Shown here one piece after another: positions 1 to 64,000 of a stretch of 64,000 nt of DNA. The DNA lies in IMG/VR virus record IMGVR_UViG_3300022689_000474, positions 1-64,000 of that record; one strand, given 5' to 3'. Under the pieces are notes generated by a model. The model saw only the letters and a program-made list of their open reading frames with translations. It was not told the origin of the DNA and did not search any database. This DNA is from a virus. The translations under genes were made by a program, and so were the position numbers. Positions within the stretch are counted from its first letter, which is position 1; each line of letters opens with the position of its first letter.

Positions 1-504
1 TTAAGATAAATGAAATTTATTTATAACGGTCTCTAAATAAAAAGTACCATGTTCTGGAATGATAAAAGTACCCTTTAATAAAGAATATAAAGAACTATTT
101 AAATTTAAAGGTATAAAGATATCAAAACGGTCCCATATAATTTTAATATCTTCTGAATAAGAGTTATTAGTATTATCTATAATTACATCATATGAATCTT
201 CATATCTATAAGTATTAACTGTTAATAAAATAGAATCACCATCTAAAGATAAATTCCAATTAGAGACTTTTAAGTTAAATATAAAAGAATTATCAAAAGA
301 AATATTGATAGAATGATCTGTATAGATAGGAATAATATAAGGACAAATAAAGAAGATAGTTATATTATTAAAAGAGGAGAGATTAAAAGATAGAAGGTTT
401 TGTATATATAAATAAATATAATTAAGTAATAATTCATTATACTGAAAAGTATGTTGATAATCATGTATTAACTTTATAAAAGTTTGATATATAAAATTAT
501 CCAT
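1..504 (-). CDS. hypothetical protein
   Basis: 167-aa ORF abutting the next gene; no motif recognised. Confidence 0.5.
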   Translation of the reverse strand: MDNFIYQTFIKLIHDYQHTFQYNELLLNYIYLYIQNLLSFNLSSFNNITIFFICPYIIPIYTDHSINISFDNSFIFNLKVSNWNLSLDGDSILLTVNTYRYEDSYDVIIDNTNNSYSEDIKIIWDRFDIFIPLNLNSSLYSLLKGTFIIPEHGTFYLETVINKFHLS

Positions 505-942
505 TTAATAGTTCTCCTTTATTTTATCTCTAATTAAAGATATAAATTCTATTAACCAATCATGACCAGCATCCTTCCTAAATCCTTTAGAGAAAACATA
601 ATAATGACAAAAAGGTAAATAAGATTCTCTTAATAGTTGTATTAAATATTTATTATGTTTTATCTTACAGATAATTGCTTTTTTTATCTTTTTCTCAAAT
701 TCAAGTTCTTCATAAATTTTAGGTAAAGAAGAACCTAACTTTTTTGCTTGATAACCATGTAAGAATCTAAGTCTTTTATCTTTAGTTTGTAACCAATACC
801 AGTAACCTTCTATACTATAAAATTCACCATCTTCACATTTAAAAGGAGAATAAGAGAAATTACTTAAAAGTCTTCCTAATATAGTTTTACCTCTACTAAA
901 AATATTTATATGAGTAATACCATCTTCACCTTTAATTATCAT
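505..942 (-). CDS. NADAR-like protein of large phages
   Basis: LSNF..SPF...GEFYSIEGYW pattern resembles the NADAR N-terminus; AGGAGG SD upstream. Confidence 0.5.
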   Translation of the reverse strand: MIIKGEDGITHINIFSRGKTILGRLLSNFSYSPFKCEDGEFYSIEGYWYWLQTKDKRLRFLHGYQAKKLGSSLPKIYEELEFEKKIKKAIICKIKHNKYLIQLLRESYLPFCHYYVFSKGFRKDAGHDWLIEFISLIRDKIKENY

Positions 943-968
943 AAGTAGGACCTCCTATTTAATAATAA

Positions 969-1292
969 CTACCAAGTTATAGAATTAATAATATCTCCAT
1001 CTTGATTTAATAATTCAATACCTCTTAATGATTCAATTTTAAAATAATTACAAACTTGTAGACCACTTTTCTCTATAAGAATATAAGTTTCATTATATGA
1101 ATCATTCTCAAAAGTTATATTAGTATTTGAGGTCCATAATGGAGCATTCCCACATCTATATCCATGATTTAATCGAATTCTATATCCGGGTTGGAGTAAA
1201 CTTCTAATATAATTTATATCATTGATTTTATCTTCAACAGAAAAATTAGAAGTAATAAGAAATGATAAAAGAAAAAGGCTCAATTTATTCAT
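969..1292 (-). CDS. hypothetical protein, possible signal peptide
   Basis: MNK plus a hydrophobic N-terminus. Confidence 0.5.
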   Translation of the reverse strand: MNKLSLFLLSFLITSNFSVEDKINDINYIRSLLQPGYRIRLNHGYRCGNAPLWTSNTNITFENDSYNETYILIEKSGLQVCNYFKIESLRGIELLNQDGDIINSITW

Positions 1293-1303
1293 AGATTAGT
1301 TAT

Positions 1304-1651
1304 TTATTTACTTTGAACAGATAGGGGGTAGGAGTTGAAGGTACTATATAGAGGGTAATTAAAGGAAGTAGAATGACATATAATAAATTCAGATAAAGTA
1401 GGGAAATAAATAGCTATACAGTCAAATTTATTAATATTTAAATAACGGGTAATAGAGAGATATAAATATTTAGGGGCATGATAAATATTAGTATTATCTA
1501 TAAAAAATCCTTTAATAAGTAAAGGTCTTTTAGAGAGTAATTGATCTAAAAGTTTAGATTTATCTTTATTTTGTAATGAAATAAAAGAATGTTCTGTAGA
1601 AAAAGATAGAAGATCAAAACGTTGAAAAGGAATAATTTCTAACTCGCACAT
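1304..1651 (-). CDS. hypothetical protein
   Basis: ORF in a tightly packed co-directional run. Confidence 0.5.
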   Translation of the reverse strand: MCELEIIPFQRFDLLSFSTEHSFISLQNKDKSKLLDQLLSKRPLLIKGFFIDNTNIYHAPKYLYLSITRYLNINKFDCIAIYFPTLSEFIICHSTSFNYPLYSTFNSYPLSVQSK

Positions 1652-1682
1652 TTAAATTAGACCGAAGAATTTTAATATCAAA

Positions 1683-2129
1683 CTAATTAAGATGATAAGG
1701 TCTTTTATCTATATCTATAGCTGTTAACCAATTACGTTTATTATCATTTCTTATAACAATCATTCCTCTTTCAGCTATATTATTATCTTTTATGTTAGAT
1801 ATACCTTCATATGGTAATAATAAAGCTTCCATAAATCCTTCAGCCATAAGTAGATATTCTTCCTCTAGAGAATTACAATGTATATTAACCTTTATAAAAG
1901 GAATATTATTAATTTCTCCCCTCTCATAAGGAATATGCCAAGCTTCATCCCATCCAAGTTTACGTAAATCTTTTTTGATAGAAGGTAGAACATCAATCAT
2001 ATCAGAATCAAAGTACTGAGGAGAAGTAAGAGCTTTAAATTTTACTATTAGTATTTTACAACCACCAAGTATTTCGTCATAAATAATAGGAACTTCTAAA
2101 GAGTTGAAATCAGATTTTGTATTTACCAT
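1683..2129 (-). CDS. hypothetical protein
   Basis: 148-aa ORF. Confidence 0.6.
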   Translation of the reverse strand: MVNTKSDFNSLEVPIIYDEILGGCKILIVKFKALTSPQYFDSDMIDVLPSIKKDLRKLGWDEAWHIPYERGEINNIPFIKVNIHCNSLEEEYLLMAEGFMEALLLPYEGISNIKDNNIAERGMIVIRNDNKRNWLTAIDIDKRPYHLN

Positions 2130-2153
2130 ATTACAGAGTAGAATTATATTAGT

Positions 2154-2291
2154 TTAATTAAATAAAGCCCAAGGACAATTAGGTTTAGAACAAGCTTCAG
2201 TGATATATTCTTCACAAACAGTACAATAAATACTTTCTAAGGTAAGTAAATATAGAGGAACTATTTGAGAAATTTCAAGATCAAGTAACAT
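2154..2291 (-). CDS. small Cys-rich, putative zinc-binding peptide (45 aa; not in ORF track)
   Basis: Hand translation MLLDLEISQIVPLYLLTLESIYCTVCEEYITEACSKPNCPWALFN*; CxxC...Cx4C; fills the gap between neighbours. Confidence 0.55.
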   Translation of the reverse strand: MLLDLEISQIVPLYLLTLESIYCTVCEEYITEACSKPNCPWALFN

Positions 2292-2301
2292 CAGAAGTAT
2301 T

Positions 2302-2577
2302 TTAGGTATTAATGTTCAGTGAAAAGTAGCATCTATCTTGAAAGTAAAAGTGAGAAAATCTAGAATTAGTTTTTAATTCAGATAAAATAATTTTTATAAC
2401 ATTTATAGAGTTTTCATAAGAATAACCATTATCCATAATCACTTGAAGAATATAAGAGCAATTGATTATATCATTCTCACAAACATAAACAGGATAACTT
2501 AATTTCAAATAATCAATAGCTTCATACCAAACAAATTTTTTTAAATTAAGGTTGATGTTATTGTAAGATAATTGCAT
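2302..2577 (-). CDS. hypothetical protein
   Basis: ORF overlapping the ligase stop. Confidence 0.5.
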   Translation of the reverse strand: MQLSYNNINLNLKKFVWYEAIDYLKLSYPVYVCENDIINCSYILQVIMDNGYSYENSINVIKIILSELKTNSRFSHFYFQDRCYFSLNINT

Positions 2578-4540
2578 TTTCCTTTAAGAAAGATTCCCAA
2601 GTTAAAGTTTTAATACCTCTATTAATACAAAGATTTACTTTTTTCATAGACGGTCTATCTCCTATTATCAAAGCATTTATTTCGTAATTAAATTTATCAA
2701 GTAATAAGAAATGATCAGGTAGTAAATTCTTTATTTTCTTCTTACTATAATCATTAATTTTACCAGTAATATAAATCTTAATACGATTATTACTTAAAGT
2801 TTTAGGAGTATTGAAATTAGAACAAATATCAAAGACCTTTTTTAAAGTAGATCTATTTTGTTTAATATTCAACCATTGTAATATTTTATTAGCATTTATA
2901 TCTCCTATACCTTCTATATAAATCAACTTATCATAATTAAGAGATAAGAAAGATTCTAAAGTATTTATCACTTTACATAAATTAATACTATTTCTTAATC
3001 CAACAGAAGGAATATTTAAACTATAAATAAATCTATATAACTCTTTATCTTTAGCTCTATTAATAGAAGAAATAATATTAGAGGCTGATTTTTCTTTTAT
3101 ATTATCTAGTTGTATTAATATAATCTTTTCTAAAAAGAATATATCTAAAGGATTTTTAATGAGATTATGATCTACAAGTTTATCAATTAAAGAGGGTCCT
3201 ATACCTTTAATATCTAAACAATCAGAAGAACATAACTTTATTATATTTTGTTTTAATATACAAGGACATGATGTATTAACACAATAAGTCCTTTTATCAG
3301 ATTCTCTTATTAATACTGAATTACATGAAGGACATAATTTAGGCCAAGAAACTTTATTTAAAGAAAAATCGGTTCTTGAATTAGCAATGACTTTAGGAAT
3401 AACATCACCTGCTTTCTTTACTTTTATAGAGTCTCCTATATAAAGATCTAGAGTATTGATAAAAGATTCATTATGTAAAGTAGCTCGAGATACTAAAGTG
3501 TTATTAAGTGATATAGGATCAAATAAAGCAACTGGAGTTATAACACCAGAAGGACCAACTTGGAATATAACATCATGTAATTTAGTATATTTATATTCTT
3601 CTATATATTTATAAGCTATTGCCCATTTTGGATACTTATGAGTAAATCCCAAAGCATTAACTATATCATTATCATTTATTTTTATAACTGCTCCATCAGT
3701 AAGATAATTAATAACGTTTCTTTGAGTTTCCCAATTATTAATATGATCAATAAGACTTTCAATATCATTACATAAATAAGTATTAGAACAGATATTAAAA
3801 CCTAAACAAGTAAGTAATTCTACTTTATCTGATTGAGATAGAGTTATAGCTTCATAAAGAACATCATATGGAAAGAAATGAAGACCTTTATCTTTTATCT
3901 TATTCTCATCTTTAGAGTTAAGAACACTAGAAGCTAAGTTCCTGGGATTAGAAAATAGAGATAAACCTTGAGACTCTCTTAAAGAGTTAATATGAGAAAA
4001 GATGTCTAAAGGTATATAGATCTCTCCTCTAATTTCGATATGTGATGGTAAATGAGAAGGATAGTTATATAAATATTTTGGTATAGAGGTATATTTAGAT
4101 ATAATATCTGTGATAATAACCCCTTTATATCCATCTCCTCTAGTTCTAACTTCTTTGAGATGACCATTTATATAATCAATAGAGATGGCAGCTCCATCAA
4201 TCTTAGGTTGAAATAAATAAGATATCTTCTTATTAGTAAATTTAGAGGAGAGAGATGATATCCATTTATTTAGTTCTTCTATAGAATGTACTTTATTAAG
4301 ACTATACATCTTATTTTTATGTAAAGAAAATCTATCTGATTCTTCACATTTATATCCTACTTTCTTAGTAGGAGAATTATCACAAATATAATCTGGATAA
4401 CTTCTTTCTAATTCTAATAATTCAGAATATAAAGAGTCATACTCTTCATCTTCTATTAATGGTTCTCCTTTATAGTATTCTGAGTTGGCAGTATTAAGAA
4501 AATTAACGAGATATAATATTCTATCTTGATATATATTCAT
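2558..4540 (-). CDS. ligA: NAD+-dependent DNA ligase
   Basis: KIDG adenylation motif, TRGDG, EIRGE, DGAVIK, WAIAYK, RATLHN, C4 zinc finger, HhH repeats, C-terminal BRCT-like domain. Confidence 0.97.
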   Translation of the reverse strand: MNIYQDRILYLVNFLNTANSEYYKGEPLIEDEEYDSLYSELLELERSYPDYICDNSPTKKVGYKCEESDRFSLHKNKMYSLNKVHSIEELNKWISSLSSKFTNKKISYLFQPKIDGAAISIDYINGHLKEVRTRGDGYKGVIITDIISKYTSIPKYLYNYPSHLPSHIEIRGEIYIPLDIFSHINSLRESQGLSLFSNPRNLASSVLNSKDENKIKDKGLHFFPYDVLYEAITLSQSDKVELLTCLGFNICSNTYLCNDIESLIDHINNWETQRNVINYLTDGAVIKINDNDIVNALGFTHKYPKWAIAYKYIEEYKYTKLHDVIFQVGPSGVITPVALFDPISLNNTLVSRATLHNESFINTLDLYIGDSIKVKKAGDVIPKVIANSRTDFSLNKVSWPKLCPSCNSVLIRESDKRTYCVNTSCPCILKQNIIKLCSSDCLDIKGIGPSLIDKLVDHNLIKNPLDIFFLEKIILIQLDNIKEKSASNIISSINRAKDKELYRFIYSLNIPSVGLRNSINLCKVINTLESFLSLNYDKLIYIEGIGDINANKILQWLNIKQNRSTLKKVFDICSNFNTPKTLSNNRIKIYITGKINDYSKKKIKNLLPDHFLLLDKFNYEINALIIGDRPSMKKVNLCINRGIKTLTWESFLKENAIILQ

Positions 4541-4651
4541 TTTAATAACCTTTGGATACTTTCTTATTTTATCTTAGTCAAATCATGTCAATTCCTTTTA
4601 GTACTTTAATCTCTGTATAAGTTTAGATATACTTCTATTTCCATTTGAGTG

Positions 4652-4705
4652 AGGTTCAGTTCCTAAACTAAATAGCTTGAGAAGTTACTAAAAGGAACTG
4701 AACCT
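4652..4705. repeat. 13-bp perfect inverted repeat with 28-nt spacer
   Basis: AGGTTCAGTTCCT (4652-4664) / AGGAACTGAACCT (4693-4705), intergenic upstream of ligA. Confidence 0.85.
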
Positions 4706-4788
4706 TTTAATTAAAGAATACTTATAAGTAAAATAAATAGTCTATGTATTTTCTAGATATGAAAAATGAATGATTAATAGGTATAATT

Positions 4789-4953
4789 TTATATTTGACT
4801 TAATAAATTTTCTATAGCTCCTTTTTCAGTAATACCTATACCCTGTTTTAATATATTATTCTTATTAATAGAAGCATAATAAATACAATTATCAAATCTA
4901 ATATTAATAGTATAAGTTTTTCCGTCAATAGATTTAAATTTCTTAGAATACAT
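4789..4953 (-). CDS. small protein (54 aa; not in ORF track), weak HicB-like motif
   Basis: MYSKKFKSIDGKTYTINIRFDNCIYYASINKNNILKQGIGITEKGAIENLLSQI*; starts 2 nt after the ATPase stop. Confidence 0.5.
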   Translation of the reverse strand: MYSKKFKSIDGKTYTINIRFDNCIYYASINKNNILKQGIGITEKGAIENLLSQI

Positions 4954-4955
4954 AA

Positions 4956-5618
4956 TTATCTAATCTCTTGTCCTAAGCTTCTTAATCGAATTAGTCTATC
5001 TTTATCTAAATATATTATATTTATATTTTTATGTACCTTTTCTAATCTAAATAAGGATATAGTTAAATCAGATGCTTCATAAAATATAAAACTATCGAGC
5101 AGTTCTAAGTTATGTGTAGAGATACATAATTTATTATTATTTTCTATTGACAACTTATAGAGTATAGAAACTAAATGTTTATAGATAGAATAATGAAATG
5201 AATTTTCTAATTCATCAATAATTATAATTGTATCTTGATGATGTATTAAAGTTAAGAATATATTTATAAATCTAACTAACCCTTTACTCAAAGAATCATG
5301 ATTTATATTTAGATATATCTTACTATTATGAATAGATAGTAAAGAATAAGAATCTGGTAATATTTGTTTTAAAATTCCATTTATATCTTGTATAATTGTT
5401 TCAGATATAGATTTTGAGAGTTTAGTTGATAAAGAATATTTTAAAGGTAATAAGTCATTTAAATACACAGATGAATCTATATTTTCATTTATAAGTTTTA
5501 AAGCGGTGGATTTACCAGTACTATTACATCCTACAAATAAGTTAAATAAACTTAATTTATTAAGAACTAACTGATCAATAAATTCTATATGAGAATTATT
5601 TATAAGATCACCTACCAT
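4956..5618 (-). CDS. compact ABC-type ATPase (AAA_21/AAA_15-like)
   Basis: Walker A GCNSTGKST, signature LSKG, Walker B IIIIDELENSFH, H-loop STHN; a GGAGG SD favours the ATG at 5618 over the TTG at 5630. Confidence 0.85.
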   Translation of the reverse strand: MVGDLINNSHIEFIDQLVLNKLSLFNLFVGCNSTGKSTALKLINENIDSSVYLNDLLPLKYSLSTKLSKSISETIIQDINGILKQILPDSYSLLSIHNSKIYLNINHDSLSKGLVRFINIFLTLIHHQDTIIIIDELENSFHYSIYKHLVSILYKLSIENNNKLCISTHNLELLDSFIFYEASDLTISLFRLEKVHKNINIIYLDKDRLIRLRSLGQEIR

Positions 5619-5740
5619 TAAATCCTCCAAGTATCTATGCTTTCAGTTAATAATAAAGAATTTTAATTTAATATTTAATATAAAGTAATAATCTTTATTA
5701 TTCTTAACATAATACTTTTAGTTTTCTTAAATATATTTTA

Positions 5741-6532
5741 TTAAATGAAATGTAACATCTTATTACAGATATCATATTTACCACTCTTTTTATTACTATC
5801 ATCGAATCTAGAGATGTAATCTATTCTACCGTTATAATAGAAACCTATAAAGGAAGAAAAGATTAGACCTGCCATAAAGTTATTTATACTTAAGTTCTGT
5901 TCAAGATGTTTATCTATATCAATACTTTCTTTTAATTCTACAGTTCTAAATGTATTAGTATAATCATATTTAGGATAATGATTTCCATTAATATAAGCTG
6001 CGGAATAAACGGTACCTTTATTTAAATCATTACCTGCTGTTATAAACAAATAATCATGAAATAAATTCTTTTTCAAAGCGTTATAACAATCTAATCTAGA
6101 TTTGTTATTATCTACACAATTAAGACAAATGGTAAGAGTATTTTCATTTTTTCTATCTTGAAGTAAAGAAGAATACATTTCTTCATCAAGAAATTGATTA
6201 ATCAAAATACCTACTCTATTACTATATTTAAACAATTTACTTATTAAGTATTTATTAAAAACTTTATATTTTATATAATCTTCAATTATATATTGATCCT
6301 GTTTTATCAAGTAACTATTCTCAAGTTGATTAATAAATGTTTCACTCAAGAAAGATTGTCTTATTAAATTTTTTTCACTTATAATATCTCCATCTATAAG
6401 ATTAATATAACAATTCTGATATTCTTGTTTATTTAATTCCATTCCTAATAAGTTAAATAGTAATCCACCAGTACCACCTAAACCAATAAGATCTATAAAG
6501 ACGTTTGAGTAAGATTGATTAACAAAAGACAT
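5741..6532 (-). CDS. ThiF/E1-like adenylating enzyme
   Basis: IGLGGTGG, DGDxISEKNLIRQ, CVDNxxSR, AGN, QNLSIN..MA; GGAG SD. Confidence 0.9.
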   Translation of the reverse strand: MSFVNQSYSNVFIDLIGLGGTGGLLFNLLGMELNKQEYQNCYINLIDGDIISEKNLIRQSFLSETFINQLENSYLIKQDQYIIEDYIKYKVFNKYLISKLFKYSNRVGILINQFLDEEMYSSLLQDRKNENTLTICLNCVDNNKSRLDCYNALKKNLFHDYLFITAGNDLNKGTVYSAAYINGNHYPKYDYTNTFRTVELKESIDIDKHLEQNLSINNFMAGLIFSSFIGFYYNGRIDYISRFDDSNKKSGKYDICNKMLHFI

Positions 6533-6544
6533 ATTGAAATCTCC

Positions 6545-7351
6545 TTATTTACATGTAATTATAGGTTTAATATTAAAATCAGACATCTGTGAACCCCTAT
6601 ATTTTTTAGGTACAAACTGAGATATTTCAATTAATCTTAAGATATTAGGATGAAATAAAATATTATTACCATGAGGATCTTTATATAAAACTTGTCTATC
6701 ACCAGTATTAGAATGATCAATAAGTTTATCTAAAAAGTTAAAATAATATCTCTTACCAGAATAAGTAAAGGAACCTAAATGTCCTAAATTAGGATAACTT
6801 TCAGTAGATTGATTATTATCATCTAAGGAGTTATAAACTAATATATGAAAACCTGGTTTAAATAATTCATCATCATCATCTTGATGACTAAATTTACTAA
6901 GACCCATAGGATGTAGATGACTGTCCCCTATTTTTTTATAATCACTCAATATATAGTCATTATTAGTAAAATCTTGTCCAGTAGAAATATCACAGAATAA
7001 AGATTGGTGAGTAAAAACTGATACTGGTGTTATTATTTGTTTAGGGATAAAAATTTTCCAAGTATTATTAATAAAATTATAGTAAAGATGTATACAAATT
7101 TCATTATTAATATTCAAGAAATATGTATATAAATCTAATACTATATACCATAAACTCAAAGGCATTTTATTAATTTTAGGGTCTAGTACAAATATTGAAG
7201 AAAAAGAACTATTAATTCTTCTTATAGATAGAGTTTTATCTTTTATAAATTCCAACTCAAGGTTTATCTTTTGTAAGAAAGTACCTGCTCCTGCTATATA
7301 TATATTTTTATAATAATTATCTTGTTCATCTTTAAGAACCAAATGACTCAT
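6545..7351 (-). CDS. JAB/MPN+ metallopeptidase (prokaryotic deubiquitinase-like)
   Basis: Upstream E (NNEICI), PKQ, then GDSHLHPMGLSKFSHQDDDDE, matching HxH...S..D. Confidence 0.85.
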   Translation of the reverse strand: MSHLVLKDEQDNYYKNIYIAGAGTFLQKINLELEFIKDKTLSIRRINSSFSSIFVLDPKINKMPLSLWYIVLDLYTYFLNINNEICIHLYYNFINNTWKIFIPKQIITPVSVFTHQSLFCDISTGQDFTNNDYILSDYKKIGDSHLHPMGLSKFSHQDDDDELFKPGFHILVYNSLDDNNQSTESYPNLGHLGSFTYSGKRYYFNFLDKLIDHSNTGDRQVLYKDPHGNNILFHPNILRLIEISQFVPKKYRGSQMSDFNIKPIITCK

Positions 7352-7375
7352 ATGTAACCTCTAATGAAATAAAGA

Positions 7376-7406
7376 AATAGACCTTCTAATAATAAGAAGG
7401 TCTATT
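7376..7406 (-). terminator. intrinsic terminator-like hairpin between the Ubl candidate and JAB
   Basis: AATAGACCTTCT-aataata-AGAAGGTCTATT, followed by a T-rich tract on the - strand. Confidence 0.7.
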
Positions 7407-7443
7407 AAAAGAACAAAAAGTTAAGGAAAAGGGAGTAAACTAT

Positions 7444-7854
7444 CTAACCTTTACTTTCCGTCAAATCCCAAACTTCAATAGAATCCAGAGAACCTTCAGG
7501 GAACTCTTTATACATTGCACTAAAGATATCTTCGTGCAACTGAACTTCTAATGCTTCAACACCTCCATTAGTTCTAATGATAATAGCAGTTTGTAAGATA
7601 CGTCCCACATTGATGTTCAGTAAATCTTGGTAATGAGAATAGATACCAAACACAGACCTCTCATTCAGTTCTTTAAGTTCATCAATTGAAACTACCTGTT
7701 TATCGTAGAAAGTAAAAGTATGTAAAGTAATAGGATTCTTTACTTCTACTGGTGCTTCATTATCATGCTCATTCATTGAGAGAATTAAAGCTTGTTCTAA
7801 AGATTTGAGAGTCTCTTCAGAAGTCTTGATTTCCTTATCAAGAATGTAAACCAT
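7444..7854 (-). CDS. putative ubiquitin-like (beta-grasp) protein ending -ESKG
   Basis: C-terminal Gly after a terminal strand; first gene before JAB and E1; AGAGGA SD favours the ATG at 7854 (136 aa) over 7944. Confidence 0.55.
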   Translation of the reverse strand: MVYILDKEIKTSEETLKSLEQALILSMNEHDNEAPVEVKNPITLHTFTFYDKQVVSIDELKELNERSVFGIYSHYQDLLNINVGRILQTAIIIRTNGGVEALEVQLHEDIFSAMYKEFPEGSLDSIEVWDLTESKG

Positions 7855-8024
7855 TTTTTGATTCCTCTGTATTAAATGAAGTTGATTGTATATTTCTAGC
7901 CTCACGACTAGAATTCCTAGGCTGATTATATATAAAATAATCATGTCCTTTTAGAAGTTATCTAAAAGCTCCATAGGCGTAGGTTTAAGACACCGGTTTC
8001 GAAGTACCCTTCGTACCATATATA

Positions 8025-8417
8025 TCATAAATCTAAATGAGTTAATATATGATTTTTAGATATAATTGAATGATCAAATTTTAAGTCAAGACCCCTTTTT
8101 TTAAGAAGGGCTATGATATAGTAATCAGAATTATAAAAATGTATTTTATATATATTTAATAAAGATAATAAATAATAATAATCATCAAGTACTAAAGAAG
8201 AATTCCAAGTTTTATAATTTATAAAAGTAATATTATTATCTAAAGAATAATGTATACAATTTAAGTTTGATTGACCTGTACTATATAAATGAAAAAAAGA
8301 GGAATTGTAAGAAGCTAATATCAAAGAGATATAAACATTTATATCTTTTAAGTTTAAATCTTCTAAATATAAACCTTCTTTAATAGTAATTATTTCATCA
8401 AATTGAGTTCTATTCAT
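8025..8417 (-). CDS. hypothetical protein
   Basis: 130-aa ORF. Confidence 0.5.
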   Translation of the reverse strand: MNRTQFDEIITIKEGLYLEDLNLKDINVYISLILASYNSSFFHLYSTGQSNLNCIHYSLDNNITFINYKTWNSSLVLDDYYYLLSLLNIYKIHFYNSDYYIIALLKKRGLDLKFDHSIISKNHILTHLDL

Positions 8418-8425
8418 TTAAATAA

Positions 8426-9811
8426 TTATTGTAATAGATAAACATTTTCTTTAGCTCTAGTAATAGCAACATATAATAATTTATACATTTCTTCTAGACT
8501 TTTAGAATTTGTACCTTTCATATTTATAATACTTCTTATTTCTTTAGCATTTATAAATACATTCTCATAAGTAGAACCTTGTGATTTATGTACGGTCATA
8601 CAATAAGAATATTTTACAGGATGAAAAGTTCTAGAGATTTTATAGTAATCTAAATAGTTTGGTCTTTTTCTCTTATCAAAGTTATTCTTTTCTACTTTAG
8701 TTCTTACTTCTTTTACACACTTATCATAACTATCTTTATCAAATGGGTCTATAACTCTTATAATATATTCATTTCCACTTTCATTCCTACCATACAAATT
8801 ATAACCTCTCCAAGTTATATGAGGAAAGAGTTTATTTTCAAAATAATGGGGCTCTACTTTATCAATAATAAATTCCTCAGAGCTAGATAATATTACAGAA
8901 GAGTTCTTAATACTTGGTACTTCTAAACAAGTTGAATCTGCTACTAATGTTTCCCCTTCAATATATGGAGGTGCATCTTTTCCATATATTGAAGTTCTAA
9001 CTAAGCTATTTATTCTAGAAACTTCTCTATTAGTCCAAACTAAACTTCTACAATAATCAGTATCAATCTTGTATTTCTCATCTTTATAATGATCTATAAG
9101 AGATTGAATCCAATCATTCTCTTTTAAGTCCATTACCCCTTTACCATCAATAGTATCTTCATTAATTCTAGATATAAGTTTATTCTGTGTTTGATAATCT
9201 CTTATCTTCTTAGAAACTTTAAGTATAGTTCCTTTATATCTTATAATATCTGTTAATCTAGCTTTAGGAAAAATATCGGAGAAACATAAAGACATAGTTT
9301 CTCCGACAGGAGGTAATTGACAAGGATCTCCTACAAATATTAAGTTCTGATTATTTATTAATCCTGAAGAAGAAAAGTGATTATAGAATACATCAAATAA
9401 ATATTTTGGTACCATAGAAGCTTCATCTATGATTATCAAAGAAAAATCATATATTCTATTAATACTACCTTTATCTACAGTAAAAACTTCTTTATCTTTT
9501 TTATAATCATATTTAGGTTTTAATCCTAATAACCTAGCACAAGTTAATATAGATATCTTTCTTAGAAGACAAGGATTTAAGTTATATATAAAATTCCTTA
9601 TAACTTTACAAGCTTTATTTGTTGGAGCCGATATACATATAGTTTCTTCTTGTTTATTTAAATCTTCTGCTAATTTACATATTAAATAAGACTTTCCTGT
9701 TCCAGCATAACCTTCTATTGTCATAATATTCTGATATTCTTCACGGATAAAATTCATTATCTGACTATAAGCTCTTTTTTGTTCTGTAGTAAGATCAACC
9801 GTGGATATCAT
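8426..9811 (-). CDS. SF1B DNA helicase (Dda/RecD-like)
   Basis: GYAGTGKS, APTNKA, DEASM, GDPCQLPPV, TVHKSQGSTY, YVAITRAK. Confidence 0.95.
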   Translation of the reverse strand: MISTVDLTTEQKRAYSQIMNFIREEYQNIMTIEGYAGTGKSYLICKLAEDLNKQEETICISAPTNKACKVIRNFIYNLNPCLLRKISILTCARLLGLKPKYDYKKDKEVFTVDKGSINRIYDFSLIIIDEASMVPKYLFDVFYNHFSSSGLINNQNLIFVGDPCQLPPVGETMSLCFSDIFPKARLTDIIRYKGTILKVSKKIRDYQTQNKLISRINEDTIDGKGVMDLKENDWIQSLIDHYKDEKYKIDTDYCRSLVWTNREVSRINSLVRTSIYGKDAPPYIEGETLVADSTCLEVPSIKNSSVILSSSEEFIIDKVEPHYFENKLFPHITWRGYNLYGRNESGNEYIIRVIDPFDKDSYDKCVKEVRTKVEKNNFDKRKRPNYLDYYKISRTFHPVKYSYCMTVHKSQGSTYENVFINAKEIRSIINMKGTNSKSLEEMYKLLYVAITRAKENVYLLQ

Positions 9812-9952
9812 AACAATTTAACTCCAATAATATCTTTTTTATGTTAAATAAAATAAATATTTATTTATTTAAAGTATATATAAGAATATTAATAAATCTT
9901 TTAAATGATTAAATAATTCATTAGGAATAATAGTCTTCTTGACCATGATTAA

Positions 9953-10660
9953 TTAACTTTTATTATTATTATTATTTGATTTCTTTTTTTTCTTATAAGA
10001 TTTATCTTGTATCTTTTTAATTCTACTTTTTCTTATTCTAATCCATTCTTCTTTATATTCCTCTAGTTTCATTATTATATCTTCTTCTATTTTTTTATTC
10101 CATAAAAAAATACCATCATTATATTTTGAATATATTTTCTTTTTCAAGTCATCAGGTTTATCTGAGAGAAAAGATATAACATACATTTCAAATGTTTTAC
10201 TTAAATTATCATAATAGAATGTGTCTTTTGGTAAAAAGATCCTATAGAATCCTTTATCATTTGCAAATAAACCATATTCAGGATTAGTGGTTCTATTATG
10301 ATTAGGTTCATAAAGTTCTATATGTAAATAATTACTTTTTTTTAAAGCGTAAGTATCTAATAATTTATCTTCTAATACATTTTCTCCAAGATTATTCTTT
10401 AATTTTTCTATATCTTTTAATACATTAAATTCTTCTGTATCTAAATTATTTTTATTTAGATGTTTACCACCTTTTTTTTTATTAATATTTTTCTTTATTT
10501 TTTTTAATTGAGCTTTATATAATTTTTCATAATACTTTCTATTATATTGATAAACTATATTTAAGATACAAGAATTAAAACATATCTTTAAAATATCAGA
10601 TTGTAATAAAGAATGATTTCCAAAGGTGACTATTTTCTTTCCACATTCTAATGTGCTCAT
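9953..10660 (-). CDS. Lys-rich hypothetical protein
   Basis: 235-aa ORF with GGAGG SD. Confidence 0.65.
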   Translation of the reverse strand: MSTLECGKKIVTFGNHSLLQSDILKICFNSCILNIVYQYNRKYYEKLYKAQLKKIKKNINKKKGGKHLNKNNLDTEEFNVLKDIEKLKNNLGENVLEDKLLDTYALKKSNYLHIELYEPNHNRTTNPEYGLFANDKGFYRIFLPKDTFYYDNLSKTFEMYVISFLSDKPDDLKKKIYSKYNDGIFLWNKKIEEDIIMKLEEYKEEWIRIRKSRIKKIQDKSYKKKKKSNNNNNKS

Positions 10661-10688
10661 TGTGTATCCTCCATTTAATTCATACTAA

Positions 10689-10937
10689 TTACTTTATATT
10701 TAAATTTATATCAAAAGATAAATCAGGTAAAATAATTAAATATTTATTATTATCTAAAACATAAGATATATAAGTCTTACTCAATTCTTTTAATGTATTT
10801 TCCATAATATCTAAGAGTTCATCATTACCTTGTAACTTAAGATTATTTTTATAACGAGTTATTAAGTCTTCTGAGAATAAAGGTTCTTTTAAACCTTCTA
10901 TGTTTTTCTTTAGGAATTTGATGAAGTATATAGACAT
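10689..10937 (-). CDS. hypothetical protein
   Basis: 82-aa ORF. Confidence 0.5.
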   Translation of the reverse strand: MSIYFIKFLKKNIEGLKEPLFSEDLITRYKNNLKLQGNDELLDIMENTLKELSKTYISYVLDNNKYLIILPDLSFDINLNIK

Positions 10938-10949
10938 AATGATAAATGA

Positions 10950-11558
10950 TTATTTCATCTTATAATAAAGGTCAGGAGATATGATTAAGTCTAATTGAGG
11001 ATATTTTGAGTTAAGAAATGAAATGACTTCTTGAGTATTATTATGTATAAGATCAACACATCTTAACAGAGGAATAATACCGTAACTTAAACAAATATTT
11101 AAAGAAGATTCAACAAGTTTAAGGTAATCATAACAACTCATAATATTAGAGTTAGAATCTTTATTAATAATATTATTATTAGAGATAGTTTTTATATCAA
11201 GACTTATACTATCAAGTAATTCTTCTTCAAAGATTTTCTCAAGTAAATAAGGATTAGTACCATTAGTATATAATTTAGTTTTTAGATTATTAACTTTACA
11301 GAATCTCAAAGAATCTATTAATTTATTATTCCATATAGTTGGTTCTCCTCCTAAAAAGGTAATACTTTTAATCATAGGATTCTGTAAAACGTTATTACTT
11401 ATAATATCTAATGAATCTACACCCTCAATGGTTTTATCAGTTACAAAATCATAATTAAAACAATGATAACAATTCAAGTTACAACCTGAACAAAATAGAA
11501 CTAAAGATAAGAAAGGTTTAAATTCTTGATAACTTTCATTAAAAGATAATATATTCAT
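10950..11558 (-). CDS. nrdG: anaerobic ribonucleotide reductase activating enzyme (radical SAM)
   Basis: CNLNCYHC, FLGGEPT, YTNG, SLDIK; adjacent to nrdD. Confidence 0.92.
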   Translation of the reverse strand: MNILSFNESYQEFKPFLSLVLFCSGCNLNCYHCFNYDFVTDKTIEGVDSLDIISNNVLQNPMIKSITFLGGEPTIWNNKLIDSLRFCKVNNLKTKLYTNGTNPYLLEKIFEEELLDSISLDIKTISNNNIINKDSNSNIMSCYDYLKLVESSLNICLSYGIIPLLRCVDLIHNNTQEVISFLNSKYPQLDLIISPDLYYKMK

Positions 11559-11580
11559 AATTATTTAAAAGATAAATAGA

Positions 11581-11604
11581 TAAAGGAGATTAAAATCTCC
11601 TTTA
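11581..11604 (-). terminator. hairpin between nrdD and nrdG
   Basis: TAAAGGAGAT-taaa-ATCTCCTTTA. Confidence 0.6.
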
Positions 11605-11634
11605 ATAAAGTAAAATAATAATATATTTAAAGAA

Positions 11635-13665
11635 TCATTCAATCAATGAAGAAGAATAAAACATCCTTTTATTAAACTCATTTCTTCTTTCTTCATTCCA
11701 ATTAGATTTTCTAGTTATATATCCAACGACCCTACTATAATGAGAATCTACTTCTTCATTAGTAATAGGGCAAATATCATGTTTACCGATACTAAAGACT
11801 TTAGAATATTTAGATTGACTAAAAACATAATTAATAGCGAAATAGACAACATTTAAATCTTTAGCGTTAGTAATAAGATCTTTAAACTGTAAAGGTTCAA
11901 TAGGTTCAGAATCATCTATATTTATATGGACAATAGCACCTCCAGTAGTAAATTTATCCATTTGTCCTTGTAATTTTAATCTATCATAAATAGAGATAAG
12001 ATCTTTATTATTCTTATGTGATAGGGTTAAAGGGACATATTGATTACTATATATTTTATATTTATTAGGATTCTTTTCAAGTAAAGTATCAATATTAGCT
12101 AATCTTACAGCCATACATTCACCAGGTATTTGTTCTATATTAAATCTAATATCAGATTGTTTATTCCAAATATCAACTTCTTGTCCAATAGAACTTAATA
12201 AAGAAATTAATTCTTTATTTCCTTCTTCAGAAAAGATATCTAATCCTAAATTATTTATATACTCATAAGCACCAATAAAACCTACAGTACAATATTGTTT
12301 TTTAAGAAATAACCAATCAGAAGAATATAAAGGTAATAATCCCTTATGTACTAAATCTTCAACTATTAATCTATGAGAGATAAGTATTTTATTTACTTGA
12401 GATAATTTATCTTTTAAACTCTTTTGTATATCATGTTCTAGAGCCAATCTAGGCAGATTTATACCACAAACTCTAGTACTACCAATTTCAAGACCGCCTA
12501 CACCAAAGGAATTATTATATTCTAAATCTTGTATTGCAGAGAAATCATTTATAAGTCTACAACAAGTAGAGTATTTATATGGTGGAGCTTGAAATATATT
12601 GCCTAAAGCTTTTTTACAATTAACTTCAGACATCCATTCTATAAAAGAGGGGTCTATATAATCACCATTTTCATCAATGGAAGCAGCTAATGTAATTACT
12701 GGAAAAGTAAATAAAGACTCTTCAGAGTTAATATGAGAGAAATATTCAAAGAAATCTTTAGAGAGTTCAATACTACTATTAATATTAGGTCTATGAATAA
12801 TATCGTCTTCTATCTTAATAATATAATCTTTAAATAAATTATCCATAAATCCTTTATCCATAATACTTAAATTAACAAAGCTTGACTCACCTCCATCCCT
12901 ACAAGGAGTATTAAGACTATAAATAAGACTTTGAAATTCATTATGAATAAAACACACCATTTCTTTATCTGATTTATCTCTTAATACTTTTATATAATCT
13001 AGTCCGAATTGTTTTCTATAATAATAGTCCAGAATAACAAATAAAGATGGGTAACTAATAGCTCCACTTATCTGATTACTAGCGAATGCAGTAGTTTGAA
13101 CTACCTGTTGAATAAAACTCATACTTCTCTTTGGAGGTCGGATAAAAATATTACCATTACCTCTATAAAAATCCATACCTTTAGTAACTAATTTACCAAT
13201 ATCAAAAGCATAACAATATGGATAAATACCTTTACTTAAATCATTAAAAAATAAACTTCCATTTATTATAGATTCTATACAGTTATCCGCTTCTAATTCT
13301 CCGTATAGTTCTTTTATCTTAGAATATATCTTATATAGACTATATAATTTCTGTAGAGCTTTAGGAGCTTCATTCCTAAAAGTAGTTATAGAGGAATATA
13401 AAGTATTAGCATTACTATCTACTGTAAAATCTGAGACTATATCTTTATTATCAAAGAATCTCTCCATAAAGTCTAAAATATTAAGACTTTGAGGATCTAT
13501 ACCATTTTCTTTGAGTACTTTATTTCCATATATCTCAAGGCAATTATTATAAAGATTAACAAAAGATTTATCCAATTTAACTTCTATATTTAATGAAGAG
13601 ATATCTAATGAATCTTTTTCATTTACTACATCTATAGTTTTTTCTGACAATGTATTTAAATTCAT
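11635..13665 (-). CDS. nrdD: class III (anaerobic) ribonucleoside-triphosphate reductase
   Basis: YPYCYA, FTFPV, STCCRL, INLPRLA, EQIPGE, GGAI, glycyl-radical loop SRVVGY; no ATP cone. Confidence 0.95.
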   Translation of the reverse strand: MNLNTLSEKTIDVVNEKDSLDISSLNIEVKLDKSFVNLYNNCLEIYGNKVLKENGIDPQSLNILDFMERFFDNKDIVSDFTVDSNANTLYSSITTFRNEAPKALQKLYSLYKIYSKIKELYGELEADNCIESIINGSLFFNDLSKGIYPYCYAFDIGKLVTKGMDFYRGNGNIFIRPPKRSMSFIQQVVQTTAFASNQISGAISYPSLFVILDYYYRKQFGLDYIKVLRDKSDKEMVCFIHNEFQSLIYSLNTPCRDGGESSFVNLSIMDKGFMDNLFKDYIIKIEDDIIHRPNINSSIELSKDFFEYFSHINSEESLFTFPVITLAASIDENGDYIDPSFIEWMSEVNCKKALGNIFQAPPYKYSTCCRLINDFSAIQDLEYNNSFGVGGLEIGSTRVCGINLPRLALEHDIQKSLKDKLSQVNKILISHRLIVEDLVHKGLLPLYSSDWLFLKKQYCTVGFIGAYEYINNLGLDIFSEEGNKELISLLSSIGQEVDIWNKQSDIRFNIEQIPGECMAVRLANIDTLLEKNPNKYKIYSNQYVPLTLSHKNNKDLISIYDRLKLQGQMDKFTTGGAIVHINIDDSEPIEPLQFKDLITNAKDLNVVYFAINYVFSQSKYSKVFSIGKHDICPITNEEVDSHYSRVVGYITRKSNWNEERRNEFNKRMFYSSSLIE

Positions 13666-13811
13666 ATTAAACCCTTTCTTTATATATAAAGATTATCAAT
13701 AATTTATTGAAGACATTTATTTATAATATAGTAAATGATAGAATATATAGGTAGTAAAAACTAATACGTCTGTAAAGGATCAATAAGCATTTAAAATATA
13801 TATATACATAA

Positions 13812-13847
13812 TAAATACCAACTAAAGTTCAATTTAGTTGGTATTTA
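13812..13847 (-). terminator. 15-bp hairpin
   Basis: TAAATACCAACTAAA-gttcaa-TTTAGTTGGTATTTA just after the 13871 stop. Confidence 0.7.
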
Positions 13848-13870
13848 ATGTACTTATTATATTTCTTTAT

Positions 13871-14419
13871 TTACAATGAGATATAACTTGAATGATAATA
13901 TGGGATGTCCATTATACTTTTATAAGGTAATAAAATCTTGGGTAGTGTAGTAAGAGTAACTATAGAATGGATAGTATTTTCATCATTATTACAAATAGTT
14001 CTTATTCTATTTATATTAGATACATTAAGTGTTTCTTGTATTAAGGGAATTTCAACTCTTTTGGAACTATTACATTTTCTAATAGATTCATTGATGATAT
14101 TAATATATCTTTTACAAGCATAACAACATTCTTGATCATCTACATTATTATTATTAATTAATGTAATTACATGAAAATATAATTCATATATCCTATATTT
14201 CAAAGTATATAAATATCTATTCAATATAAATACTCCATGTTCCTGTAAATCTATCTTACCTAATATCTTTTTAAATTCATTAGAACCATAATTTTTTAAG
14301 GAAACTTGTGTTCTAATAGTATTATCATCTTTTAGTTTATATATCTTTATTTTTATATCTTCTATACATAAAGTTTTATCTTGTAGATAAAATCTTCTGA
14401 AATAATAATCCTTTTCCAT
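13871..14419 (-). CDS. hypothetical protein
   Basis: 182-aa ORF containing CCYAC. Confidence 0.6.
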   Translation of the reverse strand: MEKDYYFRRFYLQDKTLCIEDIKIKIYKLKDDNTIRTQVSLKNYGSNEFKKILGKIDLQEHGVFILNRYLYTLKYRIYELYFHVITLINNNNVDDQECCYACKRYINIINESIRKCNSSKRVEIPLIQETLNVSNINRIRTICNNDENTIHSIVTLTTLPKILLPYKSIMDIPYYHSSYISL

Positions 14420-14517
14420 AACTTTAATTTATCCATTATAAATAAAATCTTTATGAACTTAATGTAACTATAATATAAAACTCTAAAAGGTATTGTGTTG
14501 TAAACCGTAAAAATTAT

Positions 14518-14916
14518 TTAGGGATCACCGTCTAAAATAGCATTATATAAGGACTCATCGATATTATCATAAATTTGTTCAATTAGTCGATCTTTTTCAG
14601 TATTAGTAAGACTATATTTCCTAGTAAAATCTTCAACTATAAGATTAGATAATATATGTAAAGGATTAGAAGGATAAATAACCTCTTCTATAAGAATAAG
14701 ATTCTCTAATATAGTATCTAAAATTTCTTCTTCTTCAGACAAAGGGTATTCAAGTAAAAATACACCACATTCATTAGTTTCTAATATGTCATTATTAAAG
14801 CCAAGTCTATATACTTTAGAATTATTCTCAGGAGGGATAATACCTTTAGATACGAGAATAACAGTAAAATAAGAAAGATTATTTATATAAGCCTTAAAAG
14901 ATAAAGCAGGTCTCAT
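14518..14916 (-). CDS. hypothetical protein
   Basis: 132-aa ORF. Confidence 0.6.
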   Translation of the reverse strand: MRPALSFKAYINNLSYFTVILVSKGIIPPENNSKVYRLGFNNDILETNECGVFLLEYPLSEEEEILDTILENLILIEEVIYPSNPLHILSNLIVEDFTRKYSLTNTEKDRLIEQIYDNIDESLYNAILDGDP

Positions 14917-14978
14917 AATATTTAGATAATGTTTGTATACTTACAACTTTTATAGATTTATAAGTATTATTGATATAA

Positions 14979-15608
14979 CTAAGTATAACTGATCCATCCA
15001 TTGATAGTAAATCTTCCAGATTTAAAATCATTCTTTTCTGATTCCATATCTTTATAGTTAACATTTGTAACCTCATGTAAAGTTTTACTTAGAAAAGTAA
15101 TTAAAGTATCACTGATTGGTTCAATTAAGACATGATTATTATTATCATCATCATAAAGTTTTAGATTACCACCATCAAATCTTTTAGGTTCAATATAAAA
15201 ATAATATACAAAAGTAATAACTCTATTCTTAGTTCCTTCATATACTTCTTCACTATCTCTATGAGCTTTATAGTAATTAGATTCTCCATGATGTGTTAAT
15301 TGAATTTCAATATCACTATAGTTTAGATCTTGTATATTATTAAAGAACTTCCTTTCACAATGAGGTACTATTAAAGATTTCCACCATTCAAATAATTGGT
15401 CTTCATATGTGATATAAAAAACTTTAGACTTTCTATAAGATTCTTTCGAATCTGAAGTAGTACTATCTTCAAATTGATTCTCTCTAGTAAAAGCATAATC
15501 TAATAATGCATCTTCTACTCGACCCATTTCTTTATAAGGTTTCATCCAATCTAATAGACTGATTTCTGGTAGTTCATTTAGGAAATTTCTTTCTATATAA
15601 TAAATCAT
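14979..15608 (-). CDS. 2OG-Fe(II) oxygenase (prolyl-4-hydroxylase-like)
   Basis: HxD (YKAHRD), ITFVYYF, FDGGNL, distal His (LHEV), RFTINGW. Confidence 0.9.
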   Translation of the reverse strand: MIYYIERNFLNELPEISLLDWMKPYKEMGRVEDALLDYAFTRENQFEDSTTSDSKESYRKSKVFYITYEDQLFEWWKSLIVPHCERKFFNNIQDLNYSDIEIQLTHHGESNYYKAHRDSEEVYEGTKNRVITFVYYFYIEPKRFDGGNLKLYDDDNNNHVLIEPISDTLITFLSKTLHEVTNVNYKDMESEKNDFKSGRFTINGWISYT

Positions 15609-15619
15609 AATTTTCTATT

Positions 15620-15982
15620 TTACGTATTTAATACTTCAGGAAGTGAATTAATAAAGGAATCGATATCAGGATACCATTCAGCAAAATGACCGTAAGGACC
15701 ATTCTTATTAGATATATTATTATTATATATACCTACTGTCTTCTTACCGTTCTCTAAGGAGAATCCTATCTCAATATTACTACCTCTACCTAGAGGAAAT
15801 ATAATTACATGTATATGACAATTTCTTATGGCTGATAAGGATTCCAAGCTTATTATATTATTATTTAATCTAGGTCTATTATGCCATATATAAGGTACAT
15901 TGTGACCTTTCTGTTGGATTTTTTTGATGGCTTCTGCAACGACCTCATTATTCTCACTATCACTACTTACAAATATATTCAT
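15620..15982 (-). CDS. nucleoside 2-deoxyribosyltransferase/N-glycosidase-like protein
   Basis: MNIFVSS start; AIRNCH..VII; GRGSNIEIGFS matches the G..xEiG catalytic Glu motif. Confidence 0.65.
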   Translation of the reverse strand: MNIFVSSDSENNEVVAEAIKKIQQKGHNVPYIWHNRPRLNNNIISLESLSAIRNCHIHVIIFPLGRGSNIEIGFSLENGKKTVGIYNNNISNKNGPYGHFAEWYPDIDSFINSLPEVLNT

Positions 15983-16005
15983 ATCAATTAACAATTATAT
16001 AACTT

Positions 16006-19000
16006 ATGTTCGGAATATTTAATAGAAATTCTAATCCTGATCCTAATAATTTAAATTCTCACTTATCTTCAAATATGGGAGTGGATAAAGGATTAGATCT
16101 AGGTTATATACAACATGGTACTGATACTGCTTTAAGAGGTGCAGTATTTTTTGATTACTTCTTTAATAATAACAGGAATATTAATGATTCTTATGATCCA
16201 TATGTAAATATAGGACATTCATTAAATAAAGAAGAAGTTCAAAGAATGCAGTATATGAAATATCACTCTAAAGATAGGACACAGAATCCTAATTTAGAGT
16301 TACAAGAACATGCTCGTATAGCTTTAGCTTCTAATGCTTTCACTTCATTTTCAGCTGATCTATATAATGTAACTCTAAGTGGTACTAAAGTAATCAATAG
16401 AGTCATAAATAAATCTACTCCCCAATATGATTTTTCATCTCTAAGTCCACTAGAAAGAGAAAGGAGAGAAAGAGAGGTAGATAAATATGCTGCTAGTAAT
16501 ATATATAGATATTTATTTGCACATGATACTTATGAGACTGCGGGTAAAAAGATATTTAAAAATTTAAATGTCATGGATCCTAAATTAATTGAACAAAGTA
16601 CTGAATATGGTACTGAGTATGATGGTATTTCTCAAGGTAGATGGTTAATAAATAATATCCTTAATGCAGAAGAACGTAGTAGTATTGCTAATGTTGCTAA
16701 AATACATCAGGAATTGATTTTATTAGATCCAGAAAGATTATCTAAAAGTAGAAAGGGAGTATATTCTAATCCTATAGAAGCTGTCAAACAAGTATCTGAT
16801 AGAATTATACAAGATAAAGAATATCTATCTAAACCGGGTATAAGACAAGCTGTAGCATTTATAGAAAGTGCAGAGAAAGAATTAACTATAGATCTATTCC
16901 AATTACAGAATAAAGCGATATCAGACGTATTGATAAATAAATTGACTAGAGAGAAAGATAGGATAGCTAAAGGAGATTTTAAGTTTAAAATAAGATTAGG
17001 AGCTCCTACTGGTGGAGATAGAGAAAACTTAATCGGTCATCATATATTAGGACCGAATATTATAATAATGCAAAGGTTAGGTAACCTTAGAGATGAGATA
17101 TTATTCGATCAATTGGGATATCGTTCCAGACCTAATAATAATATAAATGAAATAGTACCTTTCTTTAGTCAGGTAGATATGACTAGTAGTTATAATGAAT
17201 CTAAAAAGAATGAAGTAGATAAGATATTAAGTGATTCATTCTCTTTAGAATTTATGGATGATGGCATGTATCACCCTAAATTATTTACTAGTGATAAAGT
17301 GGCTATGGTCGGTTCATTTAACCTAACATCTCCAGTAGGTAGTTCTATATTTCAATCTGGTTCTAACTATGAAGAGATACAAGTATTAAGAAATAGATTG
17401 AATTTAGATTATGATAAGGCCGAACAAAAGGTTAATGATTATATGACAGACCCTTCAAAGGTTAATATACAGGATTTTGTTAATAGAGTAGCTAATAAAG
17501 AAAAGAAGTCTAGATATGGTAATAGAGGTCTGAATCCTCAAGAGAAAGAACTTCTGGATAAAGATACTGTGGAGACTATGTTATATCTTCAAGCTAGAAT
17601 ATTATCTAAAATGGGAGTACAAAGTCCTACAGGAGGAGGTAGTATAACAGGATTACAAATAGGTAAAGCGGGTGATATAGGTCAAGCTCTTAGAGCATCT
17701 ATTGGTTTTTTACAATCAGATAAGATTAGAGGAGATGGAAGGGTTTCAGAAATGTATATGAACTTGAACCAAGTCTGGTTACTTCAATTAGATAATGATC
17801 TTTTCTATGGTGCAGGAGGAGATTTTACTGGAGAATTTGGTCCTTCAGGTAAAGGTAGAGAGGAAGCTATAAAAGAATTGAAAAGATTGAGACCTCCTGT
17901 AGATGATTCAGGTATGGCATCTAGAAGATTTATATATAAAAGTGAAGTACAAAGTGGATTATTTGATTTAATACATCAAGGTAGAGCTTTTATTTCTGTG
18001 GATCAAAGGACTTATAGAGATAAGATATTGACACCTATGGAGGAAAAGGTCAATTATTTATTGGGAAGAAAAGAAATAGAAAGAAGGAGAAAAGAAGAAG
18101 GTTTTAGTTTATCTATTGATTCAATAAAAAGACAAGAAATAAGTGAAATAGGTAAAGGAGTATTATTGAGAGATTATGATGGTTCTATGGCTTATCTTGT
18201 ACGTAAAGCGGGTAATGATGATAATTTAAGAAGGACTTTAGGATTATCTAAACCTCAACAACCAGGAGATTTAGGATCTTATAACTACCAAAATAGTTCT
18301 ATGTTATTTGAAGGTAGAAAAGATTTATCTACTATGAATCATATTCATGAAACTAGTATCTTAAGAACTTTATCTCAATTAAAAGCTGTTACTAGTGGTC
18401 AGATAGTTCCAGTTACAGAAACGATGTCTCACGTTAAGAACTTTATGGTCATAGAAAGAAGTAGAGGACAGTCATATGATCCAGTGACTGGAGAAGGTAT
18501 AACACCATTATCTTATGTATCAGGTAGTAGTAACTTTGGTTCTTCTAGTTTAGCTTTTGAAGAAGGAGATAAAGATTATGTTAGTTCGGAATCTGGACTT
18601 ATACTCTTGGGAGATAAGATTCGAAATAGTAGGGATAGTAAAAAATATCTCTCTGATAAAGATAAGACTGCGGGTCTTAGTGATGAATATGAAGAATTAA
18701 TGTTGAAAGCTAGAGCTAAGTTTCCTATAAGAGAATGGAAAAGATTAACTAATGTAGAAATGGGTAATTTTGATTATACAGGTGCTACTCGTGAATCGGT
18801 CTGGAATGATAGAGTAAGTAGACAGGGACTTGAACAAGTAAAAAAAAGGATAGAAAGGATAAATGAAGATTTAGGTACTAATGCTATAAGTTTAATTCCT
18901 TCATATGATTCAAAAGGAGATTTAAGTTACTATACTATTAAATTTAGTAATAGTTCTGCTGTGGGGAGTTCATTTAATTCTATGTATATGGGATCTAGTA

Positions 19001-22000
19001 ATGAAATTAAATATAGGGTAACTGTCTTAAAAGATATTAAAGGTCAACCCGGTTTTGTATATATGATAGATCAGAATAAGGTATTGGGAAATACAAGATT
19101 AATGAATCAAACTGATGAAAGTGTATATGGATTACCTTATGCCTTAGAAGAAGGTCAGAAGTATAGAAGGATAGAAGCAGGAGAATCTTTAGAGTTAAAT
19201 CCTTTAGATACTTTTGCTAATTTGATGGGAACTCTTTTAGGTGAGAGTTCATTTAGAACTATGGTAGAGGAACCTATGAGATATATAAAAGTATTATCTG
19301 GATCTACTCTAAAGAGTAAATACTTATCCTCTTCTAATTATACTACAGCTTCTGTAGCTGGACTGGGATATTTAAGATTCCTTGGTACAGGTATAGCTTC
19401 TAATATTGAAGGTAAGAATTCAAAAGGTATATTTGAATTCTTTAATAAGTTAGATGCTAGGATGGCTCATGAAATAAGTAGAGAGTTTTACTCTAAACAT
19501 ATTAGTTTGACAGCTGAAGGAAGAAAAGGATTAGAAATGTCTGCAGGTCTATTTGACCCTACAGATATGAATAATTCAAGGACAGCAGAGAGACATTCAA
19601 TTATAAATGCCCTAAGTTCAATAGCAGTCTTAAATGAAAAGATACAAGAGGCTAAGAAGCATAATATCAGGGGTATAGGTAAAATTCAAAGTGAAAGGAA
19701 TCAACATATATCATTTATCCTTAATCAATTTGATAATATCTTAGGTAGACAAGAAAGGTCTACATTTGAATCAGATATAAGTTTGGGAGTTATTGAATCT
19801 TTAAGAGATATTACTTATTATCAAGGAAGAGATAATAATATAAAACAAATAAAACAATCTATATTTGAGCCTTTTATCTCTTTAGGACAGGCTTCTATAT
19901 ATGCCAATTCACAAGCTTGGTATAAAAATCCTATTTTTGCTTTAAGTCCATATTCAATAGAATATTTTAAAGAGGGTACTAATATTTCTGAGAATCCCTC
20001 TATGAATAATATAATGAGATATGCTTTGGCTAGTCCTTATTCATACTCATCTACAGATCCAACTGGAAAAGGTACTGAAGGATTTATAAGATCAGTTGCT
20101 GAAGGAGGAGGAGGAAAGACAACTGAAGAAGAAGGATATTCTTTATTTGGAGATATGAAGACTACATTTGGAGATATAACTTCTATAGATATCTTAAAGT
20201 ATACTGGTACAGGTAATATAGTTAAGAGAAGTGAATATGAAAATACAGTTATAAAGAAACTATATTTAGAATATCAAGCAACAGTATCTAATGGAATTAT
20301 AAATATATCTTTAGAAGATTTTACTCAACAGCTACAATCTGATAATCCTATGGGTGCATTACAACCCTATAAAGATATATTTAAGCGTCTTATACAAGAT
20401 ACTCCCTTCAAAGATGAATCAATAGATAGAGCATTAGTATTTAACTTCAATGTACCAAAGAAAGCAAGTCAGATACCTCAAAGATTGAAGAATGTATTAG
20501 GATCTAAACCAATGTACGAAATGGATAGTGGATTTAGTATTCTGTTGAGGAAGAAAGGAGTATTAACTTCTACAGAGATGAAATATTTTAAGAAGTTCTT
20601 AGAACAGAAACATAGATTAAATAGGACTAAACTACAAGAAAGTATTAAAAAGATAAATAAGTTAAGTAAATCTTCTTATAGTCTATCTCCAGATCAGTAT
20701 TTAGAAGCGATAATAGTTAGTAGACAGGTAGAACTAATGAAGGCGAGGATAAATAATAATAACACTAATATATTAACTCATTCTAAAAATACTAAAAGGA
20801 TAATAAGTAATGTATTGTCACTTATAGAAGAAGATTTATTTAATACGGGAATAGATAGTTTTGTTAGGAAAGCTGAAGAATTGATATGGAATGATAAGTC
20901 TAATTCAAAGACGAAAGAGAGAGAAAAAATAAAGGCTTTAGAATTTATAAAAGAAGCTTATCAAGATGTAAACCAATTAGTAGGTGAATCTAGTAAAGTA
21001 TCAATAATTAATGATAGTGATCTGAGGAATTATATGACTTCAGATCAACATGAAATAGTGGAAGGTCTAAAAGATAACTTATCGGAGATATATGGTTTTG
21101 ATAGAGATGAATATATGGATCATGGATCTTTAGCTAGAGCTTCATTATTAAATATTTTAAAAATGAATGATTCTTTAGCTTCTGGTATTAAAGGATTTAC
21201 TACAGGTAGAACTACTGTTAAAGGAAAGAAGAGTGTTATATTAGTCCAACTCTCAGGAGGTTTTTCTGATTATGGTTTTACTAATCCATTATATGGAAGT
21301 GATATAAACTTTCTTAAGGAAGCTAGGAAAAAGATGAAGAATGAAACCTATAAGAACCCTTTAACAAATAAGGAAATTGAACTTACTGATTGGTCTAATC
21401 TTTCTAGAGAAGATAAGATGAAGTTGGGTATGATGTCTGGATTTTTAGAGAAAGCTGAAAAAAGACAGAAATCTTCTATGTTAGTAGAAGATTGGTTTAT
21501 TCAAGGTAATAGGGTAGCTAGAAAAGGAGATATAGTGACTTATGATAATGAATCTAATAGAGTATTGGTATGGGGAGATAAAAGAGATATTTATAACTCT
21601 ATGATACCTTTAGATAAGATAGATATGGAAAAGATATCAAGAGCGGATAGAGAGAATCTTAAAAAGGCGGCGATAGGAGATGCTAAAGCAGCATATTACT
21701 TTAGAGAAGATGTGGATTCAAGGGACCAAGCATCTGCAATAGCAGGAACTATAGATAACTTTAGAGTTATAGATGATTTACCTACAGTGTCATTATTAGA
21801 AAGACAAGCTTGGCATAGGAATTCAGAAGAGAGTTATGAATATTTAATATCAGCTAAACAGTTATCAGGGGTGGCAGATACAAATCAGTTAATTTGGGAA
21901 TTTACATATAATAGATCAATAATGATGGGAGGGGGAAGAAGAGGAGAAGGTACTTCCTCTTTAGTAAAAGCTGTAAATGTATTCTTACAACCTAATATAT

Positions 22001-25000
22001 TTGAAAGATTAGCAGCTTCTTTAAATGAATTTGGAGGGGGGACTCTTAAAGCTGATCCATTATCTATAGAAAATATAATGGGTTTATATAGTCCTACTAA
22101 CTTTAAAAGTTATGCATACTCACATGGTGCGGAGATTTTATCTAATAAAGAATTAAGAGAGAACTTCATGGCCCAATTAGGAGTAAGAAATAAAAGAGGA
22201 GTAAATGAAATAAGTAGTAAACAATTAGGGGCGTTAATGCTACTTACATTTGGAGATACCTATTTAGAGGATAGTAGTAAAAAGAATATATATTCAGACT
22301 TCTTTGGTAGTGCATTATCAGGGGAGTTAGGAGAGTGGATGAAAGGATTAGCTCTCAGTTCAGTATTATCTACAGGAAAAGATATAACTTTAAATCAGAA
22401 TGAGATATCAAGATTAATGAGTGGTGCATTATTAAATGATGATTCTGACTTAAAGAAGTTAATGGTAAGTAATTTCCAATCTATGGTAAGTAAGAAGAGT
22501 AAAGATTTATTTGGTTCAATGCAACTACCATCTATAGATATGATAGATAGTAAAAAGTTTGAACTGTCATTTACTCAAGGTGGAGATTATATGAAGAAAT
22601 TCTTATCTAGACAGTTAGGTGCAATGGCTGATCTTGATAGAGATTATATACTAGGGGATGTGATGGAAGAAAGGATGGCTTCTATTATGGTAGGTAATTT
22701 AGAATTAATGTCTCAACTTATAGCTCAAGATACTTCTACAGTAGTACCTACAGATATAAATGTAGAAGATAATAAAACTTTAATCAAATTATTATCTATA
22801 AGTGGATATCAAGATATTGGTAGAATTCAAGATATAACTATAAGAATGGATAATAATTTACAAGTTCAACGAGAGGAGAGAGAGTATGTAGATAGTATGA
22901 GAGAGATATTAAAAGGTCTTACTAATACATCAAATATTGTTAGATTATATGGATCTGTTTTACCATCTGCTAGTAAAGAAGCGGTAGGTAGTAAGTTAAC
23001 TGGAGCTCTTGAATTCCAACATATGGTTAAACCTTTATATCAATTCTCTTCATCCTTTACTAATAAAGGAGAATTATCTGATTTAAGGAAAGTATTAGGT
23101 AATGTATTATCTACCATATCTCAGACAGAAAGTATGATTACTGGTGAAGCTATTCTTAGAAGGAATGATTTATTAACGGGTAGACCAGTAGATATAAGTG
23201 ATATGAACTCTTTATCTTCATTAGATCGTCATAAATTTATAGGAATAAATACTGCTTATGATCCAGAAAGTATAAAACAGTTAAGAGAATTAAAGAGGGA
23301 TTATAGAGATTATGAAGAAGGAATTAAATATATAATTGCTGATAAAGTAAAACAATTAAATAACTTACAAGGAGATTCATCTTTAAATAGATTAAAGAGA
23401 TTGGAATTAACTTCAGAGATATCAGATCTAATGACATTACAACCTGATTTCCTATATGAAGGTAGAGCTGGATATATGGATGAAGAAATAGAATATCTTA
23501 CAGTGAAATGGGATAAATCTCAGAAAGATGGTGAAGTGAGAATGAGAAGAGGAACTCAAACGAAAAGGATAAAAAGTATAGTTAGGAGTTATATGAAAAG
23601 TAATAAAGGTAAAAAGATATATAGTAGAAAAGGTACAGAACTAAATATCCTTGAATCTTTAGAAGCTGTTTCAGGTAGGATGGCTATTGATATAGGTAGG
23701 GTTCAACAGGCTTTAAATCCAGATACTCCATTTGGTATGGGGACAATTCAACCAGTATTAGAAGGTTTAGATTATAGATCATTTTCTTTCAGTCTTCCTA
23801 GTTTTATGGTAGAAGGTCAAGATGAATCAGGAGGGGTCTCTTTATCTTTTGATTATTCAGATAAAGCTAAAAGATATAGTTACTTAATGGGTGCTTCTGA
23901 ATTGCAATTATTAGGAGATCAATATGGTTCATATGTAGAAGAACTTACTGCAAAAACTATTTATCTTGCTAGTGCTTTTGCTCCTGGTAGTAATTTGTCC
24001 ATAATTATGGATAAAATAAAAAGAAGTAAGTTATCTGGTGATTCTAGAGTCTCACTTACTAAAGAAGAATATACTCTATGGCAAAGGTATTATGAAACTG
24101 CTGTAGGGAATAGGGGTATAGTTCCTTTATTAGCTGAAGCATCCGCTAATGTAAGATCTCAACAAGTAATGGCAGGTAAAATAAGATTAGCTGGTATAGT
24201 TACAACTCCTGCGGCATCATTCTTAGTAAACCCAGGAGATATATTATTAGCACAGGAAGGAGAAAGAAGACAAATACATATGTCAGAGAATCGATATACA
24301 TTGTATAGAGAAGCTATAAGTAAAGAAGCTCAATTTCAAAGAATAATGTCAGATGAAAATGAATTGGCTAAATATGGTAGAGGTTCTATAAGTAGAGTTA
24401 TAGATTATTATTCATCTTTACAAAGTGCAATGTTATATGGATTATCAGAACCTGCAACTTTAAACTTATCTAAGTTCTCAGATGAATTCACCAAATTGAA
24501 TGAAAAGATAGATAAATATAGTAATAAAGATTTTGATAAAGTAGCAGAGCATCTTTCTAATCAAATAGCAAGATTAAATGATATGGATCTATCTTTAATA
24601 TCTCCAGAAGAAGGAAAGGGAGATTCATATTTAAAGAACTTACAAGAAGTATCTTCTATTTATTTAAGAAGAAAGTTAGAGAGAAAGTTATTCTCTTCTA
24701 CTACAAATATTACTTCTAAACAGAAAGTAGGTTTAATTAGAGGTATAAAAGCTTTAGAAAGTCAAGTATTAGAAACTACTTCTAAAGAAGTAGAGAATTA
24801 TATAAGTTTAAAGAAATTAGGTTTGGCTGATGCTATAGAAGGTATACAAAATGTATTTCAAGGAACTAGTCAAGTTTCTCAATATGCAGTATCTAAATTA
24901 GAGATGTTAGATAGACTTAAAAGAGGTGTATTTAGTGATAAATCTGTAAGAAGAGTAATTAATCCAGATGGTTCTATAAGGGAATCAATGAATATAGATA

Positions 25001-28000
25001 CACTTAACTTTAAAGTAGAAGAAGGATTAGCTAGATCAGTATCTTCCGAAAAGTTATTACAGGATATAAAGGGGATGTATGATGTATTATATACTACTGA
25101 TTTATATGATAAACAAAATAGAATATCTTCACAATATAGTAGTAACTTAAATAGTAAAAATCTAAGTATTTTACAAAGTACATCTAAGTCAATAACGGAA
25201 TTAAGAGATACAAATAAGAATAATCTTAGAATTAACTCATCTACACTTAATGATTATCAAAAAGGTTTAGCAAGTATATCTCTTGAAGTGGCAGAGATAA
25301 TGAATGAAGATATTAATTATTTACTTACTGGTAAAAAGACTAATTCTAGTAATGATCTAATTAGTAGATTGGAAAATAGATTAAAACAATATGGTACTTA
25401 TCAAAAAGGTACTACTGAGAGAACGATATATGATACCATGTTGAAGAAAGTAGTAGAAGATATAGAAGATAAAAGAAAGAATTCTGAAGTCTTTGGTATG
25501 GGAGAAGTTACTGATCTTATTAGTAAGAATATTAATAAAGAGATAGGAAGGATTAGTAGAGAGGTGTCTTCTAAAAGATATTTATTAAAAGAGGGAAGAG
25601 AATTAGAACAAAAAGTAAAAAATAATGAAGATGTTAATTGGAATCAATTTACTGAATTTCTACAAGCTCTTGAGAAGAATAAATATACAGATCCTGAAAT
25701 AACAGAATTATATAATTCTCTAAAGAGTCAGGTTAGATCTGTATTAACAGCGGGTAGAAGATTTTTAGAAGACCCTTTATCTAAATTATTAAAAGATATA
25801 CCTACATTAGCAACTGGAGTATTAGGAGGTAGAGATAAATTTGCTATAAGTGAATTTGAATTAGAAGGAAAGTTAAGAAAGAGAGTATCTCCATTCAAGA
25901 TAGATAAAGAATTATTAAGGGATTCAGCTAGATATACAGATGAAGATATATCTTTCCTTACTTTCTACACTAAAGAAGTATTCAATCAATTTGAGACGGT
26001 AAATGAACATTTAAGACAAGTAAGTGAAGGAACTCATAAAGCAACAGATACATATACAAGTATGGTATCTGAAAAGAGTAGAGATTCTTTCTTAAAGTTA
26101 ACTAAGTCCGTAGAAGCAATATCTAATACTTTGGAAGAATTACAAAGTAGTAGACAAATAAATGTAACTGACGATAGGTTAAAAGATATTTTATCTGTAT
26201 ATACTGCGGAGATTCCTGGTATGGAATCATCATCAGTAGAGATAAATAAACGTTTAGGTAAAGCTAGAGATTTGTTAACAGGTAATAGAAAGGGTAATAC
26301 TGTTGATGCATATGGTTTAGTTAATGTATTCCAAGAGATATTAAATACTTATGATAATACGGATGCAATGAGAGTATTAGGTTTTAGATCTCCACCTCCT
26401 GGAGGTAATGAACCTCAAAGATATACTTTAGAAGTATTAAAAGATATAAGTCTTATAAATGAATATTCAAGAGCGGTAAATCCTCAAGGAGGTGTTGAAT
26501 ATGATCAAGGAAGAAATAAGACATTAACTTTATTAAATCCCATATCGTTATTGACTATGAGTTTAGGAGATTTTGATGGAGATCCATATACAACGATATA
26601 TAGTAACTTTATGGATTTACATAGAGAAGTATATAATACAGAAGTTAAAGTAAAGTTCAAAGAAGAAATCCAATTAAAGAAGATAGAAAGTTTAATATCT
26701 AGGAAATCAGCAATATCTGGTTTATCTTTAAATGAGAATGATATAAAAGATTATATATCAAATAATCAATCTACTCTAGAAGAAGAAGATAATACTTTAT
26801 TAAATGAATGGTTAAGTAAGAAAGCAGAAATAGCTAGCCATAGAAAAGATATATCAGTTACTAATTTGAAGATAACTGCTATGAACCGTGAGTTAGAGAA
26901 TAGTAATTTTAATAAAGCATTAAGAAGAGAGATATCTAATTATATAGGTGTAAATCAAAAACATTTCTTATCTGTAGATAATGGCGGATATAGAGATGTA
27001 GATATAAGTACAGATGTAGCCTTAACATTTATAGAACAAGGTAGAGGGTTATTTGGAGGTTTAGAAGAAAAAGCTCCTGAAGCTGTAAGAGTAAATGATA
27101 CATTAAAATCTATATTCAAATTATATCCAAATAATAATGTAAGTGTACCAAATAGACCCAATCCTTCAACAGGAACTTATGATATAGAAGCATTTAGAAA
27201 GATAATAGAATCCTCGGACAATAATGAAATACTAACTACTTTAAGAGATAAGATAACTAATTCTTTATATGCTAGTAATAATAATCAAAATAATGGAGCT
27301 TTATATTCATTATTACTATTAAGTCAGGAATCTTTACAATCTCAAATGAATCAAGCAGGGTCTACTGCTTCTAATAATTCTCTAGATCCCTTAATTAGAG
27401 AATTAAGAGAATCTAGGAATTTCTTACAGAATGAAGGGAAGGTATCAACTGGTACATTAAATGACAAGGATATAGAAGAGATTCTTGCTTATACCTCAGC
27501 TAGAGCTATGACTCAGGCATCTAGTTTAGGTGGACTTAAAGGAATGTTGGCCCAATCAACAGGTACAAGTATGGACTTTCAGACAAGTGATATGATGGTT
27601 TTAACAATGGGTAAAGCCGGTTCAGATGTATTAGGTAAGATATATAATACATTTATTGGAGCAATATATAGGGATAGTCCTCTAATAGCTACAAGTCATG
27701 TAATGACTCAAGGAGGTTTCTTAGAGAGTATAAGAAATAATCAACAAATGAGAGATACTATAGCTTTAGAAGGTTTAACAGTAGATGATTTTGTATCTGA
27801 ATTAAAGAGTTCTCAAGAAACAACTGAATCGCTACATGGTTTCATAAAAGATATAAATCAATTATTAAGGGATGGAATTAAACCGAAAGGGGGTCAAGAT
27901 CTATTAGAAAACTTAAAGAAACAGGCTGCGGTATATGAAACATTACAAGATCCTGCTGATAAGGAAGCATTAATAACCAAGATAGCATCATCTTTTGGTC

Positions 28001-30522
28001 CATCAGGATCTGAGATGGGATTATTTGCATTAATGGAATTATCTAGTTTAGAGGCAAAAAGAGAAGAATTATTAAGTTCTAATATGAATAGTACTTTAAG
28101 GATTAAGGAAATAGAGTCGGGAATAGGTCAAGGGGTAAGTACTAATATAGTAAGTTTTGATAATAAAGATTATCAAATAGAAAATAATTTCTATGCTATA
28201 AATTATGGAGATCCTTACTCTTCAGCATTTAGAGATAAGAATTCAGTATCAAGGAGTTTAAGAGAAGACTTTGGTTTATCTTCAGAACAATTTAATAGAT
28301 TAGCAGTAGAGATTCATAAAAATACTAAAAGAGAAAGTGTAAATGCATTTGAGATAGCTTCTTTAAAAGCAACTAGAGATCTACAATCTTTAATAATAAG
28401 TTATCAATATCATAATTTAATGGAAGGGTCATTAACTGAAGAATCAGTTTCAGCTGGAGGATCTCAAGTATTAGAATCTACTTATGGAAGATATTTACAA
28501 GAAGGAAGAAATATAACTGATCCAAATGCTCTCAAGAGTGGAATCAATTCATTTAGGAATAGATCTTTATCTATAAACGAGATGGATGATTTTGATAATT
28601 GGATAAAAGGGAAGATATCTTCTGATTCTCGTATAAGTTATATAGGTAGTACTATATTAGGAGTTAGTGAGGAAGAGTTTAATACTAATTTTATCAATGG
28701 TACGGATAAACATTTAATGAAGAATAGAGCAGCTTTCCTAGCTGTAGCAGAACAAGGACTTACAGCTACAAGTGGAATGTTAGGGAATTATGGTGAAGGT
28801 ATGGAAAGATTTACATCATTTGAGACTGCTAGGAAAAAAACAGGTATGTTATTAGCTGGTTCTTCAGAGCATATGCCAGACGAAGTTTTAGGATCTGATT
28901 TATGGATGACCGTAATGAACTTAATGTCTTCTGATAAGTTAAAACCCCATGCAGCTTCAGCCGCTTTTAGAATTATAGCCGAGGCAGATAGTTTATTTTC
29001 TACTGATTCAGATGCTTTAGTAACTCTTATATCAGGTATAGATGAAAATGATAATGTAATATATAACCAAGGTACTGATACTTTTACTCAAAAAGGTCCT
29101 AATAGTAAACAGAGGAAGTTTAGGAAAGCAATGAGAGCCTTATTAACAAATAATAACTTAAGTTCTATAGAAGTAGAAGGAACAGTATTTGAATCAGATG
29201 GAGAAAAGAATGCAGTATTTAATTATTTAAATACAATGATTGAAGAGTCGGCTACTAGTATGAGGAATAAAGCTTTAGAAGAATTTATACAAAGATCAAC
29301 AGGTAGATCAGATCTTATATTTGGAGACCCTTCAGAAATAATAAATAAAGTTATAGATGATACTAAAGTAACTCCAGAACAAAAGAAGGAATTAGAAGAT
29401 CAATTATCAATGTCTTTAGAGGAATTAAAATATGAAAGAATAAAGAATCATATCGGTGGAATAGATCCTTTAGGTAAACCTATGACACCCCGTAATATAA
29501 ATATGGAGATAAGTAAAAGGTTGACTCTTGAAAGTATGAGTAAAGCTCAAGAGAACTCCAATAAGGTGGCATCAATGCATGATATGATATTACCGGGTTT
29601 ATTAAGTGTTGTAGGTGGAGCTATATTAGGAGGTAGATTAGATGAAGAAGTAGTTGGAGATATAGTTGGAGGTACAATAATGTCTATGGCTTATATGAAA
29701 CAAAGTCGTATATTTCAACCAGTAGAAGATAGACCTGATGGTTCATATCCAAGGAATTCTAGTTCTAGACAGGGTATCAATAATACAAGGGGGATTTTAT
29801 CTACATTAAAGAATAAAGGGACAGGTATAACTAAGAATTTAGCCAATATAGGTGTAGGAGCATTAAGTGCGGGTACATTTAAGATAGATATGGCATTGAT
29901 GCAACATGAAGGAGATCATGGAGATGCTATGGCCTATTTAATAGGGACAGAATTAGGATTTGCAGTAGGATCAAATTTAGTTAGTCCTTTAGTTGAAGGT
30001 GCGGCTACTAAATTAAGTACAGCACATCTAGATGCTCTTCACTCAAGAGCTAGAAATTATGAAGCGGCTAGATTAACCTCTGGTCAAAGAACAGAATATT
30101 TATTAAAAGGAACAGCTGGTGTATTAGATGAAGATCAATTTGCTGGAGTAAAATCTTCATTCTCAACAGTAGGTGGAGCTATATTATCTGGATTGTTAGG
30201 TATAGCTTCTGCAAAACTTGGTGGATCAGTAGCTGTTGATTTACTTAATTCAAATGGAGATTTCTCTGAAATAGCCTTAGTGGAGGGTCTAATGAATGCA
30301 GTAGATATGAATAAATATAAGGCAGAAAAAGAAGCTTTCTTAAGACAAGATTCACCTGATGTTACAGATGAATTTGGATATCCAGTTGATCAATACTTAA
30401 GTAAAGTTGATCTAATGGAAGATTACTCTGGAGATGCTATATCTCCTGATTCCCCAATACCAATAGAATATCTATTAGATCAAGAAGCTGCAATGAATGG
30501 ACAGACTTTATTCTATGGATGA
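16006..30522 (+). CDS. giant 4838-aa protein: tandem PLD domains + single-chain two-barrel RNA polymerase + Gly/Ala-rich hydrophobic C-terminus (candidate virion RNAP)
   Basis: HPKLFTSD..GSFN (17272-17322); HVK..GSSN (18430-18534); MAGKIRLAG (about 24170); GFRSPP (R at 26386); LLNP..LGDFDGDP (DFDGD at 26569-26583). Confidence 0.75.
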   Translation: MFGIFNRNSNPDPNNLNSHLSSNMGVDKGLDLGYIQHGTDTALRGAVFFDYFFNNNRNINDSYDPYVNIGHSLNKEEVQRMQYMKYHSKDRTQNPNLELQEHARIALASNAFTSFSADLYNVTLSGTKVINRVINKSTPQYDFSSLSPLERERREREVDKYAASNIYRYLFAHDTYETAGKKIFKNLNVMDPKLIEQSTEYGTEYDGISQGRWLINNILNAEERSSIANVAKIHQELILLDPERLSKSRKGVYSNPIEAVKQVSDRIIQDKEYLSKPGIRQAVAFIESAEKELTIDLFQLQNKAISDVLINKLTREKDRIAKGDFKFKIRLGAPTGGDRENLIGHHILGPNIIIMQRLGNLRDEILFDQLGYRSRPNNNINEIVPFFSQVDMTSSYNESKKNEVDKILSDSFSLEFMDDGMYHPKLFTSDKVAMVGSFNLTSPVGSSIFQSGSNYEEIQVLRNRLNLDYDKAEQKVNDYMTDPSKVNIQDFVNRVANKEKKSRYGNRGLNPQEKELLDKDTVETMLYLQARILSKMGVQSPTGGGSITGLQIGKAGDIGQALRASIGFLQSDKIRGDGRVSEMYMNLNQVWLLQLDNDLFYGAGGDFTGEFGPSGKGREEAIKELKRLRPPVDDSGMASRRFIYKSEVQSGLFDLIHQGRAFISVDQRTYRDKILTPMEEKVNYLLGRKEIERRRKEEGFSLSIDSIKRQEISEIGKGVLLRDYDGSMAYLVRKAGNDDNLRRTLGLSKPQQPGDLGSYNYQNSSMLFEGRKDLSTMNHIHETSILRTLSQLKAVTSGQIVPVTETMSHVKNFMVIERSRGQSYDPVTGEGITPLSYVSGSSNFGSSSLAFEEGDKDYVSSESGLILLGDKIRNSRDSKKYLSDKDKTAGLSDEYEELMLKARAKFPIREWKRLTNVEMGNFDYTGATRESVWNDRVSRQGLEQVKKRIERINEDLGTNAISLIPSYDSKGDLSYYTIKFSNSSAVGSSFNSMYMGSSNEIKYRVTVLKDIKGQPGFVYMIDQNKVLGNTRLMNQTDESVYGLPYALEEGQKYRRIEAGESLELNPLDTFANLMGTLLGESSFRTMVEEPMRYIKVLSGSTLKSKYLSSSNYTTASVAGLGYLRFLGTGIASNIEGKNSKGIFEFFNKLDARMAHEISREFYSKHISLTAEGRKGLEMSAGLFDPTDMNNSRTAERHSIINALSSIAVLNEKIQEAKKHNIRGIGKIQSERNQHISFILNQFDNILGRQERSTFESDISLGVIESLRDITYYQGRDNNIKQIKQSIFEPFISLGQASIYANSQAWYKNPIFALSPYSIEYFKEGTNISENPSMNNIMRYALASPYSYSSTDPTGKGTEGFIRSVAEGGGGKTTEEEGYSLFGDMKTTFGDITSIDILKYTGTGNIVKRSEYENTVIKKLYLEYQATVSNGIINISLEDFTQQLQSDNPMGALQPYKDIFKRLIQDTPFKDESIDRALVFNFNVPKKASQIPQRLKNVLGSKPMYEMDSGFSILLRKKGVLTSTEMKYFKKFLEQKHRLNRTKLQESIKKINKLSKSSYSLSPDQYLEAIIVSRQVELMKARINNNNTNILTHSKNTKRIISNVLSLIEEDLFNTGIDSFVRKAEELIWNDKSNSKTKEREKIKALEFIKEAYQDVNQLVGESSKVSIINDSDLRNYMTSDQHEIVEGLKDNLSEIYGFDRDEYMDHGSLARASLLNILKMNDSLASGIKGFTTGRTTVKGKKSVILVQLSGGFSDYGFTNPLYGSDINFLKEARKKMKNETYKNPLTNKEIELTDWSNLSREDKMKLGMMSGFLEKAEKRQKSSMLVEDWFIQGNRVARKGDIVTYDNESNRVLVWGDKRDIYNSMIPLDKIDMEKISRADRENLKKAAIGDAKAAYYFREDVDSRDQASAIAGTIDNFRVIDDLPTVSLLERQAWHRNSEESYEYLISAKQLSGVADTNQLIWEFTYNRSIMMGGGRRGEGTSSLVKAVNVFLQPNIFERLAASLNEFGGGTLKADPLSIENIMGLYSPTNFKSYAYSHGAEILSNKELRENFMAQLGVRNKRGVNEISSKQLGALMLLTFGDTYLEDSSKKNIYSDFFGSALSGELGEWMKGLALSSVLSTGKDITLNQNEISRLMSGALLNDDSDLKKLMVSNFQSMVSKKSKDLFGSMQLPSIDMIDSKKFELSFTQGGDYMKKFLSRQLGAMADLDRDYILGDVMEERMASIMVGNLELMSQLIAQDTSTVVPTDINVEDNKTLIKLLSISGYQDIGRIQDITIRMDNNLQVQREEREYVDSMREILKGLTNTSNIVRLYGSVLPSASKEAVGSKLTGALEFQHMVKPLYQFSSSFTNKGELSDLRKVLGNVLSTISQTESMITGEAILRRNDLLTGRPVDISDMNSLSSLDRHKFIGINTAYDPESIKQLRELKRDYRDYEEGIKYIIADKVKQLNNLQGDSSLNRLKRLELTSEISDLMTLQPDFLYEGRAGYMDEEIEYLTVKWDKSQKDGEVRMRRGTQTKRIKSIVRSYMKSNKGKKIYSRKGTELNILESLEAVSGRMAIDIGRVQQALNPDTPFGMGTIQPVLEGLDYRSFSFSLPSFMVEGQDESGGVSLSFDYSDKAKRYSYLMGASELQLLGDQYGSYVEELTAKTIYLASAFAPGSNLSIIMDKIKRSKLSGDSRVSLTKEEYTLWQRYYETAVGNRGIVPLLAEASANVRSQQVMAGKIRLAGIVTTPAASFLVNPGDILLAQEGERRQIHMSENRYTLYREAISKEAQFQRIMSDENELAKYGRGSISRVIDYYSSLQSAMLYGLSEPATLNLSKFSDEFTKLNEKIDKYSNKDFDKVAEHLSNQIARLNDMDLSLISPEEGKGDSYLKNLQEVSSIYLRRKLERKLFSSTTNITSKQKVGLIRGIKALESQVLETTSKEVENYISLKKLGLADAIEGIQNVFQGTSQVSQYAVSKLEMLDRLKRGVFSDKSVRRVINPDGSIRESMNIDTLNFKVEEGLARSVSSEKLLQDIKGMYDVLYTTDLYDKQNRISSQYSSNLNSKNLSILQSTSKSITELRDTNKNNLRINSSTLNDYQKGLASISLEVAEIMNEDINYLLTGKKTNSSNDLISRLENRLKQYGTYQKGTTERTIYDTMLKKVVEDIEDKRKNSEVFGMGEVTDLISKNINKEIGRISREVSSKRYLLKEGRELEQKVKNNEDVNWNQFTEFLQALEKNKYTDPEITELYNSLKSQVRSVLTAGRRFLEDPLSKLLKDIPTLATGVLGGRDKFAISEFELEGKLRKRVSPFKIDKELLRDSARYTDEDISFLTFYTKEVFNQFETVNEHLRQVSEGTHKATDTYTSMVSEKSRDSFLKLTKSVEAISNTLEELQSSRQINVTDDRLKDILSVYTAEIPGMESSSVEINKRLGKARDLLTGNRKGNTVDAYGLVNVFQEILNTYDNTDAMRVLGFRSPPPGGNEPQRYTLEVLKDISLINEYSRAVNPQGGVEYDQGRNKTLTLLNPISLLTMSLGDFDGDPYTTIYSNFMDLHREVYNTEVKVKFKEEIQLKKIESLISRKSAISGLSLNENDIKDYISNNQSTLEEEDNTLLNEWLSKKAEIASHRKDISVTNLKITAMNRELENSNFNKALRREISNYIGVNQKHFLSVDNGGYRDVDISTDVALTFIEQGRGLFGGLEEKAPEAVRVNDTLKSIFKLYPNNNVSVPNRPNPSTGTYDIEAFRKIIESSDNNEILTTLRDKITNSLYASNNNQNNGALYSLLLLSQESLQSQMNQAGSTASNNSLDPLIRELRESRNFLQNEGKVSTGTLNDKDIEEILAYTSARAMTQASSLGGLKGMLAQSTGTSMDFQTSDMMVLTMGKAGSDVLGKIYNTFIGAIYRDSPLIATSHVMTQGGFLESIRNNQQMRDTIALEGLTVDDFVSELKSSQETTESLHGFIKDINQLLRDGIKPKGGQDLLENLKKQAAVYETLQDPADKEALITKIASSFGPSGSEMGLFALMELSSLEAKREELLSSNMNSTLRIKEIESGIGQGVSTNIVSFDNKDYQIENNFYAINYGDPYSSAFRDKNSVSRSLREDFGLSSEQFNRLAVEIHKNTKRESVNAFEIASLKATRDLQSLIISYQYHNLMEGSLTEESVSAGGSQVLESTYGRYLQEGRNITDPNALKSGINSFRNRSLSINEMDDFDNWIKGKISSDSRISYIGSTILGVSEEEFNTNFINGTDKHLMKNRAAFLAVAEQGLTATSGMLGNYGEGMERFTSFETARKKTGMLLAGSSEHMPDEVLGSDLWMTVMNLMSSDKLKPHAASAAFRIIAEADSLFSTDSDALVTLISGIDENDNVIYNQGTDTFTQKGPNSKQRKFRKAMRALLTNNNLSSIEVEGTVFESDGEKNAVFNYLNTMIEESATSMRNKALEEFIQRSTGRSDLIFGDPSEIINKVIDDTKVTPEQKKELEDQLSMSLEELKYERIKNHIGGIDPLGKPMTPRNINMEISKRLTLESMSKAQENSNKVASMHDMILPGLLSVVGGAILGGRLDEEVVGDIVGGTIMSMAYMKQSRIFQPVEDRPDGSYPRNSSSRQGINNTRGILSTLKNKGTGITKNLANIGVGALSAGTFKIDMALMQHEGDHGDAMAYLIGTELGFAVGSNLVSPLVEGAATKLSTAHLDALHSRARNYEAARLTSGQRTEYLLKGTAGVLDEDQFAGVKSSFSTVGGAILSGLLGIASAKLGGSVAVDLLNSNGDFSEIALVEGLMNAVDMNKYKAEKEAFLRQDSPDVTDEFGYPVDQYLSKVDLMEDYSGDAISPDSPIPIEYLLDQEAAMNGQTLFYG

Positions 30523-30836
30523 TTAAGATCTTTTAAATAACTTAAGAGATAAAATAGGACATTATTTCTTAGTCTTTTATTATCTCTTTCTATAAGTAAA
30601 TGATTACACATACAAATTAATTTTTTATGTGTTTTATTGAAGTAAGCTATTTCTAAATCAAAAGGGGTAGTATATTGAGATGTAATAATATTTATAGAAT
30701 ATTCTTCACAAAAGTTAACTATATCTTCTTTAGTATCTAGATAAGTGCAAGTAATTATATCTTTTATATTTATTAATCTGATATATATTAATAATGTATC
30801 TAATATTTCGAGGCTTTCATTATTTTCTGATATCAT
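30513..30836 (-). CDS. hypothetical protein
   Basis: 107-aa ORF convergent with the giant gene. Confidence 0.55.
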   Translation of the reverse strand: MISENNESLEILDTLLIYIRLINIKDIITCTYLDTKEDIVNFCEEYSINIITSQYTTPFDLEIAYFNKTHKKLICMCNHLLIERDNKRLRNNVLFYLLSYLKDLNHP

Positions 30837-30850
30837 TATTTATTCTTTAT

Positions 30851-31147
30851 TTAATACCAATCTTTTTTTATTTTATTTAATATGAAATTTAAGAATAGAA
30901 AAAATCTCCTACACTCTTTTATATAGATAGTACTAACACCTCTTAATAATTCATTTTTCATGATGTATCTAGCTCTTATTAGACTGTTTACATCTCTAAA
31001 TTTATAAAACTCAATTATCTCTTTAGAAATTTCAGATTTACTCCTTTTAGTTTTTATTGATTCCTTCTCTATGAATTCAATAAGTTTATAGATATAATAT
31101 TCTTTAATTGCAGGGTCTTTCTCTTTAATAAAGTAATTAGCTTTCAT
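30851..31147 (-). CDS. hypothetical protein
   Basis: 98-aa ORF. Confidence 0.55.
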   Translation of the reverse strand: MKANYFIKEKDPAIKEYYIYKLIEFIEKESIKTKRSKSEISKEIIEFYKFRDVNSLIRARYIMKNELLRGVSTIYIKECRRFFLFLNFILNKIKKDWY

Positions 31148-31973
31148 AAATTCTTTCAGTTAAAGTATCTAGATTTAATTGATCAAAACTTCTTTCTACA
31201 TAATACTCACTATCTTTATATTCTTGTGTATTAATAAAATTATCTTTAAAATGTTGTTTGCCAGGAGGTTTTAATCTTTTATTAAATTCAGTGTCTTTTA
31301 GATGTATTAAAGTATCTCTATAATTAATATCTTCTCCTAATGGATGGATCCTATCTGAACCTTGTACTTTTGTAGTACCATATTTTTTTATAGTTAACTC
31401 CTGATGTTCTTTTGTCAAAAGGATAGTTAAGTAATTATAAGTTACTGGACTTATTTTACCAGTATCTTTAGTTTCACCTCTATATTCTCTTATAAGAACT
31501 TTAAAGAAATCATTTGAATTTATACTAATACCTAATGCTTTATTAGGAAATATTTTAATTTTAGGGGAATCATATTCTTCAGTGATAGTATCTTCTAATC
31601 TATTATAAAATAGTTCTTCTTTAAGATATTTCAATCTAAATCTATCCCATTTATAGAATTGATTACTAGATCTATAATTATCCTCATAAAATTCTTTAGT
31701 AACTCTATAGAAATTCTTTCCTCCAAATAATGGATGGTCCTCTTCTAATTCAATTTCTACTACTTTCATTATTAATGGAGAAGGTTGTATTATCTCTTTA
31801 TATTCTCTAGTTGTTTGCTTTCCTACTATTACATTAGTACCTATATTCCAAACCATATCTAAAAATGGTATATATTCTTGTATTGTATCTGTAGAGAATC
31901 CTTCATCTATATTAGGTACTTCTACTTTTATTCCATTTATATTCTTAATTAAGTTCTTATTTGTTATACCCAT
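31137..31973 (-). CDS. hypothetical protein
   Basis: 278-aa ORF directly after the PAAR-like gene. Confidence 0.7.
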   Translation of the reverse strand: MGITNKNLIKNINGIKVEVPNIDEGFSTDTIQEYIPFLDMVWNIGTNVIVGKQTTREYKEIIQPSPLIMKVVEIELEEDHPLFGGKNFYRVTKEFYEDNYRSSNQFYKWDRFRLKYLKEELFYNRLEDTITEEYDSPKIKIFPNKALGISINSNDFFKVLIREYRGETKDTGKISPVTYNYLTILLTKEHQELTIKKYGTTKVQGSDRIHPLGEDINYRDTLIHLKDTEFNKRLKPPGKQHFKDNFINTQEYKDSEYYVERSFDQLNLDTLTERIYES

Positions 31974-31981
31974 ATTTAATA

Positions 31982-32239
31982 CTACGTTATATATGTTTCA
32001 AAATCACAAGTTAAAGTATAACCGGCAGTACATAGACCTACATGTATAGCTACACTCATATTGCATGCAAATACTGTAGCACTAGGAGTAGCTAAGAATC
32101 CTGCATAACATGAATCAGTTAGCCTACTAATAGGTTTACCATGAGAATATACAAACCAACATCCCATATATACTGGTCCAGTACCAGAATATGGATATGT
32201 TGCTACAGTTAAATCACCTACTCTCATTGGATGTGGCAT
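31982..32239 (-). CDS. PAAR-like spike-tip protein
   Basis: PMRVGD, VYSHGKPISRLTD, SATVF; about 85 aa with Cys/His residues. Confidence 0.7.
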   Translation of the reverse strand: MPHPMRVGDLTVATYPYSGTGPVYMGCWFVYSHGKPISRLTDSCYAGFLATPSATVFACNMSVAIHVGLCTAGYTLTCDFETYIT

Positions 32240-32645
32240 ATAATTTATCTTCAAATTCTTTTATTTCTTCGTAAACTTTTTTCTTATCTAAAAAATCTTT
32301 TATTATATCTTTTGGGTAAGTATCTTCCCATTCTTTTTTTCCCCATCCAAAAGGGCTTTCAAAAGAATCAATAATAAAAGGAGTACCATATGGATGAGAA
32401 AATATAATAGGTCCATTAGTAAAACATTTAAAACCTTTTTCCTCATTTATAAGTATAAATATATTATGTATCTTTATTAAAATACCTTCTTGAGAATCAG
32501 TAACTCTATCTAACCATACTTTAATAGATTTTAAATAATCATAATTCATTGAAGAATAGTTTTGTAAGTTGCTTAAATCTATTATTTCTATTTTTTTTAT
32601 TATCTTCCAAGTAATCTTTAATATATCTATTATATTTCTTATCAT
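32214..32645 (-). CDS. hypothetical protein
   Basis: 143-aa ORF overlapping the PAAR start. Confidence 0.65.
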   Translation of the reverse strand: MIRNIIDILKITWKIIKKIEIIDLSNLQNYSSMNYDYLKSIKVWLDRVTDSQEGILIKIHNIFILINEEKGFKCFTNGPIIFSHPYGTPFIIDSFESPFGWGKKEWEDTYPKDIIKDFLDKKKVYEEIKEFEDKLYATSNESR

Positions 32646-32726
32646 AATATTTTAAAGTATTTACCAAATGGTTCATGTTATTCATAATACATCACTTATT
32701 ATCTACATGTATATATATTATATTTA

Positions 32727-32747
32727 AAGCTTGGGTACCCCAAGCTT
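32727..32747. terminator. GC-cored hairpin next to a TTAA repeat tract
   Basis: AAGCTTGGG-tac-CCCAAGCTT in the intergenic gap. Confidence 0.55.
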
Positions 32748-32796
32748 AATTAATTAATTAATATATATTATAAGATATAAGATATACTTGATTTTA

Positions 32797-33309
32797 CTAT
32801 GTAAGAGAGTTATATATAGGATTATTCTCCTGTATAGAAGGTACAAATTGATCTTCTGATTCTTTATCTATTTTTATTTGAGAAACATCTATAAGAATTC
32901 CATCAGATCTAATATCACTAACCTCAGTATAAAAATGTTTACATTGATAATAAATAGGACTATATATATCTAACATTAAAGAATTTATGGAAGGATTTGT
33001 TTCTATATCAAACATTTTACCCTTTTCCAAATCCATAAGTTCATAGACAGAGGAACTAATTTCACCTCTATTTGTAAAGAATAAAGGGCCTAGTGGTTCC
33101 ATCATTCTAATACGACCTAATTTATTATAATCACTTTCTATACGGATTTTAGAGAATAGGTAGACTTTTTCTATTAAGACTCCATATACACTTATATTTA
33201 TCTTCCCATCTTTAGTCTTAGTGACTTTATTAATATCAGACCAGATACCTACCTTTCTAAAGGAATTATCATGTTTAACTAAAATTAATTTATCAATTAT
33301 TTTATTCAT
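32797..33309 (-). CDS. hypothetical protein
   Basis: 170-aa ORF. Confidence 0.65.
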   Translation of the reverse strand: MNKIIDKLILVKHDNSFRKVGIWSDINKVTKTKDGKINISVYGVLIEKVYLFSKIRIESDYNKLGRIRMMEPLGPLFFTNRGEISSSVYELMDLEKGKMFDIETNPSINSLMLDIYSPIYYQCKHFYTEVSDIRSDGILIDVSQIKIDKESEDQFVPSIQENNPIYNSLT

Positions 33310-33325
33310 ATTTACTCTTTTAGAT

Positions 33326-33344
33326 TATATATATATATATATAT
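33326..33344. repeat. (TA)9 microsatellite running into a start codon
   Basis: tatatatatatatatatat-g in the 33-nt gap between divergent genes. Confidence 0.9.
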
Positions 33345-34629
33345 GCATTATAACAATTTGGTCAATTTGGCACCTTTTAGTAGTATACTTGAGTATAGAC
33401 CTCAAGAGGATACTTTTTTTTATATAAGTGTGAGTAAGGGTTTAGAGGATTTTTATAATATCTCTTCAAAAGATTTTATTAATAAACCATTATATTTTTC
33501 AGTATCTAAAACTAGAGATATTGATATAGAAAAATGTCATGAAAAGTTTACTAATCTAATAATGACTTCTCTTCGTTATGGTTCTAGTATAGAGATATTA
33601 AAATTATCTACTTTCTTAAAAACTAAAAATAAAGAGAAGTTAGTATGTATTATTTCTTTAAGAATAAAAAATAATGTCTTATTAAACTTAGGATTTCCAA
33701 TATCTGAGTCTTTATTTTTAAAAAGTTCTACTAGGATTGATTTATTGAAAGATACTTTATCATCTATTCTAGATAATATAGATAGCAATATTATTATAAT
33801 AGATCAATCATTAAATATATTGTATGTAAACAGATATCTTAAAAATGATTATATGGATCATTCTTTCAAAGAGATAGTAGATGGTAATATATTCTCTGAT
33901 ATAAATAGATATATAGAAGATACAGTATCTATATATGACAAACCAAATATCTTTTGTAAAGAATACAATATAGATAATCTATCTTATAAGGTAAAAGTTA
34001 ATCCTATTTTGGAAGAAAGAGAATTAGTAAATATATTTATGATCATTATAGAAGACATTACAGAATATCAGAAATTAGTATTAAAAAGTAAAATATTACA
34101 AAAAGAGTTAGATATACAAAAAGATAAGATTGATATTATATTAAGAGGATATAAATCATCTAAAGAAGAGAGTATTAATGATAATCCCAATTTAGATTTA
34201 GTAAGAAGAATAACTACAGCTACAATAAAAGGTAAGGTGAAAAGTATAACTCCTATGGATCATCAACTTATTGGTATATTAAAAGATATAGAAGATATGA
34301 AGAAGGATCATGAAAGATTAATGAATAATATGTTAAATTCAGATGACAAGATATCTTCAAAAGTTTCAGAACTAGAATTATTTATAAATAAGACAGACCA
34401 TAATATTAAATCTATTGAGAAAGTTTTAAATAAATTGGAAAAAGAGATAGTATCTAGTGAAGACTTAACATTATTAAATGTATTATTAATGTCTCCTAAG
34501 AATCAACTGATAATTTTATTTATAATAATAATAATATCGGCGGTTTTATTAGAAGATATAGTTATAGAAAGAGTAAAAAATTATATATTAAATCCATCTT
34601 CTGTTATAGAAGAAATTCTAGAGGAATAG
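33343..34629 (+). CDS. PAS-domain protein with coiled coil and C-terminal transmembrane helix
   Basis: SILDNIDSNIIIIDQSLNILYVN...IIEDITEY is a typical PAS/PAC pattern; possible second PAS at the N-terminus; LIILFIIIIISAVLL TM segment. Confidence 0.7.
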   Translation: MHYNNLVNLAPFSSILEYRPQEDTFFYISVSKGLEDFYNISSKDFINKPLYFSVSKTRDIDIEKCHEKFTNLIMTSLRYGSSIEILKLSTFLKTKNKEKLVCIISLRIKNNVLLNLGFPISESLFLKSSTRIDLLKDTLSSILDNIDSNIIIIDQSLNILYVNRYLKNDYMDHSFKEIVDGNIFSDINRYIEDTVSIYDKPNIFCKEYNIDNLSYKVKVNPILEERELVNIFMIIIEDITEYQKLVLKSKILQKELDIQKDKIDIILRGYKSSKEESINDNPNLDLVRRITTATIKGKVKSITPMDHQLIGILKDIEDMKKDHERLMNNMLNSDDKISSKVSELELFINKTDHNIKSIEKVLNKLEKEIVSSEDLTLLNVLLMSPKNQLIILFIIIIISAVLLEDIVIERVKNYILNPSSVIEEILEE

Positions 34630-34969
34630 AAATTTCTTCTGTCTTATTTATAAAATCTTTCATTTTTTTATCTAATTTTAATTCCTTAGATAAAGAGTAT
34701 TTTACTCTTTTATTACTATTATGATTGGTTTTTAAAGATGGGTATTTAACTTTTAAGTAATTATCTAAAAGAATATATAATCCTTTTAATAATACTTCTT
34801 TCTCTGAGCATTGAAATTCTTCTGCTAATTTATCAATTACGAGTCTTTCTTTCTGTTGTAAACTAAGAATTATTTTTTCTTTATCTTTCTTTATTCTATA
34901 TTTATATATATTATCAATATAACTCTTATCATTATAAAATTTACTAAATTTTCTTATTTGTCTTTTCAT
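34604..34969 (-). CDS. putative ribbon-helix-helix DNA-binding protein
   Basis: IILSLQQKERLVIDKLAEEFQCSEKEVLLKGL has a CopG-like pattern. Confidence 0.5.
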   Translation of the reverse strand: MKRQIRKFSKFYNDKSYIDNIYKYRIKKDKEKIILSLQQKERLVIDKLAEEFQCSEKEVLLKGLYILLDNYLKVKYPSLKTNHNSNKRVKYSLSKELKLDKKMKDFINKTEEISIPLEFLL

Positions 34970-36126
34970 ATAATATTACTCTTAGATAAATAATTTATCA
35001 TATCCATATGATTATCATTTAATACTTTATAATTTATATTTCGTAATTCTAATTGGAATTTATAAACATTTCCATTTTTATCTTTTATCTCTTTCTTTCC
35101 TAATTCACTATTAGGTTTAATATAAACTCTTATAGAAGGTTCTTGACCTCTTTGTATTATTTGTTCTTTACCTTTTATGAGTTCCATCAAAGATATCCTT
35201 ATAATACCTAAATCTTCTATTTTCTTTTTGTTTCTAGGTTTCTTCTTAGTATATTCTTCCTTTCTTTTATCATTATCTTTATAAGAAGCATCGGAATATG
35301 GGATAATTCTTATCACTAAATCTCCTGAGATGAAAAAGCCTTTATCTAGAGGGTTTAATTGAACTTCATCTCCTTTTCCTGGTAAAGTGATAAAGAAATC
35401 TTCCGATATATTAGTAGGCACTCTAACTCTTACATAAGTATTTATATTAATATATCCTTTACCAACACATTTACTACATATACTTGGAGAATCTATTACT
35501 CCTTGTCCTCCACAATATTTACAATTAACTATGACATGATTTGTAGGCGTTCTATCAATACCTGAACCTCCACATTTATCACACGTTTTACTTTCTTTAC
35601 CAGTACCAGAACATGAGGGACAGATGGTTCTCTTGATATAATATATCTGTTTATTAATAAATTGAGTATTTCTACCTTTATTTATATCTTCTTTAGTAAG
35701 TCTATAGTCTATATATTTATTAGGACCTTTTGCCTGATATTGAAAATCAAATGTGGTATTAAAATTATTATTCCTTCTACTATTAGTATATATCTCTTCC
35801 CAAAGAGTTTGACCAGTAGAAACGTCATATCCATGATTAGAGTTATAAGAGGTTTTATAACTTTTCTTCTTATTAGTAGTTTTGTAATAAGGATTATTTT
35901 TAGTATATTGATTAGATGAAGATGTTTGAGATTGAGTATATATCCCCTTATCTCTACATTCAATAATAAAGTTATAAGCTTCATTAATCATCGTGAATTT
36001 TTCTTTACCTTGTGGATTAATATCAGGATGATAAGTTTTAGCTAGTTTTCTATAAACTTTTTTTATTTCTTCAGTAGAAGTATTTGGATCTACTTTTAAT
36101 CTATTATAAGATTCTTCTAAATTCAT
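34966..36126 (-). CDS. dnaJ: DnaJ-type co-chaperone
   Basis: J domain with HPD; four CxxCxGxG repeats; GKGD..GDLVI C-terminal domain. Confidence 0.92.
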   Translation of the reverse strand: MNLEESYNRLKVDPNTSTEEIKKVYRKLAKTYHPDINPQGKEKFTMINEAYNFIIECRDKGIYTQSQTSSSNQYTKNNPYYKTTNKKKSYKTSYNSNHGYDVSTGQTLWEEIYTNSRRNNNFNTTFDFQYQAKGPNKYIDYRLTKEDINKGRNTQFINKQIYYIKRTICPSCSGTGKESKTCDKCGGSGIDRTPTNHVIVNCKYCGGQGVIDSPSICSKCVGKGYININTYVRVRVPTNISEDFFITLPGKGDEVQLNPLDKGFFISGDLVIRIIPYSDASYKDNDKRKEEYTKKKPRNKKKIEDLGIIRISLMELIKGKEQIIQRGQEPSIRVYIKPNSELGKKEIKDKNGNVYKFQLELRNINYKVLNDNHMDMINYLSKSNII

Positions 36127-36161
36127 ATTTAAATAATTTAAATTAGTAAAGAATATAGTAA

Positions 36162-37652
36162 TCAGTCTTGATATGTAAAAGTATTTCGACTTCTCTTCTT
36201 ACTGATATACAAAGCTTTATCTGCATTTTCTATAGTCTTAGAGCAACCAGCACTTAGAGTTATAAAATTACTTATAGTAGATGTAGGGTGTACTATTTTC
36301 TTATCAGCTATTTTAGAACTTATTCTTTCGTATATAGAATTTAATATTTTAATATGATCTTTTTCTTTAACCTTTGGATCAATATTTATCACTATACAGA
36401 ATTCTTCTCCACCAACTCTAGCTGCAGCATCTTTCTTTTTAATAGTATTCTTTAAAGTCTTAGCTACTTCTATTATAATCTCATCTCCTCTTGGATGTCC
36501 ATAAGTATCATTTATAGCTTTAAACCAATCTATATCCAGCATCATATAATATATAATATCTTTACTAAAATAACTTAATTTCTTTATATACAATTCTAGA
36601 CCTCTTTTATTCATAATACCAGTCAAGGGGTCTGACATATATAATTTCTTAATTTTAATATATTTAAAAGAAAAATCACTTAATCTCTTAATAATATAAA
36701 ATAGTATTAAACCTGTAGAAGATAATAATATATTAAAATAGAAAGATATTATTACTGTAATACTAATCGATAAAAGTATAACTAAGAATGAATATTTAAA
36801 TATATTCTTAATAAGTAATGTACCTAAAGAAAATAATACAATTGTCGATGTATTACCCACTAATAAGTAATAGTTATTTCTTCTAGATAGTATTTCTATT
36901 GCATGTAATATAGTAGCGGGATATATACTATCATTTAATATCATAGGATTCTTTATATGTGTTGCCAATCCTGTTGCATCATATCCTATAATAACAACTT
37001 TATTATTTGTATCTCTCTCTATTTTATTACCTGATAATAGATAATCTAAATCATAGGTATTTATATTGGAAGGACTTTCGGGCCAAAGTAATATTATTTT
37101 TTTATACCTTTCATCTGTAAAGGCACCTAAATATGGAGATGCTTCTTCCAATATATTATTAGATGATATACTTTCTAAAGTAAGTAAAGCACCTCCAAGA
37201 GATATAGTAGAAAATACTCTTCTATAAAGGGGATTTTCAGTACTAATATTACTAAAACCTACAGCGCTGTAAGGAATAGAGGGGTCAGGATAAATTACAT
37301 AACCATTAGACCCAAGGACCATACTCATTATTATTCCTGATTGGTTCTCTATAGAAAATAGATCTAAAGGATCATCTTTTTTTTCACCAGAAAACAAGAC
37401 ATCAAAAATAAAATATTTAGCATCTATATTATTAATTGCTCGTGATAAAGTTTGTCTAGAAATAGGAAGTTCTTCTAGATTTTCAATATCTGAATCGGAT
37501 ATCAATACTAATGATAAAGAGTAAGTATCATAATCCTTAAACTTATTAAATATTAAATTTATAATATTTATTTCTATAGGATTGATCCAAAAACATAGAA
37601 AGAAAACAGTAATAAATGTTCCTATACTTTCTAGAATTTTACTCCTTACCAT
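36162..37652 (-). CDS. membrane diguanylate cyclase, CHASE2-TM-GGDEF
   Basis: N-terminal TM; LVLISD, FDVLFS, VGFSN, KVVIIG, PATILHA (CHASE2-like); three TM segments; DPLTG, DIDWFKAINDTYGH.RGD, RVGGEEF (36399-36413), ADKALY.SK. Confidence 0.9.
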   Translation of the reverse strand: MVRSKILESIGTFITVFFLCFWINPIEINIINLIFNKFKDYDTYSLSLVLISDSDIENLEELPISRQTLSRAINNIDAKYFIFDVLFSGEKKDDPLDLFSIENQSGIIMSMVLGSNGYVIYPDPSIPYSAVGFSNISTENPLYRRVFSTISLGGALLTLESISSNNILEEASPYLGAFTDERYKKIILLWPESPSNINTYDLDYLLSGNKIERDTNNKVVIIGYDATGLATHIKNPMILNDSIYPATILHAIEILSRRNNYYLLVGNTSTIVLFSLGTLLIKNIFKYSFLVILLSISITVIISFYFNILLSSTGLILFYIIKRLSDFSFKYIKIKKLYMSDPLTGIMNKRGLELYIKKLSYFSKDIIYYMMLDIDWFKAINDTYGHPRGDEIIIEVAKTLKNTIKKKDAAARVGGEEFCIVINIDPKVKEKDHIKILNSIYERISSKIADKKIVHPTSTISNFITLSAGCSKTIENADKALYISKKRSRNTFTYQD

Positions 37653-37661
37653 TTTGTTTAT

Positions 37662-38150
37662 TTATAAAGGACAAGAAAGGCTTAAAGTATTTGATTCACC
37701 TTTATATATAATATTACTAGGAGAGGATAAATCTAAGATTATACTTTCAAAATTTAACATTCCATTCTTACTTATTTGTCTTCCTATTATAGTTAAGTTC
37801 TCATCGACATTATATTCTCCAAGAGGTTCAGTAATATTTGAATCTTCTAAGGTATTAATAGAAGCAGATCCGATGATAATATTATCATCTTTCAGTACAC
37901 CTTTAAAACAAAAGATATATGATTCATCAGTATCACTATAATATATACCTGTTACTAACTTTCCATCTATAATAATCTCTATTTCAGTATTACCTTTTGT
38001 AATTATATATTTACCATTACCTCTAAAACTTAAATTTTTAAGAATCTCTTCTGAGTTATCATATAATATTAAAGAATGAGATGTATCAATATTTCCTATT
38101 ATAGATATAAATAAAGTACAGAAGAATAAACTATATTTTAATATTCTCAT
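37662..38150 (-). CDS. secreted/periplasmic hypothetical protein
   Basis: Signal-peptide-like N-terminus; 9-nt gaps to both neighbours. Confidence 0.65.
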   Translation of the reverse strand: MRILKYSLFFCTLFISIIGNIDTSHSLILYDNSEEILKNLSFRGNGKYIITKGNTEIEIIIDGKLVTGIYYSDTDESYIFCFKGVLKDDNIIIGSASINTLEDSNITEPLGEYNVDENLTIIGRQISKNGMLNFESIILDLSSPSNIIYKGESNTLSLSCPL

Positions 38151-38159
38151 AAGATTTAT

Positions 38160-38999
38160 TTAATTGATTTGAATAATATTATCAAAAGTTTCTGTATATC
38201 TATTATCTATTGATTTTAAAAAAGTATCATTAAGAGTATTGTTAGTTAGAACTATATCAAAGGTACCGTCTACAGAATCTCCAAATGTAAAAGAACCATT
38301 AGATCTTTTTATATAAAAGCCTCTTTTTAAGTATCCTTTTATTCTGATGTAAATATTATCACCTATAAAGATATATTTTATACTATATAGTCTTAAAGCC
38401 GCATCATAATTATCTATAGTAAAAGTATTAGATAACCTATAATCATCTTTATTTATTAAAGAACCTTCTCCTTGTTGAAGACGGTTGATAAATCTACCAT
38501 CAATAGATGAATTTATAACTTCACCTTCTGTAACAAGTATCATAGAATTACCTTCATCATCAACTAATAATTCAAATGCAGTACCCCTAACAGAAGTTAT
38601 ACTAGAGGGTGTTCTAAGATTAATTTCTTCATTAACCTTAACTCTTACTTGACCTAATTCTATATAGAGATTTCCAATATACTGCGGGTCAGTACTTCTT
38701 TCTATTTTAACTATAGAATTTTCTCTAACTAAAATATCATATTTACTATTATTTAAACTATCTATATATATATTAACAGAGCTATTTTCTAAACTTCTTA
38801 TCTCATTACCATACGAATCTATTTTAGTATTTGTACTAATCAAAGAATTATTAAGATAGACCCTACCAGATATATTATTAAGAAATAAGTATTCTTTAAA
38901 ATTTATAGCTTTTGCTGGTTCTATAAAAGAACCAAACAATAGAAAAATAGAGAATAATATTCTATATAGAAGTTTTATATTACAAATATTTTTTATCAT
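38160..38999 (-). CDS. FecR-domain exported protein
   Basis: Signal peptide (..PAKA); ENS.V.I, GQVRV, LRTPSSITSVRGTAF, VTEGEV FecR motifs. Confidence 0.85.
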   Translation of the reverse strand: MIKNICNIKLLYRILFSIFLLFGSFIEPAKAINFKEYLFLNNISGRVYLNNSLISTNTKIDSYGNEIRSLENSSVNIYIDSLNNSKYDILVRENSIVKIERSTDPQYIGNLYIELGQVRVKVNEEINLRTPSSITSVRGTAFELLVDDEGNSMILVTEGEVINSSIDGRFINRLQQGEGSLINKDDYRLSNTFTIDNYDAALRLYSIKYIFIGDNIYIRIKGYLKRGFYIKRSNGSFTFGDSVDGTFDIVLTNNTLNDTFLKSIDNRYTETFDNIIQIN

Positions 39000-39057
39000 A
39001 AATATTTTTCTATCATAATAATAATGGATTAAAGTAAATTAAAGTAATTGAATACAT

Positions 39058-39555
39058 ATGACTAATTCAGCGAATATCGACTCTATTAGAGTAACTTATC
39101 CCCCTTTCAATTTACCTTCAGGAAGGAAAGTACAATTCAAGGTACTATCTTACAAAGAACGTAGATCTTTAGTCCAAAGTTTTAAGAATGATTCTGGATG
39201 TCTTTTGGAGGAATGGTTTGCCGCTTATTGTTTAGTAAAAGTAGATGATACTCCTGTAGCCAAAGATTGGGAAATAAATTCTAATTGGCCAGAAAGGATG
39301 GCAGGCTGGACTAGTAAAGATGTTATGTTTTATTGTAGAGTATTTGCTGATACAGAAATGTTATCAGAACAAGGAGATCAAGAGGCAAGAGAAGTGGCAA
39401 AAAAACTACTTGGGGAGGAGAGCAAAATGGAGGAGAAATCAGCTCAAGAATTGGAGGAGGTCCCATCACAGATATCAGATCTAATTACCTCTTCCCCTCC
39501 CGGATCTACTCAGAACAAAAGGAGAAATCTCAAAGTAAATACAACTGGAGCATAG
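39058..39555 (+). CDS. putative tail assembly chaperone (short form)
   Basis: LPSGRKV.FK N-terminus, acidic tail, internal slippery site. Confidence 0.55.
   Translation: MTNSANIDSIRVTYPPFNLPSGRKVQFKVLSYKERRSLVQSFKNDSGCLLEEWFAAYCLVKVDDTPVAKDWEINSNWPERMAGWTSKDVMFYCRVFADTEMLSEQGDQEAREVAKKLLGEESKMEEKSAQELEEVPSQISDLITSSPPGSTQNKRRNLKVNTTGA
39399..39497 (+). promoter_or_regulatory. predicted programmed -1 ribosomal frameshift signal
   Basis: In-frame A_AAA_AAA (39399-39405); the -1 frame is open 39351-40088; GGGGAGGAG (39412-39420) can pair with CTCTTCCCC (39489-39497). Confidence 0.7.
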
Positions 39556-39602
39556 GAAAATTAGTTCATGCATATGTAGCATCTAATAACTTAAGACTTT
39601 TT

Positions 39603-40088
39603 ATGGAGTCGAGGAGTAATCATTTTTTCCTCGACCATCCATATATAGGTCTTATATCAAGTATAGCTTCTCCTAATTTCTCAAAGGGATATGGTTTTCT
39701 CTTCTATGATGTGACTTATATGATAAGTGGAGCAGGAAATATTATTAGATGGGAAAGATGTATCCCAAGAAATCCAGAAGAAATAATACATCTATCCTAT
39801 CTAAGAAATAGATTAGTTGATTCAGTATCAAAGAATATAAGACAGAAATTAGATCTAGATTCGTGGGTAAAGTTGAATGAAGTTATAAATCTACCATTAG
39901 TCCCAGGATTTAGTTATATGGACCTTGATGATTTCTTAAAGGTAGCTATTATAGAAACTGTAAATTCTTTAATAAGAGATTTAAATAAAAAGGAACAAGA
40001 GTTATATCAAAAGTTAATGCAATCTAGAAAGGATGAACAACCATATAGAAGTCCTATGGAAGGGGTACCGAAGCCAAACTTTAGGTAA
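39603..40088 (+). CDS. C-terminal part of the frameshift-extended chaperone
   Basis: Lies in the -1 frame of the upstream ORF and is stop-free back to 39351; no SD before its ATG. Confidence 0.65.
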   Translation: MESRSNHFFLDHPYIGLISSIASPNFSKGYGFLFYDVTYMISGAGNIIRWERCIPRNPEEIIHLSYLRNRLVDSVSKNIRQKLDLDSWVKLNEVINLPLVPGFSYMDLDDFLKVAIIETVNSLIRDLNKKEQELYQKLMQSRKDEQPYRSPMEGVPKPNFR

Positions 40089-40164
40089 GAATATTTAATG
40101 AAGGATATGTTCTTATAAAAAGGTTATATGATATGTATCATAATATATCAAGTAGAATAAAAAT

Positions 40165-41547
40165 ATGAGTGATAAGATACCTTTAGATTATAGAGAGAGT
40201 GATATAAAAACATTTCCTGCCACTAAAGATGTTAATCTACCTCCAGATCTTCGGGCCCCAAGATCTTTAGGTCAAAAAGGTAGGATATCATCTTATATAT
40301 CAAGGGATGGAGATATATTTACAAGTTGTGTAAGACCAAATTATAAATTATTAGCAGCATGGGATTCAGCTAGAAGAAAAGAACCAGTAATAAATAGAGG
40401 ATTAACTATAACTGTAAATAGTATAGTAGCTAAATTAGGAAGATATATACATCCTGATCCAGAAATAGAAGACTTCATATCGGAGAATTTAGAAGGGAAA
40501 ATAAAAAGAATATTATCAGAACTTGCAGATAGTTTAACTTGGAGTGGTTTTACTGTAGGTGAGAATATATATAAAGTAAGAAAGAATAAATATGGAGATA
40601 GACAAATATGGTTAGATGATATTATGGTATTTCATCCTCTAGAGCCATTATTTAAGTTAAATGCGAATGGTAGATTAACTCATGGAGAAAGAGTTCAACA
40701 TGATAGATATCTAACAGGAATATGGGTTCCATGTTCAAGTAAAATAAATAGATCAATAGGTCCATCTTTCTCTGGTAGTCATATTAGATTAGAAAGAAGT
40801 AAAGTAATTCATTGTAAGATGGGACCAGGTTCAGGTGTAAGTCCTTATGGATCATCATTAATAGAAAGTGTATTTAAATATCATATATATAAAGAATTAT
40901 TCTTAGATATGCAGGCAACGGCTTTAGATAGATATGGAAGTCCTTTAATATATATGAAAGTACCATATCAACAGACATCTGATGATTATGAAGAGCCAGA
41001 TGGAACTGTTAGAAAAAAATACTTTCATGAATATGCAGAAGAAAAGTTATCTGATTTAAGTAAACATCAAGTATTAATAATACCAACAATACCTGGTGGA
41101 GAATCAATTGAATTAGGTTCTTTAACAACTGGTAATAATTTTAGTTCTGCTTTCAATGATGCTATAGATTTATGTGATGATAATATCTTAATGGGTTTAG
41201 GTATACCTAATCTTATAACTAAAGATAAAAATAATGGATTAGGGAGTAGTGGGTCTGCAGAGAGACAAGTAGATATTTATCAGATGCATATAACTACTAT
41301 ATATGATAATTTGATAAATTCTTTATTACAGCATGTTATACATCCATTAATCTTATGGAACTTCAGTATATATAATAAACCATTAGCTAAAAAACCAGGT
41401 AGTTTTTTAGTAAGACCAAGTTTAATAACAGAGATGAAAACATATGTAGATGTAATAAGATTACTACATGAGACTAATAATCTAAAAGCTTCTGATATTG
41501 ATGTAATAAGAGATTTATTTAGATTACCGTATAATAAGCCCAAATAA
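40165..41547 (+). CDS. portal protein (Mu gp29/DUF935-like)
   Basis: GFTVGE, SPYGSSLIES..Y..K......ALDRYGSP, GLGS..SAE.Q, LILWNF. Confidence 0.85.
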   Translation: MSDKIPLDYRESDIKTFPATKDVNLPPDLRAPRSLGQKGRISSYISRDGDIFTSCVRPNYKLLAAWDSARRKEPVINRGLTITVNSIVAKLGRYIHPDPEIEDFISENLEGKIKRILSELADSLTWSGFTVGENIYKVRKNKYGDRQIWLDDIMVFHPLEPLFKLNANGRLTHGERVQHDRYLTGIWVPCSSKINRSIGPSFSGSHIRLERSKVIHCKMGPGSGVSPYGSSLIESVFKYHIYKELFLDMQATALDRYGSPLIYMKVPYQQTSDDYEEPDGTVRKKYFHEYAEEKLSDLSKHQVLIIPTIPGGESIELGSLTTGNNFSSAFNDAIDLCDDNILMGLGIPNLITKDKNNGLGSSGSAERQVDIYQMHITTIYDNLINSLLQHVIHPLILWNFSIYNKPLAKKPGSFLVRPSLITEMKTYVDVIRLLHETNNLKASDIDVIRDLFRLPYNKPK

Positions 41548-41575
41548 TAAAAGTTCACTTAAACTATTTTATGAA

Positions 41576-42433
41576 ATGAACCATAAAAATATACCCCCGG
41601 ATGGGGTACATGCTCCATATTCATATATATATGAAAGTTCTATACAAAGGAACTCATCAACAGGTTTTATTGCAGAAGATATAGGTAAGTTAAGTTATCA
41701 ATTAGATAATGGAGAGATATATGTATTAATAGATACAAGACCAACATGGATAAAGATTTTAAGTGAAGGAGATAGAACTTTACCAACTGGTCCGGCTGGA
41801 GGTCATCTTACTGGAACATTTCCAAATCCGTTAGTACATCATGATTCTCATAATCATACTCCTGGGATTTCAATACCAGCGTATCCAGAAAGTTTAACTC
41901 CATCTGGTTTTGCTGGAGGAGATTTAACAGGATCTTACCCAAATCCTTTATTAAAGTTAAGTGGTGTTATAGCAGGAACTTATACAGCACCATCTATTAC
42001 AGTAAATGATAAAGGTTTAATAACAAGTGTTGTAGGAAGTGATAATGTAGCTTTAAAAAGTGGAGCTAATTTTACTGGTGATATTCAAGTACCAAGTATA
42101 ACTATTAATGAAGGGATAAATCTAGATGGCGATTTCAAATCTAATATAATATGGAGGACTACAGGGGGAAGTTGGACTCCTAGAGCAGAAAGAGGAATGA
42201 ATCAAATGCATACATTGACCTCCAACGGAACATTAATGCCAATAAATGGTGCATCAAGTGGTCATATATTTAATTTAATAATAAAACAGGATTCCGTTGG
42301 AGGAAGAGTATTAAATTATGGGTCAGGGTACACAATAAATGGAAGTATAAAATCAACTGCTTATTCTTATTCCTGGATACAAGTTTTAGTAGTTGATCCT
42401 AGTACATTTCTAGGAAATATCATCCAATTCTAA
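41576..42433 (+). CDS. virion fibre-like protein
   Basis: Duplicated AGG(H/D)LTG(T/S)(F/Y)PNP, GTY..ITVNDKGLIT, LIIKQDSVGGR fibre-type motifs. Confidence 0.65.
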   Translation: MNHKNIPPDGVHAPYSYIYESSIQRNSSTGFIAEDIGKLSYQLDNGEIYVLIDTRPTWIKILSEGDRTLPTGPAGGHLTGTFPNPLVHHDSHNHTPGISIPAYPESLTPSGFAGGDLTGSYPNPLLKLSGVIAGTYTAPSITVNDKGLITSVVGSDNVALKSGANFTGDIQVPSITINEGINLDGDFKSNIIWRTTGGSWTPRAERGMNQMHTLTSNGTLMPINGASSGHIFNLIIKQDSVGGRVLNYGSGYTINGSIKSTAYSYSWIQVLVVDPSTFLGNIIQF

Positions 42434-42838
42434 GATATAATCCTCTATCTGTAATTTTCCTTCTAAAATCAATTTCCCATATAACATTAGAATATGTTTA
42501 CAATCTTCTTGTTTATAAGTATATCTAGGGCAGGTACATGAGAAAGATTTATTATCCTCTAATAATTCAAGAGTATATATATTCTTATTACTAGAACATA
42601 TCCAAATATTTTCTAATTGTTTACTTTCCTTTATTTCGTATCCATTAATTTCCATCCATTTATATATCTTCTTAAGAGCTTCACTTAAATCTATTTTTTG
42701 CATATTGAATACTTTTTTACCTGATTTCCAACTTATAGTAGTATTATCTATATCCAAAGAAGGTTTATTAAGTTTTTCAAATAAGTACAAACAACATTGA
42801 ATTTTGAGATAGAAAGAAAGAATGGATTCTTTTTTCAT
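42410..42838 (-). CDS. SWIM zinc-finger protein
   Basis: FSCTCP.Y.....CKHI. Confidence 0.85.
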   Translation of the reverse strand: MKKESILSFYLKIQCCLYLFEKLNKPSLDIDNTTISWKSGKKVFNMQKIDLSEALKKIYKWMEINGYEIKESKQLENIWICSSNKNIYTLELLEDNKSFSCTCPRYTYKQEDCKHILMLYGKLILEGKLQIEDYILELDDIS

Positions 42839-42855
42839 AACTAATCACCGTATAA

Positions 42856-44493
42856 ATGAATTTATTACAGATTAATGATAAGACTGTGGAAGGTAAACGA
42901 GGTATATTAAAAGTACCTCTAGTCAGAGTGGGTAAATGGGCTCATAAGGCAGCAAAGGTAATACAGTTTACCATATCAGACCTAAATCAGATAATAAAGA
43001 ATTTTAGGGATAATATCTTACAACATAAACCGTATTTAACATATGGACATGTAATAGAACCATACTCCTATGATTCACATAGGAAAAAGGGGGATTTAAT
43101 TGATATGAATATAGATGGAGATATCTTATATGGATATTTCAAGGCCAACCCTTCTACTTATGAAAGTGTATTAAATGGAGATTATGAATTCGCTTCTGTT
43201 GAATATGTAAAAGATTATATGGACCCAAAAACGGGTAATAATGTAGGTATGGTATTATTAAGGACAGCATTAACGAATTCTCCTTTTTTACCAGGAGATA
43301 TAAAAATCGAAGCATTATCCCAAAATCCTTCAATAGATAGATTATTTACGACTATTCCAATAGCAAGTAAAAATAATATAAATATTATGACAGATTCTAC
43401 CACTCAGAATTTATCAAATACTGCTACTTTAGAAAGGGGAGAAACTGAAGTAGCTCCTAATAACAATAATAATAATTCTCCTAATATAGAAAATGGGGAG
43501 AATCAATATACTCCTAATTCTATCAGTGAGACATCAGTAGAGAGTAAAGGGGAGAATCAAATACAAGATTCAAATGTTGCCCCTAAAGAACCAAGTATAG
43601 ATATAGCATCATTAAAAGAAGAGATAAGCCAACTTAAAAAGCAATGGATAGAAGCTCAAGAGTTGACGAAGAAGATATTAGAACAACAGAAGGAAATAAA
43701 TGAAAGAGCTCTGGCTCAAACAGTAAAACAAGAGAATAATGAAAAGGAGATAGTAGAGTCAAATAAAGAGGTTGAAGAAGAGAATAAAGAGAAAGAAAAT
43801 AAGGCTAAAGAAAATGATAAGGAAGGAACTAACGAAATAGAACCAGAAGGAGAAGTTAAAGCTTCTCAAGAGGTAAATCAGTCAACTAATAAAGAAAAGA
43901 AAGATGATACTACCCCTATGAATCTAAATACTGAATTAAATAAATATGTTAATAGTAACTCTGGTCCTTTAGATATAAAAGGATTAGTTCAAAGTATTCG
44001 TGATAGAGTCAGTTCTGCATATACCGCTCAGCTTCAAGATTCTCAAGCTATGGTACAGACTCTTCAACAGCAATTAAATGATATTAAAAATCAGGCTGAA
44101 GAAGAAAGGAAACAGAGAGATGCATATGCTCTTTCCCTTCAAGAGGCTCAAAATCAAGCTTTCTTAGCGAGTACTGATTTAACCAGAGATCATCTTATTG
44201 GTAATGGAGTTCCTCCAGAGTTGGCAAATCAGTTTATCCAAGTACAATCAGGTTTATTAACCCAACAGAGTAAGATAAATTTATCATTAGATGGACAGGA
44301 ACCTAAAGAATTAGATATTACAGAAGCCCTTTGTGAATTATTCATTAGAGCGGTCTCTTGTAATCCCGTGAATCTATCTGTTTCAGGTCAATCTACTTTT
44401 AGTGGAGGGACTTATGATCCTACCGGTAGAACTCAAAGAATCCGACAGGTTATCGAAAGGAATAGAAAAAGAGCTCAAGAATTGTATAAATAA
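42856..44493 (+). CDS. prohead protease (Mu gpI-like) fused to scaffold
   Basis: G.W.H, YGH, YEFASVEY, ALTNSPFL protease motifs, then a long acidic coiled coil; precedes the capsid gene. Confidence 0.85.
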   Translation: MNLLQINDKTVEGKRGILKVPLVRVGKWAHKAAKVIQFTISDLNQIIKNFRDNILQHKPYLTYGHVIEPYSYDSHRKKGDLIDMNIDGDILYGYFKANPSTYESVLNGDYEFASVEYVKDYMDPKTGNNVGMVLLRTALTNSPFLPGDIKIEALSQNPSIDRLFTTIPIASKNNINIMTDSTTQNLSNTATLERGETEVAPNNNNNNSPNIENGENQYTPNSISETSVESKGENQIQDSNVAPKEPSIDIASLKEEISQLKKQWIEAQELTKKILEQQKEINERALAQTVKQENNEKEIVESNKEVEEENKEKENKAKENDKEGTNEIEPEGEVKASQEVNQSTNKEKKDDTTPMNLNTELNKYVNSNSGPLDIKGLVQSIRDRVSSAYTAQLQDSQAMVQTLQQQLNDIKNQAEEERKQRDAYALSLQEAQNQAFLASTDLTRDHLIGNGVPPELANQFIQVQSGLLTQQSKINLSLDGQEPKELDITEALCELFIRAVSCNPVNLSVSGQSTFSGGTYDPTGRTQRIRQVIERNRKRAQELYK

Positions 44494-44539
44494 TTTATTT
44501 AAAGTTTAATATAACTTCTTTTATTTTTAGTATAATACT

Positions 44540-45808
44540 ATGCATAATAACACTAATTTTAGTCCTTATATTTCACCTTTTCAGCCTACGACAAGTGATT
44601 TATATCCTGCGGAACCTATTTATACCGAACTGGCACGATCCTTTTCTAATATAGTAGGAGTTACTCCTCTTACAGAGATGTTTCCGGTAGAAGAAATTCC
44701 TCAAAGGATTGTCATAATGGATATTAGCTTTGAGAATATTCCTACAATCATGCCCCTTGTGGATTGGGCAAAACCAGATGTAATTACAGGATATAATGCT
44801 GGAAGATCAGAAAGAAGAGTTATTACTCCTCTGGCAATTAGAGAAAGTAAATTTATTTCATATGGTCAATTGAATACTAGGATTCGTCCTGGTACTTTAA
44901 GTGAATTTGCTGATCCAGATCAAATCATTGAACAAACTATAAGAGATCTAGTCACTTCTCATAACCTGACTTGGGATGTTTATAGAGGTATGATGTTAAT
45001 GGGTGGTATTAGTTATACTGATCCTCGTACTGGTGCTTCTATTGATGTTACTTCTGGAATTCCTATTCATAATCAATGGTCTTATGATACTACTGAAGGT
45101 TATAGAGGTAGAAATGAATCTTCACTATTCTTAAGAATGGATGATGCTAACTCTCTTAATAGTTTAACTCAAGGGACTCCTTGGACAGATCCGAATGCGG
45201 ATATTATAGGTACTATGATGAAAATCTCTAGTTGGTTTAGAACTACTAATAAGTCTAGAGTTACCCGTATTGCTATGAGTTCTTCTTTGGCCCATATCTT
45301 AATGTTTAATAATCAAGTTAAACACTTTATGGGTATGCCGGTCTTTAATCTGTTTCCTAATCAAGTTGTAGATGGAGCTCCCCAAAATATTAATAATACA
45401 ATGATGAACTTTACTGTGGGTTCAGAAGGTCTACAAAGTATAGCAGGCATTCCTATTACTACTATAGAAACTATCTATAAAGATCCTGTTACGAATACAG
45501 CTCGTTCTGTTTTCCCGAAGAATAGAATAGTTCTTCTATCTGAAGTTGATGCTCTAAATAATAGAGAAGCTCCTGGTCGTACTCAATATTGTATATCTGA
45601 GAATGAAGATAGTAGCCCGGGTATGTGGACTCGTACAGTAGATCATACTCTACCCCCTCAAGCTCCTGGATTATATATTCAGTTAGGTAATGCAGGTATG
45701 CCTTATCTTAAATTCCCCTTCCGTGTAGCTCATATGGTTGTGGGTAGTCCGAATGATATCAATAAGAGATTGGGTGTTGTAGGTGATTATCAGTTTGGTA
45801 TGCCTTAA
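44540..45808 (+). CDS. major capsid protein (HK97 fold, lambda E-like)
   Basis: 422 aa; position after protease/scaffold; PWTDPNADI motif. Confidence 0.85.
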   Translation: MHNNTNFSPYISPFQPTTSDLYPAEPIYTELARSFSNIVGVTPLTEMFPVEEIPQRIVIMDISFENIPTIMPLVDWAKPDVITGYNAGRSERRVITPLAIRESKFISYGQLNTRIRPGTLSEFADPDQIIEQTIRDLVTSHNLTWDVYRGMMLMGGISYTDPRTGASIDVTSGIPIHNQWSYDTTEGYRGRNESSLFLRMDDANSLNSLTQGTPWTDPNADIIGTMMKISSWFRTTNKSRVTRIAMSSSLAHILMFNNQVKHFMGMPVFNLFPNQVVDGAPQNINNTMMNFTVGSEGLQSIAGIPITTIETIYKDPVTNTARSVFPKNRIVLLSEVDALNNREAPGRTQYCISENEDSSPGMWTRTVDHTLPPQAPGLYIQLGNAGMPYLKFPFRVAHMVVGSPNDINKRLGVVGDYQFGMP

Positions 45809-45933
45809 GGTCCAAGTTAAATAAATAAATAATTGTTGATATTTTATTAATGTTGATGAATTATTCTTATATTAGTTAAGTAGTAATTTTATCTTTAATC
45901 AAATTTATAATTAGTTTTCATAGGTAATAAATT

Positions 45934-47484
45934 ATGCCATCATTAAGTCACAATACAGAATTTTTGATGCGACATGCTAGAACTCTAGGTACTATTAGAA
46001 CTTATGTTCCTGGGGGAGTGGCAATCGCACCTGATGCAGTTATTCTTCATGATACTGCTTCTTTAGATATTGCTATAGGTGGTGTCTACGATACTGCCCG
46101 GTTAGATCCTGCTAATCGAGCTGCATGGGAAGCTCAATTAGCTGCTTATGTGCCTCCTGCTACAGCTCATATTATTTCATTTTTAGGAGGAGTAATGGAG
46201 TTTGGTGCTAGAGAATATACTCTGGATTCTGGTCCCATGATAAATGCAGGAGATACTTTTCATTCTCAAGCTATTGATTTAGAAGAAATCTGGGATCTCC
46301 TTTCTACTGGTAGTTATGTACTTGCTGCTGTTCCGGATTATGGAGAACCTAAGTTACCCGCAGAAGCAACTGCATTGGGATTAGATTATTATATTACTAG
46401 AGATGGTAATGGTGAATTTACACTTCAATATGCTGAAGATCCTTTTGTAGCTAATGAAGTTGCTAAAGCTGGTGGTTACTCTAGACTACAATCTTTAATG
46501 CTTAATGGTACTGCGACTCCTATCCAAAGACAAGCATTATATAGAATAGCTAACTCTAGAGTTATGATGGATATATGTATTAAAGGAGTTAGATATATAT
46601 TACAGAAAGTAGCTGATGCTCCTCTTTGTTGTAATGGAGGTGTTAATTACTCCTTAGATACTATTAGGTTCATGAGTAATACCTCTATGGAAGTACCTGG
46701 TGCTCCCTTTACTACAACTTTACAAGATGGTACTAATGCTTTTGGTTTGACAGCTGACTTTGGAGGTCTCATAGATGGTGTTTATCCTATAGCTACTTTC
46801 TTTGCTGGTGCCCCTGTTTCTCCTAATGTTACCTTAATACCGGGTGAACCTGTTGCTACAGTTGCTAATGCTAATATCTCTTATATAAGAGGTGTGGGTC
46901 CTGATTTTGGTCCTCCTGATGTCGCTGAAGGTGATCCTAGTAATGGTCCTGGTAGTGAATTGGGATATCTTAAAGGAATTACTTTCTATGAAACCCAAAG
47001 GGATGCAGAGTTAAGAATTAATGGTAGAACATTGGTTGAACCTCAATCTTATGAAGAGATTGAAGCATTTATGGCTTACTTGATGCAATCTCCAGGAGAT
47101 GATCCTTGTAATGTTTGTATGGGTCTTGGTTGGGAAACAGTAGCATTTGCTACGGCAAGTTTCTTTGATCTTTCTAATGCTTGTTCTGCACCCCAATCAG
47201 CTCAAGGTATTCATCCTCTAGATTTAGGTTTCTTTACTGCTAATAATGTTACTTCTTTTGGTCCGGATATTGAATGGTTAGGTAGAGTTAATCCTATCTA
47301 TTCTCAAGGTAGTAATATTCCTATATATGCTCCTTCTGTTGGTGGATCTGCCTTACATATGCATGCTAATCCAGTTCCTTTAATAAGATTTGATATCTTA
47401 GTTGATCCAGCAGCAGTAGCTCCTGTTCCTCATGTAACAATATTACCTGAGAGTGTAACGAGAAGCTATAGAGTTCTTCCGTAA
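45934..47484 (+). CDS. probable abundant virion/head protein
   Basis: Follows the capsid gene; Ala/Gly/Pro-rich; ends at a strong hairpin. Confidence 0.55.
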   Translation: MPSLSHNTEFLMRHARTLGTIRTYVPGGVAIAPDAVILHDTASLDIAIGGVYDTARLDPANRAAWEAQLAAYVPPATAHIISFLGGVMEFGAREYTLDSGPMINAGDTFHSQAIDLEEIWDLLSTGSYVLAAVPDYGEPKLPAEATALGLDYYITRDGNGEFTLQYAEDPFVANEVAKAGGYSRLQSLMLNGTATPIQRQALYRIANSRVMMDICIKGVRYILQKVADAPLCCNGGVNYSLDTIRFMSNTSMEVPGAPFTTTLQDGTNAFGLTADFGGLIDGVYPIATFFAGAPVSPNVTLIPGEPVATVANANISYIRGVGPDFGPPDVAEGDPSNGPGSELGYLKGITFYETQRDAELRINGRTLVEPQSYEEIEAFMAYLMQSPGDDPCNVCMGLGWETVAFATASFFDLSNACSAPQSAQGIHPLDLGFFTANNVTSFGPDIEWLGRVNPIYSQGSNIPIYAPSVGGSALHMHANPVPLIRFDILVDPAAVAPVPHVTILPESVTRSYRVLP

Positions 47485-47526
47485 TAAGAATTGTTGGATT
47501 TGGATTTATGAATTAATTGTATTGAG

Positions 47527-47561
47527 TTTTATTATCCGACTGAATAAGTCGGATAATAAAA
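47527..47561. terminator. 15-bp hairpin terminator
   Basis: TTTTATTATCCGACT-gaata-AGTCGGATAATAAAA. Confidence 0.8.
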
Positions 47562-47596
47562 AAGTAATAGTAAAATAAATAAATTGAGTAATTTAT

Positions 47597-48319
47597 ATGG
47601 CTTCTAGTAAAATAATTGTAAATATACAAACTCCTTTCAGACATGGGAATAGATTACTCCCTAGAGGACAACAAATGGTCTATTCTATATCTAATGATAA
47701 AGATATGAAGGATTTATTCAATCTTATGAATAATCCTATGTCTAAAAATGGAGTATATCTGGGTGAAGCTGATAGAAAGTTATATGATAAATATGTGAGG
47801 GAAAAATATGATAGGTTTGGAAATTCTGCTTTTAAAGAAAGTGTTGAAATGAATACATCTTATTTACAACCTCCTGAAGAACCAGTAGAGTCCCCCTATT
47901 TAAATGCTGTCTCTTTATCTAAAAAAGGAGATCAATACCCTAAGAATGATTCACAACAAAATGTAGAAAAGAGTATTACTACACTATTAGCTGAATCTGA
48001 AACTAGAGATAAATCAGAATACGTTAAAGAAGATTTAGTTGAACAAGAACATATTGAAACTGTCAGTGTGGAAGATGAAGATAATACAGATAATTCTATA
48101 AATGTAGAAGATCTTAAAAGAGAATTTGAGGAAAGATATGATCATTTAGTTAGTGCTCATTATACTAAGATCCAAGATAGAGCTAAAGAGTTGAATATTG
48201 AATATACAGTTAAAGATGATACTATTCTAGAAATACTTGAAGCTGAATTCTTGGAGAGTGCTGTTAATTTTGGTATAGAAGAGACTTTAGACGAACTTTT
48301 AAAATCAAAGAATAAATAA
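47597..48319 (+). CDS. acidic head-module protein with Rho-N/HeH-like C-terminus
   Basis: IQDRAKELNIEY..KDDTILEIL. Confidence 0.5.
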   Translation: MASSKIIVNIQTPFRHGNRLLPRGQQMVYSISNDKDMKDLFNLMNNPMSKNGVYLGEADRKLYDKYVREKYDRFGNSAFKESVEMNTSYLQPPEEPVESPYLNAVSLSKKGDQYPKNDSQQNVEKSITTLLAESETRDKSEYVKEDLVEQEHIETVSVEDEDNTDNSINVEDLKREFEERYDHLVSAHYTKIQDRAKELNIEYTVKDDTILEILEAEFLESAVNFGIEETLDELLKSKNK

Positions 48320-48337
48320 AATCTATAGTTATCCTTC

Positions 48338-50197
48338 GTGAATAATATGGACTTAATAACTAAGGATACAGAATTATTGGGAATCGTTACAGATGAATCT
48401 TTTATATCATCGGTCAGAAGGGCCTCTATCCTAGGAAGTGATGGAGGTCTATTTTCTGATGATGATATTATTAAAATAGCTTTATATGATGCATATCCTA
48501 GAATCTTAATGAGAATATCTCTTACTAGAGATAAAGATAATAATCCTTTATTTAAAGGAATAGGGGTAAAGAAAACAGATTATAGTTTACAGTTTATAAA
48601 ATCATTAGAGATATTAAAATCTCCACCTTATAGTTTTGGTCTTAAAAGAGTTGCTATTTCTTTAACTGCTAGTTATTTAATAAAAAGTTTACCTCTTAAT
48701 GCTGATCTTAAATTCTTTGACTTGGGAGAAAGTTTAGAGAAAAGTGCTATATCAGATTTGGAACAATTAATTGGTGTATTGATAGATGATCAATCTATTA
48801 TTGATCTTATTAATAACGATTCTTCTTTAGATAATAAGATTTTCTTATCCTCTAAAGTTCCTTATAAAGCTTTATTCTTTTCTTATTCAATAGATCTTGG
48901 TTCTATACCACCTGATAGTTTTGATTTAGTGGAAGAAGATATAGCTCTGTATGAAGGAGTATCTCTTCATACCTCTTTAAATATTCCTCAGAATTACTCT
49001 GGAGTTTGTTATATCAATATGAGTTATACTGGTTCTGATAAGTTTATAAAAGAAGCTTTTATTATTGATCCTCAATGGTCTCTTATTGATATATGTAATC
49101 TACTTACAGAAGTTATTAATGAGTTTAATGTAGATGTAAATTCAAATGTAATTGCATCTCTTAATATTAGTAAAGAACAGGTAAATGAAGTTACTTATTC
49201 TAAAGCAGAATTGTATCCAGACTCCACTACTAATAGAGAGAAAAAGTTATTATTTACTATTTATCCAAGAGTTCATGTTATTGAACTTAGTACCCTTAAT
49301 CTTTCTAGTATTCGTAATAGAGAGGTTATACATGTCGACCTTAGAACTATAAATAATAATTTACTCCCCGAAGTATTAGATTCTACTATATTGAATACAT
49401 TAAGACCTCTTACTTCTAAAGGTATAGATGGTATTTATTTTGGAGTTATAAATAATTATTACGCTTTAACTAAAGAAGGACCTCACTCTCTAATAGTAGA
49501 AGTAGATAAAGGAGATATTATATCTACTCAAGATTCCAGTGAAGTACCTATTAATAATAAAGTTAATAATAAGGATCTTATTATAGATACTTTTTATTTC
49601 AGAATACCAAGTAATTTAACTTTAGTACAAGGTCTTATGGTAGTTAGAGTAAGTACTTCTCCTAATATAACTTCTATTAAAGAATGGATAATAAATATAC
49701 CTTCTGGTACTAACGCAGATGAAATAGCTAAGATCTTTCATATGTCATTCTACGATAAAGAATATATTACAGAAGTATTAGGAAGTTTGGCACATTCTAA
49801 TGCAGTTCAAATGGTATCTTTTATAAAAACTAGGGAGGTTGTAAGGATTATTGTAGATATATTAGAAGTACCTCTAGGAGTAGAAGTAGCTACAGGTAAT
49901 AATATTAATAATATAACTCCTTATAAACCTGGCCATAGATCTATAAATATACCAAGTGTACCCAAAGATAAAGAAGATTTACAGAGTATAGAAGAATCAA
50001 ATTATAATAAACCCAAGAAATTAAATATTGGTAAAAGTAGTCCTCCTTCTATATCTCCTCAACTTCAAGCTGTTAGGAAAAAATTAGAAGAATTAGATAA
50101 ATGTAATTATCCAAATTATGGAAAATGCCTCCCATACCCCTCAATCATCAGGGCCGGAAGATTCGGATGGTGCTGTCCCGAGGATTATACAGAGTAG
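48338..50197 (+). CDS. putative head-tail connector with large C-terminal extension
   Basis: Position; helical N-terminus LKRVAISLTASYL..AISDLEQL is reminiscent of Mu gp36. Confidence 0.45.
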   Translation: MNNMDLITKDTELLGIVTDESFISSVRRASILGSDGGLFSDDDIIKIALYDAYPRILMRISLTRDKDNNPLFKGIGVKKTDYSLQFIKSLEILKSPPYSFGLKRVAISLTASYLIKSLPLNADLKFFDLGESLEKSAISDLEQLIGVLIDDQSIIDLINNDSSLDNKIFLSSKVPYKALFFSYSIDLGSIPPDSFDLVEEDIALYEGVSLHTSLNIPQNYSGVCYINMSYTGSDKFIKEAFIIDPQWSLIDICNLLTEVINEFNVDVNSNVIASLNISKEQVNEVTYSKAELYPDSTTNREKKLLFTIYPRVHVIELSTLNLSSIRNREVIHVDLRTINNNLLPEVLDSTILNTLRPLTSKGIDGIYFGVINNYYALTKEGPHSLIVEVDKGDIISTQDSSEVPINNKVNNKDLIIDTFYFRIPSNLTLVQGLMVVRVSTSPNITSIKEWIINIPSGTNADEIAKIFHMSFYDKEYITEVLGSLAHSNAVQMVSFIKTREVVRIIVDILEVPLGVEVATGNNINNITPYKPGHRSINIPSVPKDKEDLQSIEESNYNKPKKLNIGKSSPPSISPQLQAVRKKLEELDKCNYPNYGKCLPYPSIIRAGRFGWCCPEDYTE

Positions 50198-50945
50198 ATA
50201 TGAACATAGATTATTTGGTCCACCTATCCCATCTATATACTATTTATGTATATATGTGTATAGAAAAATAGTAACTCATCCTTTAATAAGATCTCCTATA
50301 GTTAGAGATCCATTAAGTGGAGAGCCTATATTTATAAAAAGATATAAACTTAAGAATGGTGTTGAATTAAAAGAAGGTTTAGCTTGTTCTATATTTCCTC
50401 ATAGTTCTCCGACTGATTCATTTGCTTTACCTAGTCCAACTGAAACTTCAGTATCCGCTTTATTTAGCCATCAGAACTTAGATCCTAATTTTGATGATGT
50501 AGTTTATCATATTTCTATAAAGTTACATTATGCTACTACTACAGTATTTGTACCCCATCCTAATGAAGAATTGAGAAAAATATCAGAAGTTAGAGGTGTA
50601 GGTCCTTTGAGTAGATATTATGATACTAATAATGAGGTAGAAGTAGATTTAGATCTAAATCCATCATTAGTAATAATAGGAGATTATATGGAATTAGTAA
50701 GGTATGCAATATTAGATAATACTCATACAGTAGATCTTCCTATACCATTTAATAAACTTGAAGTACTCTATTTTAACTTTAAAGACGCTCCTTGGGAAAA
50801 AGGTAGAAATATCTATTTCTCAGAAGGAGAGATATTATTAAGAGTAGATACTAAGATATCTAGAATATGGGATATAAATAAACCAATATTAGAAAGGATC
50901 AAATGTTATATGTTAGAATTACAACACGTTTCTGATTCTGAATGA
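50118..50945 (+). CDS. putative neck/tail terminator protein
   Basis: Position immediately before the sheath gene. Confidence 0.45.
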   Translation: MENASHTPQSSGPEDSDGAVPRIIQSRYEHRLFGPPIPSIYYLCIYVYRKIVTHPLIRSPIVRDPLSGEPIFIKRYKLKNGVELKEGLACSIFPHSSPTDSFALPSPTETSVSALFSHQNLDPNFDDVVYHISIKLHYATTTVFVPHPNEELRKISEVRGVGPLSRYYDTNNEVEVDLDLNPSLVIIGDYMELVRYAILDNTHTVDLPIPFNKLEVLYFNFKDAPWEKGRNIYFSEGEILLRVDTKISRIWDINKPILERIKCYMLELQHVSDSE

Positions 50946-51009
50946 GTTATAACATTAATAAAATATAACTTTGCTGTTTAGTATATAAATATTTTAAAAG
51001 GTAATAATT

Positions 51010-54000
51010 ATGTCAATGCCAATCCCTAGGGTTAAATTTATAGAGGTTAACTCTGGATTTACACCTATAAGAATGTCTGCTAAAAATAGAATTGGTATTA
51101 TCGCTCCTTTCTCTAGAGGTCCCGCTTTTAGATGGAGATATGTTGGAGGTTATACTGATTTTGCTGATACTTGGGGAAGTGATACTTCTATTGGTTCTCT
51201 TGCATTTCAAGCCGCTTGGGATCAAGGTGCTAGAGATTTTGGATTGATAAGAGTTCTTGGTTCTGGTGCTCCTGCTCAAGGAATGATTAGATTTGGAGGT
51301 ATAGCTTCAAAACACAATAATATTCTTTTACATCTAAGGATTATAGGTGATCCTATTAGAAGATCAGATAGAGAAATTAAAGCTAATATTTTTACTAGTG
51401 GGGAATATAGGAGTAGTATTAGTGGTAGGTACTGGTTTAGAGTTGATAATAAATTTCTTGAAGATGGTGTTGAAAAATATACGATTAAATGGATCTTTGT
51501 TCCTTTAGGTGTAGATGGTGTTATAGCATGGCAAGATACTTCTGCACCTGAAATAGATATTCCATTAGATGCCATCCCTGTAGAATTTACTGATAAAGCT
51601 TTACAAGCTACTACTGATGTTTCTGGTATATCTCCTACTCTTTTGAGTGTAATTGGTTCTCAAGAAGTTGTATTTCCTGATTCCTGTTTGGGTTTACCAA
51701 GACCTGGAGAATCTTGTACTCTAGTAGGGACTCCTGGTTATGTTGTAGTTGTTAATGTTGGGGATATGAGATGGTTCTGGCATATTGATGGGGCAGATTC
51801 AGATAATATTAGAATAGATGAAGAAAATTCTGGTTATTATGGAACTCCTCCTATACCTTTAGAAGGATTTCCAGAAGGACTTAATAGTCAATTAGTGACT
51901 GATACAAGAACTGGTTTTACTAATTATCTCAATTTATTATTTACTGAATCTGAATTATCAAATGTAGAAGTATATACACCTACTGAAAGTATAATAGTTC
52001 CAGAAGATCAAACTGGTGTTGTTTTTGGCATAGAAAGAGGATTAACATTACAATTTGAGACTTTAAATACTATAGATCCTATATATCTAGAAGTAGGTGA
52101 TATGTGGTCTATAAGAGTTAATTCTGATACTTGGAGAATACCTATTTCAGAAGGAGCAAGTCCTAATCAAATAGCCACTAGTATGATAGAAGTCTTAGCT
52201 GGTGATGATCCATTAGGTGAAATAATTAGGACTAAAGAAGATGATGGTATTATTTTTAAGTTAATGGAAGAAGAAACAGGAGTACAAGGTAATAAATATA
52301 CTTATTATGTAGATTTAGAAACTCCTGATGGAGAAGTTATAACAGAAGCTAGTTATACGGGAGCGCCTGTTGATCCTGTTACTGGTTCCTATCCTCCTAT
52401 GGAAATATCTTCAGTTCAAGTTCCTATTAACTTTGCACATCATATTCAAGAGGGTGCTAGTGTTAGTAATTTACATGCTGGAGATCCTTTTAGTGTCTAT
52501 GTTGTTTCGGGCTCTGGTTTTACTCTTCCAAATTATGATGAGAATATTACTATTCCTCCAAATACTACTGTAGCTTCTATTGATATCCCGGCTTTCTCGG
52601 CAGCTGGTAGTGGTGCTTTGGCTGTTATAAATCTTTCTAATCCTATTACTGTTATTGGTTCTGGACAATCAGTATTCCATTTTGATAATACTAATGCTGG
52701 TGTTGATCTTGGAGCAGGGGGTTTAGGTATGACAATGAGTAATTATACTTTTTATCAAACTCGTTATATGTCAGGAGGTATAAATGGACCCCGTTCTGCA
52801 TATAGAGATTTTTATTCAATAGATGGATATAAACTATTGACTCTAGTAGCAACTTCAGAAGGACAATGGGGAAATTCTATAAGAGTAACTATATATCCTC
52901 TTACTACAGAAACATTTAACTTAAGAATCGTTGATCTAAATACTGATAGTTATGATCCTCCTATAGCTGAAGAGTTCTACGCTAACCTTAGTTTTAGAGA
53001 TGTAGATGAAAATGGATTCCTTAATCAATTGAATCAATCTAAATTTGTCAGAGGTGTCTTTGTTCCTAAAGCTCTTAATCCTAATGTTAGTCAAGTCTTC
53101 TATCAGAAGAGTATTATGAGATTGGCTCCCCCCGATCCTTTGGAAGTTGATCCTTCTGAACCAGGTCATTTATTAAATTATGGTCCTAAATGTTTAAGAC
53201 AAGTACATTTAGAAGATGGATTTGATGGTCCTCCCTTAACGGATATGGATTATATTAAAGCTATTCGTATATTGAAAAATGCACCTGCTCATATAATATT
53301 GGCTCCAGGTGTATATCAATCTGGTGTTATTAAACAATCACTTATAGCTCAAGCTCATTCTGCTACTGAACTGGAAGGTTTGAGAATAGCTGTCGTTAAC
53401 GCTAAACCATTCTTAGTACCTGAAGCTGCTAATCTTGAAACTATAGGTTATGGCTCTACTAGGGGCGTTATGGTTGCTGGATGGGGAACATATATTGGTA
53501 TTAATAATACTACTAGATTTAGTCTTAGTCCTGATGCTCCCTATTCAGGTAAGTTATCCCGTATTCCTTTCTTCTTAAGCCCTGCTGCTAGGACAGATGC
53601 TGGACCTATTTATGGTATCTCAGAGTTGGATACTCAAAATTATAATGCAATGTCTCAACTTCAGGCTTATACAGATGCTAGATTGGAAGTATTACATCTT
53701 GATCCTAACTTATCTGCATTTTATGTATTAACAGGTCGTACATTAACTTCTAATACTCAATGGGATAAGATATCTTATAGAAGAACTTTTGATATTGTAA
53801 GGGCTGATTTATATGTACTATTACAACAATTTAAGAGTGCTCCTATTAATGCCAGATTATTCTCTCAAATATCTGCTTCTATAGATGCTCATATGACTAC
53901 TATGACTCGTAATGGTTCTTTAAGATCTTTCTCTGGTACTAGTGTTAGATCATTAAATCCTGCTACAGGATTAGTTGAAGTGCATGTAGGTATTGTTCCA

Positions 54001-54075
54001 GTATATGCTGCTGATTATATAGATGTATATCTATATAGAGATGATGGTGGTAATGTTGTTAGACCTACTTCTTAA
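51010..54075 (+). CDS. contractile tail sheath protein
   Basis: P.V...E..SG, IGIIAPFSRGP, F.D.WG, G.WGN.IRV, IILAPG, LTGRTL, ISYRRT.D, V.VGIVPVYAADYI. Confidence 0.92.
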   Translation: MSMPIPRVKFIEVNSGFTPIRMSAKNRIGIIAPFSRGPAFRWRYVGGYTDFADTWGSDTSIGSLAFQAAWDQGARDFGLIRVLGSGAPAQGMIRFGGIASKHNNILLHLRIIGDPIRRSDREIKANIFTSGEYRSSISGRYWFRVDNKFLEDGVEKYTIKWIFVPLGVDGVIAWQDTSAPEIDIPLDAIPVEFTDKALQATTDVSGISPTLLSVIGSQEVVFPDSCLGLPRPGESCTLVGTPGYVVVVNVGDMRWFWHIDGADSDNIRIDEENSGYYGTPPIPLEGFPEGLNSQLVTDTRTGFTNYLNLLFTESELSNVEVYTPTESIIVPEDQTGVVFGIERGLTLQFETLNTIDPIYLEVGDMWSIRVNSDTWRIPISEGASPNQIATSMIEVLAGDDPLGEIIRTKEDDGIIFKLMEEETGVQGNKYTYYVDLETPDGEVITEASYTGAPVDPVTGSYPPMEISSVQVPINFAHHIQEGASVSNLHAGDPFSVYVVSGSGFTLPNYDENITIPPNTTVASIDIPAFSAAGSGALAVINLSNPITVIGSGQSVFHFDNTNAGVDLGAGGLGMTMSNYTFYQTRYMSGGINGPRSAYRDFYSIDGYKLLTLVATSEGQWGNSIRVTIYPLTTETFNLRIVDLNTDSYDPPIAEEFYANLSFRDVDENGFLNQLNQSKFVRGVFVPKALNPNVSQVFYQKSIMRLAPPDPLEVDPSEPGHLLNYGPKCLRQVHLEDGFDGPPLTDMDYIKAIRILKNAPAHIILAPGVYQSGVIKQSLIAQAHSATELEGLRIAVVNAKPFLVPEAANLETIGYGSTRGVMVAGWGTYIGINNTTRFSLSPDAPYSGKLSRIPFFLSPAARTDAGPIYGISELDTQNYNAMSQLQAYTDARLEVLHLDPNLSAFYVLTGRTLTSNTQWDKISYRRTFDIVRADLYVLLQQFKSAPINARLFSQISASIDAHMTTMTRNGSLRSFSGTSVRSLNPATGLVEVHVGIVPVYAADYIDVYLYRDDGGNVVRPTS

Positions 54076-54123
54076 TGCATTATAAAACTTAGTAAACTAA
54101 ATCTTTAATTATTAATAAATATT

Positions 54124-54972
54124 ATGCCTCAAATACCTAGTTATTCTTCTACTCAAAGTGAATTATACTGTGCCCCGGTAGATAATACAGGTCTTGATCC
54201 TATGCAGGGTTTTGACTTCTTTGTTTGGGTTGCAGATGTTTGTACTGGTAAATTGGCTTGGTTTGGAGCCTTCCAAAGTTTAACTCTATCCATAAGAGAT
54301 GCTACTGAAACTTATTTAGAATTAGGACAACGTATCCCTATTCATCTTAATGGTGAAATACAAATAGCCTGGGTTCTAGAACAAGGTTTAGTTGATTATC
54401 AATTTATTTATAGGACCTTTGGTGTTAAATCAATTAGAAGGGATATGTATATTACTAGAGGTCCAAGATTCCAAATCTCTTTTGATGGTAATGCTTATGA
54501 ATTAGATAGGTCCGCAGATGGTTCTGGAAGAGGGATAGTCGCTAATGGTACTGTTGATAGAGCTAATGATAGTGGTATTGGGGGAGATGATTTATATCGA
54601 TGGGGTTCTGATGAATATTTGCACTTGAGTGCAGATTTCTATTCCTCTGATACTAACTTTAGACCTATTAGATCAGGTCGATATGATGTCTTAAGATGTA
54701 AAGTTGATTCTGTTTCTCTTGGTATAATGCCCGGTAGAAGGGTCGCAGCTGTTAGATGGGAAGGAGTTGCAGAAGGTATAGCTTATGTTAATGAGACTGT
54801 TCAACAATTTAAGACTGAAAGAACTACTAATACTAGTGGTAATTTCCTTAATCAACTTGGAGTTGAGAATATTAATATTGGGGATCTGACTGGTGCAGCA
54901 GTTGGAGGTGGTGGTGGTAGGCTTAGTAGTAATGTTGAACAACTTAATCAGACTTTGGCTTCAGGTGGTTAA
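54124..54972 (+). CDS. tail tube protein
   Basis: Follows the sheath; DPMQGFDF, ETYLELGQR..L.GE..I...LEQG. Confidence 0.8.
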   Translation: MPQIPSYSSTQSELYCAPVDNTGLDPMQGFDFFVWVADVCTGKLAWFGAFQSLTLSIRDATETYLELGQRIPIHLNGEIQIAWVLEQGLVDYQFIYRTFGVKSIRRDMYITRGPRFQISFDGNAYELDRSADGSGRGIVANGTVDRANDSGIGGDDLYRWGSDEYLHLSADFYSSDTNFRPIRSGRYDVLRCKVDSVSLGIMPGRRVAAVRWEGVAEGIAYVNETVQQFKTERTTNTSGNFLNQLGVENINIGDLTGAAVGGGGGRLSSNVEQLNQTLASGG

Positions 54973-55003
54973 TAAATATTCTTTAATACTCCTTCATTAA
55001 TTT

Positions 55004-55040
55004 ATATAAAACATGGAGAATATACCTCCATGTTTTATAT
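55004..55040 (+). terminator. 15-bp hairpin terminator after the tube gene
   Basis: ATATAAAACATGGAG-aatatac-CTCCATGTTTTATAT. Confidence 0.8.
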
Positions 55041-55118
55041 TATATTTCTGTATATTAATACTTATAACTATTAGATTATTAGACATAAATATATATATAT
55101 CTAAATATATTGTATTAG

Positions 55119-57368
55119 ATGAAATTCTTTACTAAAGCAGAACCTATACCTGCAGCTGCTGTTACTTATGCTGGAGCTTTAAGCGATAAACAACCTATTA
55201 TATTTACTAGTCAATCAAGACAGAAAGATCTTGATGGTAGAAGATTAGATTGGGTTATTACTTCTGTTAAAGTTACTATGGCTAGAGATTGGTCTATTAG
55301 TCGAGCGGACTTGATTCTTACTTCAGAAATACCTGATCAAGAATGTTTGACTCCTACTCTTCCTGATATTCATCAATTTAGAGGTGGTAATTTTCCATTT
55401 CTTACAGTAGAAGATGAAATACGGATCTTTCTTGGTTATATCCGATTTGGACAATTAATTACTGCTGATTTGTTAGATGATCATGCTTTTGATTTATGTC
55501 CTTCATGTACAGATATAGAACGTACTCAAGAAGAGAATCCTAATTCCTTTGTATGTGGTCCTATATCTCCTAATGGAGAAAACTTTAAACAGAATCCGGA
55601 TAAACCTCTTTGTCCTGTATTCTGGGGTTTTATAGACGTTATTAATATTGATGTTGATCCTAATAGTGGAGTTAGATGTACTATATCTTGTAGGGATAGA
55701 TCAAGGGTATTTGCTGATACTACACTTATAGCTATTCCTTCTTTACAAGGTAGACTAATTGATACGACTCAAGAAAATGGTTTCTTTAATAATAATAGTA
55801 AAGATGGATTAGCAGCTGGTAAAAGAGAAGATATTTTAATTCAAGTTGCAAAAGGTGCTACAGGAGATTTATTTGGAGATTTGACTATAGGATCTTCTGG
55901 AGTTAAGACTTGTTGGAAACCTGTTATAGGAGGATCTGATGATATGGCAGATAATATGTATAGCCCCCCTTGGATAAATACTTCTACTACTACTACTTCA
56001 CAGAATAATTCTACTAATTCGTCTAAAGAAGAAGAAGAAGAAACTCAACAAGATAATGAAGAAGAAACTATTAATACTGAGAGCACAAATAATGATACTC
56101 CTTCTAACTCTCAGAGTGAAGATAATAAAGAAGAAACTAAAGCAAGACTTCTTACTCCCAGTAAATTAGGTGCTTTATTATTTAATAAGTATCATTTACC
56201 TCAAGGAGCAGGAGATTATCAATTAGTTCTACCTCCTGAAGATCCTGCTTTATGGATGAGAGAAGCCCAAGGGAAAAAACATTTACCTTATACAGAACCC
56301 CGTTTTCACATTTGGGTTCAGAGACCTCCTTTATCTAAAGGTAATTCTTCTGCAGTATTTAAAGTTATAAATAAGAGTCCTTTAGAGATTATAAAGTTTT
56401 TAGCAGATACTGAAGAAAGACCAACTGATTTCTTTGCCTCTCATATAAATGGAGATTTTGTATTTGGTCCTAGAGTCTTAGATGCAAGTGGTTTTCAAGA
56501 TCCTTATAGACAATATAGAACTTATTTTAATAGATTATATCCTAAAGAGTTTCAAGATAAAAAGATTCCTGTATCAGATGCTCAGAGGATTATTAGTATG
56601 AGAGCTGTTACTTCTTCTTTAGCTACTATGAATAGATTTGTAGTAGTAGATTCGGAGACTGAAGGTAGTTTTAGTTCTTTCTTAGATAAATTGAGAGTTG
56701 CAGTAGATGTTCTCCCTTGGCTCTTAGATGGAGATTCTGAAAGTCAATTATTTAAAGAAACTGGAGGGAGAAATGTATATCCTCCTTGTAGAAATCAAAT
56801 CTTATATGATGGTAATATTTCTTCTTATGGTGATAAGAAATATAATAGAGCTGGAGGTGCTCTTATAGTTGCATTGAATCAAGCTAGGAACTGGTCTAGA
56901 GAAATAATGAGTATCAGTCTTACTCTTATGGGAGATCCTACTTTATATCCAGGTGAAGCTATTAGAGTATATAATTCTATACTTCATGATTTTGGTACTA
57001 AAGTTAATCCGGGTACTGAAAAATCTTCTGCTATTCTTAAAGAAACTATGGAAGATATAGAAGCACTTAGTACAGAAAGTAAAAAAGATGTCATTCAGAA
57101 AATAGTTTCTGAGAGTAAAAGTAAAATAGCAGCTACTAGTCCTGAGAAGGGTTATAAATTGAAAGAAAGTGAAGGGGCTTCTAGTGTTCACTTTGGTAAT
57201 GAAGGTATAAGAGAACTTACTCAGAATTTATATTCACATCATGTATTGACCTCTATGAATAATTTAGTACTACCTGTTTATAAAGTTAGATCTATACAAC
57301 ATACTTTTAGAGTTGGAGGTAAGAATCCCGGTTTTACTACTAAATTAGAATGTATATCAGATTATTAA
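55119..57368 (+). CDS. baseplate hub protein (gp27/Mu gpP-like)
   Basis: IRIFLGY, VFWGFID, ISCRD, LMGDPTLYPGE, YKVRSIQHTF..GFTT.L. Confidence 0.8.
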   Translation: MKFFTKAEPIPAAAVTYAGALSDKQPIIFTSQSRQKDLDGRRLDWVITSVKVTMARDWSISRADLILTSEIPDQECLTPTLPDIHQFRGGNFPFLTVEDEIRIFLGYIRFGQLITADLLDDHAFDLCPSCTDIERTQEENPNSFVCGPISPNGENFKQNPDKPLCPVFWGFIDVINIDVDPNSGVRCTISCRDRSRVFADTTLIAIPSLQGRLIDTTQENGFFNNNSKDGLAAGKREDILIQVAKGATGDLFGDLTIGSSGVKTCWKPVIGGSDDMADNMYSPPWINTSTTTTSQNNSTNSSKEEEEETQQDNEEETINTESTNNDTPSNSQSEDNKEETKARLLTPSKLGALLFNKYHLPQGAGDYQLVLPPEDPALWMREAQGKKHLPYTEPRFHIWVQRPPLSKGNSSAVFKVINKSPLEIIKFLADTEERPTDFFASHINGDFVFGPRVLDASGFQDPYRQYRTYFNRLYPKEFQDKKIPVSDAQRIISMRAVTSSLATMNRFVVVDSETEGSFSSFLDKLRVAVDVLPWLLDGDSESQLFKETGGRNVYPPCRNQILYDGNISSYGDKKYNRAGGALIVALNQARNWSREIMSISLTLMGDPTLYPGEAIRVYNSILHDFGTKVNPGTEKSSAILKETMEDIEALSTESKKDVIQKIVSESKSKIAATSPEKGYKLKESEGASSVHFGNEGIRELTQNLYSHHVLTSMNNLVLPVYKVRSIQHTFRVGGKNPGFTTKLECISDY

Positions 57369-57377
57369 TGACTAAAT

Positions 57378-60233
57378 ATGGCAGACTTTTATAGTTCATT
57401 TGGTTCCCCTTATTTAGACTCTTCTAGAATGGTAAATGCTTCTAGAAGAGCTGTATCTAGTCATGTTTCTACTCAGATTGGTACTATTGTTAATGTTACT
57501 TTCTGTGAATTTCATGGCCATCTTACTCAAACATATATGGTCAAACTATTAGATTCTGGTTCGGATCAAATAGTTCCTTGTAGAAAAATATCTCCTCAAT
57601 CCTCTTTAGATGGTGTAGGTGATTTTTATCCTCTTGAAGAAGGAGATCCAGTCTTAGTTCTATTTAAAGAGGGGAGGGCTGATGTGGGATATATACTTGG
57701 TAGTTTTACCTCTGAAGGAGAATATCTTAAATTCTTAGTTCAAGGGGAAGGAGAAGAACCAGGTCATTTATATGATTCTGGTTTGGGAACTGTAGTAGCT
57801 AATCCTCCTTCTATACATCCTGATAGAATAGCTACTCCTGATGCTTTTATGAATATAATGCCCTCGAGAGCATTATTGGGAGATTATCAGGATCCTTCTT
57901 TAGGTAGTCGGAATAAAATGGAAGAACAGTCAAGTAGAAGATCTCAACCAGCATCTATTGAGATAAAAGATAAGTTGGGTAATTTTGCTCAATATGCTAA
58001 AGGAGATATTATTTTATATACGGATAGTGACCTTATATTCTTGAGTACTAAAGAAGTTGGGGATGAATGTGTTAAGTTGGCTAGAATGGTTAAGTACTAT
58101 AAAAAACTATTAGCTGATTTAAAGAGAAAGTTTAATTCTATTATTAGTTCCAGGTCTGGGAATCAACCAGTTAGTCGAGGAGAAGAAACTCAAACTGAAC
58201 AGAGTGATACAAATGAACAGACTACAACTACCTTAGAAGATACTCCTTCTGGTACTTTGAGAGATGTAGAAGATGGTTCTGTAGTAGAGACTCCTCAGTC
58301 CGATATACCAGAAGGTACAGATGCACAACAGACAGGACAAACAGAATTACCAATAGGTAATTCAGAATGGGATATATTTACTACTAATAGTGGGGAAACA
58401 GAATTTTCTACTTCTACTGGACAAAGTAATACTTTAAATACATTTGATGTTTCTAATGTAGAAAATTATGATTTTAGTAATATAGAGGTAGAGTCTACTC
58501 CTTCTAATTATACTTTTGGTAACTCTCAAACTAATCAGAATACTGAACAAACATCTGAAACTAATGATCAACAGACTACAGAGACAGAAGGTCCTTCTAG
58601 TAATACTCCAGGAGAATCTACATCTGGTGTGGGAGCTACTATAGGTAAACAAATAGATAGATTGAAAGCTTTTATAGGTTACTATCCTAATCCAAATTTT
58701 CATCAATATGCAACTAATAACTATCATATGCAGCAGATAGAAAAGTTAATAGATGCGACTATAAAGGAAGTAGCGGAATGTAAAAAGAATCTAGCTGCAT
58801 ATAGAGAATCAATGAATAGATTACAAAGTGGTACAAATATGGGTGATAAAACTAATGGGGAAACTTCCCCAAATCAAGAATCTTTCAGCGGTAAAGAATC
58901 AGAATATAAACCGAGAGATAATGAATGTGGTAAGACTTTAGTAGAAACTATTAAGAATCTCCAATCAATAGTAGGTAAAAGTTATGGTTCAGGTACTTGT
59001 TATGAAGGTGTAGCTGATGCTATTGATTATGCTGGTTTGGGTAAATTGGGAGGAGATTGTCAAATAAATGGTCCTAACAGTGTAGCTAATAATTTAGTAG
59101 GTTATACTTCATGGGCTATCCATTTTGCTAATTTCTTTAATGAAAATCCTAGTAACTTGGCCAAATTAGAAATAAGGAATTTAAGAGAGGATGGAATAGT
59201 AGATCCTAATGATTCAGCAGTCCCACCAGGAGCGGTAATAGTAGTTAAAAGTAACAAATATGTTACTCATCCTGCAGGGGATATAAATGTTAAGACAGAT
59301 GATGGTCAGTATTTAAATCCAAGATCTATGACTAATTGGATGACTGATAGTAGTTATTGGAATGCTAATCCTGATCTTGTAGCTGGTATATTTGTAGATG
59401 CTAGTGGTTTTAGTTTTATATCTTCTGCTAATTCTGATGGAGAGAATCAAGCTGCTAGTGAAGAAGAGATTCAAAATAGAATAGAAGAAGATCAAAATAG
59501 ATCTTTTGCATCTAAATATGGTAACGGTATTTACGAAGTTGAATATAATTATGATAGTACTAATTGGACCGATGCTGATGTTAAAGCTAAACCTATTGAT
59601 AGTGGAGGTAAACCTATAGTTGTATTACCTATCCAATACTCTGAAGGTGGTATTCAACCAGGTGCGTTAGGTAGAGGTAGAGAGTGGACTTTAGAAGCTA
59701 CTGCTGCTATGAAAAGGAAATTAGAAGCTAAAGGTTTTTATGTATTAACACCTGATGTACATGACTATTATCAACAGACGGGAGATTGGAATGAAGCTCA
59801 CCAAGCATTAGAATTCTATACAGCTGCCGTATCTAAAGGAAATAGTAATGTACAGACTATAGTAATGACTGCTGATGCCGCTCAAGGAGGTGCTCAGTTA
59901 TTAGTACCTGCTACTAGAACTAGAGATAGTTCATGGGAAAGTTCTATTGAAAATAATCTTAAAGACCTTTATTCCCAGAATGGTCTTAAGATGCATGATC
60001 CGAATCAATATTTACAACAAAGAGGACAAGCTGGTTATGGTGAAGGGACAGCTAAAGGGTATCATCCTTTAATAGAAAGGGTAGCTCAATATAATCCAAG
60101 GGTCGGTATTTTAGAAGTTGGTACTTTAGAACAGTTACTTGATAAAGGTGAAAGTATTTCAGGGGCCAGTCAGTATGCTGACCCTATATTTGACCAACTA
60201 GCTAATACAATGGCTCAACAAGCAGGTTTATAA
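57378..60233 (+). CDS. baseplate central spike (gp5/gpV-like OB fold) with cell-wall-hydrolase-like domains
   Basis: G.I..V, PLEEGDPVLVLF.EG...GYILG OB-fold motif; C-terminal CHAP-like and amidase_3-like segments. Confidence 0.7.
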   Translation: MADFYSSFGSPYLDSSRMVNASRRAVSSHVSTQIGTIVNVTFCEFHGHLTQTYMVKLLDSGSDQIVPCRKISPQSSLDGVGDFYPLEEGDPVLVLFKEGRADVGYILGSFTSEGEYLKFLVQGEGEEPGHLYDSGLGTVVANPPSIHPDRIATPDAFMNIMPSRALLGDYQDPSLGSRNKMEEQSSRRSQPASIEIKDKLGNFAQYAKGDIILYTDSDLIFLSTKEVGDECVKLARMVKYYKKLLADLKRKFNSIISSRSGNQPVSRGEETQTEQSDTNEQTTTTLEDTPSGTLRDVEDGSVVETPQSDIPEGTDAQQTGQTELPIGNSEWDIFTTNSGETEFSTSTGQSNTLNTFDVSNVENYDFSNIEVESTPSNYTFGNSQTNQNTEQTSETNDQQTTETEGPSSNTPGESTSGVGATIGKQIDRLKAFIGYYPNPNFHQYATNNYHMQQIEKLIDATIKEVAECKKNLAAYRESMNRLQSGTNMGDKTNGETSPNQESFSGKESEYKPRDNECGKTLVETIKNLQSIVGKSYGSGTCYEGVADAIDYAGLGKLGGDCQINGPNSVANNLVGYTSWAIHFANFFNENPSNLAKLEIRNLREDGIVDPNDSAVPPGAVIVVKSNKYVTHPAGDINVKTDDGQYLNPRSMTNWMTDSSYWNANPDLVAGIFVDASGFSFISSANSDGENQAASEEEIQNRIEEDQNRSFASKYGNGIYEVEYNYDSTNWTDADVKAKPIDSGGKPIVVLPIQYSEGGIQPGALGRGREWTLEATAAMKRKLEAKGFYVLTPDVHDYYQQTGDWNEAHQALEFYTAAVSKGNSNVQTIVMTADAAQGGAQLLVPATRTRDSSWESSIENNLKDLYSQNGLKMHDPNQYLQQRGQAGYGEGTAKGYHPLIERVAQYNPRVGILEVGTLEQLLDKGESISGASQYADPIFDQLANTMAQQAGL

Positions 60234-60237
60234 AAGT

Positions 60238-60714
60238 ATGAATAAATCTATAAAACCATTAGTAGTACTTCATGAATCTATCATTCCTCTAGAAAAACTT
60301 TATTCTTTCTTGAGAGATAGATCTATTGAAAATTCATATCATACTTTGATAAAAAGAAATGGTTCTATAGTTTATGTCACTTCACCTGATAAAAGAGTTT
60401 TGGCTGCTGGACAACCCTCTTCTTTTAGAGGAGAATCTATATCTGATTCTGTAGACCCTTTCGCTTATCATATTTGTCTTATTAGTCCTACTCAAAGAAA
60501 TATAGATGGGTCTCATAAAGGATATACCGAAGAACAATATAAAAGTCTGGGATGGTTACTTAAACAATTAATGATTCCTTGGGAAAGGATTACTACTCAT
60601 AAAGAAGTAGATCTTACTCGGAGAGCTAGAGATCCAGAAGGTTTTAATTATTTTATTCTTAAGAAGAATTATATAAGGGCTAGATTAATAAAACCTATAT
60701 TCTTTAAGGTGTGA
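60238..60714 (+). CDS. N-acetylmuramoyl-L-alanine amidase (amidase_2)
   Basis: VVLHES, SYH.LI.RNG, YTEEQY.SL, ITTHKEVD...RDP. Confidence 0.85.
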   Translation: MNKSIKPLVVLHESIIPLEKLYSFLRDRSIENSYHTLIKRNGSIVYVTSPDKRVLAAGQPSSFRGESISDSVDPFAYHICLISPTQRNIDGSHKGYTEEQYKSLGWLLKQLMIPWERITTHKEVDLTRRARDPEGFNYFILKKNYIRARLIKPIFFKV

Positions 60715-60715
60715 T

Positions 60716-62794
60716 ATGAGTCAAATAGATAAAAGTAGTGAAGATTATAAAGCATTTCTTAGGGCTTTAGAGTTTACTGCAAAATGGGAAGGAGGCTTTT
60801 CTGATCATCCTGATGATGTGGGAGGACGTACTTATAAAGGTGTTACTCAAGGTTCTTGGGATAGTTTTGCTTCATCTAATAGTCAGTATTCCGCGAAAGA
60901 TGTTGCTAGTCTTACTGATGAAGAAGTGGCTGATTTCTATTATTTAACTAGATGGAAAGCAGTTGGTTTAGATGAATCAATTCCTTATCCTCTTAGTGTA
61001 GCTATCTTTGATACCGCTGTTAATTTTAATGAAAATACTGCTTGGGCCTTTATTAATGAAGCTATCAATCCTGATTCACCTAAACATAGTCTAACTAGAG
61101 ATGAACAAGAAAAAATTAAACAACAAGTTCTAGAAATGTTAAAGAATGGGGAAATTACTCCTGAAGAATTAACTAAAAAACAACTTGATAGAAGGTTAAC
61201 TCAACATCACCAAACTGCTAGTAAACATGGTGACCAGCAGTCTTTTATACAGGGATGGGAAAATAGAGTAAATGATTTAGCTAATTTAGCTGGATATAAT
61301 GGAGCTGATGTTGGAGAGCCTATGGAGTATGATACCGATACACCTACTTCAGGTTCGACCCCCCCTACTTCAGGTTCGACCCCCTCAGCCTCTTCTCCTG
61401 ATAACACCTCTGAGACGGGACCTGCTATTTCAGCAACTGGTTCATCAGGAACCTCTGGTAGTATGGTTTCAGACGGTATATATATGATTAAAGCTACCTT
61501 TGAAAGGTTTCCTCTTATAGAAAGTATGAGACATAGAAAGATATTTGGAGGTTATAAACTTAAAGCTTCTCAAATGATAGGTGTAGGAGCTACAGATAAA
61601 GTAGGTGGACCTGGTGTCGGTAATACTAAATCTACTCAAGAAGATTCTAATAATTCCTCAGATGATAGTAATGTTGAATTTGATTATGGAGGTGTATGGG
61701 GAGATCCTTTACCTGCTAGTGATTCTATCCTTACATCAGGATATCAACAAGATAGAGGTGGTAGGCCCCATCCAGGTGTTGATATAGCTTCTTGGACTGA
61801 TGCTGATGTAGTGGCTTCTGCTGATGGTGTAGTGTCAGACATTTCTTTAGGACATAGCGGGGGTTTTGGTAATCTAGTAGTACTCACTCATAGTGTTGGA
61901 GATCAAACTATATATACTCAATATAATCATATGGCGGATGGTTCTATCGTTGTTAGTAAAGGAGATAAAGTTACTAAAGGACAAAAGTTAGGTAAACAAG
62001 GTGCTACGGGTGTAAGTAGAGGAGCTCATCTTCACTTTGAATTAAGGAATACCTTTAGTGATTCTAGGGCTAATTTCTTATCTACTCATTATGATCCCTC
62101 TTGTGTTATAGAAAGATGGAAGAGTCATTGTTCTTATAATCAACCCAATGGTTCTACAATGATGCCTCCTAATCCTCCTGCTAAAGAACCTTCTAATAGT
62201 GGTGAAGCAGCTTCTAATGGAGGGTCAGGTGATTCGGGGAGTACAAATGGTGAAAGTGGAAGTGAGGCCGGAGTCTCTCCTGATACTTCTGAAGAGGAGG
62301 GTACTTCAAGACAAACTTTATATGGACATAAGAAATATGATGAAGCTCCTGCTTCTGATTTAGTAGATGTGGCAGGTATGCAATTAAGAACTCAAGCTGC
62401 AGATTCTTTTAGAGAGATGGTAGATGCAGCATCTGCTGAAGGTATTAATCTTGTAGGAGTTTCTGGTTTTAGATCTATAGCAGATCAAGATTATTTATTC
62501 CATGAAATAGCTAAACAAAGGGGTCAAACTCTTGAAGAGAGAGCTAAAGTAAGTGCACCTCCAGGATATAGTGAACATCATACTGGTCTTACAGTAGATT
62601 TTGGAGATGGTAATAATCCTGATACACATGTTGAACCCTCATTTGAGAATACTGCTGCTTATAGATGGTTAGCTGAGAATGGGCCTAGATATGGTTGGGA
62701 AATGAGTTTTCAGAAAGGAGATCCTAATGTAAGTTATGAACCATGGCATTGGAGATATATAGGGTCAGCCGAAGCTCAAAGTATTTTTAGATAG
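60716..62794 (+). CDS. three-enzyme lysin: GH108 muramidase + M23 peptidase + M15B (VanY-like) peptidase
   Basis: EGGFSDHPDDVGG.T..G; F..GW.NRV; HPGVD...HLHFE; SGFRS, SEHHTG..D, EPWHW. Confidence 0.9.
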   Translation: MSQIDKSSEDYKAFLRALEFTAKWEGGFSDHPDDVGGRTYKGVTQGSWDSFASSNSQYSAKDVASLTDEEVADFYYLTRWKAVGLDESIPYPLSVAIFDTAVNFNENTAWAFINEAINPDSPKHSLTRDEQEKIKQQVLEMLKNGEITPEELTKKQLDRRLTQHHQTASKHGDQQSFIQGWENRVNDLANLAGYNGADVGEPMEYDTDTPTSGSTPPTSGSTPSASSPDNTSETGPAISATGSSGTSGSMVSDGIYMIKATFERFPLIESMRHRKIFGGYKLKASQMIGVGATDKVGGPGVGNTKSTQEDSNNSSDDSNVEFDYGGVWGDPLPASDSILTSGYQQDRGGRPHPGVDIASWTDADVVASADGVVSDISLGHSGGFGNLVVLTHSVGDQTIYTQYNHMADGSIVVSKGDKVTKGQKLGKQGATGVSRGAHLHFELRNTFSDSRANFLSTHYDPSCVIERWKSHCSYNQPNGSTMMPPNPPAKEPSNSGEAASNGGSGDSGSTNGESGSEAGVSPDTSEEEGTSRQTLYGHKKYDEAPASDLVDVAGMQLRTQAADSFREMVDAASAEGINLVGVSGFRSIADQDYLFHEIAKQRGQTLEERAKVSAPPGYSEHHTGLTVDFGDGNNPDTHVEPSFENTAAYRWLAENGPRYGWEMSFQKGDPNVSYEPWHWRYIGSAEAQSIFR
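61343..61384 (+). repeat. perfect 21-bp tandem duplication in the lysin linker
   Basis: CCTACTTCAGGTTCGACCCCC x2, encoding PTSGSTP x2. Confidence 0.9.
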
Positions 62795-62827
62795 ATAAAT
62801 TTAAGTTGTATAGGTAAAGGTATATAT

Positions 62828-63550
62828 ATGAAACCATCGTATTTAGTATTAGATAATAGAATGGATAGATCTCCCTGGCTTAATTTAGGAGAAATATTAT
62901 CAAGTTATACTAACTCTCCACATTTATTTCAATTGTTTAAGTTTTTATATACTTATTCTATGAGAGTTGAAGATAAAGAGAAAAAAGAGGGGAGAGTATT
63001 TGTAGACTATAGATCATTAGCTTCTTGTTTAGTGTTGTATCCAATTTCATATAGAGTTTTATTGGCCACTTTACTTTATAGGGCTGAATATAAACAATAC
63101 CAGATTTATATGACTTATACTCATTTGAAAGATAGATTATCTTATGTACCATGGTATCCACTATATTTGGTAGATCTAACTTGTAAAATAAGAGGAGAAG
63201 CATTAAATCATAGGTTTATAAATATGTTAAGTATGGAAGATGATAATTCTTTAGATATATCCTTTTTACTTCATACATTAAGGATTAAAGATGATATTAA
63301 AAAATATTTAATACCAGAGGTTTTAGACGTTAATTCTTTCTCTTTTCATATGAAACAATTAAGTACTGTATTACCCTTATTTTCAGTTATAGATGAAGAT
63401 GATTTCTTTAAATTATTAAATAAAAATGATAGATCTTTAGCTACTAAGATGTTGATTGAAAGTCTTAATCTTTCCCCTTCTTTGTATACTAAATTAATTA
63501 CCTTTAATAGAAAGGTCTTGAAAAGAGTTTATGTTAATAATATCTATTAG
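62828..63550 (+). CDS. hypothetical protein
   Basis: 240-aa ORF. Confidence 0.65.
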   Translation: MKPSYLVLDNRMDRSPWLNLGEILSSYTNSPHLFQLFKFLYTYSMRVEDKEKKEGRVFVDYRSLASCLVLYPISYRVLLATLLYRAEYKQYQIYMTYTHLKDRLSYVPWYPLYLVDLTCKIRGEALNHRFINMLSMEDDNSLDISFLLHTLRIKDDIKKYLIPEVLDVNSFSFHMKQLSTVLPLFSVIDEDDFFKLLNKNDRSLATKMLIESLNLSPSLYTKLITFNRKVLKRVYVNNIY

Positions 63551-63559
63551 GTTACAATA

Positions 63560-64000
63560 ATGAGTTTCGATGAATATAAAGTAGTTAATACAGAATATGT
63601 TCCCAGACCTGATCTTAATAATATTACGCTTTCTCCTTCTTTAAAACAAGCACATATACAATCTCTATTATTTAACTCATATAATACTTTAGTTAGAACT
63701 GAGTCCTTAATAAAGAATATAAAAAAGGGTCTTAAATCTACTCCTATTTCTCTTAAATACTTTTCAGGTTTGATAGAATCTATATTAATAAAATTATTGA
63801 CTTCTAGTACTATTACTAATAAAGATGCAACATTCTTATCTCCTCACTATTATAAGTATCAAGAAAGAGTTGCTAGAAAAGATGTCCCATATGACGTCTC
63901 TAAAGTTATTACTTATGGTTATTCTTATATATGGGGTGGTATGTATGGAACTCCATTATATTATAACTATTTATCTAAAAATTTAGACCATTATCAGAAT
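63560..64000 (+). CDS. hypothetical protein, truncated by the window end
   Basis: ATG at 63560 (MSFDEYKVVNTEYVPRP...), open through 64000. Confidence 0.7.
   Translation, partial: MSFDEYKVVNTEYVPRPDLNNITLSPSLKQAHIQSLLFNSYNTLVRTESLIKNIKKGLKSTPISLKYFSGLIESILIKLLTSSTITNKDATFLSPHYYKYQERVARKDVPYDVSKVITYGYSYIWGGMYGTPLYYNYLSKNLDHYQN

Follow-up and report, generated by a model that had tools for sequence, protein, structure and literature searches.

Two giant virion proteins, gp66 of the crAss-like Cellulophaga phage phi14:2 (PDB 6VR4) and gp96 of the Thermus phage P23-45, were both discovered as two-barrel RNA polymerases from a DxDxD-type motif. The phi14:2 enzyme, a single chain of 2,180 aa from a podovirus, is mostly without recognisable homologues and was recognised solely via its DFDxD motif (DFDID); its gene belongs with the structural genes, and the packaged enzyme acts on the early genes. 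P23-45 gp96 is a tape measure protein of 5,002 aa with an exact DFDGD at residues 779-783, a metallopeptidase domain and membrane segments. It was found by a motif search among virion proteins and is a virion RNA polymerase without other detectable RNA polymerase similarity; the polymerase is N-terminal (aa 327-1124) in a fusion with the tape measure, and the gene lies in the tail module. Published two-barrel RNA polymerase families often share nothing outside the DxDxD region, and matches to the curated models PF00623 and PF05183, which the protein considered here also lacks, are missing for validated phage families (PMC10770324). The QDE-1/eukaryotic RDR family (PF05183) and YonO of SPbeta have a D-bulky-D-G-D motif with an R-x-P upstream, as does the protein described here, and the identical DFDGD occurs in RpoC, the beta' subunit of bacterial RNA polymerase. 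The virion RNA polymerase of coliphage N4 (Schitoviridae) is likewise giant (~3,500 aa), packaged in the head and ejected with the DNA, and has non-catalytic N- and C-terminal domains; it is a T7-like single-subunit polymerase, not a two-barrel enzyme, and its likeness to the present protein is functional.

The DNA analysed here, termed the window, comprises 64,000 nucleotides (positions 1 to 64,000 of the IMG/VR virus record IMGVR_UViG_3300022689_000474). As a preliminary description had stated, nt 16006-30522 are one giant ORF, with an ATG start (Table 1). The homologue in Microcystis phage Ma-LMM01, gp080, is annotated 'hypothetical', and the family is a closed one of 68 clusters with proteins of 3,200-5,400 aa; a metagenome scan gave four loci only. 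When the full-length protein was compared with Pfam and PHROGs, a weak PLDc_2 match and PHROG 31006, of unknown function, were the only results, and no paper was found that reports a giant gp080-type protein as a single-chain two-barrel RNA polymerase. Like phi14:2 gp66, the protein is a giant single chain mostly without recognisable homologues, but differs in its length of 4,838 aa, its DFDGD, its PLD domain and a 664-aa insertion, and its phage has a contractile tail and a Mu-type portal. Sequence searches, and fold searches with low-confidence AF2 models, gave no match to gp66. Compared with P23-45 gp96, the motif lies much further along the chain (aa 3522) and the gene is beside the portal; only 10-15 columns around the motif aligned between gp96 and the family in hhalign. 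Since the invariant DFDGD resembles the catalytic site of cellular RNA polymerases and the gene lies beside the portal, the protein may be an injected RNA polymerase. Seen as a virion-linked giant multidomain protein, it is plausibly a new single-chain two-barrel RNA polymerase, an identification with an even chance at best.

Table 1. Coordinates of the giant ORF, its blocks and motifs, and the neighbouring genes in the window
Feature	Position (nt)	Strand	Description
Giant ORF	16006..30522	+	4,838 aa; Ma-LMM01 gp080 homologue; PHROG 31006
N-terminal PLD-superfamily domain	16813..18600	+	aa ~270-865; two HKD-type motifs
HKD motif 1	17272-17322	+	H423-x-K425...G436-S-x-N439; residues invariant or nearly so
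HKD motif 2	18430-18534	+	H809-x-K811...S841-x-N843; residues invariant or nearly so
Invariant K-x2-Q-x2-Q-R-x-K-N-x2-G motif	20461..20502	+	aa 1486-1499; also used as search pattern
Block B ('beta-like' region)	21217..22185	+	aa 1738-2060; conserved; invariant D1755, N1760, P1761, G1975, G1977, R1979, K1988, P2030, K2034, S2035, H2040, G2041
Block B2	22873..23085	+	aa 2290-2360; conserved S2321, K2324, E2336, Q2338
Block C1	24058..24330	+	aa 2685-2775; A-G-K-x-R-x-x-G-x-V-x-T, invariant G2730; proposed first half of the motif-bearing domain
Lineage-variable, mostly helical insertion	24331..26322	+	aa 2776-3439, 664 aa; separates C1 from C2
Block C2	26323..26640	+	aa 3440-3545; invariant R3461-S-P-P-x-G, N3485, R3503, S3514, G-D-F-D-G-D (aa 3521-3526, nt 26566-26583)
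Long antiparallel helical hairpin	26581..26898	+	aa ~3526-3631; directly after the motif
Block E	26923..27105	+	aa 3640-3700; Q-G-x-G-L-x-x-G
Block D	27523..28002	+	aa 3840-3999; G-x-A-G-x3-L-G-x2-Y-N and Q-x2-R-D-x-I-K-x-K; modelled as long helices
Gly/Ala-rich C-terminal region	29575..30285	+	two weakly hydrophobic segments, aa 4524-4542 and 4718-4736; conserved G/L columns
Minus-strand gene block	30513..38999	-	between the giant gene and the p165/p161/portal genes
Mu-type portal gene	40165..41547	+	PF06074 1e-23; phrog_113; synteny in 35 loci
Major capsid protein	44540..45808	+	phrog_30785 1.7e-97; PF03864 (Phage_cap_E)
Tail sheath	51010..54075	+	phrog_30392 3.7e-148; PF17482

Each of the 70 family members above 3,000 aa had a single GDxDGD, at the same alignment position, with x mostly F and otherwise Y, W, L, N or T. 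The majority of these members had been recruited with a profile of aa 1660-2850, which does not contain the motif. The preliminary description had staked its proposal in part on such conservation in homologues. In a 15-member alignment R3461, S3462, P3464, G3466 and the whole of G3521-D3522-F3523-D3524-G3525-D3526 were invariant. An arginine was located 58 aa upstream of the motif in 67 of the 70 members, with a proline 2-4 residues after it, the strict form [RK]xP being found in only 33. The conservation of GDxDGD and R-S-P exceeds chance. The pattern [RK]xPx{20,100}DxDxD has served as a screen for two-barrel RNA polymerases (PMC10770324, Supplementary Data 4); the window protein matched it exactly once, at R3461 (R3461-S-P, 58 aa upstream), although 21% of shuffled proteins of this length match as well. 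VLGFRSPP (aa 3457) and DFDGD (aa 3522-3526, nt 26569-26583) were found where they had been placed beforehand, as were the beta'-like strings VMAGKIRLAGIVTTP (aa 2721, nt 24166) and VNPGDILL (aa 2741) and the beta-like strings VILVQLSGGFSDYGFTN (aa 1744, nt 21235), RSIMMGGGR (aa 1970) and IMGLYSPTNFKS (aa 2024).

The insert, originally estimated at roughly 700 aa, proved to be a true insertion of 664 aa. The flanking blocks C1 and C2 adjoin in two distant members, L030 (gap 17 aa) and L037 (gap 0), where together they make up a domain of about 150-170 aa. Across the members this gap ranged from 0 to more than 1,000 aa, and the occupancy of the insertion columns was 0.39-0.65, about 45%. Helices appeared in the insertion in a low-confidence AF2 model, and long helices with invariant G/K/Y/N and Q/R/D/K columns were located 320-470 aa downstream of the motif. 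In the compact members the spacing from the Lys to N-R-A was 67 aa, similar to that of the beta' barrel halves (about 79 aa in E. coli by our own count). The N-R-A-G-G of L030 compares with N-R-A-P-T in beta', and the hydrophobic segment x-L-x-L-x-N-P before the family motif with I-Q-L-H-P. Unlike bacterial beta', the window protein had no PF00623 match and no RpoB-like partner was detected.

No polymerase was among the matches when phmmer and three profiles, representing the motif region, the N-terminus and the compact C1C2 domain, were run against PDB sequences; the matches to the motif-region profile were coiled coils and antibody CDRs with a chance DFDGD. Twelve motif-region fragments gave nothing consistent in Pfam at E<=10. 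The PF05183 HMM gave an 11-bit match at the motif of the L037 homologue, far under the cut-off of 23.8, no match in the window's own genome, and a weak sub-threshold match in the B. subtilis control genome, presumably to YonO. The ESM-feature neighbours of aa 3430-4000 were clusters with PF05183 RdRP (score 0.78), which is a lead only, and a look-alike search with aa 1735-2360 returned no usable match.

In hhalign, the six family blocks aligned with the single sequences of E. coli RpoB and RpoC and P23-45 gp96 over 9-10 columns, at DFDGD. Against reference profiles built from 78 RpoC and 70 RpoB sequences, C1C2 matched beta' with a score of 26.1 (P 0.0011). Shuffles that kept only the six motif columns had a mean of 25.1, and 34 of 150 reached 26.1; the score stems from the DFDGD columns alone. 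With L030 as master, the best match of C1 on beta' 300-957 was R-Q-N-L-L-G-K-R-V-D-Y-S-G-R-S-V-I, a score reached by 2 of 120 shuffles. This match is fragile, because with the window protein as master the best beta' site of C1 shifted to E. coli 616-652, which does not keep the order relative to the motif, and ranked about the same among shuffles (1 of 100). Block B, for all its invariant basic residues R1979, K1988 and K2034, gave nothing above shuffled controls against the RpoB profile, and block D, which might speculatively be likened to the bridge helix, had no profile similarity to that of beta'. The resemblance to RpoB claimed for the beta-side strings was thus no better than that of shuffled controls, while of the claimed resemblance to beta', DFDGD and its arrangement with [RK]xP stood and the part outside the DFDGD columns had no statistical support.

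The AF2 model of window aa 2560-3740 (30 rows) had a mean pLDDT of 57, with the motif domain below 50, and that of aa 1797-2403 of the compact L030 homologue (43 rows) a mean of 64.6, with the core below 50. A double-psi beta-barrel around DFDGD, the lack of which the preliminary description had named as refuting its proposal, was not obtained in either model; with the motif domain at a pLDDT below 50, this neither refutes nor supports the proposal. Foldseek with these low-confidence models against PDB and VIA-wide returned coiled-coil or helical matches only, which are uninformative. A complex prediction of block B, C1C2, block D and Mg scored 0.03 and gave no answer.

Judged by its motifs, the N-terminus of the giant protein is a PLD-type double-HKD domain. 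PF13091 (PLDc_2) matched nine of twelve members, the best at E 1.4e-7; the window protein scored 23.4 bits, below the 27-bit cut-off, and weak PDB profile matches to the HKD motifs included the poxvirus virion nicking-joining enzyme and PLD4. The PLD-like domain is the sole domain in the protein that a curated model recognises.

These results would also suit a giant protein that is packaged and ejected but is not a polymerase, with G-D-x-D-G-D as the Mg2+ or Ca2+ site of a nuclease, phosphodiesterase or glycosidase, or as a structural metal site. Such a protein would act with its PLD domain on the host nucleic acid or envelope at entry. It would account for a PLD-like domain as the only one with a curated model and for a polymerase similarity that all reduces to the motif; portal linkage and a hydrophobic C-terminus suit any ejection protein, and fold prediction, with the motif domain at pLDDT <50, yielded no barrel. 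Several features argue instead for a polymerase, 1) the motif is D-bulky-D-G-D, with Gly at position 4, invariant Arg and Pro upstream and an aromatic residue at +2 after it, 2) the ESM neighbours are labelled RdRP, and 3) the ~2,200 residues conserved around GDFDGD are far above what a metal site needs. A D-bulky-D-G-D pattern of this kind is the signature of two-barrel polymerases, not of the D-x-D-x-D-G calcium loop. The non-polymerase role was considered rather unlikely, if far from negligible.

In 35 loci (portal identities of 22-47%), a Mu-type portal gene was found at 0.9-2.9 kb from the giant gene and the capsid gene within 4-8 kb. In the window the distance to the portal is 9.6 kb because of the inserted block of minus-strand genes, in place of which the relatives have only about 1-3 kb. 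The linkage of the giant gene to the head module is tight and ancient, as expected for a packaged protein. No virion proteome of any relative was found in the literature, and the MaMV-DH01 paper states that mass spectrometry is still needed. A myovirus with a Mu-like head had been proposed for this phage. The sheath gene indicates a contractile tail, in agreement with the first part; in the head, the portal is of the Mu type (PF06074) but the capsid matches Phage_cap_E.

A tail tape measure protein with enzymatic domains has a precedent in P23-45 gp96, with its 5,002 aa and DFDGD, and the window protein, comparable in length, carries hydrophobic Gly-rich segments in its C-terminal part. However, the tail genes of the window are at 51010-60233, and the giant gene adjoins the portal rather than lying between the tube/chaperone and baseplate genes. 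Other candidates for the tape measure are the ORF at 55119-57368 (749 aa), in the tail module after the sheath and the next ORF, and an ORF of 5,484 aa elsewhere in the record. A tape measure spans about 1.5 Å of tail per residue. A protein of 4,838 aa would imply a tail far beyond the 260 nm reported for the relative MaMV-DH01. The tape measure assignment was rejected on gene position and is very improbable. The 5,484-aa ORF has 12 hydrophobic segments.

Ma-LMM01- and MaMV-type phages have been described as without an RNA polymerase and dependent on host transcription (PMC5780444; MaMV-DH01 paper). A six-frame HMM search of the 152-kb record with PF00623 (Rpb1_2), PF05183, PF00562 (Rpb2_6) and PF04542 (sigma-70 region 2) gave no match; the absence of a PF00940 match, for a T7-type RNA polymerase, is uninformative because none was obtained in any control genome either. 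No clear motif emerged when the genome was searched by k-mers for a repeated element resembling a promoter. In Ma-LMM01, gp080 falls into the middle class B5 'M', its read count at the early points was zero, and it adjoins the five late genes; these data concern the homologue only. A middle gene beside late genes could encode a two-barrel RNA polymerase that is not part of the virion, a middle-period enzyme transcribing the few late genes (capsid, sheath), and the failure to detect a phage sigma factor or another RNA polymerase (the PF00940 search being uninformative) is consistent with this. To our knowledge, however, non-virion phage RNA polymerases are unlike a protein of 400-540 kDa that is fused to a PLD domain and has a hydrophobic, Gly-rich tail. 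In addition, the link to the portal gene persists at portal identities as low as 22%, which speaks for a head component, and the late promoters of Ma-LMM01 look sigma-70-like (PMC5780444). A non-virion enzyme was therefore judged improbable. Sigma-70-like promoters have also been reported upstream of the early genes of Ma-LMM01 (PMC5780444), so the need for an injected RNA polymerase is not obvious.

Taken as a whole, the observations are best explained by a packaged, injected, very divergent single-chain two-barrel polymerase of a Ma-LMM01-like phage, an explanation to which we give somewhat less than an even chance. The ORF would encode a giant multidomain protein that belongs to the head module of a phage with a Mu-type portal and a contractile tail. 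Synthesis of the protein would most likely fall in the middle or late period, after which it would enter the particle and reach the cell together with the DNA. The single-chain nucleotide polymerase, second barrel included, would correspond to the conserved core at aa ~1740-4000. The G-D-F-D-G-D of C2 is a candidate Mg-binding catalytic loop, in which Asp 3522, 3524 and 3526 would hold the catalytic Mg2+, while R3461 of R-S-P may contact the RNA 3' end, as in the N-R-x-P...N-A-D-F-D-G-D of beta'. The 664-aa insertion splits the motif domain in this phage, and the core is joined on its N-terminal side to a PLD-type (double HKD) phosphodiesterase domain and on its C-terminal side to a Gly-rich hydrophobic region. 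An extension about equally tentative is that Ma-LMM01-type phages and a wide range of uncultured 150-250-kb relatives with Mu-type portals package and inject an unrecognised, extremely divergent family of single-chain two-barrel RNA polymerases fused to a PLD nuclease, the catalytic barrel of which tolerates insertions of 0 to >1,000 residues.

The true insertion, the portal linkage in 35 loci, the PLD-type N-terminus and the placing of gp080 in the middle, not the early, class are new here. The insertion hot spot (0 to >1,000 aa) in the domain of the putative catalytic motif helps to define the minimal core. Should the core not be a polymerase, what remains is a giant protein that is conserved, linked to the portal and equipped with a PLD domain. 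The polymerase idea can be tested directly, as both Ma-LMM01 and MaMV-DC are cultured. If the core does prove to be a polymerase, another independent lineage would join crAss gp66 and P23-45 gp96 among the giant virion two-barrel RNA polymerases. It would be the first from phages that combine a contractile tail with a Mu-type portal, as well as the first with a fused PLD domain, and it would change the view of how the Microcystis bloom phages Ma-LMM01 and MaMV infect their hosts.

One ATG-initiated open reading frame encoding 4,838 residues occupied positions 16006-30522 of the plus strand, and all of the strings quoted in the preliminary description were found at the residues and nucleotides assigned to them. 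It was the sole plus-strand gene within a run of minus-strand genes, which accounts for its distinct G and A skews. The divergent upstream gene probably starts at an ATG only about 23 bp away (15983-16005), and no Shine-Dalgarno sequence was visible; the promoter must lie within the neighbouring gene.

The giant protein matched PHROG 31006, of unknown function (E 1e-78), and tblastn found homologues in the Microcystis phage Ma-LMM01 (gp080, a 3,562-aa 'hypothetical protein'), MaMV relatives and a Microcoleus phage. A word-index search recovered 17 giants, and a family profile of residues 1660-2850, which lacks DFDGD, retrieved 68 clusters from 1.84 billion representatives, nearly all of 3,200-5,400 aa, with no shorter or otherwise known proteins among the matches. 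The expected conservation of DFDGD was borne out: G-D-x-D-G-D occurred once, at the equivalent place, in 70/70 members longer than 3,000 aa, x being mostly F, otherwise Y, W, L, N or T, and the leading G was replaced by N or L in two IMG/VR members. Invariant columns of a 15-member alignment included R3461, S3462, P3464, G3466, N3485, R3503, S3514 and G3521-D3526. This family-wide invariance indicates that the motif is functional and not a chance string. The closest named homologue, P0003 (NCBI record; 57% identity over residues 3300-3800), is incomplete at 3,212 aa and was submitted under the name Arthrospira platensis SPKY2, which suggests that the culture or the assembly contained a relative of the phage; as a host clue, A. 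platensis does not fit well with the 29% G+C of the window. The NrdD of the upstream arm is an anaerobic ribonucleotide reductase, and together with the G+C content it hints that the host has a low G+C content and lives where oxygen is scarce.

The conserved regions are listed in the table. The HKD-type residues of the PLD domain were invariant or nearly so, and PF13091 matched 9 of 12 family members (best E 1.4e-7), with the window protein just under the curated cut-off. Residues 2776-3439, between blocks C1 and C2, had low alignment occupancy. When the blocks were mapped onto 39 IMG/VR loci, the C1-C2 gap was 0 aa in one compact member (L037), 17 aa in another (L030), about 85-100 aa in four further loci and up to more than 1,000 aa elsewhere. 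The proposed insert thus marks a real hot spot of insertion, interrupting one domain of about 150-170 aa formed by C1 and C2. The C-terminal 300 aa were Gly/Ala-rich with two weakly hydrophobic segments.

Features of the giant protein and other genes of the window
Feature	Residues	Nucleotides	Strand	Remarks
PLD-superfamily domain	~270-865			two HKD-type motifs: H423/K425/N439, H809/K811/N843
Block B	1738-2060
'Beta-like' strings	at 1744, 1970, 2024
Block B2	2290-2360
Block C1	2685-2775
A-G-K-I-R-L-A-G	2723-2730
Block C2	3440-3545			bears motif
R-S-P-P	3461-3464
DFDGD	3522-3526	26569-26583	+
Block E	3640-3700
Block D	3840-3999
NAD-dependent DNA ligase, NrdD, its radical-SAM activase, 2OG-Fe(II) oxygenase		2558-4540, 10950-11558, 11635-13665, 14979-15608	-	upstream arm
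Mu-type portal		in window		PF06074, 1e-23
Three-domain lysin	692 aa	60716-62794	+	GH108 lysozyme, M23 peptidase, VanY carboxypeptidase; after baseplate gene

The strongest new result was the linkage to the portal gene, whose PF06074 match upheld the Mu-like head as far as the portal is concerned; the window also encodes a capsid protein, sheath, baseplate protein and the lysin. When the phage's proteins were compared with all family loci by local tblastn, 35 loci with flanking DNA showed a portal homologue (22-47% identity) at a distance of 0.9-2.9 kb from the giant gene, usually upstream and divergent, downstream and co-directional in four, with the next head genes following it. The window has the same order (giant gene, p165, p161, portal), except that an 8.5-kb minus-strand block (30513-38999), an insertion by comparison with some 35 related loci, stands between the giant gene and the other three. 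The block includes a protein with a weak FecR match (38160-38999) and a gene, 36162-37652, with matches to several unknown-function PHROGs. That the giant and portal genes stay linked while the portal diverges this far points to a protein of the head module. Ma-LMM01 gp083 (locus L001 2386-3726; record 69235-70575), annotated 'tail protein', is homologous to the window portal (tblastn 5e-74) and is probably a portal itself.

Elsewhere in the 152-kb record, a second giant ORF of 5,484 aa (G000:C1:109005-125459) contained 12 hydrophobic, Gly-rich segments and lacked a DxDxD motif; this or a 2,610-aa ORF (G000:C1:90975-98807) could be a tape measure or further ejection protein. At G000:C1:~86000-86500, four exact 16-mers, TAAATCAAGGAGGTAC, recur at 120-bp spacing inside a 790-aa ORF (84375-86747), indicating a predicted 40-residue tandem repeat.

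Sequence comparisons gave the polymerase reading little beyond the motif. No curated Pfam polymerase model matched the protein, phmmer and three profiles found no solved polymerase among PDB sequences, and PF00623, PF05183 and PF00562 had no match in six-frame searches of the whole record. PF05183 (RdRP) gave one 11-bit match, which fell on the motif in the L037 homologue, and a weak sub-threshold match in the B. subtilis control genome, position not reported, which we presume to be YonO. For hhalign, RpoC and RpoB profiles were built from 78 and 70 proteobacterial genes. With L030 as master, 139 columns of C1C2 aligned with beta' 325-485 (P 0.0011), but shuffles keeping only the six motif columns equalled this score (mean 25.1 versus 26.1; 34/150 reached 26.1), so that outside the DFDGD columns the claimed beta' resemblance had no statistical support. 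With the L030 master, the best hit of C1 alone fell exactly on R-Q-N-L-L-G-K-R-V-D-Y-S-G-R-S-V-I of beta' (score reached by 2/120 shuffles); when the window protein was the master, the best hit was a different site, E. coli 616-652, whose order relative to the motif is wrong, at a similar rank (1/100); since the site depends on the master, the C1 resemblance is unproven. Block B gave no signal against RpoB, where the claimed beta-side likeness did not exceed that of shuffles. The pattern [RK]xPx{20,100}DxDxD, used to screen for two-barrel RNAPs (PMC10770324), occurred once in the window protein, but 21% of shuffled sequences of this length contain it too. By ESM features the clusters nearest residues 3430-4000 carry PF05183 (score 0.78), only a lead, and residues 1735-2360 had no usable look-alike.

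At the low confidence reached, AlphaFold2 resolved no barrel around DFDGD, either in residues 2560-3740 (mean pLDDT 57, motif region below 50) or in the compact L030 module (43 rows; mean 64.6, C1-C2 core below 50). Foldseek and VIA searches with these low-confidence models matched only coiled-coil hairpins, corresponding to a confidently modelled helical hairpin after the motif.

The main rival is an ejection enzyme that is not a polymerase. Motif features of the two-barrel superfamily are present, and similarity to its curated models is not. For a putative second barrel, block B has the invariant basic residues R1979, K1988 and K2034; for a bridge helix, long helices with invariant G/K/Y/N and Q/R/D/K columns lie 320-470 aa past the motif, and they had no profile similarity to the bridge helix of beta'. 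The sequence nulls weigh less because 1) for many validated RNAP families no significant similarity extends outside the DxDxD region (PMC10770324) and 2) the virion RNAPs of crAss-like phage phi14:2 (gp66) and Thermus phage P23-45 (gp96, TMP-fused) were both discovered from the motif alone. These two and N4 vRNAP are the closest functional analogues; in motif context, the QDE-1/RDR/YonO clade and beta' come closest. Ma-LMM01 gp080 belongs to the middle class of genes and had no reads at early time points (PMC5780444, Supplementary Table S3), which fits a packaged protein and counts against an early non-virion enzyme. HMM searches detected no other RNAP or sigma factor in the 152-kb record (PF00940 was silent in control genomes too), and Ma-LMM01-type phages are described as encoding no RNAP; the sigma-70-like promoters reported upstream of Ma-LMM01 early genes count against the need for an injected enzyme (PMC5780444).

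The chances that the protein is a two-barrel polymerase appear roughly even, and the full reading, a packaged and injected RNAP, is tentative, somewhat short of an even bet. The papers searched contained no report of the family as a polymerase; the P23-45 virus census is restricted to genomes encoding at least two RNAP polypeptides (PMC10770324) and so has no bearing on its novelty. The giant protein is real, conserved and portal-linked; it contains a PLD domain, and its polymerase-type acidic motif is invariant. The polymerase question is worth pursuing, and Ma-LMM01, which is in culture, allows a test.

Follow-up and report, generated by a model that had tools for sequence, protein, structure and literature searches.

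A bilobed phospholipase D-type domain near the N terminus of a giant protein of Ma-LMM01-like cyanomyophages

The window analyzed here, i.e., the whole stretch of 64,000 nucleotides at positions 1 to 64,000 of the virus record IMGVR_UViG_3300022689_000474 (IMG/VR), contains a giant open reading frame, and the locus raises the question of whether its product carries a phospholipase D (PLD)-type enzyme and, if so, on what such an enzyme would act. In a preliminary description, tandem PLD (HKD) domains were placed at 16830-18610, ahead of a polymerase; this stretch corresponds to residues 275-869 of the giant protein and indeed contains the strings quoted for it. The explanation that accounts best for the results as a whole, and that we consider likely, is a bilobed and active PLD enzyme within a giant protein, which would be delivered by the virion and may act on nucleic acid. 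The features on which the argument is based are as follows.

16006 to 30522, plus strand: giant open reading frame (P0001), an uninterrupted translation of 4,838 amino acids; homologue of Microcystis phage Ma-LMM01 gp080 (PHROG 31006).
16828 to 17400, plus strand: PLD lobe 1, residues ~275-465; six strands in the AF2 model, superposition on Nuc (1byr), and PLDc_2 matches.
17272 to 17373, plus strand: HKD motif 1, H423-x-K425-x4-D430-x5-G436-S437-x-N439 ... E456; H, K, N, and E in 43/43 homologues.
17410 to 17658, plus strand: inter-lobe helical linker, residues ~469-551, with three helices; DSSP of the model and alignment.
17659 to 18621, plus strand: PLD lobe 2, residues ~552-872; seven strands, with bilobed PLDs aligning across model residues 26-650.
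18004 to 18390, plus strand: helical insertion within lobe 2, residues ~667-795; seen in the model, with homologues differing in its length.
18430 to 18591, plus strand: HKD-variant motif 2, H809-x-K811, a variable loop, and G840-S841-S842-N843 ... E862; H, K, N, and E in 42/42 homologues.

Motif 1 reads H423-P-K425-LFTS-D430-KVAMV-G436-S-F-N439 ... N454-Y-E-E457 in the giant protein. H423, K425, N439, and E456 are invariant in all of the 43 homologues, where the mean column identity is only 16%; the Ser/Thr of the motif is also kept in 43 of 43, and position 430 is Asp or Glu in 42 of them. The near-canonical Nuc/PLD site proposed at H423 is hence borne out. The variant second site proposed at H809 is present as well (H809-V-K811 ... 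G840-S-S-N843 ... E862), and H809, K811, N843, and E862 are invariant in 42 of 42 homologues, again with a mean column identity of only 16%; the count is 42 instead of 43 since the missing row is a fragment of 769 amino acids. The description of this site nonetheless needs correction, because Ile816 occupies the K+5 position in place of the motif Asp and a variable insert of 12-28 residues separates HxK from GSSN. All eight key residues were likewise unchanged in another set of homologues, which was chosen via the C-terminal region, and both motifs are kept in all homologues covering them. Also, when the protein was shuffled 2,000 times, two HxK..G[ST]xN patterns arose by chance in 0.15% of the shuffles. 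At the level of sequence, therefore, a chance origin of both motifs is excluded by the shuffle test and, more importantly, by the conservation.

In terms of sequence profiles, the signal is weaker. Pfam PLDc_2 gives 21.8-25.2 bits on the giant protein, which is under the cut-off of 27, while it passes the cut-off on two relatives, P0049 (30.4 bits) and P0052 (33.9 bits), over profile positions 1-121 of 132; matches were found in 8 of the 12 family members. The NCBIfam model for DpdK matches seven of the 12 members (best E 5.8e-5) and that for NucT two, all under curated cut-offs. With residues 251-900 as the query, phmmer gave no PDB match at E<=10, and the 12-member family profile gave only sub-significant PDB matches (E 0.35-0.55) restricted to the HxK..GSxN stretch, the top of which were the poxvirus virion nicking-joining enzyme and PLD4 (E 0.35-0.5). 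Lobe 2 was detected by no sequence HMM, and hhalign, in global as well as local mode, gave no significant profile-profile match between the lobes (E 0.18-0.33), albeit with the two HxK motifs in register in the best local alignment. Lobe 2 is thus identified from its predicted fold and its motif, and an internal duplication is not demonstrated by sequence.

The fold was predicted by AF2 from an alignment of 20 rows (pLDDT 76, pTM 0.81), and the model shows a bilobed PLD fold. One of the quoted strings, FIESAEKELTIDLFQLQN, is located at residues 285-302, and the conserved first strand of lobe 1 is T-I-D-L-F-Q-L-Q-N (residues 293-302); lobe 2 has a conserved strand of its own, L-N-Q-V-W-L-L-Q (residues 587-594). 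In the model, both HxK motifs are found at the same point in the strand order of their lobes, namely strand, HxK, strand, strand, and GSxN. The linker between the lobes is, according to the alignment, far shorter in the Ma-LMM01-type proteins. The top matches in a Foldseek search against PDB were all PLD enzymes, and in an exhaustive structure search over 48,161 chains the top 25 rows all belonged to the PLD superfamily, with unrelated folds appearing from Z 6.4. By VIA-align and the exhaustive search, the poxvirus protein F13 matched with Z 14.3 (274 amino acids, rmsd 3.5; VIA-align), PssA with Z 12.7-13.2, and PLD4/PLD3 with Z ~12 (12.2-12.3 for PLD4), while lobe 1 superposed on Nuc (1byr) with Z 11.1-11.2 over 131 of 152 residues (rmsd 2.7, 19% identity). 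The nearest 10 set-representative ESM-Atlas clusters listed were all PLD clusters. A PLD fold is accordingly predicted for both halves, so that neither outcome named in the preliminary description as refuting it, i.e., no predicted PLD fold or HxK residues that vary among homologues, was observed. We regard residues ~275-870 as confirmed to form one real, bilobed PLD-type (HKD) catalytic domain. Furthermore, the global superposition of both lobes on PLD enzymes that are likewise bilobed covers 274-300 residues with an rmsd of 3.4-3.8 Å, which, together with the pTM of the model, implies that H423 and H809 would share one composite pocket. That the two HxK motifs are instead a chance resemblance with no PLD domain could be argued from the Pfam score of the giant protein under the gathering cut-off and from the sequence searches lacking a significant PDB match; this reading is refuted by the motif conservation, the predicted fold, the shuffle test, and the Pfam passes in relatives, and its probability is close to nil.

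The protein belongs to a family of giant proteins (3.5-5.4 thousand amino acids) of Ma-LMM01-like cyanomyophages, in which the PLD module is N-proximal, is a fixed part, and is found in all N-terminally complete members. An exhaustive phmmer search over 1.84 billion representatives found no free-standing relative of the module but only giant proteins or contig-truncated fragments. A two-ORF form was seen in one contig (L010); if this form is not peculiar to that contig, the PLD part could work as a protein of its own. The C-terminal end of the giant protein has Gly/Ala-rich hydrophobic segments, as in ejection and tape-measure proteins. In the literature, we found no paper characterizing Ma-LMM01 gp080, and no relevant match was obtained when a PLD domain was sought in virion RNA polymerases (RNAPs) of phages, polyvalent proteins, jumbo-phage surveys, and ejection proteins. 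The novelty claimed in the preliminary description is nonetheless to be tempered: gp080 is hypothetical in GenBank, but its automatic name in UniProt is already "PLD phosphodiesterase domain-containing protein".

In PLD chemistry, a phospho-histidine intermediate arises when one His attacks the phosphodiester, and a second His protonates the leaving group. Each lobe of the module would provide one His-Lys-Ser-Asn-Glu set, namely H423/K425/S437/N439/E456 in lobe 1 and H809/K811/S842/N843/E862 in lobe 2. The predicted packing of the lobes is around a pseudo-twofold axis and resembles that in PLD3/4, F13/K4, PssA, and the Nuc dimer. By analogy with the established chemistry, one His of the module would then form phospho-histidine on a phosphodiester while the other protonates the leaving group. 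Because the module is fixed across the Ma-LMM01-like giant proteins and hence appears to be under selection as an active enzyme, we infer that it is enzymatically active. Non-catalytic proteins with a PLD fold do exist, such as FAM83 and the PPK C domains, and the module might likewise lack catalysis and act only as a scaffold or in binding while the giant protein is assembled or packaged. Non-enzymatic PLD folds are indeed among the structural matches (FAM83B with Z 9.9-10.2, TrmB with 6.4-7.9, and PPK1 with 11.4-12.0), and in lobe 2 the motif Asp is missing and large insertions are present. Nonetheless, FAM83, TrmB, and the C-terminal domains of PPK1 are without the His/Lys/Asn set, whereas H, K, N, and E are invariant here in both lobes across 42-43 sequences at 16% identity, making a silent scaffold improbable.

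As to the substrate, lipid enzymes and nucleases score alike among the structural neighbors (Z 12-14), and neither the net charge nor the pI (5.0-8.5 among members) of the module is informative. The weak sequence matches, namely DpdK, NucT, the poxvirus nicking-joining enzyme, and PLD4, lean toward nucleic acid, which we tentatively prefer as the substrate class with slightly less than even confidence. Membrane phospholipid is the second class to be weighed: a phospholipase or transphosphatidylase at the front of an ejected protein could make phosphatidic acid or remodel the bilayer, upon which the C-terminal segments would open a channel for DNA entry. Such a role would suit the Gly/Ala-rich hydrophobic segments resembling those of ejection and tape-measure proteins, and the best structural matches (Z 12.7-14.3) include phosphatidylserine synthase, bacterial PLD, and F13, with cardiolipin synthase A among the ESM-Atlas neighbors. 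Similarity in fold, however, does not give the substrate, and the NCBIfam models for cardiolipin or phosphatidylserine synthases matched none of the 12 members at E<=1, in contrast to those for DpdK and NucT. Also, relatives infect cyanobacteria, in whose membranes glycolipid predominates and phosphatidylglycerol is the sole major phospholipid, which again counts against a membrane-directed enzyme; we hence regard this role as rather unlikely.

Supposing that virions carry the giant protein, the PLD enzyme would reach the next host. If its substrate is nucleic acid, of either the phage or the host, the enzyme would more plausibly make limited nicks or process ends or RNA than degrade host DNA in bulk. 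Degradation of host DNA, as suggested in the preliminary description, is disfavored at least for the relative Ma-LMM01, because host transcripts are unchanged to 6 h of infection (PMC5780444); such stable transcription makes bulk destruction of host DNA unlikely and argues against an aggressive injected nuclease. In Ma-LMM01, gp080 is transcribed in the "middle" class, on from 3 h (PMC5780444 supplement); like its position among head and tail genes, this bears only indirectly on packaging.

The preliminary description further proposed a fusion of PLD with RNAP. While the PLD part is confirmed, the RNAP part found no support beyond one conserved block in the C-terminal half of the protein.

26386 to 26583, plus strand: putative beta'-like barrel block, R3461-S-P-P-x-G ... 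R-N-K-x-L ... G-D3522-F-D-G-D3526; R, P, G, D, D, G, and D invariant.

The DFDGD motif of this block is invariant across the family (DYDGD in two loci), with R..P.G and RNK.L upstream; further conserved blocks, such as K-x-S-Q-I-P-Q-R-L-K-N and G-G-G-R-R-x-E, also precede it. An AF2 model of residues 3420-4120 was poor, with a pLDDT of 55 (below 50 in the barrel region) and a pTM of 0.30. Pfam searches on the four quarters of the giant protein gave no RNAP match at E<=1, phmmer and profile searches against PDB gave no RNAP but only coiled-coil noise, and the family profile found nothing at E<=10 among the proteins of 544-2000 amino acids in a set of 5.8 billion. PF00623 was absent in a search of the whole phage genome and present in 14 of 14 control genomes. 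When the family profile was compared with E. coli beta', only the 10-residue motif was aligned, at 3.1 bits, which did not exceed the result with 1,000 shuffles. A weak lead came from a language model (PF05183 RdRP, score 0.89). Known phage two-barrel RNAPs are, nonetheless, equally missed by such profile searches, and the misses are thus compatible with membership in the two-barrel RNAPs. We therefore consider it doubtful, though worth stating, that the giant protein of this widespread cyanomyophage lineage is a packaged fusion of an active PLD phosphodiesterase with a new, extremely divergent single-chain two-barrel RNAP, the former acting on nucleic acid at entry. In such a fusion, the PLD module might nick or end-process the incoming genome, trim transcripts, or destroy a nucleic-acid signal of host defense; if true, no earlier nuclease–RNAP ejection enzyme would be known from a phage with a contractile tail.

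Most giant proteins of phages are without annotation, and the one examined here gains a firm, testable enzymatic handle in the form of two catalytic histidines within a module of ~460-600 residues. If the giant protein is ejected with the DNA, a phosphodiesterase would join the lysozymes, peptidases, ADP-ribosyltransferases, and RNA polymerases as phage entry enzymes. Phages of bloom-forming Microcystis have members of this family, and their early infection program, with host transcription untouched and no phage RNAP recognized, is unexplained; the PLD module is directly relevant to this program, as is the conserved DFDGD block. Even as an ordinary nuclease domain, the module would provide a useful annotation for ~40 clusters of hypothetical giant proteins.

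Among known proteins, Ma-LMM01 gp080 (YP_851094; UniProt A0A7J4) and its orthologues in MaMV-DC, DH01, CH, and DL (PHROG 31006) are true full-length homologues. In gp080, the PLD module with both HxK motifs is followed by the DFDGD block (BFVD model match E 2e-22), and its gene, like the one in the window, is on the strand opposite to the immediate flanking genes. The flanks of gp080 include virion-gene neighbors, namely a tail protein, the major head protein, and the tail sheath. The differences are an identity of ~28% in the PLD region, a length of 3,562 amino acids versus 4,838 here, a compact PLD module of 457 residues versus 601, and a genomic G+C content of 45% versus 25-30% for the phage examined here. 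Ma-LMM01-like phages are stated to lack RNA polymerase (PMC9927357).

Very large phage proteins are also known in N4 vRNAP, gp66 of the crAss-like phage phi14:2, and the tape-measure-fused RNAP of P23-45, the latter two types having a DxDxD-type motif (bioRxiv 10.1101/2020.03.07.982082; PMC10770324). A PLD module is not mentioned for giant phage RNAPs in PMC10770324, and a full-text literature search for virion RNA polymerase together with phospholipase D gave no relevant match.

In terms of the PLD module itself, Nuc of Salmonella (1byr/1bys) and NucT of H. pylori (6ehi) are single-HKD PLD nucleases that act as homodimers and have the same His-Lys-Ser-Asn-Glu set as lobe 1. Nearly the whole of Nuc superposes on lobe 1, and NucT is, with DpdK, the best NCBIfam sequence match. 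In contrast to these nucleases, the "dimer" here is a single chain within a giant protein, in which an 80-residue helical linker joins two strongly diverged lobes and one lobe has a helical insertion of 130 residues; all its sequence scores are under family cut-offs. The best structural matches to the whole module, over 270-280 residues across both lobes, are the bilobed F13 and K4 of poxviruses and the mammalian 5'-exonucleases PLD3 and PLD4. These differ from the module in being free-standing proteins of 350-490 amino acids, eukaryotic or poxviral, with no significant sequence similarity; F13, a membrane protein, also has a degenerate motif. K4, the poxvirus nicking-joining enzyme, is nonetheless a PLD nuclease within a virion that also holds an RNA polymerase.

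The proposed PLD module lies at window 16830-18610, corresponding to residues 275-869 of the giant protein, and is entirely enclosed by the giant ORF (window 16006-30522, + strand, 4,838 codons). All sequence strings quoted in the preliminary description, which had claimed tandem PLD (HKD) domains ahead of a polymerase, were found in the translation. Namely, FIESAEKELTIDLFQLQN occupies residues 285-302, motif 1 reads H423-P-K425-LFTS-D430-KVAMV-G436-S-F-N439 followed by S-G-S-N-Y-E456-E, and motif 2 consists of H809-V-K811, a loop, G840-S-S-N843 and E862. Five HxK triplets occur in the entire protein, and G-[ST]-x-N follows only those of motifs 1 and 2; two such patterns arose by chance in 0.15% of 2,000 shuffles of the protein.

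A word-indexed search restricted to giant proteins gave 15 homologues, and an exhaustive phmmer search against 1.84 billion representatives gave 39, every one of which was 3,500-5,400 aa long or an evident contig fragment, with no free-standing PLD protein among them. H423, K425, N439, G452 and E456 were invariant in 43/43 aligned homologues, and H809, K811, N843 and E862 in all of the 42 sequences extending to the lobe 2 motif, in an alignment with a mean column identity of 16%; the HxK residues are hence conserved among homologues. Against circularity, a second set of homologues was gathered via C-terminal residues 3420-4120, and both motifs were present in every N-terminally complete member. 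Each lobe retains the full His-Lys-Ser-Asn-Glu set, which, after Stuckey and Dixon in 1999, is reportedly the active site of Nuc.

An AlphaFold2 model of residues 251-900 (alignment of 20 rows; mean pLDDT 76, pTM 0.81) predicted a bilobed PLD fold with the following parts:

residues ~275-465: lobe 1
between lobe 1 and lobe 2: three-helix linker
residues ~552-872: lobe 2, with a helical insertion at 667-795

Each HxK takes the equal place in its lobe (strand, HxK, strand, strand, GSxN). When the model was compared with the PDB by Foldseek, the top matches were PLD-family proteins only (best E 4e-3), and VIA-align gave the scores below for this shortlist.

VIA-align scores of the Foldseek shortlist
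F13: Z 14.3, 274 aa, rmsd 3.5
E. coli PssA: Z 13.2
PLD 7e0m: Z 12.9
PLD4/PLD3: Z ~12
PPK1: Z 11.9
Nuc: Z 11.2, 131/152 residues, rmsd 2.7, lobe 1 only

Except for Nuc, these alignments cover model residues ~26-650, i.e., both lobes. In an exhaustive VIA-align run against 48,161 chains, furthermore, the top 25 rows were of the PLD superfamily, with the first unrelated row at Z 6.4; the 10 nearest set-representative clusters listed in the ESM Atlas were all PLD clusters, and the best BFVD match was a Ma-LMM01 gp080 fragment (E 2e-22). We infer that both histidines would meet in one pocket, as the model superposes globally on bilobed PLD proteins and its pTM is high.

In terms of sequence families, Pfam PLDc_2 scored 21.8-25.2 bits against the giant protein, below the cut-off of 27, but two family members (P0049 and P0052) exceeded it (30.4 and 33.9 bits, with positions 1-121 of the 132 in the profile aligned). 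PLDc_2 matches were found in 8/12 family members, all in lobe 1, and for six relatives a PF13091 label had been precomputed. Lobe 2 was undetected by Pfam, NCBIfam and PDB profiles. Comparison of the two lobes by hhalign was not significant (E 0.18), and its best local alignment brings both HxK motifs into register.

The PLD module is probably an active phosphodiesterase; this is the best reading because the conservation pattern would be the product of selection on catalysis. FAM83, TrmB and the PPK C domains, which are examples of silent PLD folds, have lost these catalytic residues. The fold does not discriminate between substrates, as Z values of 12-14 are reached by lipid enzymes and nucleases alike. 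On three weak grounds, we lean towards a nucleic acid: among NCBIfam models, DpdK (7/12 members, best E 5.8e-5) and NucT (2/12) matched best, the top PDB profile matches, although sub-significant, were the poxvirus virion nicking-joining enzyme and PLD4, and the hosts of the relatives are cyanobacteria, the membranes of which are poor in phospholipid. Models of cardiolipin and phosphatidylserine synthases gave no match at E<=1 (NCBIfam, 12 members). Bulk degradation of host DNA, one of the roles put forward in the preliminary description, is disfavored because only 0.17% of host genes change in Ma-LMM01 infection and, at 6 h, 67% of all RNA still comes from the host (PMC5780444). Ma-LMM01 gp080 is transcribed from 3 h as a middle-class gene with its own sigma-70-like promoter (PMC5780444 supplement), a pattern that would suit a protein destined for progeny virions but is not proof of packaging.

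As for the polymerase, the C-terminal third contains an invariant block, F-R-S-P-P-x-G ... R-N-K-x-L ... G-D-F-D-G-D (DYDGD in two loci), resembling the beta' catalytic barrel at the motif level. Pfam gave no RNAP-type match on the giant protein and nothing at E<=1 in this region, RNAP was absent from the matches of PDB phmmer and profile searches, PF00623 did not match the phage genome (control genomes, 14/14 positive), and a family profile matched no proteins of 544-2000 aa. Against E. coli beta', the family profile aligned a 10-residue motif only (3.1 bits; 5/1,000 shuffles were higher). A model of residues 3420-4120 was poor (AF2 pLDDT 55, pTM 0.30), and a language-model look-up gave a single weak lead, PF05183 RdRP clusters (score 0.89). 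Sequence searches are notorious for missing the known two-barrel RNAPs of phages; because of this and the presence of the motif, we still somewhat favor an RNA polymerase in the C-terminal part. Ma-LMM01-like phages have been described as being without RNA polymerase (PMC9927357), and all of their promoters as sigma-70-like in appearance (PMC5780444). Of the proposed fusion, the PLD part stands by motifs, conservation and fold, and what speaks for the polymerase part is the invariant motif; a PLD module fused ahead of the polymerase is to be taken as a hypothesis. We also noticed a long helical hairpin, predicted with confidence, directly past DFDGD (window 26590-26950, residues ~3530-3650; AF2 pLDDT 75-89 at model residues 120-210), which matched coiled coils only among PDB profiles and is poorly conserved among homologues.

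The source genome, an IMG/VR virus record of 152 kb (class provirus, 82% complete), has a G+C of 23-35%, and the surroundings of the giant gene are as follows:

upstream, minus strand: NAD-dependent ligase, Dda-like helicase, NrdD
15620-15994, divergent from the giant gene: ORF with a TTG start
downstream: portal, major head protein, tail sheath and baseplate genes
34966-36126, minus strand: 386-aa neighbour of the next protein, matching phrog_14336
36162-37652, minus strand: 496-aa protein, its C-terminal 160 residues matching several PHROGs of unknown function
60716-62794, plus strand, tail/baseplate block: 692-aa protein, endolysin-like in its N-terminal part, with an M23-type metallopeptidase part and a C-terminal tape-measure PHROG match

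For the 692-aa protein, a tail-associated role in cell-wall degradation is likely; after the sheath and tube genes of the window, there is no obvious tape-measure gene. The giant gene has a G+C of 0.29-0.31 and a strongly positive GC skew (+0.25 to +0.31), whereas the flanking minus-strand genes have a lower G+C (0.23-0.25) and a negative skew. The giant gene and the divergent ORF are apparently only 11 bp apart, and the start codon of either gene may thus be miscalled. Only P0002 and the fragment P0016 are closer relatives than [quoted passage not shown] in NCBI (63-67% identity), which is the closest with a source name and is located on a 9.6-kb contig within an Arthrospira platensis assembly. 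The phage habitat may accordingly be a filamentous-cyanobacterial culture, but the phage G+C of 25-30% is far below that of Arthrospira platensis.

The PLD domain is, overall, real, bilobed and conserved, and it is probably active; the preliminary description was right on the motifs, and its interpretation was borne out in part, namely in the fold and its conservation. Full-text literature searches found no paper describing or testing the PLD domain of the giant protein, nor any report of a PLD module in a phage virion RNAP, polyvalent protein or ejection protein. The domain in Ma-LMM01 gp080 was already flagged by the automatic UniProt name “PLD phosphodiesterase domain-containing protein”, and some metagenomic relatives by precomputed Pfam labels. 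Motif and predicted fold place it in the PLD superfamily, as a very divergent branch known only within these giant proteins. PHROG 31006 matches the entire length of the giant protein, the relatives of which in the phage collection are only Ma-LMM01 gp080 (3,562 aa, labelled “hypothetical protein”) and its MaMV orthologues; the head and sheath proteins of the window likewise belong to PHROG families common with the Microcystis phage Ma-LMM01. In one Ma-LMM01-like metagenomic contig (L010:8251-16223, IMGVR_UViG_3300005044_000116), a net 76-nt deletion just past the PLD module causes a frameshift, leaving the module as a separate 646-aa ORF and the remainder, including DFDGD, as a second one; either a natural two-gene form or an error of assembly may lie behind this, and the split point shows where the module ends on its C-terminal side. 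Compared with the module examined here (601 aa), that of the Ma-LMM01 type is without most of the linker and the insertion and is 457 aa long.

Follow-up and report, generated by a model that had tools for sequence, protein, structure and literature searches.

A phage-borne gene set resembling bacterial FecR/CHASE2 sensor pairs, with an intact GGDEF domain as its predicted output

Introduction

In the canonical CHASE2 receptor, the sensor is preceded by a single membrane segment and followed by three more, after which comes a cytoplasmic output domain. In bacteria, CHASE2 receptors have been described together with FecR-domain proteins, both in the "BiofilmReg" operon of Burkholderia (PMC5192318) and in the CHASE2 adenylate cyclase cluster of Campylobacterota (PMC9239204). 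No ligand is known for any CHASE2 domain (PMC5192318), and the same is true of the signal of Anabaena Alr1219, a CHASE2-GGDEF cyclase whose truncated GGDEF part produces c-di-GMP in vitro (PMC13075795).

GGDEF domains are also on record in viral genomes. A diguanylate cyclase was reported in a Mu-like virus of the Cariaco Basin (PMC7785012), and GGDEF domains are encoded by Bacillus phage G (gp350), Bacillus phage SP-15, and members of PHROGs 5594, 14602, and 9661; none of the phage diguanylate cyclases in the papers that we found has a described function. Here we describe three adjacent genes in an IMG/VR virus record (IMGVR_UViG_3300022689_000474) that combine a FecR-domain protein with a CHASE2-GGDEF protein. 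The stretch of 64,000 nucleotides that was analyzed, positions 1 to 64,000 of this record, is referred to as the window.

Gene arrangement and phage setting

The exact coordinates of the open reading frames (Table 1) bear out the initial annotation of this DNA, which had described three genes separated by 9-nt gaps: the spacing is 9 nt at each of the two junctions. Judging by its position, the divergent intergenic region is likely the promoter region of the minus-strand unit; a promoter scan gave scores no better than those of shuffles, and no terminator was found within 33000-40200. The DnaJ-like gene lies 35 nt downstream of the trio on the same strand and is found at the same position in two related assemblies (L001 and L012). 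It may be co-transcribed with the trio and is, by its position, a candidate member of the module.

Table 1. Coordinates of the trio and adjoining features in the window
Feature	Coordinates	Strand	Basis
FecR-domain protein P0003, 279 aa	38160..38999	minus	Signal peptide (simple rules), Pfam, fold match
Orphan all-beta protein P0002, 162 aa	37662..38150	minus	Predicted signal peptide, AF2 model
CHASE2-GGDEF cyclase P0001, 496 aa	36162..37652	minus	Pfam, motifs, hydropathy
Divergent intergenic region, 58 nt, flanked by the FecR gene and the plus-strand gene at 39058	39000..39057	none	
DnaJ-like protein, HPD motif and four CxxCxGxG repeats	34966..36126	minus	Pfam DnaJ 2e-15, sequence

The 152-kb virus record (29.2% GC) contains genes for a Mu-type portal, a capsid, and a sheath, which adjoin the trio region. 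The capsid protein resembles only capsids of the Ma-LMM01, MaMV, and Microcoleus cyanophage types (40-42%). The GC content of the trio is 25.0%, which is at the 14th percentile of same-size segments of the genome and equal to that of the other non-structural blocks (24.3%); thus, the trio is indeed as AT-rich as the surrounding phage genes, as had been proposed.

Two other independent assemblies, L012 and L001, have these three genes in the same arrangement at the same location; together with the nature of the record and the nearby structural genes, this corroborates the assignment of the module to a phage. L012 is ~99% identical. Between L001 and the window, identity is 96% for the capsid and 88% for the portal, versus 42, 59, and 53% for the trio, and the two proteins with predicted signal peptides evolve much faster than the virion proteins. 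Relative to L001, dN/dS is 0.52 for the FecR gene, 0.23 for the cyclase gene, and 0.06 for the portal gene. With dN/dS below 1 the trio is under purifying selection, although the estimates are rough because dS has reached saturation in the distant pair and the close pair has too few changes. The shared place in two assemblies, the deep divergence (42-59%), and the matching composition support the suggestion of a long residence in this lineage.

The same observations bear on whether the block might be cellular DNA misassembled onto phage DNA, or a very recent host insert, a concern raised in the initial annotation. Its domains are typically cellular, and one phage-collection record with a GGDEF match, MaAM05, looks like cellular DNA itself. 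However, the order and position are the same in three independent assemblies from different runs; the trio is 36 kb from the nearest record end, with a Ma-LMM01-type giant gene on one side and the portal gene on the other; its composition equals that of other phage blocks; and full-length identity to cellular proteins does not exceed ~27%, while the sensor half of the cyclase matches the phage ortholog only. This evidence contradicts a chimeric insert, which we consider extremely improbable.

A prophage origin deserves somewhat more attention. The trio could be a lysogenic-conversion set, expressed from a prophage as an extra environmental sensor that would drive biofilm formation or aggregation in the lysogen, instead of functioning in lytic infection: IMG/VR tags the record as "provirus," a protein cluster names a 161-kb contig, which is longer than the 152-kb record, the trio and the structural genes are on opposite strands, with the trio inside a fast-evolving accessory block, and annotated diguanylate cyclases are present in records of induced E. 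coli prophages. On the other hand, neither a tyrosine integrase nor a serine recombinase was found within the 152 kb (one could lie in the missing part, as completeness is 82%), phage-type replication genes (NAD ligase, PolA, and RecA-like) of the same composition are present at both record ends, and Ma-LMM01 and MaMV, which are relatives, are treated as lytic phages. Thus, we view lysogenic conversion as unlikely.

The CHASE2-GGDEF cyclase

The GGDEF domain of the cyclase is recognized by Pfam with high scores (PF00990, residues 340-490, 103.4 bits against a cut-off of 23.8, 1.4e-29), and it is the only one detected in a six-frame search of the 152-kb record (106 bits). The sensor region matches the Pfam CHASE2 model (PF05226, residues 25-251, 41.1 bits against a cut-off of 26.3, 2e-10), which is also among the precomputed matches of the cyclase ortholog. 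Whereas the Pfam profile recognizes this half of the protein, its similarity to cellular CHASE2 domains is weak in profile-profile comparison: hhalign aligned it with a cellular CHASE2 kinase over 194 columns at E 2e-4, with a probability of just 44%, and with a second cellular CHASE2 protein at E 0.19.

A simple hydropathy rule identified hydrophobic segments at residues ~10-32 and ~263-321. The predicted topology comprises a first transmembrane segment (~10-32), an extracytoplasmic CHASE2 domain (~34-262), three transmembrane segments (~263-321), and a cytoplasmic GGDEF domain (~335-496), and these 1+3 membrane segments correspond to the canonical CHASE2 topology.

The active site reads RVGGEEF, in addition to DIDWFKAINDTYGHPRGDE, and that of the ortholog (P0004) reads RFGGDEF. 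All of the substrate- and metal-binding residues (D373, D375, K378, N381, D382, H386, and D390) are present, including the DxD motif and the guanine-binding pair N381 and D390, and the catalytic residues listed are invariant in four aligned CHASE2-GGDEF proteins, phage and cellular. Sequence and alignment thus confirm that this predicted membrane cyclase has an intact GGEEF motif together with its substrate and metal motifs. Because the guanine-specifying residues are canonical, its product would be plain c-di-GMP.

Many GGDEF proteins have an inhibitory RxxD site five residues before the GGDEF motif, although it is not needed for membership in the family. The two phage cyclases have KKKD and KKRD at this site, that is, KxxD rather than RxxD, whereas two metagenomic CHASE2-GGDEF cyclases (P0008 and P0101) have RxxD. 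KxxD was seen in 27 of the 127 best GGDEF matches; thus, we do not regard it as a special feature of the phage enzymes.

This site is relevant to one further explanation, in which the enzyme takes part in an arms race and its nucleotide misleads or saturates a signaling-based defense of the host instead of changing host behavior. Decoys and sponges for cyclic nucleotides are a topic of active study in phage defense (PMC12657218), and KxxD in place of RxxD might weaken product inhibition. However, the guanine-specifying residues point to plain c-di-GMP, KxxD is common, and a decoy acting in the cytoplasm would have little use for a sensor in the periplasm. We therefore think a defense decoy very unlikely.

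Cellular CHASE2-GGDEF cyclases, such as Alr1219 (PMC13075795) and the metagenomic proteins P0008 and P0101, have the same domain order and belong to the same length class. P0008 and P0101 align over ~90% of the phage cyclase, but identity is just 25-27%. When the sensor half alone was used as a query, its sole match was the phage ortholog. Scans of IMG/VR with the cyclase, the orphan protein, and the portal revealed no further relatives, and a DNA search of the phage collection gave no match. Scans of JGI metagenomes and GTDB genomes returned only GGDEF-domain matches (25-43% identity), and because these are spread over many phyla, no donor lineage can be named.

The FecR-domain protein and its cellular counterparts

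The stand-alone FecR-domain protein consists of a predicted signal peptide ending in AKA at position ~31, a FecR beta-domain (~32-180), and a C-terminal region with a low-confidence model. The window copy scores 22.6 bits with the Pfam FecR model (PF04773), just below the cut-off of 24, and its ortholog P0123 is above it (29.3 bits). The AF2 model has a pLDDT of 81-93 over residues 31-120, and Foldseek matched it to 4m0h, 4m0n, and PupR 6ovk_R with a probability of 1.0 and E of 2e-4 to 3e-4, so the modeled structure confirms the predicted FecR/PupR periplasmic beta fold. The matched structures are periplasmic domains, those of the anti-sigma regulator PupR and of the putative anti-sigma factor BDI_1681.

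The fold is thus shared with FecR/PupR anti-sigma regulators (6ovk_R and 4m0h), but the rest of that system is not. FecIRA/Pup anti-sigma factors have an N-terminal cytoplasmic anti-sigma domain and a membrane anchor and work with a cognate ECF sigma factor; the anti-sigma domain is missing in the phage protein, where the putative signal peptide is followed directly by the FecR domain; no Sigma70_r2 match, as expected of an ECF sigma factor, was found anywhere in the phage record; and, unlike in cell-surface signaling systems, no TonB-dependent transducer adjoins the trio.

The nearest cellular FecR homologs, one of which is from Leptolyngbya, are 23-28% identical, and the alignment with the cyanobacterial-type homologs spans the entire phage protein. 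The genes for these nearest cellular homologs (P0126, P0127, and P0128) are each located immediately upstream of a gene for a CHASE2 cyclase or kinase. These gene-context look-ups, together with the two published operons (PMC5192318 and PMC9239204), substantiate the earlier statement that FecR and CHASE2 genes co-occur in bacteria, and they indicate that the phage set is a viral version of this known sensor pair, with a GGDEF output and an added orphan gene. In bacterial pairs (COG4254-type partner; cyanobacterial loci L004, L006, and L008), as in the phage, the FecR gene is just upstream on the same strand and the receptor has the 1TM-CHASE2-3TM arrangement. The one departure from the cellular adjacency is the orphan gene, for an apparently exported beta protein, which is interposed so that the order is FecR, orphan, CHASE2. 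The phage trio further differs in its output, which is GGDEF instead of the histidine kinase or class III cyclase of the cellular pairs, in having no LysM domain, response regulator, DUF4136, or TPR partner, and in being carried by a virus.

The orphan beta protein

Like the FecR-domain protein, the orphan protein has a basic N-terminal stretch together with a hydrophobic core and an A/S-x-A/S site. Signal peptides, as well as membrane topology, were called by simple rules rather than by a dedicated predictor; by these rules both small proteins are probably exported, in keeping with the initial annotation, which had placed two exported proteins beside the cyclase. The three orthologs of this orphan family are 58-65% identical, and their conservation starts right after the predicted cleavage site.

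No Pfam or PHROG match was obtained for this protein even at E 10, and its sole true relative among 1.84 billion representatives is the phage variant P0129; it thus appears to be an orphan of this phage lineage, with no relatives outside it. The AF2 model (pLDDT 77) has nine strands, and the sequence contains two conserved cysteines, C81 and C160. Foldseek gave no significant match in the PDB (E at least 0.1), and the best VIA-align Z score, 5.6, is below the noise level of the tool. Below that level, the look-alikes were the LptG jellyroll, small eight-strand barrels, avidins, and LolA/RseB. In the ESM Atlas, look-alikes were found in cyanobacterial clusters (score 0.88, TM 0.58-0.67), which we treat as a lead only. 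A small gene upstream of a cellular FecR gene (L006) proved to be unrelated.

Comparison with other phage cyclases

The GGDEF part of the cyclase matches PHROGs 5594, 14602, and 9661 with E of 1e-39 to 1e-14, and tblastn showed ~30-35% identity to phage GGDEF genes. However, matches to phage and virome cyclases cover the GGDEF domain only, and no tblastn match reaches the CHASE2 half. Neither this half nor the FecR protein matched any phage-collection record. We did not accept "Microcystis phage MaAM05" as a precedent among cyanophages, since housekeeping genes surround its GGDEF gene.

One phage or prophage protein family, phrog_35576, aligns with both the CHASE2 and the cyclase parts of cellular CHASE2-class III cyclases; thus, CHASE2 receptors are not wholly absent from phage catalogs. 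Its output is nevertheless of the adenylate/guanylate cyclase type and not GGDEF, and neither the window cyclase nor its ortholog matches it. A complete sensor-cyclase module had been considered unusual for a phage. This holds for the combination, as no FecR and CHASE2 set was found in any phage collection searched, but not for the parts, given the phage and virome cyclases on record and the CHASE2-cyclase-like phrog_35576. Phage cyclases are known, and so is the FecR/CHASE2 pair; the two together in a virus appear to be new.

A possible role in infection

In the reading that we consider reasonably likely, the trio is a virus-encoded module that relays extracytoplasmic information to the cytoplasm and raises host c-di-GMP. 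The cyclase would reside in the cytoplasmic membrane of the infected cell, which is most likely cyanobacterial, with CHASE2 in the periplasm and GGDEF in the cytoplasm. The FecR-domain and orphan proteins would serve as periplasmic co-sensors, binding a cue or relaying it to CHASE2, and signal-dependent dimerization of the GGDEF domains would convert two GTP into c-di-GMP. Because no EAL, HD-GYP, PilZ, or ComFB gene was found in the 152-kb record, the messenger would have to act through host receptors, although a c-di-GMP receptor or phosphodiesterase could be encoded in the missing part of this incomplete record. In cyanobacteria, such receptors shut down type IV pilus motility and uptake and promote aggregation and matrix production, and the virus would thus alter the surface or behavior of the infected cell, for example its pilus-dependent receptors or its retention in a colony. 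Control of pili and aggregation by c-di-GMP has been described in cyanobacteria (PMC10124867 and PMC5871770). Marine picocyanobacteria do not have c-di-GMP signaling (PMC10124867); therefore, this signaling reading would fail in such a host.

As to the cue, the initial annotation had proposed superinfection or the state of the envelope, with lysis timing among the outputs. Periplasmic parts that sense a second phage or envelope damage could set lysis timing or block superinfection through c-di-GMP, in a manner comparable to T4 lysis inhibition; the sensor parts are predicted to face the periplasm, and the rapid evolution of the two small proteins relative to virion proteins is what would be expected with variable partners. 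However, the trio has no link to holin or endolysin genes, no phage-encoded c-di-GMP receptor was found in the record, and the papers that we found describe no lysis clock controlled by c-di-GMP. This proposal is thus speculation, and we judge it even less likely than lysogenic conversion.

Returning to the module as a relay that raises host c-di-GMP, a stronger version can be offered only tentatively: this may be the first recognized virus-encoded transmembrane receptor complex, in which two phage-specific periplasmic proteins, one of them an orphan in both sequence and fold, catch an extracellular or envelope cue and gate the cyclase, so that the phage times a flood of c-di-GMP according to conditions outside the infected cell. 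The finding that some phages respond to signals, among them arbitrium peptides and host quorum-sensing molecules, changed the view of infection decisions, and to our knowledge the receptors in all of these cases are cytoplasmic. A membrane receptor encoded by a virus, equipped with periplasmic helpers of its own and acting through a second messenger, would be a new route for signal sensing by phages. If so, cyanophages may influence whether their bloom-forming hosts form colonies, move, or sink. CHASE2 sensor domains are widespread, and their ligand could be easier to find in this compact phage set of three genes, whose partner proteins evolve fast; the set could possibly also give a first clue to the cues that CHASE2 recognizes.

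Gene organization and predicted products

The cyclase combines two Pfam domains, GGDEF (103 bits) and CHASE2 (41 bits), each of which exceeds its curated cut-off. Its active-site motif is RVGGEEF, and a second stretch, DIDWFKAINDTYGHPRGDE, holds the metal-binding aspartates and the guanine-binding Asn/Asp pair, as in canonical diguanylate cyclases; the catalytic motifs are also intact in its ortholog, P0004, from a related phage. By simple hydropathy rules one membrane segment precedes CHASE2 and a cluster that could accommodate three follows it; the predicted topology is thus the standard CHASE2 arrangement, with the GGDEF domain in the cytoplasm. The inhibitory site (residues 405-408) is KxxD in both phage copies and RxxD in two cellular CHASE2-GGDEF relatives; because KxxD is present in 27 of the 127 top GGDEF matches, it is a common variant. 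The ORFs of the trio (FecR-domain protein, orphan protein, cyclase) are separated by exactly 9 nt each; both the layout and the intact motifs described in the initial annotation hold. A promoter scan performed no better than on shuffled sequence, and no terminator was found between 33000 and 40200.

The first protein scores 22.6 bits against Pfam FecR (cut-off 24), and its ortholog scores 29.3. Its AlphaFold model, which is confident over residues 31-120, resembles the periplasmic domains of PupR, an anti-sigma regulator, and of BDI_1681 (match probability 1.0). Since it has an N-terminal signal peptide predicted by simple rules and lacks the cytoplasmic anti-sigma part, and since no ECF sigma factor was found in the record, this is a stand-alone FecR-domain protein with predicted export. 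For the middle protein, too, these rules predict a signal peptide; it has two conserved cysteines, and its model (pLDDT 77) is all-beta with nine strands. Searches against Pfam and PHROG gave nothing even at E 10, and a structural search gave no significant match; a fourth variant of this protein was found on a 1-kb contig. The DnaJ-like gene follows the cyclase on the same strand after a 35-nt gap, keeps its position in both other assemblies that carry the trio (L001, an 84-kb contig of a related phage, and L012) and is 57% identical to the L001 copy; it may be co-transcribed with the trio.

Features of the window and of the whole virus record
Feature	Position	Strand	Remark
NAD-dependent ligase	2558-4540		Replication gene near one record end
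224-aa protein	4956-5630	-	C-terminal part matches AAA_21 / AAA_15 (AbiEii-type ATPase families)
428-aa protein	33343-34629	+	Convergent to trio block; C-terminal hydrophobic segment; L001 counterpart 49.5% identical; Pfam PAS matches sub-threshold only (E 0.13-1)
DnaJ-like protein	34966-36126	-	Intact HPD motif, four CxxCxGxG zinc-finger repeats
CHASE2-GGDEF cyclase, 496 aa	37652..36162	-	ORF
Orphan middle protein, 162 aa	38150..37662	-	ORF
FecR-domain protein, 279 aa	38999..38160	-	ORF
285-aa protein	41576-42433	+	After portal; weak bactofilin match (E 6e-5, below cut-off); L001 ortholog has weak Phage_phiTE_241_C match
PolA and RecA-like gene	near 145-148 kb of record		Replication genes near other end

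Conservation of the trio in a phage lineage

The record (152,052 bases, 82% complete) is classed as viral. On one side of the trio is a 4,838-aa giant gene, on the other a structural block (Mu-type portal, capsid protein and tail sheath), and replication genes at both ends of the record have the same composition as the rest. A search of 50,697 phage records with the capsid protein gave matches to cyanophages alone, at 41.6% identity for Microcoleus phage My-WqHQDG and approximately 40% for Ma-LMM01 and the MaMV phages. IMG/VR labels the record 'provirus'; no integrase or resolvase was found in it at 82% completeness. The protein cluster cites a 161-kb contig, and thus about 9 kb was trimmed.

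Among 5.8 billion proteins, the only full-length relative of the cyclase is P0004 (52% identity), which is encoded on L001. There the gene order is the same: giant gene, small genes, DnaJ-like gene, trio (FecR, orphan, cyclase), two small genes, portal and capsid. Between the two, identity is 96% for the capsid and 88% for the portal; it is 42% for FecR, 59% for the orphan, 53% for the cyclase and 42-57% for same-strand neighbours of the trio. The dN/dS values, which are rough because dS is saturated, are 0.52 for FecR, 0.23 for the cyclase and 0.06 for the portal. L012, from a separate run set, keeps this order at about 99% identity. The trio GC content (25.0%) equals that of other non-structural blocks and falls inside the genome's spread, as the initial annotation had noted in calling the genes as AT-rich as their phage surroundings. 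Taken as a whole, synteny in three assemblies, trio divergence (42-59% identity), dN/dS, GC content and the intact motifs rule out both a misassembled host fragment and recent capture, and the suggested long residence in the phage lineage is borne out. The comparison shows a fast-evolving yet maintained accessory module. In My-WqHQDG, the nearest cultured relative, the giant gene almost directly adjoins the portal and no GGDEF domain is present anywhere; Ma-LMM01 and MaMV were absent from the GGDEF tblastn matches. The module was therefore acquired within this phage sub-lineage.

Relation to cellular and viral homologues

A profile search built on the phage FecR proteins identified three cellular homologues, one of them named Leptolyngbya, on contigs with cyanobacterial-type neighbours (e.g., phycobilisome-type HEAT repeats and CP12). 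In all three cases the next gene downstream encodes a CHASE2 receptor, which is a class III cyclase on two of the contigs and a histidine kinase on the third. The same pairing is known from a Burkholderia biofilm-regulating operon (PMC5192318) and from Campylobacterota CHASE2 adenylate cyclase clusters (PMC9239204). Bacterial co-occurrence of FecR and CHASE2 genes, stated in the initial annotation, is therefore confirmed, and the trio is a version of this known sensor pair. The phage set differs in its GGDEF output and in the extra orphan gene between FecR and CHASE2. The Anabaena CHASE2-GGDEF enzyme Alr1219 makes c-di-GMP in vitro after removal of its sensor part (PMC13075795); the trio is very distant in sequence from every one of these systems. 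The phage GGDEF domain shares 30-40% identity with enzymes from many phyla, and the sensor half searched alone matched only the phage ortholog; these comparisons single out no donor lineage.

The claim that such a module is unusual in a phage stands, with qualifications. On the one hand, neither the CHASE2 half nor the FecR protein had a tblastn match in the phage collection, and IMG/VR scans found no relative. On the other hand, Bacillus phages G and SP-15, several PHROG families and viromes (PMC7785012) have GGDEF domains as well; these match the cyclase in the GGDEF part only. Furthermore, phrog_35576, a phage or prophage family, aligns with cellular CHASE2 cyclases over both their CHASE2 part and their class III cyclase part; thus, CHASE2 receptors are not wholly absent from phage and prophage catalogues, and this family may be their only CHASE2 receptor of phage origin. 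A GGDEF match in 'Microcystis phage MaAM05' was rejected as a cyanophage precedent because the gene has housekeeping neighbours: in the 46970-55452 stretch of this 274-kb record (MW495066.1), queG, pgi, ferredoxin, sufS and hemW surround the GGDEF-like gene, and this stretch appears to be cellular DNA.

Proposed role in the infected cell

The sensor-cyclase observation is confirmed, and its interpretation is partly supported. No CHASE2 domain has a known cue (PMC5192318); superinfection sensing or lysis timing, as initially proposed, is possible and gained no support. That the two proteins with predicted export evolve fast would suit contact with variable outside partners. Host identity is the main weak point of a behavioural reading, because marine picocyanobacteria lack c-di-GMP signalling (PMC10124867). 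With no EAL, HD-GYP, PilZ or ComFB domain in the 82% complete record, the cyclase product would have to work through receptors of the host. When c-di-GMP is high, cyanobacteria aggregate more and their type IV pilus-dependent motility is suppressed (PMC10124867, PMC5871770); the trio is therefore probably a signal-gated viral cyclase that would alter the infected cell's surface and behaviour.
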